Positions 1 to 35,755 of a DNA stretch of 35,755 nt are shown piece after piece. The notes beneath the pieces are model-generated. The model saw only the letters and a list, made by a program, of their open reading frames with translations. It was not told where the DNA came from and made no database searches. The DNA comes from a bacterium (GTDB lineage Bacteria > Eisenbacteria > RBG-16-71-46), in contig JAYWEM010000138.1 in the NCBI GenBank assembly GCA_043779265.1, positions 1-35,755 on the forward strand, given 5' to 3'. Each line of letters opens with the position of its first letter. Position 1 is the stretch's first letter. Made by a program: the position numbers and the translations under genes.

Positions 1-949
1 AGTGGCCCTGAAGTGCGGGCAAGGCGGAGCCTCGGTACACGATGCCGCCGGTGATCGAGCAGCCATCGCCTCGCCCATACTCGTGGACCGGGTTCGTCAG
101 GCTGGCCGGCCTCGGGCGAGGCGGACCGAAGTCGTGCGAGCCCTCGCGCAAGTTCCATCCGAAGTCGAGACCGCCACGGCGCGAATCGACCGCATTGATC
201 TCCTCCCACTTGTTCTGGCCGACATCCGCGATCCAAAGCGTGCCGGTCGCGCGGTCGAACGCGTACTTCCAGGGATTGCGCAGCCCCCTCGCCCAGATCT
301 CGGGAGCGGCCTCGCGACCGTCGCGGTGCGGATTGTCGGGGGGGATGGCGTACGGCGTGCCCCGATCGATGTCGATCCTCAGCATCTTCCCGAGCAACGA
401 CCTCGGGTTCTGCGCGAAGCCCTGCGGGTCGCCTCCCGAACCGCCATCGCCTGTTCCGATCCACAACATGCTGTCGGGCCCGAATGCGACGCTGCCGCCG
501 TTGTGATTGCCGTAGGGCTGGCGGATGTGGAGCAGTTCACGGGCACTCGAGACATCCGCGGAGTCGCGATCGCGGCTGACTCGATAGCGGACGATGCGCG
601 TGTCACCGTCGCGGTCGGTGTAGTTGACGACGAACAATCCGTTCTGGGCATAGCGCGGGTGGAATGCGAGTCCCAGCAGGCCGCGCTCGCCCCGATAGGA
701 GACCTGCCGGCTCAGATCGAGGAAGGGACGGGCCGCCACGACGCCATCGCGCACGATGCGGATCCGGCCCGCCTGCTCGACGACGAACAGCCTCGGATCC
801 GACCTGGGTGCGGTGAGGGCGACCGGAGCATCGACGCGGTCGGTGACGAGCCGTGTGCGCAGACCCTGGCGAGTCGGCGTCGAGGGGGCGGCACATGCGG
901 AGAGCGGTGAGAGCAGGGTGATCGCGGTCAGCAGGTGGGAGAGTCGCAT
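1..949 (-). CDS. PQQ-dependent sugar dehydrogenase (glucose/sorbosone dehydrogenase family), probable lipoprotein; 3' end runs off the window
   Basis: Not in the ORF track, so translated by hand from the ATG at 949: MRLSHLLTAITLLSPLSAC (lipobox-like LSAC), then LFVVEQAGRI, GERGLLGLAFHP, NHNGG, FGPD..LWIGTGDGG, GKMLRID, IWARGLRNPW and ADVGQ..WEEIN, all typical of this family. The + strand ORF 2..910 is its antisense shadow. Confidence 0.9.
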   Translation of the reverse strand, partial: MRLSHLLTAITLLSPLSACAAPSTPTRQGLRTRLVTDRVDAPVALTAPRSDPRLFVVEQAGRIRIVRDGVVAARPFLDLSRQVSYRGERGLLGLAFHPRYAQNGLFVVNYTDRDGDTRIVRYRVSRDRDSADVSSARELLHIRQPYGNHNGGSVAFGPDSMLWIGTGDGGSGGDPQGFAQNPRSLLGKMLRIDIDRGTPYAIPPDNPHRDGREAAPEIWARGLRNPWKYAFDRATGTLWIADVGQNKWEEINAVDSRRGGLDFGWNLREGSHDFGPPRPRPASLTNPVHEYGRGDGCSITGGIVYRGSALPALQGH

Positions 950-964
950 GCGGACAGCCTAACG

Positions 965-999
965 CAGCGACCCCGCACGCGGAACGTACGGGGTCGTTG
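965..999 (-). terminator. GC-rich hairpin just downstream of aceA (possible terminator or mRNA stabiliser)
   Basis: On the minus strand, CGACCCCGTACG-TTCCG-CGTGCGGGGTCG forms a 12-bp stem with one G-U pair, starting 17 nt after the aceA stop. There is no clear U-tract. Confidence 0.45.
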
Positions 1000-1016
1000 G
1001 TGTCAGAAACTGCGAA

Positions 1017-2297
1017 TCAGAACTGGTGGTGCTCGGTCGAGTCGGCGAGCGCGGCGGTCGAGGATTGGCCGCTCGAGATGACGTTCTGCAGTTCGTCGAA
1101 CCAGCCCGTTCCCACGAAGCTCTGGTGCTTGACCGCGTGGTAGCCATCCGACTTCTGCAGCTCGAACTCGCGATCCTGGAGCCGGGCGTAGGCGGTCATC
1201 GCCTCGTCGCGGTAGCCTCGCGCCAACTCGAACATGCTGAGGTTGAGCGCGTGGAAGCCTGCCAACGTGACGAACTGGAACGCGTAGCCCATCGCTCCGA
1301 GTTCCTTCTGGAAGCGCGCGATGGTGGCAGCGTCGAGCTTGGCGGACCAGTTGAAGGAAGGCGAGCAGTTGTAGGCCAGCATCTTGCCTGGGAAGCGGGC
1401 GTGGATGGCCTCGGCGAAGCGCTTCGCCTCGGCCAGATCCGGCGTGCTCGTCTCGCACCAGATGAGATCGGCCACCGGTGCGTAGGCGAGACCGCGCTCG
1501 ATCGCCATGTCCAGACCGCCTCGGATGCGCCAGAAGCCCTCGATCGTGCGCTCACCGGTCAAGAACGGGCGATCCCGCTCATCGACGTCGGACGTGATCA
1601 GATTGGCGGAGTTGGCGTCGGTGCGGGCGATCAGCACGCTCGGCACATCGAACACATCCGCAGCGAGACGAGCGGCTCGCAATTTCTGCACGAATTCGCG
1701 CGTCGGGACGAGCACCTTGCCGCCCAAGTGGCCGCACTTCTTCGCCGAGGCCAGCTGGTCCTCGTAGTGCACGCCGGCGGCGCCCGCCTCGATCATGGCC
1801 TTCATCAGTTCATAGGCGTTGAGATCACCGCCGAACCCCGCCTCGGCATCCGCGACGATCGGCGCGAGCCAGTGCACCTGGCCGGTTCGCCCCTCGAGCG
1901 TCGCGACCTGATCGGCCCGCAGCAGCGCATTGTTGATCCGCCGCACCACGTTGGGGACGGAGTCGACCGGATAGAGGCTCTGATCGGGGTACATGTGGCC
2001 CGCCGTGTTGGCATCGGCGGCCACCTGCCATCCCGAGAGATAGATGCCCTGCAGCCCGGCACCGACCATCTCGACTGCCTGGTTGCCGGTGAGCGCGCCC
2101 AGCGCGCGGACGGGAGGCTCGCTGCCCATCAGCTTCCAGAGGCGTTCGGCACCCATGCGCGCCAGGGACTGCTCGACGTGGAAGCTGCCGCGCAGTCGAA
2201 TCACATCCTCGGCGCTGTATCGCCGATCGATGCCCTTCCAACGTGCGTCACTCTCCCAGCTCGACTGGATCTCCGCTGCACTCCTGCTGTTCGCCAT
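1017..2297 (-). CDS. aceA: Isocitrate lyase (short type, 426 aa)
   Basis: Catalytic KKCGH motif plus [37 protein letters not shown] and a STExxQF C-terminus. Start set at MANSRS (2297), which has GGAGG upstream. Confidence 0.97.
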
Positions 2298-2364
2298 GTC
2301 TCGTTCCTCCAGCACCAGCCGAGCGGCCGGGGATTCGGCAGAAGCCACGCGGGCCCCGGCACGG

Positions 2365-3912
2365 TCAGATGGGATCGAACTGCGCGTTCTCGATCGAGTG
2401 CTTCGTCTGGGTGGATGCGGTCTGGAATGTCTCGGGTGCGTCACTCTCAGTCGACTGCGGCAGCGCGGCGATCTGTTCATCGGTCGCCTCGGCCAGTACT
2501 CGTGCGAGCAGCGCCTCGTCGTGGGGCACGAGGGCCCCGTCGGCGTCGAGCACGGGCGCCGCATCGCGGTGCCTCACACGCTGCGCCAGCATGAGACGGT
2601 AGATGCGATCGGTGGCGAGGTCCTCCATGTAGCCGTCGAGCAGGCTCGCGCCGCGGCCCTCGAGCACGCCCTGGCGATACCGGATCGCGGTGCGTGCAGC
2701 CGCCTCGGTCCCCGCCAGAGTTCGTGATCCGACACCCGTCGGGGCGGGGCGAAGGTCCGGGTATCGAGCAACACCCTCGGGCCTGCGGCCGAGTTGATTG
2801 GGACTCGGGAACTGGGCGACGGCGATCTCGTTCTGGTCGGGGTGGCCGGTCCATGCACCATCCATGAAGCAGTCGGCTTCGTTCTTCTTGTCGCGCGCGA
2901 GCGCCTCGAGCGCACGCGTGTTGAGTGCGGCATCGGCGCGGCTCGGGAACAGCGCGGTCATGCCGCCGATGGCGAGTGCGCCGCGACGGTGGCAGATGTC
3001 GACGAGCAGGAGTCGCAGTCGCTGGAAGAAAGGCACATCGCTCGGGATCGTGTTGCGGTCCGGAAGCACCCAACGTGCGTCCTCGAAGTTCCAGTGGATC
3101 AGGCTCGCCATGTAGTCCCAACGGCCGAGATTCAGGCCGACGATGTGTTCGCGCAGGCCGTGGAGGAACTCCTCCATCTCATAGGCCAGCGGGTGCGACT
3201 CGACGAGTGCCATGCAGCGGATGATGTCACGCGGCCAGCCACGCGAGGCGGCCACCGCCTGGAACACATCCCGCCACCACAGCGCCTCCTCGGCGCTCTC
3301 GCTCTTCGGGATGTAGATCGCGAGCGGGTGCCGGAGCTTCGAGGGGTCGACCTGGAAGGCGATGAGGGCGAGGTCGAAGAGCGATGCACTCAGCTGATCG
3401 GCTTCCGGCATCACGCCGGCCTGGGTCAGATGCAGCCCGCGCACTCGGCTCCAGATGGCGACGACGCTCGGCTCGATGCCCACCGTGCGCGATCGCTTGC
3501 GATCTTCGTACGTGAGCGTCCCATGGAGCGCTGCGACGATGTTGGAGACTCCCTGCATCAGCTGGGGCCACGCGTTCGCCATCGAGTCCTCGAGATCGAG
3601 CATCACGCCCGGGGCTCCCGAATTGAGCATCTTCACGACGAGTTCGGCGTCGTCGGCGGGACCGGTCATCTGATTGCGCTGATCGAGGCACCACTGCGGC
3701 ACCGTGATGCTCCAGTCCGATGTGGTGGCGTCGCTCGGCGGCCGATGGTCGGGCAGCGCGCCGTCGCGATGGGCGCTCGCGAGTCTCGAACGACGTGCCT
3801 CGAGCAGCGCCTTCTGACGTGGCGAGAACTCCGCATGCAAGGGAGCGAGGAACGCCATGAAACCGGCTGGCAGATCGTGTTCGATCCGCAGATCGGCCGG
3901 AGCGGTGTTCAT
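2365..3912 (-). CDS. aceB: Malate synthase A-like
   Basis: [22 protein letters not shown] (catalytic Arg), [24 protein letters not shown] and MEDLAT (catalytic Asp). Directly upstream of aceA on the same strand. An alternative TTG start at 3936 follows a GGAGG. Confidence 0.92.
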
Positions 3913-4189
3913 GGTATCGAGGGCGGCGCGTGACAAGGGACCTCCAGGACATGATTCGACGGAGGCCATCGTGGCCCCGCGCCCTATCATGATCGGCGCA
4001 TGGGTGGGCCGCACTGAAGCCCGGCCTCTCGCGCGAGGGGATGGGTTGAGGTGCAGCCCGGAAGCCGTTGTGGAAAGGCTATTTCGATCGCGCGAACTCT
4101 TTCGCAGCAGCCCCGGCGCCAGCGCCTCCGCTTGCTGCTATCGTGCCGAGTGTCGCGCGCGGGGCGCGACCTCCACCGGGAGCGAGCAC

Positions 4190-5227
4190 ATGCGCAAGTC
4201 GTCGCTGGCCCCCTTCGTCATCATGGCCGCGCAGGCCATCCACCGGCACCACCCGGCCGTTCATCCGCTGCTCGTCTTCGACGACTCGCCGCTCGTTCCG
4301 CCGGCCCGTCTGACGCCGGTGTTCCGTGGGTCGTTCGACTGGCACTCAGCGGTGCACGGTCACTGGGCGCTCGTTCGTGCACTCCGTGTGGCGCCGACTG
4401 CCGAGTGGGCCGAGTCGGCGCGAGGTGCACTTCGTCGTTCGTTCAGTGAGGAAGGTCTCGAGGCGGAGAAGGTCCATCTGCTCTCGCGACCCGGTTTCGA
4501 GAGGCCGTACGGACTCGCGTGGGTGCTGCGACTCGCGGCCGACCTGCGAGCGTGGAACGATCCCGATGCGACCTCCTGGATTCGAGGGCTGGAGCCACTC
4601 GAGGCGATCGCAGCGGAACGTCTGTTCGAGTGGATCGAACGACTGCCGCGCCCGATCCGCTCCGGTGAGCACTCGCAGAGCGCGTTCGCAACGGCGCTGA
4701 TGTTCGATTGGGCGAGTGAGACGGGTCAGCCGTCGCACGTGGATCGGATCCACACGATCGCGCGAGCCCTGCACGGCCGCGACCGTGACGCCCCGGTCCG
4801 CTTCGAGCCCTCGGCGCACGACTTCCTCTCGCCGATCCTCGCGGCCGCCGACCTGATGCGGCGCGTGATGAGCACCTCCGAGTTCGGAGATTGGTTCGGC
4901 GCCTACCTGCCACATCCGGATCGCGCCGAGGTCAGGCAGTGGCTCGAGCCCATGCCTGCGCCCGATCGGCGGGACGGGAAGCTGTCGCATCTCGATGGTC
5001 TGAGTCTGACCCGAGCGTGGATGCTGGAGGGGATCCTCTCGTCGCTTCCGAACGGGCACGGTGCCGCGCCCGCGCTCTTGGCGGCCGCCTCGCGGCTGCG
5101 TGAGGCGGGACTGCGCGGTGCGCTTGAGAACGACGATTGGATGGGGACGCACTGGCTCGGCAGCTTCGCCATCCACCTGTTGACCCACGCGGCGGCCCCG
5201 GGCTCGGAGCGCGACTCGCTCGCCTGA
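4190..5227 (+). CDS. DUF2891 family protein
   Basis: FxGSFDWHSAVHGHW, FERPYGLAW, RSGEHSQSAF, EPSAHDFLSP, HLDGLSLTRAW and GTHWLGSFA motifs. ATG at 4190 follows GGGAG. Confidence 0.85.
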   Translation: MRKSSLAPFVIMAAQAIHRHHPAVHPLLVFDDSPLVPPARLTPVFRGSFDWHSAVHGHWALVRALRVAPTAEWAESARGALRRSFSEEGLEAEKVHLLSRPGFERPYGLAWVLRLAADLRAWNDPDATSWIRGLEPLEAIAAERLFEWIERLPRPIRSGEHSQSAFATALMFDWASETGQPSHVDRIHTIARALHGRDRDAPVRFEPSAHDFLSPILAAADLMRRVMSTSEFGDWFGAYLPHPDRAEVRQWLEPMPAPDRRDGKLSHLDGLSLTRAWMLEGILSSLPNGHGAAPALLAAASRLREAGLRGALENDDWMGTHWLGSFAIHLLTHAAAPGSERDSLA

Positions 5228-5299
5228 ATTGGCACCGAAGCGCGCCCTCTCTCCGGGTGTCGTTGGAATCCGGGGCGCGCGCTGCCCTACTCTGTTGCC

Positions 5300-5647
5300 A
5301 TGCGTGAACGAGTCGTCTATCGGACTGGGGAGGGCCGAACCTGCCCCGACTGCGGATGGGCCGCGACCGACTGCCACTGTTCGAGCGCGTTGGCCTCGAA
5401 TGCCCCGATCACGGGCCCTGTCACCGCGAAGCTTCGAATGGAGCGGGCCGGACGAGGCGGCAAGCTGGTCACGGTGATCGACGGGCTGCCGACGAACACG
5501 ACGTTCCTCTCGGAACTGGCCGGTACGCTCAAGAAGGCGTGCGGGACGGGTGGCACGCTGCGGTCGGGCGCGATCGAGCTCGCGGGCGACGTGCGTGAGC
5601 GGATCCGCCCTCTGCTCATCGCGCGCGGCATCGTGCTGAAGGGCTGA
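5300..5647 (+). CDS. yciH: SUI1/eIF1-family translation initiation factor (YciH)
   Basis: GRGGKLVTVIDGL, LKKACGTGGT and IELAGD motifs; N-terminal CxxC..CxC extension. Confidence 0.9.
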   Translation: MRERVVYRTGEGRTCPDCGWAATDCHCSSALASNAPITGPVTAKLRMERAGRGGKLVTVIDGLPTNTTFLSELAGTLKKACGTGGTLRSGAIELAGDVRERIRPLLIARGIVLKG

Positions 5648-5656
5648 GGGGCGGGC

Positions 5657-6877
5657 GTGGACGATCTCGCTCGTAGGCTCTCGACTGCTTCGAATCGGGC
5701 AGCACTCGCTCGGATGCTCGAGGAGCACGTGATCGAGGTGCTCGCGCCCAGCTCGGTGGTTGTCTACCTGATGCAGGCCGAGGGCCATTTCGAGGCGACG
5801 AGCGGCAATCTGCCCGCCGGGCTCGAACGCCTGCCGCGAGACCTGCCCACCGGCAGGGGATGGTCCGAGGAGTTGGACCAGGCGGGAGGCGCTCTCGCGC
5901 ACGCTCCGGTTCGCACCCTGCTCGCAGCGATCGAGCCGGATCAACTCGTGCCGATCCCCGATCGCTCCGACCGGCTCGTCGGTTTGCTTGTGCTCGGTCG
6001 CAACTCCAAGCTCGGTGCCGACCAGGAGGAGGGGCGCCGAGCGCTCGCCTCGATCGCCACTCACGCGGGTATCGCGCTCGAGATCATCCAACTCGCCGAA
6101 CAACTGGCCGAGCGCATGGACGGCGAGCGCCGCTCCGAGCGCGAACTCGGCATCGCGCGCGATGTGCAACGCCGGTTGTTCCCGCAGAGCGTCCCCGAAC
6201 TCCCTTCGCTGGAGATCGCAGCGAGATGCGTGCAGGCTCGATCGGTGGGAGGGGACTACTACGATTTCCTCGATCTCGGTCCCGATCAGACGGGGTTCGT
6301 GCTGGCCGATGTCTCGGGCAAGGGCATGGCGGCAGCGCTGCGGATGGCCAATCTGCAGGCGCATCTGCGCAGTCAGATCGCGAGCGCTCCGAGGGACCCT
6401 TTGCGCGTGCTACGCCAAGTGAACCGCATGCTGCTCGAGTCGACGGACCCCGGTCACTTCGCGACGCTCTTCCTCGGCGTCTACACGGAGTCCTCGAGGC
6501 GGCTGAGCTACATCAACTGCGGCCACAATCCGCCGCTCTGTGTGAGACGTGATGGATCGATCGAGTGGCTGCATGCGACCGCCACCGTGCTCGGTTCGTT
6601 CGAACAGTGGGAGTGCACTCTGGGGCGCACGCAACTGGCGGCCGGCGATGTGCTGGTCGCCTACAGTGACGGTGTGACGGAAGCGGGCGCGGGCGAGCAT
6701 CTGTTCGGTGAGGAACGTCTGGCCGAGACGGTCCGCGAGCACGCGGCCCTCACCTGCGAGGCGATCGTGGACGCGTTGCTCGCTCGCGTTGAAAAGCACG
6801 CGCAAGGGTTGGCACTCGATGACCTCACGCTGCTCGTGACTCGCGGCCGGGATGTTCCATTGGGCGATATCCATTAG
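5657..6877 (+). CDS. GAF-like domain + SpoIIE/PP2C phosphatase (RsbU-like)
   Basis: ELGIARDVQRRLFP, VGGDYYDF, ADVSGKG, FATLFLG, NCGHNPP, YSDGVTEA and DDLTLL motifs; N-terminal GAF-like region (VGLLVLG). Confidence 0.9.
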   Translation: MDDLARRLSTASNRAALARMLEEHVIEVLAPSSVVVYLMQAEGHFEATSGNLPAGLERLPRDLPTGRGWSEELDQAGGALAHAPVRTLLAAIEPDQLVPIPDRSDRLVGLLVLGRNSKLGADQEEGRRALASIATHAGIALEIIQLAEQLAERMDGERRSERELGIARDVQRRLFPQSVPELPSLEIAARCVQARSVGGDYYDFLDLGPDQTGFVLADVSGKGMAAALRMANLQAHLRSQIASAPRDPLRVLRQVNRMLLESTDPGHFATLFLGVYTESSRRLSYINCGHNPPLCVRRDGSIEWLHATATVLGSFEQWECTLGRTQLAAGDVLVAYSDGVTEAGAGEHLFGEERLAETVREHAALTCEAIVDALLARVEKHAQGLALDDLTLLVTRGRDVPLGDIH

Positions 6878-6926
6878 GCTCACGCGCGAACCCAACCACT
6901 GCACACCACACTGCTCTGGGGGCTCC

Positions 6927-7020
6927 ATGGACCGGATCCGCGTTGCATCACTGCAGTACTACATTCGACCGGTGCCGAGCTTCGAGGCCTTCCGCGACCA
7001 GGTCGAGGGCCTCGTGGACA
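6927..7020 (+). pseudogene. N-terminal fragment of a carbon-nitrogen hydrolase (nitrilase-superfamily) gene
   Basis: MDRIRVASLQYYIRPVPSFEAFRDQVEGLVD resembles the first strand and helix of C-N hydrolases. Similarity stops before the expected FPE catalytic motif, and the frame then runs into the antisense of the kinase gene. Confidence 0.6.
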
Positions 7021-7078
7021 GGCAAGGAGAATCTCGCGACGGGGTCGGTGGCGAGGGTTCCGCCGTGCCGCCGTCGAG

Positions 7079-8428
7079 TCAGCTTCGCGCGATCGCTCGG
7101 CGATCGCCGGCCGGAAACAGGACGCAGAACGCGGTTCCCCGGCCTGGCTCGCTGGTCACTGAGATCTGACCGCTCATGCGCTCGATCAACTGGCGGCACA
7201 GCGCCAGCCCCATGCCGAGGCCGCCCTCCGTACGAGTGGAGGAGCCATCGATCTGCTCGAAGGCATTGAACACACTGGTCAGCTTCGCGGCGGGGACCCC
7301 GGGCCCATCATCGACGACCTGCACGCGGACCCAGAGGCGGTCCTCCTGCTGATGCATGTCGGCCTCGAGTCGGATGCGGCTGCCCTGTGGTGTGAACTTG
7401 ACTGCGTTGTCGATGAGCTCGTCGAGGATCTGGTGGAAGCGCGATCGATCGATCTTGGCGGGAACGAGATCGGGCGCCCATGAGGCCGTCAACTCCCGGA
7501 GCCCCGAGGCGACGCCGGGGCGGCGTCGGCTGAAGCAGCCCTCCAACTCCTCGCGAATCGAGAGGATCTCGATTTGAATCGGCGCCTGATTCCGGCTCAG
7601 CTCCGAGAAGGTCAGAAGATTCTCGACCAGGCTCCAGAGATTTCGCGCATTCTGCTGTGCGAGCGAGACGAAGTGATCGCGACTCCGGGCGTCCCCCGAC
7701 TGGTCGGTCACGCAATCGAGTGCACCGATCATGATCGTGAGCGGCGTTCGCAGCTCGTGATTGACGTTCGAGAGGAAGTCGGATTTCAGCTGGTCCATCT
7801 CGCCGAGCCGTTCATTCGACGCCTGCAATTGGCGGTTCGTCTCGAGCACGCGACTGTAGAGCCGACCGTTGAGGATCGACGGGCCGACGATGCCGAGCGA
7901 GGCCTCCAGGATGGCGAGGTCCTCCGACGCGTAGGGCGTCCCGTCGATCCGATTTCCGAGCGCGAGCCAGCCGAGGAGCTGGTCCCCGCCGCTGATGGGT
8001 GCGAAGAGCGCGATCCCGGCGTGTTCGAGCATGGGCAGGGCGGCCGGAGCAACGTGCTCACGAAGGGCCCAAGCCAGAATGGGCTCTCGCCTCGCAGCGA
8101 AGCGTCGTCCGATAGCGTCTGCGCACGTCGTGCCGACGGTCAGGGCGGATGATTTGGACAGGCCGCGATGGCGAACGAGAACGGCCTTGTTGGTCCCCTC
8201 TGTCATCAGCCAGAGCGCCGAGCGCGAGGTTCGGAACTGCCCCATCAAATTCAGCATGAGCAGATCCACGGTCTCGTAGAGGCCGAGCGAGACGTTCAAC
8301 TCGCTTGCCAGCTGCAGCATCGACTGGAACGCGTACTCACGCCGGTCCGCATGGAGCGAACCGGATGACGCGATCGGACGCAGCGGCTCGTCCGGCGTTC
8401 CCTCGGGCCGATGCAGGGCCTCACTCAT
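7079..8428 (-). CDS. Cytoplasmic GAF-domain sensor histidine kinase (GAF-HisKA-HATPase)
   Basis: H-box FLSNVNHELRTPL, N-box LIDNAVKF, G1 DDGPG, F-box FNAFEQID and G2 GGLGMGL; N-terminal GAF; no transmembrane segment seen. Confidence 0.93.
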   Translation of the reverse strand: MSEALHRPEGTPDEPLRPIASSGSLHADRREYAFQSMLQLASELNVSLGLYETVDLLMLNLMGQFRTSRSALWLMTEGTNKAVLVRHRGLSKSSALTVGTTCADAIGRRFAARREPILAWALREHVAPAALPMLEHAGIALFAPISGGDQLLGWLALGNRIDGTPYASEDLAILEASLGIVGPSILNGRLYSRVLETNRQLQASNERLGEMDQLKSDFLSNVNHELRTPLTIMIGALDCVTDQSGDARSRDHFVSLAQQNARNLWSLVENLLTFSELSRNQAPIQIEILSIREELEGCFSRRRPGVASGLRELTASWAPDLVPAKIDRSRFHQILDELIDNAVKFTPQGSRIRLEADMHQQEDRLWVRVQVVDDGPGVPAAKLTSVFNAFEQIDGSSTRTEGGLGMGLALCRQLIERMSGQISVTSEPGRGTAFCVLFPAGDRRAIARS

Positions 8429-8778
8429 GCAGCGCGAAGCCCCTGCACTGCGCTCTGCTCACTCGACTCGATGCGGAGGAACTGGTCGAGGTTGAGCAGG
8501 CGGAGGACGGCATCGACGGGGGGTGAGGGGTCGGCCAGGCAGAGCTGGAGGCCGGACTGACGGAACTCCTCGCTCAGGGCGAGCAGCGCGCCGATCCCGC
8601 TTGATGCGATGAACGTCACGCTGGCGAGATTCAGGATGAGGTCCCGGCGCGCGCTGCGCGCCGTGGCACAATCCTCGAGCATCTTGGCCGCATGGCGAGC
8701 GTCCATGTGTCCGCTCACGCGCAGTACGGTCGTGCGCGCGTCGAGGTCCGAGCGATCGATCGAGAATGTCCTGTCCAT
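8425..8778 (-). CDS. STAS-domain anti-sigma factor antagonist (RsbV/SpoIIAA-like)
   Basis: 117 aa; VLRVSGHMD, LILNLASVTFIASSGIGALL (phosphoacceptor Ser region) and VLRLLNLDQFL. Confidence 0.9.
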   Translation of the reverse strand: MDRTFSIDRSDLDARTTVLRVSGHMDARHAAKMLEDCATARSARRDLILNLASVTFIASSGIGALLALSEEFRQSGLQLCLADPSPPVDAVLRLLNLDQFLRIESSEQSAVQGLRAA

Positions 8779-10919
8779 CAGGCCGACTCCTTCAGGTTCT
8801 CCTGATCACGCCGAGGTCCGAACGTGAGCGAGGTGATGTTCCCGCGCGCGGTGCCCGGTCGATAACCGAATCCGCGCATGACGTTGTGGATGATGTCCAG
8901 CCCGATGCCCCGCCCCCGTCGGCGGACGTCGGGTTGTTCGAAATCCGAGGCACTCCATGCCTCGGGTTGGTACTGGGCACCCTCATCTCGAATGATGAAC
9001 GTGCCAGTTCGAAGCAGGCGGCTGGCCCGAGCCTCGGCCGTCTCCCCGGGAACGGGGGGAGTCGCCTCACCGGTGAGCCACCAGAGCTGGAAGTCGATCG
9101 GAGTCCGGCCCGCGAAGCCATGCTCGGCGATGTTCGCTCCCGCCTCGTAGAGGGCCGACGTCAGCCACTCCATCTCCTCTCGCGCGAGGTCACGCAGCGC
9201 GGGGATGCAGGCGAGCCATGGCCGGATCGAGTGCAGCGAGTCGAGTGACGCCTGGAGTGTCAGGCCGACTCCGCCCGCCTCGGCCGAGTGCAGCGCGTCC
9301 AGGGCCGAGCGGTCCGCGGGATCCGGGCTCGAGCGCTCGATGGGAGCGGGCAATTCGGCCGAGAGGATCAAGATCGACTCGTCGTCCTCGGGCGGCGCGC
9401 CACCCGTCCAGTCCTGGATCGCAGCGTGCAGTCGACTCATCACGACATCCGCCCCCCTCGGAGCGGCGTTTTGCAGCACGGCCGAGAGGCGCGAGAGCCC
9501 GAACTCCTCCTGCGTGGCTGCGGCGAACGCCTCCGTGAACCCATCCGTGTATTGGATCGCCATGTCGCCCGGAGCGAGGGTGACCTCCTGGTCCTGGAGG
9601 GAGCACCGGATGACTCCTCCTCGGATGGCCGCCAAGGGGATGCCCTTCGTGGCCAGGGTCTCGACTTCCGCACGACCGCTGCGGACGATGAGAAGGGGGT
9701 TGTGTCCTGCCGAAGCGTAGATGAACCGACCCGTTTCGGGATCGAGGATCCCGTAGAACAGCGTCACGAAAACGCCCGGGCTGAGTGATTCGCAGAGCCT
9801 GGCGTCCAGCTCGACGAGCAGTTCGGAGGGGGAGTCGTATCGGTCACGGAGCGCGCGAAGGAGCGAGGACAACATCGCCATGACCATGCAGCCTGCGAGG
9901 CCCTTGCCCGCGACATCCGCCATCGCGATGGCGATCCGACCGTCCGAACGGCGGAGAACGTCGTAGTAGTCCCCGCCGACCTCGGCCGCCGTGCGCTGAT
10001 TCCAACGGATGAGGAACGGTGCGGCTTCGACCGGCCGAGAGGGCATGATCGAGAGCTGGATCTCGTGCGCGAGTTCCAACTCGCGGCCCAATCGCTCACG
10101 CTCGACCATCTCGGCTCGGGCCCGGCGCAGGGCGGCGGTCATCTCGTTGACGGTTCCCGCGAGCAGCCCCAGCTCCGTGCGGTCATCGGAGGCGATGGGC
10201 GAATCGAGATCGCCCTGCCCGATGCGCTGCAATCCGGCTCGGATAGCTGCGATCGGACGAAGCAGCGCCGACATCAGGACGAACGCGGCCGCGATACCGA
10301 CTGCGAGAAACGCGAGCATGACGAGCAACTGCTGCCGCCTCGAGGCGGCCAGTGCGCTCTCGACATAGTCGCGCTGCAGGCTGACATACGCTCGACCGAT
10401 GATCCTCTCGCCCTCGCTCGAGCGGACCGGCACCTCGGCGAAGAGCTCATGACCACCGCCTCGCAGCACTTCGCCGTCTCCGACGTGGGCGCCCGGCGAT
10501 GGGATCACCGAGAGACTCACCTCGGGCACGTACGGTGTGTCGAGACGAGCCACATCGGGGTGCGCCTGGATGCGACCCTCGTGATCGACCACCGCGGCGA
10601 ACGCCAACTCAGGCTGTCGATCGAGCAATTGGCGCACGACCGGCTGCAGCGTCAGTTCGGGGAAATCGGTCAGCAGGGCCCCTGCGCTCGTGAGGGCGAG
10701 GTTGCGGGCCAACAGCAGTGTGCGGGACTGGAGCTCACGATCCAGCGCCTGCCTCGCGTTGCGGTCGGCGACCGCCCCGACGCTGAGTACCGCGAGTATG
10801 GTGAGGAGCACGGCCACGGACGTCACGATCCAGCGAATGCTCCAGACGCGCCGACCGGCACGGTCGGAGAGCTTCGCGAACATGCGCTCGGAGGCTGGCA
10901 ATGGGCGGGAAGTGGTCAC
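8778..10919 (-). CDS. Membrane sensor: TM-periplasmic domain-TM-HAMP-SpoIIE/PP2C phosphatase fused to an RsbW/SpoIIAB-type HATPase kinase
   Basis: Two hydrophobic segments; HAMP (RPIAAI..GDL..ELGLLAGTVNEM); PP2C motifs VGGDYYD, ADVAGKG, YTDGFTEA and EDDESI; C-terminal LYEAGANIAEHG, DEG and GRGIGLDII. Confidence 0.9.
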   Translation of the reverse strand: MTTSRPLPASERMFAKLSDRAGRRVWSIRWIVTSVAVLLTILAVLSVGAVADRNARQALDRELQSRTLLLARNLALTSAGALLTDFPELTLQPVVRQLLDRQPELAFAAVVDHEGRIQAHPDVARLDTPYVPEVSLSVIPSPGAHVGDGEVLRGGGHELFAEVPVRSSEGERIIGRAYVSLQRDYVESALAASRRQQLLVMLAFLAVGIAAAFVLMSALLRPIAAIRAGLQRIGQGDLDSPIASDDRTELGLLAGTVNEMTAALRRARAEMVERERLGRELELAHEIQLSIMPSRPVEAAPFLIRWNQRTAAEVGGDYYDVLRRSDGRIAIAMADVAGKGLAGCMVMAMLSSLLRALRDRYDSPSELLVELDARLCESLSPGVFVTLFYGILDPETGRFIYASAGHNPLLIVRSGRAEVETLATKGIPLAAIRGGVIRCSLQDQEVTLAPGDMAIQYTDGFTEAFAAATQEEFGLSRLSAVLQNAAPRGADVVMSRLHAAIQDWTGGAPPEDDESILILSAELPAPIERSSPDPADRSALDALHSAEAGGVGLTLQASLDSLHSIRPWLACIPALRDLAREEMEWLTSALYEAGANIAEHGFAGRTPIDFQLWWLTGEATPPVPGETAEARASRLLRTGTFIIRDEGAQYQPEAWSASDFEQPDVRRRGRGIGLDIIHNVMRGFGYRPGTARGNITSLTFGPRRDQENLKESA

Positions 10920-12946
10920 GGTGTCGCGCCCAGGATCTCGCGACTGCGAGCGATCTGCTGTTGGGCACGCGCGAGGTAGCCGCCAGCGCGAGCGTCGTTC
11001 GGGTCGATACGCAGGACGTTGCGCCAGTGCGTGACGGCCGCTTCCAGACGACCGGCGGCAAAGGCCTCCATGCCGCGAGTCAGGTACTCGCGCTTCAGGT
11101 ACTCGGTCACCTGGCGGTAGCCGGGCTTCGCGTTCCAGACGAGTTCCCAGTAGCGCATCGCCTCGTCAGGACGCTGGCGCCGAGCGGCATCGAGGCCGCG
11201 TCGGTAGAGCGCTTCGAGTTCGGCCTCGCTCATGCTCTGTTCCTGCCTCGGCACGGGTGCGGCCGCGGAAGCCGACTGCGAGTCACGTGACTTGACGCGT
11301 GCCGCATCCGTCGCGGAGGCGCGTGCGCGCGTCAGAGACGCGCGTACGGCGGCGAGCCTCGGAGCGTCGATATCGAGTAGCGCCGCCTGGTCGAGCAGGG
11401 TCGGTGCGTCACCGAGCGCGCCGGCGGCGATTGCCGCTGCCGCCTGTGAGATGAGCCGCTCGGCGCGGCGCCGCGAGGCCTCGACGGTTCGCTTCAGCAT
11501 CGAGCGCGCATCCGAGTCGAGTGAATCGACCGCGAGGACCGCGAGGAAGCCCGCGCGCGCGGCAGCCAGATCGTCACGGCCGAACGCGTCGAGGGCGACA
11601 GCGAAGCGCTGCCGCAGGTCGGCGGACCGCTTGGCCCGGCGATCGCTCTCGGCGCGGCAACGAATCGCGCCTGCGACGGCCGCCGGGTCCTTGGTGCCGC
11701 TTCGTGTTGCGAGGTCGAAGGTCATCGCGGCGGCCGGGAAATCGCCGCTCTTCTCGAGGGCCGTGGCCTTGCCGATCAGGCACTGGCTCTCCAGGCGAGC
11801 GAGGCGCGGATCATCGGGCGCGAGTGTGCCGATCGCGAGGATCGTCTCGAGGGCCTGATCGAAGCGTCCGCTGGCACGCTCGCGTTCGGCGCGATCGAGG
11901 AGGGTCGCGATCTGCTCGGCGTGTTGGCGCCGGAAGGCTTCCGCCAGTCGGCTCTGCAGCGCGTCATCCTCGGCCTTGCGCGCGGCGATGCGACTCGCCT
12001 CCACGCTCGAGCCGAAGTGGAGGGTCACGCCGACACGATGGTCGGTCGCGGACGTGCGGTCCATGTACGCGTAGTCCATCGAGAGATCGCGCCAACGCAT
12101 TCCGATGCCAGCCGTCAGTCGTCCGTCATCGAGTCCCACGCGTGCCGCCGCACCCGGAGTCGGTGCGATCTCGAGGCCGGTGTGGAGTCGCGCGTCCATC
12201 CCTCGCGCCTTCTCGACATCCGCCGTGGCGAGGACCCATCCCCAGCCCAGGGGAAGCTGATAGGCGAGCCCCCCTCGCAGGGTGGCCGGGTCCGGCACGC
12301 TCTCGCGGTCGAGACGCAGGGAGGGTTCGACCGCATTGCGGGCGGTCACGCCGACTTGGAGCCCATTGAGCCAGGAGTCCGGCTGCATGAGCAGTGCGCC
12401 CGGCTTCAGGCTCACGCCGATGTCCATGCCGATGCCGTTGGCCGAGTACCCCGCAAGGCTCTGCCGCTGCAGCTTGACCGAGGCCCCGACTCCGAGGGCT
12501 TCCCCGAAGGGTCGTCCATAGCCGAGCGTCAGCTCGGACTCGGCGTAGGTGAGGTCGCTCGAGAGCAGGACGTTCTCGCTGTCGCGCTGCTCGATGCCGG
12601 CTGTGCCGAACTGACGTGCGGCGACCCCGAGTGTGCCCCAGCGCCAACTCGGCATGACGAAGGCGCCGTACATCTCGCGCATGTCGAGGACGGGGTCGTG
12701 GAAGTCCGTGAACTGGAACTCGGATCGATTCACCCGCCCGAGGCCGCCCGGATTCCACACGAGTGAGCTGGCATCGTCGGCCGCGGCGACGTACCCGCCG
12801 CCCATGGACAGCGCGCGATTGCCGGCACCGAATGCGAACACCGATCGAGTGCCGCCATCGCCGTCGCCCGAGGCGTGGCCCGGGGACGCCGCCGCCAGCA
12901 GCAACAAGAGCCCCATCCCGATCGGAAGACGTCGCAGCGAGGTCAT
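10916..12946 (-). CDS. PorV/PorQ (FadL-like) outer-membrane beta-barrel with a C-terminal TPR-like helical extension
   Basis: Signal peptide, then the family N-terminal motif GAGNRALSMGGGYVAAADDASSLVWNPGGLG. Alternating beta strands end at HRVGVTLHF (~12014), followed by ~365 aa of Ala-rich helices with TPR-like units (e.g. GMEAFAAGRLEAAVTHWRNVLRIDPNDARAGGYL). Confidence 0.8.
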   Translation of the reverse strand: MTSLRRLPIGMGLLLLLAAASPGHASGDGDGGTRSVFAFGAGNRALSMGGGYVAAADDASSLVWNPGGLGRVNRSEFQFTDFHDPVLDMREMYGAFVMPSWRWGTLGVAARQFGTAGIEQRDSENVLLSSDLTYAESELTLGYGRPFGEALGVGASVKLQRQSLAGYSANGIGMDIGVSLKPGALLMQPDSWLNGLQVGVTARNAVEPSLRLDRESVPDPATLRGGLAYQLPLGWGWVLATADVEKARGMDARLHTGLEIAPTPGAAARVGLDDGRLTAGIGMRWRDLSMDYAYMDRTSATDHRVGVTLHFGSSVEASRIAARKAEDDALQSRLAEAFRRQHAEQIATLLDRAERERASGRFDQALETILAIGTLAPDDPRLARLESQCLIGKATALEKSGDFPAAAMTFDLATRSGTKDPAAVAGAIRCRAESDRRAKRSADLRQRFAVALDAFGRDDLAAARAGFLAVLAVDSLDSDARSMLKRTVEASRRRAERLISQAAAAIAAGALGDAPTLLDQAALLDIDAPRLAAVRASLTRARASATDAARVKSRDSQSASAAAPVPRQEQSMSEAELEALYRRGLDAARRQRPDEAMRYWELVWNAKPGYRQVTEYLKREYLTRGMEAFAAGRLEAAVTHWRNVLRIDPNDARAGGYLARAQQQIARSREILGATP

Positions 12947-15900
12947 CGCACCACCGCCATCTTCCGGACCACGCTCTCCGAGGTGCCGTCGTCATAGCGC
13001 ACGCGCAAGCGTGCGACATAGATGCCGTTGTGGACCGTGTCGCCTCGGCCATTGCGCCCGTTCCAGACGTCGCTCTGATGGAGACCCGGCGGCTTCGCAA
13101 CGTCATCGAGCAGCGTGATGACGTCCTCCCCTCGGGCCGACACGATCTGCAGCGTGACGCGAGCCGCGCCACGCAAGTAGTAGGCGACTCGCGTGTCCTC
13201 GCGACCTGCGGCGAACGGGTTCGGGAAGTTCGCGTAGCTGCTCTTGAGATCGACGGGGGAGAAGCCGCCCGCCGAGGTCCACAGTGGGAACGCCGAGCCG
13301 GCGCGTGGTTGGATCGCGACCGTGAGCAGGGCGCTGGCCGGTTGCACGACGCCGATGTCGGCGCGGTCGCAACCGAGCCGGACCCCGCTCGCACTCGCGC
13401 CGCCGCGCGGAATGAATCGCAGTTCGACGTTCCGCGCAGCGACGACATCGATCGCGAGCGTGCTCGAGGCCACCAGCGTGGCCGTGACCGAGTCCACGCT
13501 CAGCGTCGCGCTCTGTGCCCAGAGCGTCCCGTCGACGTGCGCTTCGATCCGAGAGGCAAGGGCACCGATGTTGACCTGGGAATAGGCGCGATCCGAGGCG
13601 CGCACGCGCAGGTGATCCAGCAGGATCGCCCCGGCGGCCGTGCTGTCGACGTTCGAGAGAACGATGAGCCCGGCGCTGACGGAGGTGCCGTCGGCGGCAA
13701 TCACCGTCGGCATGCGGCTGTCGAGGCCGACGGCGAGCAGTCGAGCGGGCGACTCGATCCGTCCGAGTCCTGAGAGGACCGGAAGTTCGGAGCCGGGGTA
13801 AGCCACCGCCAGAACCGGCGAGCCCGAGTTGGCATCACTCACATGGATCCCGGCGGCTGCAACGCTCAGCTCGATCAACCCGGTCGGGGCCGCGGCGTGG
13901 ATGTCGACATCGGCGTTCAGGGTGGCCGTTTCGCCGGGCTCGAGCATCATCGAGGGCAGCGGAACAGTGAAGGTTCCGGTGCCGGAGGGCATCGCCGTCA
14001 CCACCGAGATCGGTGTCCCATTCCACCGCAAGCGCATTCGGCTCAGCACGCTCGCCGAGGCGAGCGGGATGCGGGCTTCATTCCTGCAGGCGATCGACAG
14101 ACTATCGACACGGATCCGCGACGTACCCGGGGTTCCCGTGTGCCGGATCGTCATCTGGAATGCCTGAGCAGCCGGCTGGCCGACGAGCAGGCGTGGGGCG
14201 AGCAGGGGCGTCTGTGCGACCAGCAGGGTCTCGGCGTCGGCCTCCAGTTGAACCGGCGCCCCCGCCACGGAGTCCTGCGGGAAGAAGACGGGTAGCGTCG
14301 AGCGCGTGGTGGCATCACGTGCCTGCAGGCTCATCGGGCTCACCAGTCGAGCTCGATAGCGGCCGAGCGGCGCGAGCGATCGGACGTCGGCCTCGATCCG
14401 GACATCCATCGGCGTGTTGGCCGGGAGGTTGATGGGCGGGGAGAAGCTCAGAGTGAGCGCCGTGCTGTCAGCCGGGACGAGCGCGCGAGTCAGGTGGATC
14501 TGAGCCCCGGTGCGCACACGCAGTGTCGACAGAAGTGAGTGTGGCGGCACGCGCGAACCAGTCGATGCGTCGATCACCTCGAGCCCCATCGCAGAGAGGC
14601 GGACGTCGGAGGAGATCCCGCTCACTCCGGGATTCTCGATGCGAACCAAGAGGAGCGGTACGGCAGTCGCACCGCGGCTCGCGCGCACCGTGTCCGAGGG
14701 CAGGGCCGTCGCGTCGGCGCGTGTCGCCTCGAGGACGACGCGAGCGAGATCGGATCGCACGGGGTAGCCCGTACCCGGCACCTGCACCCGCACGGGAGCG
14801 AGGCTCGTGATGTCCTGGGCCTGGATCGAGAGGCTGTCGTCGAGGATGACGCGGAAACTTGGAATCGTCGTCGAGGGCAGTACGTCGAGTCGCAGAGCGA
14901 GCGTGGTCGGATCCGACTGGGTGATCTGCGCGAACGTGGCGAGCGGGAGGGAGATCTCCGAGCCCGAGGTCTCGAGAATCGACTTCACGAGGTAGACGGA
15001 TGTGCCCTCGCTCACCGTGACACGCTGCAGCAGGGTCGAGGGGATGATCGGGTCGCCGGCGTCATCCTCGAGCCGGATGCGCAGGCTCTGAACTCGGACA
15101 TCCGATGAGCCGACGGCGCCGGGATTGGTGAGCGTGAGGCTGAAGGGAATGACCTCGGATTGCCCTCGATTGACGTTCACCGGCATGGTCTGCGCGGAAA
15201 CCATCTCGAGATCGCTGCTCGCGAGATAGAGTCGATGGGAACCGGAGGAGGTGCGAAGTGCTGTGCGGATCAGGCCGCTCGAGTCCCCGAGGCCAGACGC
15301 ATCGACGTCGAGAAGGACGACGCCCGGTGCCATCGCGAGGCAGGACCACGTCACCGTGTCGACCGCGCCCGGGGCCAACGTGACGAGGCTCGGACTCGGA
15401 CCCGTGGACACCGACAGGGCACCGCTGACGGACATCTGCAGCGTCCCCGGCGCAATGTCGCGGATCGTCTCGGGCCCGACGTTCCTCAGAATCAGCCGCA
15501 GCGGGAGTGTCTGTCCGACGGTGCTCGCCTCGGTGATCGCCAGCGTCGCGAGCAGAGGCGACGTGCTGATGAGCAGCGCGCCCGGGCCGTTCACGTCGAG
15601 GTCGTTCGGTCCATCGTTGCCGGACGTGAAGACGATGCCGTCACGCGGGATCTGCAGGTCGACTCCGACGGAGTCCGACGCCGACGGCGAGATCTGGACG
15701 GAGACGAAGAGCCGCGCCCCGGCTCCGCTCACGGCTTGCGAGAGCAGCGGGCTCTGCCAGGAACCGCCGACCGGGGTCATCGAGCCGAGGAGGACCTCGT
15801 CGCCGGTGCCGGGAGTGAGAGCGCCGTCTCCTCCATCCAGCCAAAGCTGCATGAAGGCGACATCAGAAGACGAGGCGGTGCCGACGTTCCTCACGCGCAC

Positions 15901-18900
15901 GCCCTGGAGTTCATCCGATCGATAGCCATTCGCCGGGATCACGAAGTCGAGCGCGAGAAGGGGGCCATCGCCCGGGCTCACCGTTGCCGACGGTGTGGGG
16001 AAGATCGCGAGCTGAGAGGAGACGAACCCGTCGATCGCCACACGTGCGCCGGAGTCCAGAGGCCAGTTCCCGGCCACCGTCGAAGGCTCTCCGAGCGCGA
16101 CGTCCTCCGGCCCCACGAGTTGCGCGGCGACGATGTCGCCGTCGGCAGCCGCGGTGCGCGACAACTCGACCGTGACGAACACCTGCTGACTGGAGAGTGC
16201 CGGGAGATTGATGCGAAGGCCGCTGAAGACGACGCGGCCATTCGTGTAGAAGCCGCTATCGATGACCGGGTCCACGTCCGTGGCATCGAGAACACCGTCG
16301 TCGTCTCCATCCTCGCGTAGAACGAGCTGGCGGATCTCCCTGTCCAGTTGCGTTGTGGACCCCGGCCCCGTGGTGGAATTCGCCACCGTGAGCATCTCCA
16401 GCGTGCGAGCCGACGCGTACGTGTTGAGCGCACGGAGCTGCAGCACGACGAGATCGCGGTCTCCGGGGGCGGCGCTCGTGGGTGGCAGCGGGATGGCCTC
16501 GAATGTGATGCGGTCGCTGTCGGTCACGATCTGCGCGAACGGATTGGTGACCGATCGGTCGCACGGACCATCATTCGCGCTCGCCATGCTCATGCCGGGA
16601 ACGGCGCCGAACGGGAAGCTGAACTGCAGCGTCGTGCCCTGGGTGGCGAGTGGCGCGAGGTCCGCGCTCACGAACACGCGCTTCCCAGTCGTCGGGATGC
16701 TCTCCGAGAGACCACTCACGACCCAACGGTCGCCCGTGAACGCGAGGGTTCCAAGCAGGCGGTCCGACGTGGAGTTGAAGCTCGCATCTCCGTTGTCGAC
16801 CCAGGCGCGGACGCGCGAGATTTCGACGCCGTTGCGCGCGGAGCCGATGTTCATCACGGAAAGGCCCTGAAGAATATCGGCTTCATAGCCGTTGGCGGGA
16901 AAGACCGCTTGGAGCACGAGCTGATCGACCGCCGAGGGATTGACCCCCCGAGCGAGCACAGGCTCGAGGCCGATCTGCGCTGCGGCCATGCCATCGATGG
17001 GCGTGCCACCGATCGGATCGACGGGCCATGCATTTCCGAAGGTCGTCGCAGGTTCGATCAGAAGCGAAGAAGAAGCCTCGATCCGCAGATCGAGCACATC
17101 TCCATCGCGCGCGGCGAGTGGCGCATACGCGACCACGTGCAGGGATGCCCACTCGAAGGGTGTCAGCGGAATCGACAGGGAATCGAACGTGGCAATGCCA
17201 GCGACCGCAACCGCCCTCGCCAGACGGACATCCCCCGGGCCGAACAGCCCGTCACCGTCATCGACGTACAGGCTCATGGCCCCGAGTGCTTGATCGAGTT
17301 GCGCCTGTGTGCCGGGACCGGTGGTGCGATTCGTGAGCCGGAGGCGACGGAGGGTTCGCGGGTCGGGGTTCCGGTTGAGCATGCGAATGCGACTCACCGC
17401 AGCGCTGTCGCCCGGGAGAATCGCGCCGCCGGTCTGCGTGGCGGTGACCACGAGGTCGGAAGATCCGATCGAGAGCGCGTGACGGTTGTCCGAGTCATCG
17501 TCACGAACGGCGATACCGAGGCTGAGCGTGGCGGCCCGAGCAGCCGCATCCACGAACACGACCCAGTTCGACGGAATCGAGAGCGAGGTGCGTACGGCGA
17601 TCTGGAGTGACGCCGAGCCGTCCGCCGAGAGCACCATCGGCAGCGCCGGCGCGCCGATCACGGTGAAGTAGGCGTCGGCATCGCCGCGAGCGATCCGCGA
17701 GAACACCAGCGTGAGGCTGTCCAGCCGGATGTCCTGATCGGATGGGTTCGCAAGCTGGACCTCGAACGTGGCGATGGACTGCCCGGGCACCAGCGAGGCC
17801 GGCCCGGTGACGCTCCTCACGATGATGCCGGGACGCGGATGGACATGGACGGCGACGCTGTCGGCTGCCGAACCGGATCGGCCGGTAACGGTCCCGATCC
17901 CTCGCGTTGTCGCGGTGAACTGGCCGCTCGCTGTGATCGTCCCGATCGACGGCGAGGTCGCCCAGGTGGCGGCAGGAGGAGCGGGATTCCCATACTCATC
18001 CCACGCCGACGAGTTGAACTGGACGGTGCTGTCCACCGGGCAGTCGAGTGACGCTGGCACGACGAGCATCGTGGCGACCGGACCCGGAGCGACGCGAACC
18101 ACCCAACTGTCGCCATCCGCGACGAGGTTGGCATCCCCCTCGTCGGCACTCTGAGGGGGGAGCGACGTGCCGGTGTCGTCGAACGTGACGCTGAACTTGG
18201 CACCGGTCGCGTCGGCTGCCGTCGGAGCGATCGACGTGAAACGGATCCGGATCAGCTGGCCGTTCTGCACGTTCGTCGCCAGCGCTGCGATGACCGCATC
18301 CGGTCGGCTCGAATCCGCGAAAGCCACCGACGCGCCGCCGACGCGCACGGAGCTGATGGTCGGGACCCCATAGCCGAGCGGCAGGGTGACGCGGAGCCAG
18401 TCGATCCCCGTGTCCGTTCCCACGACTTCGGGCATCACATAGGCGTCGAACACGGTGGAGGCACCGGCCGTGGCGATCGAGGGCTTCACCTCGGCATCCG
18501 CACTGCGGGCGGCAAGTCCGCCGCCGACGATGCTCGCTGTCAGCAGGACCGAATGTTCGGGCGCCGACGTGGAAGAAGCCGGGAGACTCGCAGTCAGTCG
18601 AAGCGGCCCGTGATAGTCCTGCGAGCCCGAGGTTCCCGGGTAGTCGCTCCACAGGTGGAGCGATCGGGTCACCACGGATTCCGACGTCGGCGCGGGTAGT
18701 AGAAGGAGGGTGGTCGAAACGGTGTCCAGTGATCCACCGCCGAGTCCGCTGGCGTCGAGGGCCCACGCCAAGGGCTGGGCGGCCCGCCTCACGAAGAGCG
18801 TGTCGCTGGGGACGATCGCACCGATCAGGTCCTCGGCTCGACCCGCGACTTGTGCCACGTCATTCGCCCAGATCCGAAGCTCGACGGCGCCGCTCGTGGG

Positions 18901-20958
18901 TTGGCTCAGCGGCAGCCTGGTGGTTCCCGCCGTGGCGGGGCTGAAGCGAGCGGAATAGTCCGAGAGCGCGAACGTGAGCACGGGCGCCATGTCGACACCC
19001 GAGAGGCCCGACGAGGACGTGTCCGGAGGCGTTGCGCTGAATACGCGCGCCGCGATGTTCCAGTTGCCAGTCGAGGATGCGCGAGCGATGCGGCCCACCA
19101 CGTAAGCCACGCGCATCAGCTGTGGAGAAGTGGCGTTCGTCGTCGTGTCGATCTGGCAGAGCGACGGGATGACCGTCCACGTGGAGGAGATCGGGTCGAC
19201 CGTCTTCCAGGGCGAAGGGTCGCCTCGTCTCCAGCGGATCGCGACGTTGAAGGCCGGCTCATTGGAAGCCGACGCGTAGCCCGAGTGGAACAGGCTGAAT
19301 CGGATGTCCTGGATGTCCTGGAACCCGTTCCCCTCGGAGACCACGATCTCGGCGAGCATCGTGTCGCCCGGGGTCATCGTGTTGACCACGACGCCGGCTC
19401 GATTCCGAAGAACGGGTGGACCGAACGACGGCGTGAGAGCGGGAAGGATGTTGACTGTCGAGCTGTCCCGACGGATGCCGTACCAAGCGTGAACGCGAGC
19501 TGCGCCTGGCAGGAGCGCGCAGAACGTCCCGTCGATCGCCATCGTGCCGGCGGTCGAAGGCGTCACTCGCACGCTGTCGGGAGTGACGGCATAGCGGTTC
19601 GAGGACGCGTCCTCGCCGAAGAACCGGAAGTTCATGCACGTGCCCTGGAGTATCGACGCGGTGTTCGGCGTCAGATCGAGCAGGACCGTTGGGGAGGATG
19701 TGAGTGTCAGGATCCAGTCGTCCCCATTACCGGGCGTGCCATCGGCATCACCCGCCCAGAGTGCCTGCGCCCACGCACCCGGAGTCGACGAGTCATCGAG
19801 CAGCACGGGCATGTCCACTCCACCCGGCGTGACCGAACCGACGACGGAAGCTCTGAGGTCGACTCGGACCCGGCCACTGATGCGCACACGTGGGAATCGG
19901 ATCGTCACCGAAGAGCCGCCATCGATCCACGTCACGCCGGTGGTCGGGACCGGCACCCCACCGATCCACATGCGATCGACCGCGGTGATCGCGAGGGCTC
20001 CACGATGGACGAGCGTGAGGACGTCGAATCCAGTCGCGAGACCGCTCGGCGTGGCCCCCAGCGCATCGACGTCGGCGAGCACACTGATGGGGCTGTTGGT
20101 CGCGCCGATCTGAGCGGCGCGAGGTTGGACCTCGGCACGTCCGTCTCGGATCGCCGGCGCCTCATCCGTGTAGTAGACGACCAGGCGAGGACGTTCCGAG
20201 GCGTTCCCCTGATCGCTCGAGCGGAACAAGGCGTTGCGCTGGGGACCCTGACGATCGGGGACGATGACCAGGCCATTGTTCGCCAGTGCGCCGGACTGCC
20301 AAGCTTGGACGATGGGGCCGACCTGCCACGCGAGCTCGCTGCCATTGAACCCGGCGCCCGCGATGACGCGATCGGACCACATCGGTGAACGTGATCCTCC
20401 CGCAGTCGCCCATGTGATTCCGTTCCACCGATGGTCCCAACTGACCTGGGGCTCCAACCAGGACTCGGTCAGTGCATGGACGCGGGTGTCGATCGTCGTC
20501 GGTCCAGAAGTACTGTATTGAGTGAGCCGAAGCCAGGCCTGCAGCACCGTCTTGCCGGCCAGTCCGGTCAGCGGGATGCGCACCACCGGATACTTGTTCC
20601 GGGTGTTGCTGTTCGTCTGCAGTTCGAGCTCGTTCTTGCCGCCGTTCTTCTCGCTCGTGTTGTCTTCATTGAGGTGCGAGTCACTCGTCGCCGTGTCGGG
20701 CTGCACGCTCATGGTGAACGTGGCTGCGAACACGCTCGAGCTGAGGACGCACGAGAGCAGGCACGCGCACGCGAGTCGACCGAGAAGCAAGAGCAGCCAA
20801 CGGGCCGGGGCCCGGCGAGGAGGGGGGTTGGGGTTCACAACCCATAATCTCGGCAGATATCCCGTCGGCCTGAACGGCGTTGCGTTCTGCACGGATGCTG
20901 GCCCGGGAGGCGATAACTGGCGCGGGTTTTCGTGCATCCGCATGTTCCTCGAACGCAC
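12943..20958 (-). CDS. Giant repetitive secreted/surface protein (~2,630-2,670 aa): N-terminal DNRLRE/CBM96-like domain, many Ig-like repeats, C-terminal FlgD-Ig/T9SS-type sorting domain
   Basis: 8-kb open frame; hydrophobic signal ending SSVFA; DNRLRE-like motifs (WLEPQVSW, NNGLVI, FRSSD..RPRLVVYY); internal repeats; CTD NFPNPF...WNGRNGRG..VHNGIY...KMAVVR. The start is uncertain (20958, 20943, 20937, or GTG 20838 nearest the signal peptide). Confidence 0.88.
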   Translation of the reverse strand: MRSRNMRMHENPRQLSPPGPASVQNATPFRPTGYLPRLWVVNPNPPPRRAPARWLLLLLGRLACACLLSCVLSSSVFAATFTMSVQPDTATSDSHLNEDNTSEKNGGKNELELQTNSNTRNKYPVVRIPLTGLAGKTVLQAWLRLTQYSTSGPTTIDTRVHALTESWLEPQVSWDHRWNGITWATAGGSRSPMWSDRVIAGAGFNGSELAWQVGPIVQAWQSGALANNGLVIVPDRQGPQRNALFRSSDQGNASERPRLVVYYTDEAPAIRDGRAEVQPRAAQIGATNSPISVLADVDALGATPSGLATGFDVLTLVHRGALAITAVDRMWIGGVPVPTTGVTWIDGGSSVTIRFPRVRISGRVRVDLRASVVGSVTPGGVDMPVLLDDSSTPGAWAQALWAGDADGTPGNGDDWILTLTSSPTVLLDLTPNTASILQGTCMNFRFFGEDASSNRYAVTPDSVRVTPSTAGTMAIDGTFCALLPGAARVHAWYGIRRDSSTVNILPALTPSFGPPVLRNRAGVVVNTMTPGDTMLAEIVVSEGNGFQDIQDIRFSLFHSGYASASNEPAFNVAIRWRRGDPSPWKTVDPISSTWTVIPSLCQIDTTTNATSPQLMRVAYVVGRIARASSTGNWNIAARVFSATPPDTSSSGLSGVDMAPVLTFALSDYSARFSPATAGTTRLPLSQPTSGAVELRIWANDVAQVAGRAEDLIGAIVPSDTLFVRRAAQPLAWALDASGLGGGSLDTVSTTLLLLPAPTSESVVTRSLHLWSDYPGTSGSQDYHGPLRLTASLPASSTSAPEHSVLLTASIVGGGLAARSADAEVKPSIATAGASTVFDAYVMPEVVGTDTGIDWLRVTLPLGYGVPTISSVRVGGASVAFADSSRPDAVIAALATNVQNGQLIRIRFTSIAPTAADATGAKFSVTFDDTGTSLPPQSADEGDANLVADGDSWVVRVAPGPVATMLVVPASLDCPVDSTVQFNSSAWDEYGNPAPPAATWATSPSIGTITASGQFTATTRGIGTVTGRSGSAADSVAVHVHPRPGIIVRSVTGPASLVPGQSIATFEVQLANPSDQDIRLDSLTLVFSRIARGDADAYFTVIGAPALPMVLSADGSASLQIAVRTSLSIPSNWVVFVDAAARAATLSLGIAVRDDDSDNRHALSIGSSDLVVTATQTGGAILPGDSAAVSRIRMLNRNPDPRTLRRLRLTNRTTGPGTQAQLDQALGAMSLYVDDGDGLFGPGDVRLARAVAVAGIATFDSLSIPLTPFEWASLHVVAYAPLAARDGDVLDLRIEASSSLLIEPATTFGNAWPVDPIGGTPIDGMAAAQIGLEPVLARGVNPSAVDQLVLQAVFPANGYEADILQGLSVMNIGSARNGVEISRVRAWVDNGDASFNSTSDRLLGTLAFTGDRWVVSGLSESIPTTGKRVFVSADLAPLATQGTTLQFSFPFGAVPGMSMASANDGPCDRSVTNPFAQIVTDSDRITFEAIPLPPTSAAPGDRDLVVLQLRALNTYASARTLEMLTVANSTTGPGSTTQLDREIRQLVLREDGDDDGVLDATDVDPVIDSGFYTNGRVVFSGLRINLPALSSQQVFVTVELSRTAAADGDIVAAQLVGPEDVALGEPSTVAGNWPLDSGARVAIDGFVSSQLAIFPTPSATVSPGDGPLLALDFVIPANGYRSDELQGVRVRNVGTASSSDVAFMQLWLDGGDGALTPGTGDEVLLGSMTPVGGSWQSPLLSQAVSGAGARLFVSVQISPSASDSVGVDLQIPRDGIVFTSGNDGPNDLDVNGPGALLISTSPLLATLAITEASTVGQTLPLRLILRNVGPETIRDIAPGTLQMSVSGALSVSTGPSPSLVTLAPGAVDTVTWSCLAMAPGVVLLDVDASGLGDSSGLIRTALRTSSGSHRLYLASSDLEMVSAQTMPVNVNRGQSEVIPFSLTLTNPGAVGSSDVRVQSLRIRLEDDAGDPIIPSTLLQRVTVSEGTSVYLVKSILETSGSEISLPLATFAQITQSDPTTLALRLDVLPSTTIPSFRVILDDSLSIQAQDITSLAPVRVQVPGTGYPVRSDLARVVLEATRADATALPSDTVRASRGATAVPLLLVRIENPGVSGISSDVRLSAMGLEVIDASTGSRVPPHSLLSTLRVRTGAQIHLTRALVPADSTALTLSFSPPINLPANTPMDVRIEADVRSLAPLGRYRARLVSPMSLQARDATTRSTLPVFFPQDSVAGAPVQLEADAETLLVAQTPLLAPRLLVGQPAAQAFQMTIRHTGTPGTSRIRVDSLSIACRNEARIPLASASVLSRMRLRWNGTPISVVTAMPSGTGTFTVPLPSMMLEPGETATLNADVDIHAAAPTGLIELSVAAAGIHVSDANSGSPVLAVAYPGSELPVLSGLGRIESPARLLAVGLDSRMPTVIAADGTSVSAGLIVLSNVDSTAAGAILLDHLRVRASDRAYSQVNIGALASRIEAHVDGTLWAQSATLSVDSVTATLVASSTLAIDVVAARNVELRFIPRGGASASGVRLGCDRADIGVVQPASALLTVAIQPRAGSAFPLWTSAGGFSPVDLKSSYANFPNPFAAGREDTRVAYYLRGAARVTLQIVSARGEDVITLLDDVAKPPGLHQSDVWNGRNGRGDTVHNGIYVARLRVRYDDGTSESVVRKMAVVR

Positions 20959-21072
20959 TCCGGCTGTTCGGCCACGAGAAACCCTTCTCCCACGGTACTA
21001 GCAGGGGCTAGACTCACCGGCCATTCCTCTCGAACTCAAGGCTGGTGCGCCCCGTGAGGCGTTCCCCCGTCC

Positions 21073-23340
21073 GTGCCTTCCCGCGATGCTGCATCCGCAG
21101 CGGGCGGCCGGAACCATCTCGAAAGGCTGCCCTCGACCTTGCCCCGACTCCTCGCGTTGACCGTGGCCGCTTGCCTCTTCATGTCGTTCGCCGCTGCCTC
21201 TCGTGCCGCCGTGTTCTTGTCCGAGCTGTGCGACCCGCAGAACAACTACACGACCGATCGATTCATCGAGATCTACAACTCCGGTCCGGACGCCGTGGAC
21301 CTGACCAACTGGTCGGTGATCGCCGTGGCCAACAACGTGGATGTCACCACCTGGACGCTCTCCGGCACGATCGCGGCGGGTCAGGCCAGGGTGTGTGGCG
21401 GTCCGACGACGGTCACCGGCTTCACGGTCCACTTCCAGAGTGCGGTGTGGGCGACCACGGCCGGGTACATGAACTGGAACGGCAAGGTCGGCGATGGCGC
21501 GAAGCTCCGGAACGCGAGCAACACGGTGATCGACATCGTCGTGGCGACCGGGACTTTGTTCGAGAATGCGGACCTCGTGCGGAACATCAACATCACGAGC
21601 CCGAATGCGATCTACACGCCGTCGGAGTGGACCTCCACAGCCGTCACCCTCGCGACCGATGCGACGCCCGGTACGCACCACGGCTCGGTCGCCTCGGGCC
21701 CGGGACCTCGCATCCGCGACATCCTCACTGATCCCGTGAGCCCGATCGCCGGGTCGGGGACGCATGTGCAGGCGAGCGTCGTCGACACGAGCGGTGCGAT
21801 CGCCTCGGTCACGACCGTGTGGGGCGGCTCGGCCGCCTCGATGCCGAATGCCATCGCCATGGAGCTGCTGTCGGACTCCACGTATCGGACGCTGACGCAG
21901 ATCCCGGCGCAGGTCGCCGGCGCGACGATCCATTGTCAGGTGCAAACGGTCGGCGCTTCGGCCAGCAGTCAGTCCTCGACCTTGAGCTACACGATGCCGG
22001 GTGGTGGCGGAGGTGGCGCGCCCACGGTGGTCGCGGTGGGCGAGATGAGCGATTCGACGCTGCTCGTCCACTTCAGCGAACCGGTCGAGGAGGTCAGCGC
22101 CGAGACTCCGACGAATTACACGGTCGGAGCACTCGTGGCCGTCGATGCTGTCCGCGACCCGCAGCTCACCTCGCAGGTGCTGATCACGGTGCGCAACATC
22201 CCGTTCGGCGTACGAACGCTGTCGGTGAGCGGGGTCGCCGACCTGTCCGCGAACGTGGCCGTCGTCGCGACGCGCAACTTCACGTATATCGACGTGAGCA
22301 TCCCGGCCGGTTACTACAATGGCATCATCGGCCTGCGTGGTTCCGCGCTTCGCGTCGCGCTCAACAACCGGATCAGGAACCACACCGTGGTCAGCTATTC
22401 GGGTGCCCTGACGGCCTATGGCACCACTGACGTGAAGCCCAACGGCAAGATCTGGGACGTCTACTCCGACGTGCCCGGCGGCACGCCGCCATACGAGTAC
22501 AACGTCGGCCAGACGGGGCAGGGGGGCTCGGAAGGGCTCGGCTACAACCGGGAGCATTCCTTCCCTCAGTCGTGGTTCAACGGCTCCTCGCCGATGTACT
22601 CCGACCTCTTCATGCTCTACCCGACGGACTCCTACGTGAACGGGGCGCGGGGCAACTACCCGTTCGGCAAGGTCGGCAACGTGGACTACACGTCGCAGAA
22701 TGGCAGCCGTCGCGGATCGAGCAGCAGCCCCGGCTATTCGGGAACCGTGTTCGAGCCGATCGACGCCTTCAAGGGCGACCTGGTGCGTTCGATGTTCTAC
22801 GTCTCGGCGCGCTACCTCGGTCAGGATTCGAGCTGGCCCGGTAGCCCCGCGTGTGACGGGGCGCAGTGGTACACGTGGGCGGCAGAGCAGTACCTCGCGT
22901 GGAGCCAGGCCGACCCCGTCAGCTGGAAGGAGCGGTTGCGCAACGGAGCCATCTACACGTACCAGGGCAACCGCAATCCGTTCATCGACCATCCCGAGTT
23001 CGCGCTCGCGATCTACGACTCCAACGCGGTCCTCGATGTGGCGGATGCTCGCCCGAGCGAGACGATGCGCCTCCACCCGAGTGCGCCCAATCCCTTCCGC
23101 ACGACCACGATGATCGGATTCGAGCTGGCGCGGCGATCCCCGGTCTCGCTGCGGATCTTCGATGTGACCGGCCGGCAGGTCCGCACGCTCGCCCTGGGCG
23201 GTTCATGGGAGGCCGGCAGCCACTCGCTCGAGTGGAACGGGCGCGACGACTCCGGGGTGCTGCTCCGGGCCGGGCTCTACCTGTGCAAGCTCGATGCGCA
23301 CGCGGCGAGCGAGACCCGTCGGATCGTGCTCACGCGCTGA
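21073..23340 (+). CDS. Secreted endonuclease I-family nuclease with lamin-tail-like and Ig-like domains and a FlgD-Ig/T9SS-type CTD
   Basis: Signal peptide ending ASRA; lamin-tail-like FLSEL..FIEIYNSG..VDLTNW; nuclease motifs YNREHSFPQSWF, VNGARGNYPFG, FEP..KGD..R..FY and QGNRNPFIDHP; CTD APNPF..FDVTGR.VRTL..WNGRD..GLY. Start approximate. Confidence 0.9.
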   Translation: MPSRDAASAAGGRNHLERLPSTLPRLLALTVAACLFMSFAAASRAAVFLSELCDPQNNYTTDRFIEIYNSGPDAVDLTNWSVIAVANNVDVTTWTLSGTIAAGQARVCGGPTTVTGFTVHFQSAVWATTAGYMNWNGKVGDGAKLRNASNTVIDIVVATGTLFENADLVRNINITSPNAIYTPSEWTSTAVTLATDATPGTHHGSVASGPGPRIRDILTDPVSPIAGSGTHVQASVVDTSGAIASVTTVWGGSAASMPNAIAMELLSDSTYRTLTQIPAQVAGATIHCQVQTVGASASSQSSTLSYTMPGGGGGGAPTVVAVGEMSDSTLLVHFSEPVEEVSAETPTNYTVGALVAVDAVRDPQLTSQVLITVRNIPFGVRTLSVSGVADLSANVAVVATRNFTYIDVSIPAGYYNGIIGLRGSALRVALNNRIRNHTVVSYSGALTAYGTTDVKPNGKIWDVYSDVPGGTPPYEYNVGQTGQGGSEGLGYNREHSFPQSWFNGSSPMYSDLFMLYPTDSYVNGARGNYPFGKVGNVDYTSQNGSRRGSSSSPGYSGTVFEPIDAFKGDLVRSMFYVSARYLGQDSSWPGSPACDGAQWYTWAAEQYLAWSQADPVSWKERLRNGAIYTYQGNRNPFIDHPEFALAIYDSNAVLDVADARPSETMRLHPSAPNPFRTTTMIGFELARRSPVSLRIFDVTGRQVRTLALGGSWEAGSHSLEWNGRDDSGVLLRAGLYLCKLDAHAASETRRIVLTR

Positions 23341-23359
23341 TCGAGCACCAGAGAATGCG

Positions 23360-23395
23360 AACGAGCCGCTCCTCATCCAAGAGGAGCGGCTCGTT
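23360..23395. terminator. Likely bidirectional intrinsic terminator between convergent genes
   Basis: Perfect 15-bp inverted repeat AACGAGCCGCTCCTC-ATCCAA-GAGGAGCGGCTCGTT between the stops at 23340 (+) and 23413 (-). Confidence 0.8.
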
Positions 23396-23412
23396 TCGTC
23401 GCGCGGCTGTCG

Positions 23413-24240
23413 CTAGCTCGAACGCCTCAATCCCGACTCGCGCTTCCTCGCCCAACCATCCAGCCAGCGAATGGGAGCCGGCGGCGGCTTGATCGCGAAG
23501 TCCTTCGCCGTCGCCCGGCGTCCCTCGAGCAGCAGCTCCTTGGGCTGGTGATAAGTGCCGAGCACCCAATCGGCGACCGGCAGTCCGAAGAAACCGGAGA
23601 TCGCCTCATTGCACGAGATGTTGGCGTGATGCATGTGGTGGAACCCGTAGATCTTGGTCCACACGCCCCCGAACTGGGGATGCTCGGTCGCCTGCTTCCA
23701 CCAGTCGTAGGAGAAGTGCTCGATCGCGTGCAGGATCTCGTAGAGCGCCATGGACCACGTGATCGCGGCGAAGCCACCGATCATGATCGGCTGGCTCGGC
23801 AGCAGGAGCTGCAGGCCGATCAGAAGCGGCGAGAAGATGACCCAGAATGCGGCCAGCGCCCACGGCGGGAACGAGGAGTCCTCGTACTGCTCTTCATGGA
23901 GGATCGGGTATTCGTTCAGGATGTAGCGGTCCGAGCCCTGCGAGACGGGGTTCAACTTGATCGCTGTCAGGCCATGGTGATTTCGATGCGAGTGCGCGAA
24001 GTAGGCGAGCCAGGGGGCCGTCACGGCATGCAGCACATAGCGGTGGAATGCCCACTCGAAGAAGCACATGAACAGGTGCATCCCGAGGAAGACCACCACG
24101 ATCGGGAGGATGCCGCCGGCGAACTGGGCCGCCCAGACGGTCGGGAAGAAGAAACGGAAGCCCAGCAGCAGAATGGCGATCTGGGCCACAGCCTGCACAC
24201 TGAACCAGAAAATCGAGAACTTCTTGTGAACGGTCGTCAT
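23413..24240 (-). CDS. Fatty acid hydroxylase / sterol desaturase-superfamily membrane protein
   Basis: Several TM segments and four His boxes: HRYVLH, HRNHH, HAIEH and HHMHH. Start MTTVHKK has GGAG upstream. Confidence 0.75.
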   Translation of the reverse strand: MTTVHKKFSIFWFSVQAVAQIAILLLGFRFFFPTVWAAQFAGGILPIVVVFLGMHLFMCFFEWAFHRYVLHAVTAPWLAYFAHSHRNHHGLTAIKLNPVSQGSDRYILNEYPILHEEQYEDSSFPPWALAAFWVIFSPLLIGLQLLLPSQPIMIGGFAAITWSMALYEILHAIEHFSYDWWKQATEHPQFGGVWTKIYGFHHMHHANISCNEAISGFFGLPVADWVLGTYHQPKELLLEGRRATAKDFAIKPPPAPIRWLDGWARKRESGLRRSS

Positions 24241-24480
24241 GACCACAGGCTCCGTGAATGGGCGAGGTGGGTATGCTGCCATACGAATCGCCAAGCTATC
24301 ACGTCTCCGCCGAACTGGCGCACGGATCCCCGAGCCGCGGGGCACCTACCTTGGGATGATGCTCTCGGGGGTCGCCGAGGTCGGCTGCGGGCGGCTGCGC
24401 CGCATTCGTGCTGTAATCCGGCTCATGAATCCGACGCCTCGAATCCTCTGCCCGATCCGCACGCTCGCCGCCGGCCGTCG

Positions 24481-25644
24481 ATGAGCTTCCTCGACCTCCA
24501 GGTGAGTCCCGAACTCGTCACCGCTCTCGCCAAGCTGCAGATCACCGAGCCCATGCCCATCCAGCGCGTGGCGCTGCCGGAACTGCTGGCCGGTCGTGAC
24601 GCCTATCTGTGCGCCGAGACCGGCACCGGCAAGACGCTCGCCTACCTGCTCCCGATCTTCTGTCGGCTCGATCTGACGCAGCAGGCGACTCAGGCGGTGA
24701 TCGTCTCGCCGACGCACGAGCTCTCGATCCAGATCCAGCGGCAGTGCACCGATCTGTCGCAGCACGCTGGGCTCGCGGTCCGGACCCTGCTGCTGATCGG
24801 CGGCACGTCGATGGATCGCCAGCTCGACAAGCTGAAGAAGAAGCCGCACATCGTCGTCGGGTCGCCGGGCCGCATCCTCGACCTGCTCCGCATGGGCAAG
24901 CTGAAGTCCGCCGGCATTCGGACACTCGTACTCGACGAAGCTGACCGACTCCTGACGCAGGAGAGCCTGCCCGACGTTCGCGCCATCATCAAAGCCGCGC
25001 CGAGCGACCGGCAGCTGATTTTCGCATCGGCCACCGAGCAGCAGGAGAGTGCACAGGTCATTGCCAAGCTCGCGCCCGAGTCGGTGATGCTGAAGGCCGG
25101 GACCGCCGCCGTGAATGAGAACATCGAGCATCTCTATCTGGTGTGCGAGCCGCGTGAGAAGCCCGACGTCTTGCGCAAGCTGCTCTATGCGCTGACACCC
25201 GAGCGAGCCATCGTGTTCGTGCATCGGGCTGAAACGGCCGAGAGCGTCGCCTCGAAGTTGGCCCACCACGAGATCCCGGCAGCGGACCTCCATGGCGCGA
25301 GGGACAAGCTCGATCGCAAGCGCGCGATGGAGGACTTCCGCGACGCTCGGGTTCGCGTGCTCATCGCCTCGGATATCGCGGCGCGGGGCCTCGACATCAA
25401 GGGCATCACGCACATCTTCAATCTCGACGCGCCGACCGAGAGCAAGGCCTATCTCCATCGAGTCGGCCGCACCGCGAGGGCCGGTGCGAGAGGGCAGGCG
25501 GTGACGCTGATGACCGAGGGCGACCTGCGGCTGGTGGACCGCTACGAAGAGGAGCTCGGCATCCAACTGCATCGCATGCGGCTGCGCGAGGGACGATTGA
25601 TCGCCGCCGATGGGGGCGAGGCGAAGGGCCGGAGAGGGCGATGA
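24481..25644 (+). CDS. DEAD-box RNA helicase (minimal core)
   Basis: Q motif (F..L...PMPIQ), AETGTGKT, PTHEL, GG, SPGRI, DEAD, SAT, ARGLDI and HRVGRTAR. The true start is MSFLDL, not 23548. Confidence 0.95.
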   Translation: MSFLDLQVSPELVTALAKLQITEPMPIQRVALPELLAGRDAYLCAETGTGKTLAYLLPIFCRLDLTQQATQAVIVSPTHELSIQIQRQCTDLSQHAGLAVRTLLLIGGTSMDRQLDKLKKKPHIVVGSPGRILDLLRMGKLKSAGIRTLVLDEADRLLTQESLPDVRAIIKAAPSDRQLIFASATEQQESAQVIAKLAPESVMLKAGTAAVNENIEHLYLVCEPREKPDVLRKLLYALTPERAIVFVHRAETAESVASKLAHHEIPAADLHGARDKLDRKRAMEDFRDARVRVLIASDIAARGLDIKGITHIFNLDAPTESKAYLHRVGRTARAGARGQAVTLMTEGDLRLVDRYEEELGIQLHRMRLREGRLIAADGGEAKGRRGR

Positions 25645-26312
25645 TCCCGTGGCGCGAGTTGGCGCGAGTCGATGTGCCCGAAGGCACGGCGCCACTCGTG
25701 CTCTCGCAGCGAGGCTCGGAGTTCATGATCCGGCTGGGCTCGCTTGCGCTGATGGGGAGCCACGCGCACGGCTCGGAGGAGGCGCTCGCCGAGTTGGCCT
25801 GCGACTCGATCGCGGATCGCCCGAGGGCGCGGGTGTTGATCGGTGGGCTCGGCATGGGCTTCACGCTGGCGGCAGCGCTTCAGCGCCTGCGCCCGGACGC
25901 GAACGTCACGGTGGCCGAGTTGATCCCCGCGGTCATCGACTGGAACCGGGGCCCGTTGGCTCCGCTTGCTGGCCGCCCGCTCGAGGATCCGCGCACCGAC
26001 GTGTTCGAGGGGGATGTCCACGAGGCGATGAGCGGGCGCGGTTCGTTCGATGCGATCGTGCTCGATGTCGACAACAGTCCGAATGGGCTGACGCGCGACT
26101 CGAACGACCGGCTCTATTCGCCGACCGGGTTGCAACGCGCGCGAGAGGCGCTGCGGCGCTCGGGCGTTCTGGGTGTGTGGTCGGTGGCGCCGGATGATGC
26201 GTTCTCGAGGCGCTTGGGTGCCGCAGGGTTCCTCGTCTCCGAGCATCAAGTGCGAGCGAGACGGACCAAGGGCGGACGCCACACGCTGTGGGTGGGGACG
26301 CGCACGTCCTGA
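25641..26312 (+). CDS. Spermidine synthase-like class I SAM-dependent methyltransferase
   Basis: SEEALA, VLIGGLGMGFTL, VAEL.PAV..WNR, FDAIVLDVDNSP and GVLGVWS; ATGA overlap with the helicase stop. Confidence 0.85.
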   Translation: MIPWRELARVDVPEGTAPLVLSQRGSEFMIRLGSLALMGSHAHGSEEALAELACDSIADRPRARVLIGGLGMGFTLAAALQRLRPDANVTVAELIPAVIDWNRGPLAPLAGRPLEDPRTDVFEGDVHEAMSGRGSFDAIVLDVDNSPNGLTRDSNDRLYSPTGLQRAREALRRSGVLGVWSVAPDDAFSRRLGAAGFLVSEHQVRARRTKGGRHTLWVGTRTS

Positions 26313-26459
26313 AGTGCGCAGAGAGTGAAGCGGGGCAGGACCGCTTGCCCAGATGGCGAACAATCTCCGTGCCGCGACACGCTCGACGAGAGCCCAAACT
26401 TCCCTAGGTGGGGCCCAGGCCCGGGCCTATGCTCAAAGGAGGAAGGGAGGCGCCAACCG

Positions 26460-28439
26460 ATGCGCATCCGGCTCCAGTCCAGGCGAGTGTCACTCCGACT
26501 CCTCGCCACGCTCGTCTTCGCAGGCTCCGTGCTCGCGCCGGATCCATCCCGCGCCGGGGACTGCGGCATCCTCGTGAGCACGTCCGGAACGAACTCCCCG
26601 ACGTGCGGCGAATCGGCGCTTTCGCCCTGTCGCACGATCCTGTACGGCATCACCCGCGCATCGTCGTCCCCCTCGCGATGCGTCTACGTCCAGGCCGGCA
26701 CCTACAATGAGGTCCTCGTCCTGCCGCAAGGGACGAGCGTTGTCGGCGGCTTCAACGCGTCGTGGACCGCGGGGCCGTACGACTCTCCCGGGCACGAAGT
26801 TCGTGTGATCGGTGGACTCGACAACGCTGTCGGCGGCACGAACGAGTTCCTGACCGTCCGAGTCGAAGGCTACGACCTTCTCGGCGCACACTCGCGGATC
26901 GCCGAGTTGGTGCTGGTCGGAGCCAACGCGGTTGGCGTCGTGGCGTCGGGCGCCGGCAGACCGAGCACGGTGGTGCACGTGCGACAGGGCCTGCTCGCTT
27001 TGGAGCGCGTGCGGTTGATCGCAGGCGATGGTGCGGCCGGTGTAACCGGCAGCGCCGGAGTGGATGCGTCCAGTCTCAGCACCGCGCCGGCGGGCACAGC
27101 TGGAGGACCAGGAGTCGAGCAAGTCGATTGCAACGGGACATCGCGAGGCGCGTCCGGACCGGCGGGCACCAACTCCTGCGCGGCATCCCCGAGTTCGCGG
27201 AACATGAACGGTGGTGCGGGTGGTGCTGGCGGCAAGATGGACAATAGCTGTCCCTTCGATCTCACTGCGACGCCGGGGCTCTCGGGCACCGCTGCCGCGT
27301 ACGTCGGCGGTGCTTTCGGACTTTCAGGACCGGGAGGCCCCGCCAATGCCTCCAATTGCAACAGCGGGGGTGGGACCCCGGGCGGTGATGGTGCGGCCGG
27401 TCAGCTGGCCAATGGAATCGCTGGCCCTGGTGGGGCGGGAGGCGCGCTCTCGCTCGGGCAGTTCTGGTACGCCTCGAATGGGCTCTCGGGCGGAACCGGG
27501 CAGAACGGCGGCGGCGGTGGCGGTGGCGGCGGCGGCGGCGGCTGCGACTCGGGCACCGATTCCTGGGGCCCGGGAGGTGGCGGCGGAGGAGCAGGTGGTT
27601 GCGCCGCGAGAGCGGGTGGTTCGGGAGGCGGAAGTGGTGGATCGAGCATCGGACTGCTCGTCGCGCAAAGTTCGAGCGTCGATGTCCTCGACTGCGAGTT
27701 CTGGAGAGGTGACGCAAGCCGAGGCGGCGCGGGTGGAATCGGTGGGAGAGGGCAGTCGGGCGGCGCAGGCGGTCTGAGTGGCTTACATGAGAGTGCCTCG
27801 GCCGCGGGAGTCGGCGGCAAGGGAGCGCACGGCGGTCATGGCGGGGGCGGGGGCGGCGGAGCAGGCGGAACGTCCTGCGGCATCCTGAAGACCTCGGGAT
27901 CCGTCGTCACCGTGGCCGGCGCCGCTTTCTCAGGTGGCACGGCAGGCGCGGGTGGCGCAGGCGGCATCTCGGCGCCGACCGCGCCGATCGCGGACGATGA
28001 CGGCCAGGACGGGGCCGTCGGCTCGGCTGGCCAGTTGCTCACGGTCCTGACCGTCGTCGGCGCTGAGCCCAGTGGAATCGCCCGGGCCGCGACGAGCGGC
28101 GGGCCCGTGGTGGTCTGTGACCTCCCGTGTGCGCTGGATGCACCGACGGCGGGTGCCCCCGTCGACCTCTCGTTCGCAGGTGCTGCCCCGAATCCGATCC
28201 GGAACGGGTGCCTCATCCGCTTCGGTCTGCCGGAAGCTGCCGAGGTCCGACTCGAGGTGTTCGATCTCGGCGGTCGCCGCGTGCGCTCGTTGATCGATGG
28301 CGAGTTCCCCGCTGGCTCGCACGCCGTGCGCTGGGATGGGAGACGCGATGATGGCGGACGCGCTGCTGCCGGCGTCTACCATCTCCGGTTCTCGACACTC
28401 GATCGCACGTTCAGCCGGACCGCCATCCTCGAGAACTGA
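26460..28439 (+). CDS. Secreted glycine-rich, Cys-containing protein with a FlgD-Ig/T9SS-type CTD
   Basis: GGAGG then ATG 26460; signal peptide; VSTSG....CG....PCRTI..G (DUF1565-like start); long GGxGG region; CTD APNP..FDLGGRRVR.L..WDGR..GVY. Confidence 0.85.
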   Translation: MRIRLQSRRVSLRLLATLVFAGSVLAPDPSRAGDCGILVSTSGTNSPTCGESALSPCRTILYGITRASSSPSRCVYVQAGTYNEVLVLPQGTSVVGGFNASWTAGPYDSPGHEVRVIGGLDNAVGGTNEFLTVRVEGYDLLGAHSRIAELVLVGANAVGVVASGAGRPSTVVHVRQGLLALERVRLIAGDGAAGVTGSAGVDASSLSTAPAGTAGGPGVEQVDCNGTSRGASGPAGTNSCAASPSSRNMNGGAGGAGGKMDNSCPFDLTATPGLSGTAAAYVGGAFGLSGPGGPANASNCNSGGGTPGGDGAAGQLANGIAGPGGAGGALSLGQFWYASNGLSGGTGQNGGGGGGGGGGGGCDSGTDSWGPGGGGGGAGGCAARAGGSGGGSGGSSIGLLVAQSSSVDVLDCEFWRGDASRGGAGGIGGRGQSGGAGGLSGLHESASAAGVGGKGAHGGHGGGGGGGAGGTSCGILKTSGSVVTVAGAAFSGGTAGAGGAGGISAPTAPIADDDGQDGAVGSAGQLLTVLTVVGAEPSGIARAATSGGPVVVCDLPCALDAPTAGAPVDLSFAGAAPNPIRNGCLIRFGLPEAAEVRLEVFDLGGRRVRSLIDGEFPAGSHAVRWDGRRDDGGRAAAGVYHLRFSTLDRTFSRTAILEN

Positions 28440-28477
28440 CGCGCTCGAGCGGCCTGTTGCACTAGTATCGTGCTCCG

Positions 28478-28942
28478 ATGGGAACCTCACCGCACGTCTA
28501 CGTGGATGCCGATGCCTGCCCGGTCAAGACCGAGGTGTTCAAGGTGGCGGCGCGTCACGAGCTGCAGACGACGCTGGTCGCGGCCAACTGGATGCGCATC
28601 CCGGCGGATCTGCGGATCGACTTGGTGGTGGTGGACCAGGGTTTCGATGCGGCGGATGACTGGATCGCCGAGCGCGCACAGGCGGGCGACATCGTGGTGA
28701 CCGCCGACATCCCACTGGCCTCACGCTGCATCGCCAAGGGCGCCGCTGCCATCGGCACCACCGGGCGGCCATTCACCGAGGACAACATCGGCGATGCCGT
28801 GGCGACGCGGAATCTGCTCGCCGACCTGAGAGGCGCGGGCGAGCAGACCAAGGGTCCGGCGGCGTTCACGGCACGCGATCGGTCGCAGTTCCTGCAGGCG
28901 CTGGAGTCCGCGGTGCAGGCTTCGCTGCGAGCGAGGCGCTGA
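28478..28942 (+). CDS. YaiI/YqxD (DUF188) family protein
   Basis: VYVDADACPVK, DAADDWI, GDIVVTADIPLA and DRSQFLQAL motifs. Confidence 0.93.
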   Translation: MGTSPHVYVDADACPVKTEVFKVAARHELQTTLVAANWMRIPADLRIDLVVVDQGFDAADDWIAERAQAGDIVVTADIPLASRCIAKGAAAIGTTGRPFTEDNIGDAVATRNLLADLRGAGEQTKGPAAFTARDRSQFLQALESAVQASLRARR

Positions 28943-29047
28943 CGGACGAGACTTCACTTCATATCTTGGGGCGTCGGCTGGTCCGAACGACCGTCTCGTC
29001 ATTGACTGCTTGACCCGCTTCGCCGCCACGCCCGATGCTCGGTCCCC

Positions 29048-29335
29048 ATGGACCGTACGAAGGCCATCACCATCCACGTCCCGACGCTGTTGCGCGATGG
29101 CTGCGCGGGAGCGCGCGAACTCGAGTCCTCCGGCATGAGCGTGCGCGCCGTGCTCGAGGATCTCGAGCTTCGCTTCCCGGCGGTCTATCGGGGCGTGTGT
29201 GATGAAACCGGAATCGTGCGGCGCCACGTGAACCTGTTCGTGAACACGGACCACATCCGCGACTGTGATGGTCTCGACACGGCGCTGCAGCCCGGTGACG
29301 AGGTGACGATCCTGCCCGCGGTCTCGGGAGGTTGA
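29048..29335 (+). CDS. MoaD/ThiS-family ubiquitin-like protein
   Basis: 95 aa; RRHVNLFVN and GDEVTILPAVSGG with terminal Gly-Gly. Confidence 0.92.
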   Translation: MDRTKAITIHVPTLLRDGCAGARELESSGMSVRAVLEDLELRFPAVYRGVCDETGIVRRHVNLFVNTDHIRDCDGLDTALQPGDEVTILPAVSGG

Positions 29336-29337
29336 GC

Positions 29338-30450
29338 ATGGCGGAGCGAGTGTTCCTCACCATCGGCACCAAGAAGGGTCTGTTCGTCGCCGAGTCGTCC
29401 AAGACGCGCGGCAAGTTCGAACTGCGGGGCCCGTTCGCCGAGGGCGTCGATGTGTACGCGACCTTGGTGGACACGCGCGGCAAGCCCAAGATCTACGCTT
29501 CGAGCTGCAATCCGTTCTTCGGCATGAAGGTGCTGCGCTCGACCGACATGGGGCACACGTTCAAGCCGACCAAGTCCGCGCCCGAGTTCGCCAAGGACGA
29601 CGGCCGCGCGCTCGCCAACATCTGGTCGCTCGAGATGGGCGCAGGCAAGAAGGACCTGCTGTGCGGCGTCGAGCCTGCCGCGCTGTTCCGCAGCGAGGAC
29701 GGCGGCGACAGTTGGGCGATGGTGCCCGGCATCAGCGATCACGAGCACGCGCGCAAGTGGCAGCCCGGCAACGGCGGCCTGTGCATGCACACGATTCTCC
29801 GTGACGGCGACCGCGTGCATCTCGGGATCTCGACCGGCGGTCACTACGTGAGCGAGGACGGTGGCCGCACGTTCCGCGCTGCCAACACCGGCGTCGGCGC
29901 CGGCTTCCAGCCCGATCCCTACCCCGAGTTCGGTCAATGCGTGCACAAGATCGTCGGGCACAAGGACGCTCCCGGTCGGCTCTACATGCAGAACCATGGC
30001 GGCTGGGCGGAGTGGGATGGCCCCGGCGGTCCGCGCCCCGACATCGGTGTGCTGCGAAGCGACGACCACGGCAACTCGTGGCGCTCGATCGCCAAGGGCC
30101 TGCCGTCGGACTTCGGCTTCCCGATCGCGGTGAATCCGCACGACCCCGACACGATCTACGTGGTGCCGCTCGAGCCCGCGACGCGCACCTGCCCAGGTGG
30201 CGTGCCCGCCGTGTGGCGCAGCGAGAACGGCGGCGGCTCGTGGAAGAAGCTCACGAAGGGCCTGCCCAAGAAGGACAGCTTCTTCACGGTGCTGCGAGAC
30301 GCCATGGACTTCGATGACCTGAAGACCCCCGCGCTCTACTTCGGCACCACCACCGGGCAGTTGTGGATGGGCCGAGATGGCGGCGAGGAGTGGAGCTGCG
30401 TGTTCGAGTCACTGCCGCCGATCCACTGCGTGAAGGCGACGGTGGTGTAG
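29338..30450 (+). CDS. BNR/Asp-box beta-propeller protein (WD40/YVTN/BNR-like)
   Basis: IGTKKGLF start; Asp-box repeats RSTDMGHTF, RSEDGGDSW, SEDGGRTF, RSDDHGNSW and RSENGGGSW; LYFGTTTG; no signal peptide. Confidence 0.88.
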   Translation: MAERVFLTIGTKKGLFVAESSKTRGKFELRGPFAEGVDVYATLVDTRGKPKIYASSCNPFFGMKVLRSTDMGHTFKPTKSAPEFAKDDGRALANIWSLEMGAGKKDLLCGVEPAALFRSEDGGDSWAMVPGISDHEHARKWQPGNGGLCMHTILRDGDRVHLGISTGGHYVSEDGGRTFRAANTGVGAGFQPDPYPEFGQCVHKIVGHKDAPGRLYMQNHGGWAEWDGPGGPRPDIGVLRSDDHGNSWRSIAKGLPSDFGFPIAVNPHDPDTIYVVPLEPATRTCPGGVPAVWRSENGGGSWKKLTKGLPKKDSFFTVLRDAMDFDDLKTPALYFGTTTGQLWMGRDGGEEWSCVFESLPPIHCVKATVV

Positions 30451-30457
30451 CCCTCTC

Positions 30458-30635
30458 TGCCAACAGGCTTGAGACACCGCACCCTTGGAAGTCTTGTGTA
30501 GCGTGCGACCTTGGAGTCGAGCATGTCGACGATGATGGTGGAGGGCCTGCCGTTGGCGCAGGAGACCGAGGTGATGGCGACGGCCCGGCGGCGGCGGTTC
30601 ATGCCGCCGAGAAGCTCCGGGTGCTGCGCGAGGCG
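30458..30635 (+). mobile_element. Degenerate IS3-family remnant (left end plus frameshifted orfA start)
   Basis: From ATG 30523: ..ETEVMATARRRRF, then after a 1-nt shift AAEKLRVLREA, matching the IS3-type OrfA HTH start (RRxFxxExKLRxLxEA). Upstream TGCCAACAGGCTTGAGACAC resembles an IS end. Confidence 0.65.
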
Positions 30636-30876
30636 TGGATGGCCCGCAATCCACGATGGAGGCGCTCGACCCGTACGCCGTCATCTGCCGCGTGCGACGG
30701 GTCAGCCGGCGGTGCCTCGAGGCGCTTGCCGGAAGCGGAGTCACACTCGGGGCGAAGCGGTGAACCTGCCCCTGCGGAAGGCTGCCCCGCCGTTCGATCT
30801 CGAATGCTATGCTTGAAGCGTGATGGAACGCCGCCGTGGCCGACCCCGGCGCGGCTGGCGTCTTCAGGAGGACAGC

Positions 30877-32004
30877 ATGGTGAGAGGTTGCGGGCTGAAC
30901 TTCGCCGGTGTCGCGATGCTTGTGACATTCGCCAGTCCAGTGTTCGGTGCGAGCACCGCGTTCAGGATCGACGACCTCGACCTCCGCGACCCTCATCTGT
31001 ATTTTACCCTTCTGGGGTGCCGGGATGTCACTGACATCTCGCTGAACGGGTTCGCATTCAACAGCGATCTCCAGACGCGATTGCAGACCGATGGTGACTC
31101 GGATGGATATCTCGATCTGAGTCTGCTCATTGTGTTCGATCCGCTCGATCAGTCCGCTACGGGTGGCCGGATCCGGTTCGGTGCATCAAGTTGCGCCACG
31201 CCCCTGGGATCCACGACCTGCGGTCCGATCCCCTCGGAGCAACTCGTTGGCCTGCTGGCGGTGAATGGCTCGTCCGGCTCATGCCTCGCGACCCTGCCCA
31301 ACACCGTGCGCCCGTACAATCCCTCGGTCACAGGGTCGAACGCGCCGTGTTTCGCGTCGGATGCGATGGACCTGCTCCTTGATCTGAAGACGGTCGTCCT
31401 TCCGCTCAAGTCGGCGCGAATCGCCGCAGTGTATTCCGGGTCGCCCGGAACCGAGCTCGTGAGCGGACTGATCCGAGGGTTTCTGACTCAAACGGACGCG
31501 GACAACACGGTGATATCGGCGAGCACTCCGCTGATCGGCGGCATGCTGCTCGCTTCACTGCTCCCAGGTGGGGATCCGCCCGGGCCGAACAACACGAGTT
31601 GTGCTTCGTTCAGTGACAAGGATGTCGGGCCGGACGGGGTCACTCAAGGTTGGTGGATGTACTTCAACTTCAGGGCCAGCCTCGTGCCGTATGCCGGCCC
31701 TCACGTCGGCGTGTACGAGGATGCGGAGCGCCCGCGAGCGATCTCGGCTCTGCCCAACCCGTTCCGTTCTCATGTGACTTTGGATTGCTGGCTCGCGCGC
31801 GAGGGGCCCGCTCGCATTGGCGTATTCGACCTGTCGGGGCGGGAGGTCGCAGAGCTCGCGAGCGGACGATTGGCTGCGGGACCGCATCGGTTGATTTGGG
31901 ATGGCCGACGCACGGGTGAGCTGCCCACTTCGCCCGGCCTTTACATGGTCCGCGTCTCCAGCAATGGACGCAGCATCTCGAAGCGGATCGTCCTGCTGCG
32001 TTAG
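30877..32004 (+). CDS. Secreted protein of unknown function with a FlgD-Ig/T9SS-type CTD
   Basis: AGGAGG then ATG 30877; signal peptide ending VFGA; Cys-containing body with DGDSDGYLD; CTD LPNPF..FDLSGREV..WDGR..GLYMVR..KRIVLLR. Confidence 0.85.
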   Translation: MVRGCGLNFAGVAMLVTFASPVFGASTAFRIDDLDLRDPHLYFTLLGCRDVTDISLNGFAFNSDLQTRLQTDGDSDGYLDLSLLIVFDPLDQSATGGRIRFGASSCATPLGSTTCGPIPSEQLVGLLAVNGSSGSCLATLPNTVRPYNPSVTGSNAPCFASDAMDLLLDLKTVVLPLKSARIAAVYSGSPGTELVSGLIRGFLTQTDADNTVISASTPLIGGMLLASLLPGGDPPGPNNTSCASFSDKDVGPDGVTQGWWMYFNFRASLVPYAGPHVGVYEDAERPRAISALPNPFRSHVTLDCWLAREGPARIGVFDLSGREVAELASGRLAAGPHRLIWDGRRTGELPTSPGLYMVRVSSNGRSISKRIVLLR

Positions 32005-32038
32005 CCGTCGTGCCCCGACGGTTCCTGGTGGCTCGAGG

Positions 32039-32327
32039 TGAACCGCACCGGGCCGGAGAGCTCGTTACGTTAGTACTTCAGCTTCCAGCTCTCGGTGACC
32101 GGATTCCGACGGCTGCCCCTGCGACCCCGGCCTCGGACTCATCCCGACGCCTGATCGCAGCTCAGTGGCGATTCTGTGTCGGTTCCGTCCGGTCCGGGCT
32201 CGCGATCATGATACGCCTGCCCGAACTCGGTCGGCGGCACAGGCTCGAGCGGTGCCAGGAGGCGGTGCTGATCGAACCACGACACCCATTCGAGCGTCGC
32301 GAATTCGACATCCTTCAGTGCGCGCCA
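32039..32327 (-). mobile_element. IS3-family (IS51/IS629-like) transposase C-terminal remnant with possible degenerate IR
   Basis: WRALKDVEFATLEWVSWFDQHRLLAPLEPVPPTEFGQAYH (~32205-32327) matches the OrfB C-terminus. TGAACCGCACCGGG-CCGGAGAG at 32039-32060 resembles the TGAACCGCCCCGG end of this group. Confidence 0.7.
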
Positions 32328-32400
32328 AGTGTGAACGAACAAGTGAAAGTGGCCTTTCCGAACTTTGAAAGTCATCTAGAGGACCACCTCTGTGCGCTCC

Positions 32401-33201
32401 TGCGCATTTCGGCCATCGTGAACAGCCAGATCGGGATCGTGAACACCGAGCGGCGTGCACGTGGTCGGAGCGGAGCGACGCCGGGGTGTCAGGCGTCGAG
32501 TCGAGCGTCCACCTTTCGCCGTGACGGTCCCTTCAGGGCGATCCTGTGGGCGTTGTGGAGCAGCCGGTCGCAGATGGCATCGGCCACGGTAGCCTCGCCG
32601 ACATGATCGTGCCAGTGCTCCGTGGCGAGCTGGCTGGTGAGGATGGTCGAGCGGGTCCCGTAGCGGTCCTCGAAGATCTCGAGCAGGTCGCGTCGGTCCT
32701 GGTCGCGCAGTGGCGCCAGGCCCCAGTCGTCGATCACGAGCACGTCGATGCGCGCGAGGCGTGCGAGCAGTCGGACGTAGCTGCCGTCGGCGTGGGCCAG
32801 GGTCAGCTCCTCGAACAGACGTGGCAGCCGGCGGTAGAGCGCGCGGTAGCCGGAGCGACAGGCCTGATGTGCGAGTGCGCAGGCGATGAACGTCTTGCCG
32901 GTGCCGGTGGGCCCGGTGATGGCGATGTTGTGGTGCTCGCGGATCCAGTGGCCGGTGGCGAGCTGGCGGATCTGGGCCTTGTCGAGCATGCGCCGCGCGG
33001 GATAGTCGACGGCTTCGAGACTGGCCTGCGAGAGCCGCAACCGCGCCTCGGCGAGCGCGCGCTGCATGCGGCGGTTCTCGCGTGCGAGCCACTGGGCATC
33101 GACGAGCAGCCCGAAGCGTTCATCGAACGTGAGTGCATCGTGGTCGGTGCGGCTCTGCTGGTCCCGCCATGCGGCGGCCATGGCGTCCAGGCGCAGGGCC
33201 G
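32401..33201 (-). mobile_element. IS21-family element 1, right-hand part (interrupted by element 2)
   Basis: Terminus TGCGCATTTCGGCC with ATCGTGAACA repeated at 32415-32424 and 32436-32445, downstream of an istB. Confidence 0.85.
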
Positions 33202-33220
33202 TGTCGGTTTTCAGAACCAT
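32489..33220 (-). CDS. istB: IS21 helper ATPase IstB of element 1; native 5' end displaced at 33201, in-frame ATG supplied by the end of element 2
   Basis: LTFDERFGLLVD, Walker A GPTGTGKT, Walker B VLVIDDWG, STILTSQ and ADAICDRL. Confidence 0.85.
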   Translation of the reverse strand: MVLKTDTALRLDAMAAAWRDQQSRTDHDALTFDERFGLLVDAQWLARENRRMQRALAEARLRLSQASLEAVDYPARRMLDKAQIRQLATGHWIREHHNIAITGPTGTGKTFIACALAHQACRSGYRALYRRLPRLFEELTLAHADGSYVRLLARLARIDVLVIDDWGLAPLRDQDRRDLLEIFEDRYGTRSTILTSQLATEHWHDHVGEATVADAICDRLLHNAHRIALKGPSRRKVDARLDA

Positions 33221-33285
33221 GGGACCCCGGATTTGCAGAACCATTCCCCCCCGGATCCCTCACCGCGTGACGGGTGGAACGTCGT

Positions 33286-34059
33286 CTATGCAGCCTCCTG
33301 TTGTCCAGAGCCGAGCTTGGGCTTGAGGCGTGGTCGGTACGACTCGCCCTCGATGACGAGGTCATAGGAGTTGCTGGTGAAGCGGTCGATGGCGCTCTGG
33401 GCGCGCATCGGATCGGCGAAGGTGGCGAGCCACTCGTCGGGGCCGCGGTTCGAGGTGACGATCATGGAGCCGAGGCGGTGGCGCTCGGTGAGGATCTCGT
33501 AGGCATCGCGGCTCTCGGTGGGATCCATGGCGTCGAGGCCGAAGTCGTCGACGATCAACAGCTCGACCGCGATCAGCTTGCGCATCTCGGCCTCGTAGGT
33601 GCGATCCAGCCGGGCATGCTGGAGCGTCTTGAGCATCTGGTCGGCGCGCACCGCGAGCACCGAAGCGCCGCGACGACAGGCGATGTGGCCGAGCGCATGC
33701 GCGAGGAAGGTCTTGCCCACCCCGACGTGGCCGACGATGGCGACGTGGGCGTGCGCCTCAAGGAAGCGCAGCGAGACGAGCTCGTTCAGGAGCGCGTGGT
33801 CGTAGGTGACCTGTGCGGTGGGATCCCAGGCCTCGAGTTGGAGCGCCGGGTCGAGCCGGGCGCGCTGGGCACGGGTGACCGTCGCCTGCCCGTCGCGGCG
33901 GGAGACTTCGTCGCCCAGGGCCAGCAGCAGGAAGTCGGCGTGCGGCATCTTCTGCGCTCGTGCGAGCACCAGGCGCTCGGGCAGGGTGTCGATGATGCGG
34001 CCCAGTCGCAGGCGCTTGAGCGCCGCCTTGAGATCGGAGCTGACCGGATCGGGTGTCAT
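33286..34059 (-). CDS. istB: IS21 helper ATPase IstB of element 2
   Basis: Start MTPDPV after GAAGGAG, ATGA overlap with istA; GHVGVGKT, LLIVDDFG, IVTSNR, SAIDRF and IEGESYR. Confidence 0.93.
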   Translation of the reverse strand: MTPDPVSSDLKAALKRLRLGRIIDTLPERLVLARAQKMPHADFLLLALGDEVSRRDGQATVTRAQRARLDPALQLEAWDPTAQVTYDHALLNELVSLRFLEAHAHVAIVGHVGVGKTFLAHALGHIACRRGASVLAVRADQMLKTLQHARLDRTYEAEMRKLIAVELLIVDDFGLDAMDPTESRDAYEILTERHRLGSMIVTSNRGPDEWLATFADPMRAQSAIDRFTSNSYDLVIEGESYRPRLKPKLGSGQQEAA

Positions 34060-35636
34060 GGCGTGAGTTCTCCTTCGGGGTTGGGGTTGGGGGTGAAGCA
34101 CAGGGCGTACTGCTGGGCGGGACGCAGGTAGCGTGCGAGCGGGATGACCCGTGCGTGTGTCGCCGACGGTGCGGCAGGCGTGGCGAGTTCGAGCATGCGC
34201 TTGAGGCGGTGAACGTCGAGCATGTCGACAGCGAGCGCGGTGACGCACACGGCCTCGACGCGTTCGGCACCGTGGCGCTTGGCCAGGCCGAGCAGGGCGT
34301 AGACACGACGCATGCGGGTCCAGGGCAGCGGCACGTCGAGCAGCGCGTGGGCGTAGCGACCGATCGCCTCGCCGTGTCGGGCGGCCTGGCTTTCGAGGAA
34401 CGCGACATCCCGCCGTGCATAGGCGCCCTTCTCGGCCGGGAAGTCGTTCGGGTCGGTGGAGCGCTGCCCCGGTGGAACGCGAGGATGGGTCTTGACCAGC
34501 ACCAGTCGGTCGTAGAAGCACACGAGGGCGGAGTCGGCGCGCGCGGTCAGGCGCCGGCCAACGAGACGCGTGGGCAGCGAGTACAGGGCGCGGGCGACCT
34601 GGGCGTGCTGGTCGCGAGCCACCTTGGGCTCGCACCACAGCGGCAGGTCGTAGCGCGACGTGGGCGCCGGCAGCAGGAACGCGCGTTCCTCGGCCTCGAA
34701 GTGCTCACGCGGCAGACGCTGGGTGGTGCCATGTCGGTGCATACCGTAGTCGTCCTGGCACCAGTGCCGGGCGTGGTCGCGGGACGGTTCGACCTCGGTG
34801 AAGTGCTCGCCGGCGAAGCAGTCGTCGCGCACCGTCGATACCGAGCGTTCGACGCGCGCCTTGTCGCGCGGATGCCGGGCTCGGGTCGCGTCGATGTGGA
34901 AGCCGCGGCTCTGGGCGTACTCGAGGAACGCGCGCGTGAAGCGCGGCTCGAGCGGATCGGCGTCCTGGACGATCGTCTTGGTGTTGTCCGGGATCAGGGT
35001 GCGGAACACGCCGCCGTAGAACTCCCACGCCGCCTCGCACGCCTCGATTGCCGTGGCGGTGGTCTCGCTCAGGCACGGATAGACGAACCGGTAGCGCGAC
35101 ACGCCGGGCGTGAAGATCCAGGCGCGCAGCCGCCGCCGCTTGCCCGAGGCGTCGGGCTCCAGGGACATCATCCAACCCGTATCGACCTGCAGCTCGTCGC
35201 CGGGCTTGCCGTCCGCGAGCGGGATCGTCGCCGCGGTCCGCCCGAAGTCGAGCTCGACGATCGCGAACCGGCGCAGCGTCGGATACGACACCTCGACACC
35301 GCGGCGCCGGAGCAGCTTGCGGATCTTGGTCAGTCGCACCCGCGCCTGCAGGTGCGAGGCGATGAACTCGCGCTGCCCGGCGCACACCGCCCAGTCCTCG
35401 CCGCGCTGCCGGCCCCAACCGGGCTGCAGCGCGGCCACCACGGCAGCGACCTGCCCGTCGTCCAGAGGCCCGTCGCCAGCCGGCCACGCCCCGCACCCCT
35501 GCGCCACCCGCAGGTAGCGCCGGACGGTCTTGATGTCGAGGCCCAGCTGCGCCGCGATCCGCTTCTTCGCGGCCCCGGCGCACCACAGCCTCAGGACTTC
35601 CTTGATCTCCAGCATCGTGACCTCGCGATAGCTCAT
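34056..35636 (-). CDS. istA: IS21-family DDE transposase IstA
   Basis: N-terminal HTH (IAAQLGLDIKTVRRYL), PGDELQVD, IPDNTK, DKARVER, HGTT and YSLP motifs; AGGAGG RBS. Confidence 0.95.
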   Translation of the reverse strand: MSYREVTMLEIKEVLRLWCAGAAKKRIAAQLGLDIKTVRRYLRVAQGCGAWPAGDGPLDDGQVAAVVAALQPGWGRQRGEDWAVCAGQREFIASHLQARVRLTKIRKLLRRRGVEVSYPTLRRFAIVELDFGRTAATIPLADGKPGDELQVDTGWMMSLEPDASGKRRRLRAWIFTPGVSRYRFVYPCLSETTATAIEACEAAWEFYGGVFRTLIPDNTKTIVQDADPLEPRFTRAFLEYAQSRGFHIDATRARHPRDKARVERSVSTVRDDCFAGEHFTEVEPSRDHARHWCQDDYGMHRHGTTQRLPREHFEAEERAFLLPAPTSRYDLPLWCEPKVARDQHAQVARALYSLPTRLVGRRLTARADSALVCFYDRLVLVKTHPRVPPGQRSTDPNDFPAEKGAYARRDVAFLESQAARHGEAIGRYAHALLDVPLPWTRMRRVYALLGLAKRHGAERVEAVCVTALAVDMLDVHRLKRMLELATPAAPSATHARVIPLARYLRPAQQYALCFTPNPNPEGELTP

Positions 35637-35755
35637 GGACCCTCCTGGGGAGGGGTCCTAGCCGCTTGGTCACGCGGGGGGGGGAATGGTTCTGAAAATC
35701 TCAGCTCAGAGGGGGGGAATGATTCTGCAAAGCTGGCCCTGCGGGGGTCCCATCA

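Follow-up and report, generated by a model that had tools for sequence, protein, structure and literature searches.

Only a few mechanisms are known that let a surface-exposed protein of a Gram-negative cell pass information to the cytoplasm, and the question raised by this locus is whether its five genes together encode one. On the minus strand of the window (the whole stretch of 35,755 nucleotides that was analysed) there are five intact ORFs, each overlapping the next and each with a single terminal stop when checked at the coordinates of Table 1. The four junctions, leading from the giant surface protein gene through those of the barrel, the sensor and the STAS protein to that of the histidine kinase, are ATGA, GTGA, TGATG (8780-8776) and ATGA, and GC3 ranges only between 0.81 and 0.83 in the five ORFs. 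The coordinates and all four junction motifs of the original prediction were thus reproduced, and domain searches bore out the products that it had named: a giant protein with a C-terminal sorting domain (CTD), a PorV-like barrel with TPR, a sensor with PP2C and kinase domains, a STAS protein and a GAF histidine kinase. The true start of the giant protein is probably about 40 codons downstream of 20958, since a signal-peptide-like hydrophobic stretch is located at residues 53-83, and the sensor of the database record has 701 aa, with an ATG start 12 codons further in. A promoter and terminator scan gave no greater signal than was obtained in shuffles. The arrangement is not a product of chance, since the order and the tight spacing recur in relatives at 31-66% identity; it must be noted that the starts of the relatives were picked nearest to the preceding stop, which biases the counts of gene overlaps upward.

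Table 1. Coordinates of the operon genes and of their predicted domains and residues in the window.
Feature	Coordinates	Strand	Size or residues	Basis or remark
Giant secreted surface protein gene	12943-20958	-	2671 aa	Signal-peptide-like stretch, DNRLRE, tandem Ig-like domains, C-terminal sorting domain
DNRLRE domain of the giant protein	20176-20682	-	residues 93-261	Domain search
T9SS/FlgD-type CTD of the giant protein	12946-13251	-	about residues 2570-2671	VIA-align and profile
Barrel-TPR gene: PorV/FadL-fold outer-membrane barrel with long C-terminal helical/TPR arm	10916-12946	-	676 aa	Domain search, model, Foldseek
14-stranded barrel domain	12014-12724	-	residues 75-311	Model, Foldseek
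Terminal TPR domain, behind flexible linker	10931-11227	-	residues 574-672	Conservation; proposed sensor-docking head
Inner-membrane sensor gene: TM1, sCache, TM2, HAMP, PP2C phosphatase, RsbW-type Ser kinase	8778-10919	-	713 aa	Domain search
Periplasmic DcuS-like sCache	10332-10772	-	residues 50-196	Profile match; conserved patch 78-95
STAS gene	8425-8778	-	117 aa	Alignment
Putative STAS phospho-acceptor	8602-8604	-	Ser59	Alignment
Soluble GAF-HisKA-HATPase_c histidine kinase gene	7079-8428	-	449 aa	Domain search
Histidine of the kinase	7757-7759	-	His224	Domain search

With respect to the surroundings of the operon, a convergent GAF-PP2C gene (5657-6877) is located directly behind it, and was missing from this position in the 20 relative loci that were checked first. 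The product of the divergent gene at 21073-23340 is a secreted endonuclease I carrying lamin-tail and FlgD-type CTD domains, and two further CTD proteins were found at 26325-28439 and 30820-32004. The window also contains the glyoxylate shunt genes for isocitrate lyase and malate synthase (1017-4014) and an IS21-like element (32489-35636) whose ORFs encode a transposase and two IstB-type ATPases.

The giant protein carries the C-terminal beta-sandwich sorting domain of T9SS cargo. Its last 560 residues were modelled as tandem Ig-like domains followed by a terminal domain, and residues 2576-2669 gave a weak match to the PorU C-terminus in the domain search. The best VIA-align match of this CTD was the CTD of PorU (6za2; Z 11.5, rmsd 2.3, 93 aligned), and those of PorZ, mirolase and NucA were also among the matches. 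The CTD profile matched 85 proteins of the host genome, in all 85 of them at the C-terminus. Internal repeats were revealed by profiles, and BLAST of the protein against itself gave no self-repeats. In relatives the unbroken ORF ranges from about 1500 to 3500 aa; the C-terminal 1500 residues or so are common to them, while the N-terminal part is variable and consists of DUF11 repeats, CBM96, DUF7483 or nothing. As for the secretion machinery, SprA was found in the host genome (TIGR04189, 467 bits against a cut-off of 200) together with four Peptidase_C25 matches, whereas the GldM model (TIGR03517) gave no match in this genome, which is 92% complete, and was also silent in the control genomes. 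On these sequence matches the host, whose genome is assigned to Ca. Eisenbacteria by its named homologues, appears to possess a T9SS-like secretion outside Bacteroidota. In addition, FlgD_ig had 116 matches in the host genome. Two loci (L029:10070-11329 and L030:2557-3831) encode PorV-like barrels with their own terminal FlgD-type CTD, adjoining long TPR proteins, and FlgD_ig is present in 45% of an Atlas cluster of 660 members; a sorting domain after the last strand of a barrel is topologically puzzling.

The second gene was modelled with a mean pLDDT of 87.8 as a 14-stranded FadL-fold barrel with an N-terminal hatch, its strands being followed by a helix of 44 residues, TPR units, a disordered linker (548-570) and the terminal TPR. 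The first Foldseek hits were to 8gl6 and 6h3i (E 6e-10), in both cases to chain F of a T9SS translocon structure, which we take to be PorV; FadL-family channels came next, and a sequence search of the barrel against the PDB gave no matches. The PorV/PorQ family model NF033709 scored 85.6 bits, below its cut-off of 90, TPR was also matched, and the PorV and PorQ equivalog models remained far below their cut-offs. Judged by these scores, the protein is PorV-like and not a PorV orthologue. The arm, of 360 residues here and 255 to 400 among relatives, should be periplasmic according to the model, because the strand number is even and the hatch lies inside the barrel. Its best-kept part is the terminal TPR, with a conservation of 0.62, compared to 0.50 in the middle TPRs and 0.26 in the linker. 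The host genome contains about 11 PorV-like barrels, and the terminal-TPR profile gave a strong match there only to that of the operon, which was also the only one of the 11 examined with the sensor behind it. A CTD gene precedes 4 of the remaining 10; pairs of cargo and barrel are thus common in this host, and the arm and the sensor are the special part. The original prediction of a PorV-like barrel holds at the level of the fold, but with so many PorV-like barrels in one genome a dedicated carrier or anchor like SprF or PorP fits better than a general PorV shuttle.

The sensor matched sCache_3_2, HAMP, SpoIIE and HATPase_c_2, in this order, and its hydrophobic segments lie at 25-53 and 195-227; none was found in the histidine kinase. 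The PP2C residues Asp317 and Asp335 are present in 49/49 aligned rows and Asp459, Asp512 and Asp513 in 48/49, while Glu592 and Asn596 of the kinase N-box are kept in 44/49. An aspartate is usual before the phospho-acceptor serine of STAS proteins; here Ser59 is kept in all 42 rows and the preceding residue is Ala, Ser or Gly in all of them. By domain matches and residue conservation, the complete partner-switch module that had been claimed (PP2C metal aspartates, RsbW-type kinase and STAS phospho-acceptor serine) is present. No sigma factor was found in scans of the window ORFs and, in relatives, of co-directional neighbours, so that the sigma factor held by the kinase in canonical partner switches is not linked at the scanned loci; a histidine kinase follows instead, with His224 kept in 38/40 rows. 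The operon encodes no response regulator, and in three relatives (L038, L042 and L045) a PAS kinase and a receiver come next. STAS and GAF kinase are fused in L038 and L048 and also in 11 metagenome loci, probably as one clade, and because of these fusions the GAF histidine kinase is the likely target of STAS.

The sCache domain matches DcuS (E 2e-10), which would suit a rival scheme in which the genes are co-regulated and their products physically separate: the sensor would bind a small molecule as DcuS does and regulate expression of the adhesin, while the arm would only anchor the barrel to the wall or the translocon. We regard this scheme as unlikely. The DcuS/CitA pocket with two arginines and a histidine was not found in the operon sensor, where the profile alignment has Ile and Ala at the arginine positions, which we take to be the carboxylate ligand contacts of DcuS, and keeps the histidine. 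Conservation in residues 78-95 (0.60) equals that in HAMP (0.59); they form a family-specific patch that presumably faces the outer membrane, as judged from the fold, and conservation falls to 0.41 in the remaining, pocket-bearing part of the domain after the patch. As a precedent for anchoring, the TPR lipoprotein PorE connects PorP to peptidoglycan, according to the part of PMC9143113 consulted; searches of the arm against Pfam and NCBIfam detected no peptidoglycan-binding domain.

The linkage of the genes bears on the same choice. Strong matches to the sensor, the barrel, the kinase and the giant protein were found in nearly the same 45-50 of 206 Eisenbacteria genomes, which indicates a system of patchy distribution whose components occur together as a unit. 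Out of 49 strong sensor matches 46 loci were fetched (G152, G165 and G190 were left out), and 28 of them have the five genes in order on one contig, the last being a GAF kinase in 26 and a PAS kinase in 2; the remainder are mostly interrupted by contig ends. The giant gene lies on the opposite strand in L041 and L066, and STAS is fused behind the kinase in two of the 46. In 42 of 45 judgeable loci the sensor comes directly after the barrel; the exceptions are L033, L036 and L059, whose sensors have no barrel in front. In metagenomes, 80 loci were reduced to 78 on removal of L190 and L191 (weak matches that are not barrels), and the sensor directly follows the TPR barrel in 60 of the 64 with room for it; L112, L113, L120 and L188 have no sensor behind. 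The terminal-TPR profile was also matched in 142/201 genomes sampled from a second phylum (Krumholzibacteriota in the record labels, including G206) and in 9/12 genomes of a third. In the second phylum we examined 70 loci, namely the 30 best and 40 picked by hand across score tiers; three of the 70 repeat earlier loci. The next gene encodes the TM-sCache-HAMP module in 68 of them and a split kinase-first sensor in the other 2, and a CTD gene directly precedes the barrel in 35 of the 40 divergent loci. The linkage test proposed with the original prediction is therefore answered strongly in favour of linkage, and a core of cargo, barrel-TPR and sCache-HAMP is kept in uncultured bacteria of at least three phyla, although kin are not independent in these counts and operon inheritance alone can hold the genes together. 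Similar features are also found in Atlas clusters from Zixiibacteriota, Calditrichota and Elusimicrobiota. Paralogous barrel-sensor sets, each with its own sensor, were observed within single genomes, in G015 (L015 and L017) and, with three sets each, in G275 (L216, L234, L255) and G288 (L230, L235, L241); they are natural material for specificity tests. In G054, a 99% complete genome with no barrel, TPR or giant matches, the sensor and STAS are kept and the histidine kinase is frameshifted, a single case that fits decay after loss of the input.

This distribution can be set against a secretion checkpoint of the PorA-PorY type, in which the sCache domain would sense cargo that has not been exported, through its CTD or stalk, and the arm would be a chaperone or scaffold joining cargo and sensor. 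Such an interaction in the periplasm, between the cargo PorA through its CTD and the sensor kinase PorY, exists in P. gingivalis, as reported in the part of PMC12152298 consulted, and CTD and stalk are conserved in the giant-protein family. The cargo, however, differs strongly between subfamilies whose barrel-TPR and Cache remain adjacent, and the gene that abuts the sensor is that of the barrel and not that of the cargo. Such a checkpoint seems to us slightly less probable than the already unlikely co-regulation of separate products.

Four types of output were distinguished behind the sensor module. The first is that of the operon studied, PP2C and kinase with STAS and GAF kinase. The second has the kinase before TM1, then PP2C and HTH, with STAS separate or fused three times; the third has PP2C alone, followed by kinase or kinase-STAS and histidine kinase; and the fourth has HD-GYP without STAS or kinase, as in 17 of the best 30 second-phylum loci. 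In a FastTree tree of 128 sensor modules (one tree, with no topology test) the HD-GYP forms are spread over three groups that lie among the type I forms, with supports of 0.89-0.96. Because the outputs are swapped in this way (HD-GYP, PP2C alone, kinase-first fusions), barrel-TPR plus sCache-HAMP is considered the conserved unit; the partner switch, which had been predicted as part of the system, is present in the operon but is one interchangeable output and does not define it. The same Cache patch was found in P0263, a hybrid kinase and a singleton, and in P0290, a class III cyclase. In P0203, also a singleton, Cache-HAMP is joined directly to the histidine kinase core of the operon family, a fusion that is a lead only. 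Two apparent barrel-sensor fusions, both singletons, were dropped as likely frameshift or assembly artefacts, P0226 for its garbled stretches and retained TM1 and P0230 as a fragment. Sensors of 1400-1490 aa with kinase, TM, Cache, HAMP, PP2C, HTH and three STAS in one chain were observed in L242-L257 (e.g., L242:4332-8696), and in two loci (L094:11127-12761 and L096:2574-4202) the gene after the HD-GYP sensor encodes a C69 peptidase, which was not seen behind the sensor of L104 or L111.

The state of these enzymes also informs the direction of flow. In an inside-out control comparable to LapD/LapG or DvhD/DvhG, the membrane protein would read the cytoplasmic state and its periplasmic domain would pull the arm, releasing or retaining the surface protein. 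This is the explanation to which we give least weight, and we consider it improbable. According to the part of PMC13090378 consulted, DvhD is without its HD and double-His metal ligands, whereas both motifs are matched in 22/23 HD-GYP rows, in which two loci were counted twice. The PP2C and kinase residues are intact, as expected of regulated enzymes, and no LapG-like protease or T1SS gene was found among the neighbours scanned. Outside-in flow is favoured because the enzyme motifs are intact.

The remaining link is physical contact between arm and sensor. A complex model of two sCache domains with the terminal TPR scored 0.53, compared to 0.21 in the best control, with at least 81% of contacts agreeing between runs and a partner pLDDT of at least 86; this arrangement is outside the calibration of the tool and the model was graded weak. 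The mark set for the score was reached by 116/157 solved and 2/215 mismatched pairs, and at scores of 0.60 or below only by 18 solved pairs and by both passing mismatches. Mean-field DCA on 111 pairs (effective number 67) gave a top z of 6.38, compared to 5.95-6.55 in five shuffles. A signal from MI-APC (176 pairs) seemed to point to Cache 78-95 but counts neither for nor against contact, as the pattern was reproduced by shuffles that preserve clades and HAMP, which is cytoplasmic, scored equally often. L151, with a stop in the TPR, was left out of the pairs, and five loci that were short or duplicated were removed from the 176. In favour of the co-regulation of separate products are these covariation results and the occurrence of orphan sensors and orphan barrels; against it stand the single Cache subfamily located directly behind the TPR barrel across three phyla with several outputs and, weakly, the complex model. 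The predicted relay across the envelope is partly supported, through the barrel-sensor linkage; for physical contact the model is weak and covariation does not exceed its controls. We consider a TPR-sCache contact likely from the genomics, with modest help from the model.

Taken together, an outside-in relay, in which a signal would pass from a surface protein held by its barrel via the TPR arm to the sensor, is the explanation that we favour as reasonably probable. The giant protein would be exported by a T9SS-like translocon via its CTD and then held at the surface by its own barrel; the fold of the CTD and SprA were observed, and export and barrel binding are proposed by analogy with SprB-SprF and PG1035-PorP. 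The last strand of the barrel would end in the periplasm and continue as the arm, a topology taken from the model, and the terminal TPR would dock on the sCache patch, a step that is weakly supported. A change at the barrel may then move or release the arm, and HAMP would shift the balance between phosphatase and kinase. The likeliest inputs would be load or contact on the Ig fibre and gain or loss of cargo, each accounting for about half of the relay reading; allosteric transfer along 1500 residues of Ig repeats without force or release seems unlikely. Phosphorylation of STAS at Ser59 would set the activity of the GAF histidine kinase, in agreement with the STAS-kinase fusions observed, and this kinase would in turn phosphorylate a response regulator encoded elsewhere. 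In relatives, hydrolysis of c-di-GMP would take the place of the steps from HAMP to the histidine kinase, and these versions suggest control of attachment or of a surface lifestyle. A broader proposal, which we hold more tentatively and as possible rather than probable, is a modular form of T9SS-derived surface signalling, in which an Ig fibre with interchangeable tip stands on its own barrel and a periplasm-spanning TPR arm mechanically gates an sCache-HAMP unit into which a partner switch, a histidine kinase, a c-di-GMP phosphodiesterase or a nucleotide cyclase may be plugged; paralogous sets would be separate touch or attachment sensors.

The locus thus provides a defined and testable chain, with a small predicted interface between a TPR of 100 residues and an sCache of 150 residues that lends itself to tests in E. 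coli or in vitro even with uncultured hosts. If true, PorV-like barrels would gain a signalling role, a subfamily of sCache domains would have a protein as ligand, a histidine kinase would be identified as STAS target, and T9SS-type secretion would be seen to serve sensing in widespread uncultured phyla.

In FecA-FecR-FecI, RcsF-IgaA and NlpE-CpxA a regulator in the inner membrane is reached from the outer membrane, by a protein that extends across the periplasm. The overall logic of the operon is similar to that of TonB-dependent cell-surface signalling and of the latter two, but it lacks a TonB-dependent barrel, a FecR-like anti-sigma factor, an ECF sigma factor or a lipoprotein, and has a 14-stranded barrel and an sCache-HAMP sensor instead. 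RcsF-IgaA and NlpE-CpxA are also mentioned in the part of PMC12152298 consulted. The LapA/LapD/LapG and DvhA/DvhD/DvhG systems likewise combine a giant surface protein with a membrane protein bearing periplasmic and c-di-GMP-related domains; as far as the consulted sections of PMC13090378 describe them, they use T1SS, a periplasmic protease and a catalytically dead receptor, in contrast to the predicted T9SS-type export and the intact enzyme motifs of the operon, in which no c-di-GMP domain was found; T1SS and a LapG-like protease were absent from the window ORFs and the neighbours scanned. In SypE/SypA, HsbR/HsbA (PA3346/PA3347), BtrU/V/W and SiaABCD, as predicted for the operon, a PP2C and a Ser kinase, in one or two chains, toggle a STAS protein with a non-sigma target, with links to biofilm or secretion; their descriptions in the portions of PMC8256260 and 10.1101/674879 consulted include no outer-membrane partner, whereas the input of the operon is a periplasmic sCache tied to an outer-membrane barrel and its likely target a GAF histidine kinase. 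The defining features tested of Lap/Dvh, of TonB-dependent signalling and of the canonical sigma-linked switch were thus absent from the operon, and a literature search of largely open-access full texts gave no description of its arrangement. The predicted envelope-spanning module is real and conserved as a set of genes and apparently undescribed.

The closest parallels are found within the T9SS. PorA-PorY-PorX-SigP also ties a T9SS cargo to an inner-membrane sensor; there, going by the part of PMC12152298 consulted, the free periplasmic CTD is the ligand of the histidine kinase, while the operon places a dedicated barrel with an arm between the cargo and an sCache sensor with swappable outputs. 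With PorV of F. johnsoniae and P. gingivalis (6H3I, 8GL6; PMC10994853, consulted in part) the operon shares the barrel fold, the CTD fold of the neighbouring cargo and SprA in the genome; its barrel differs in having a C-terminal arm, in being one of several paralogues and in scoring below every PorV/PorQ cut-off. Finally, as in SprB-SprF and PG1035-PorP-PorE, a large CTD cargo gene lies beside the gene of its own dedicated 14-stranded FadL-fold barrel, and, by the predicted topology of the arm, a periplasmic TPR element is located on the inner face of the barrel. Compared with both, as they are presented in the sections of PMC9143113 consulted, the barrel of the operon is PorV/PorQ-like, its TPR arm is fused and without a detected peptidoglycan-binding domain, its host is outside Bacteroidota, and the very next gene encodes a membrane sensor.
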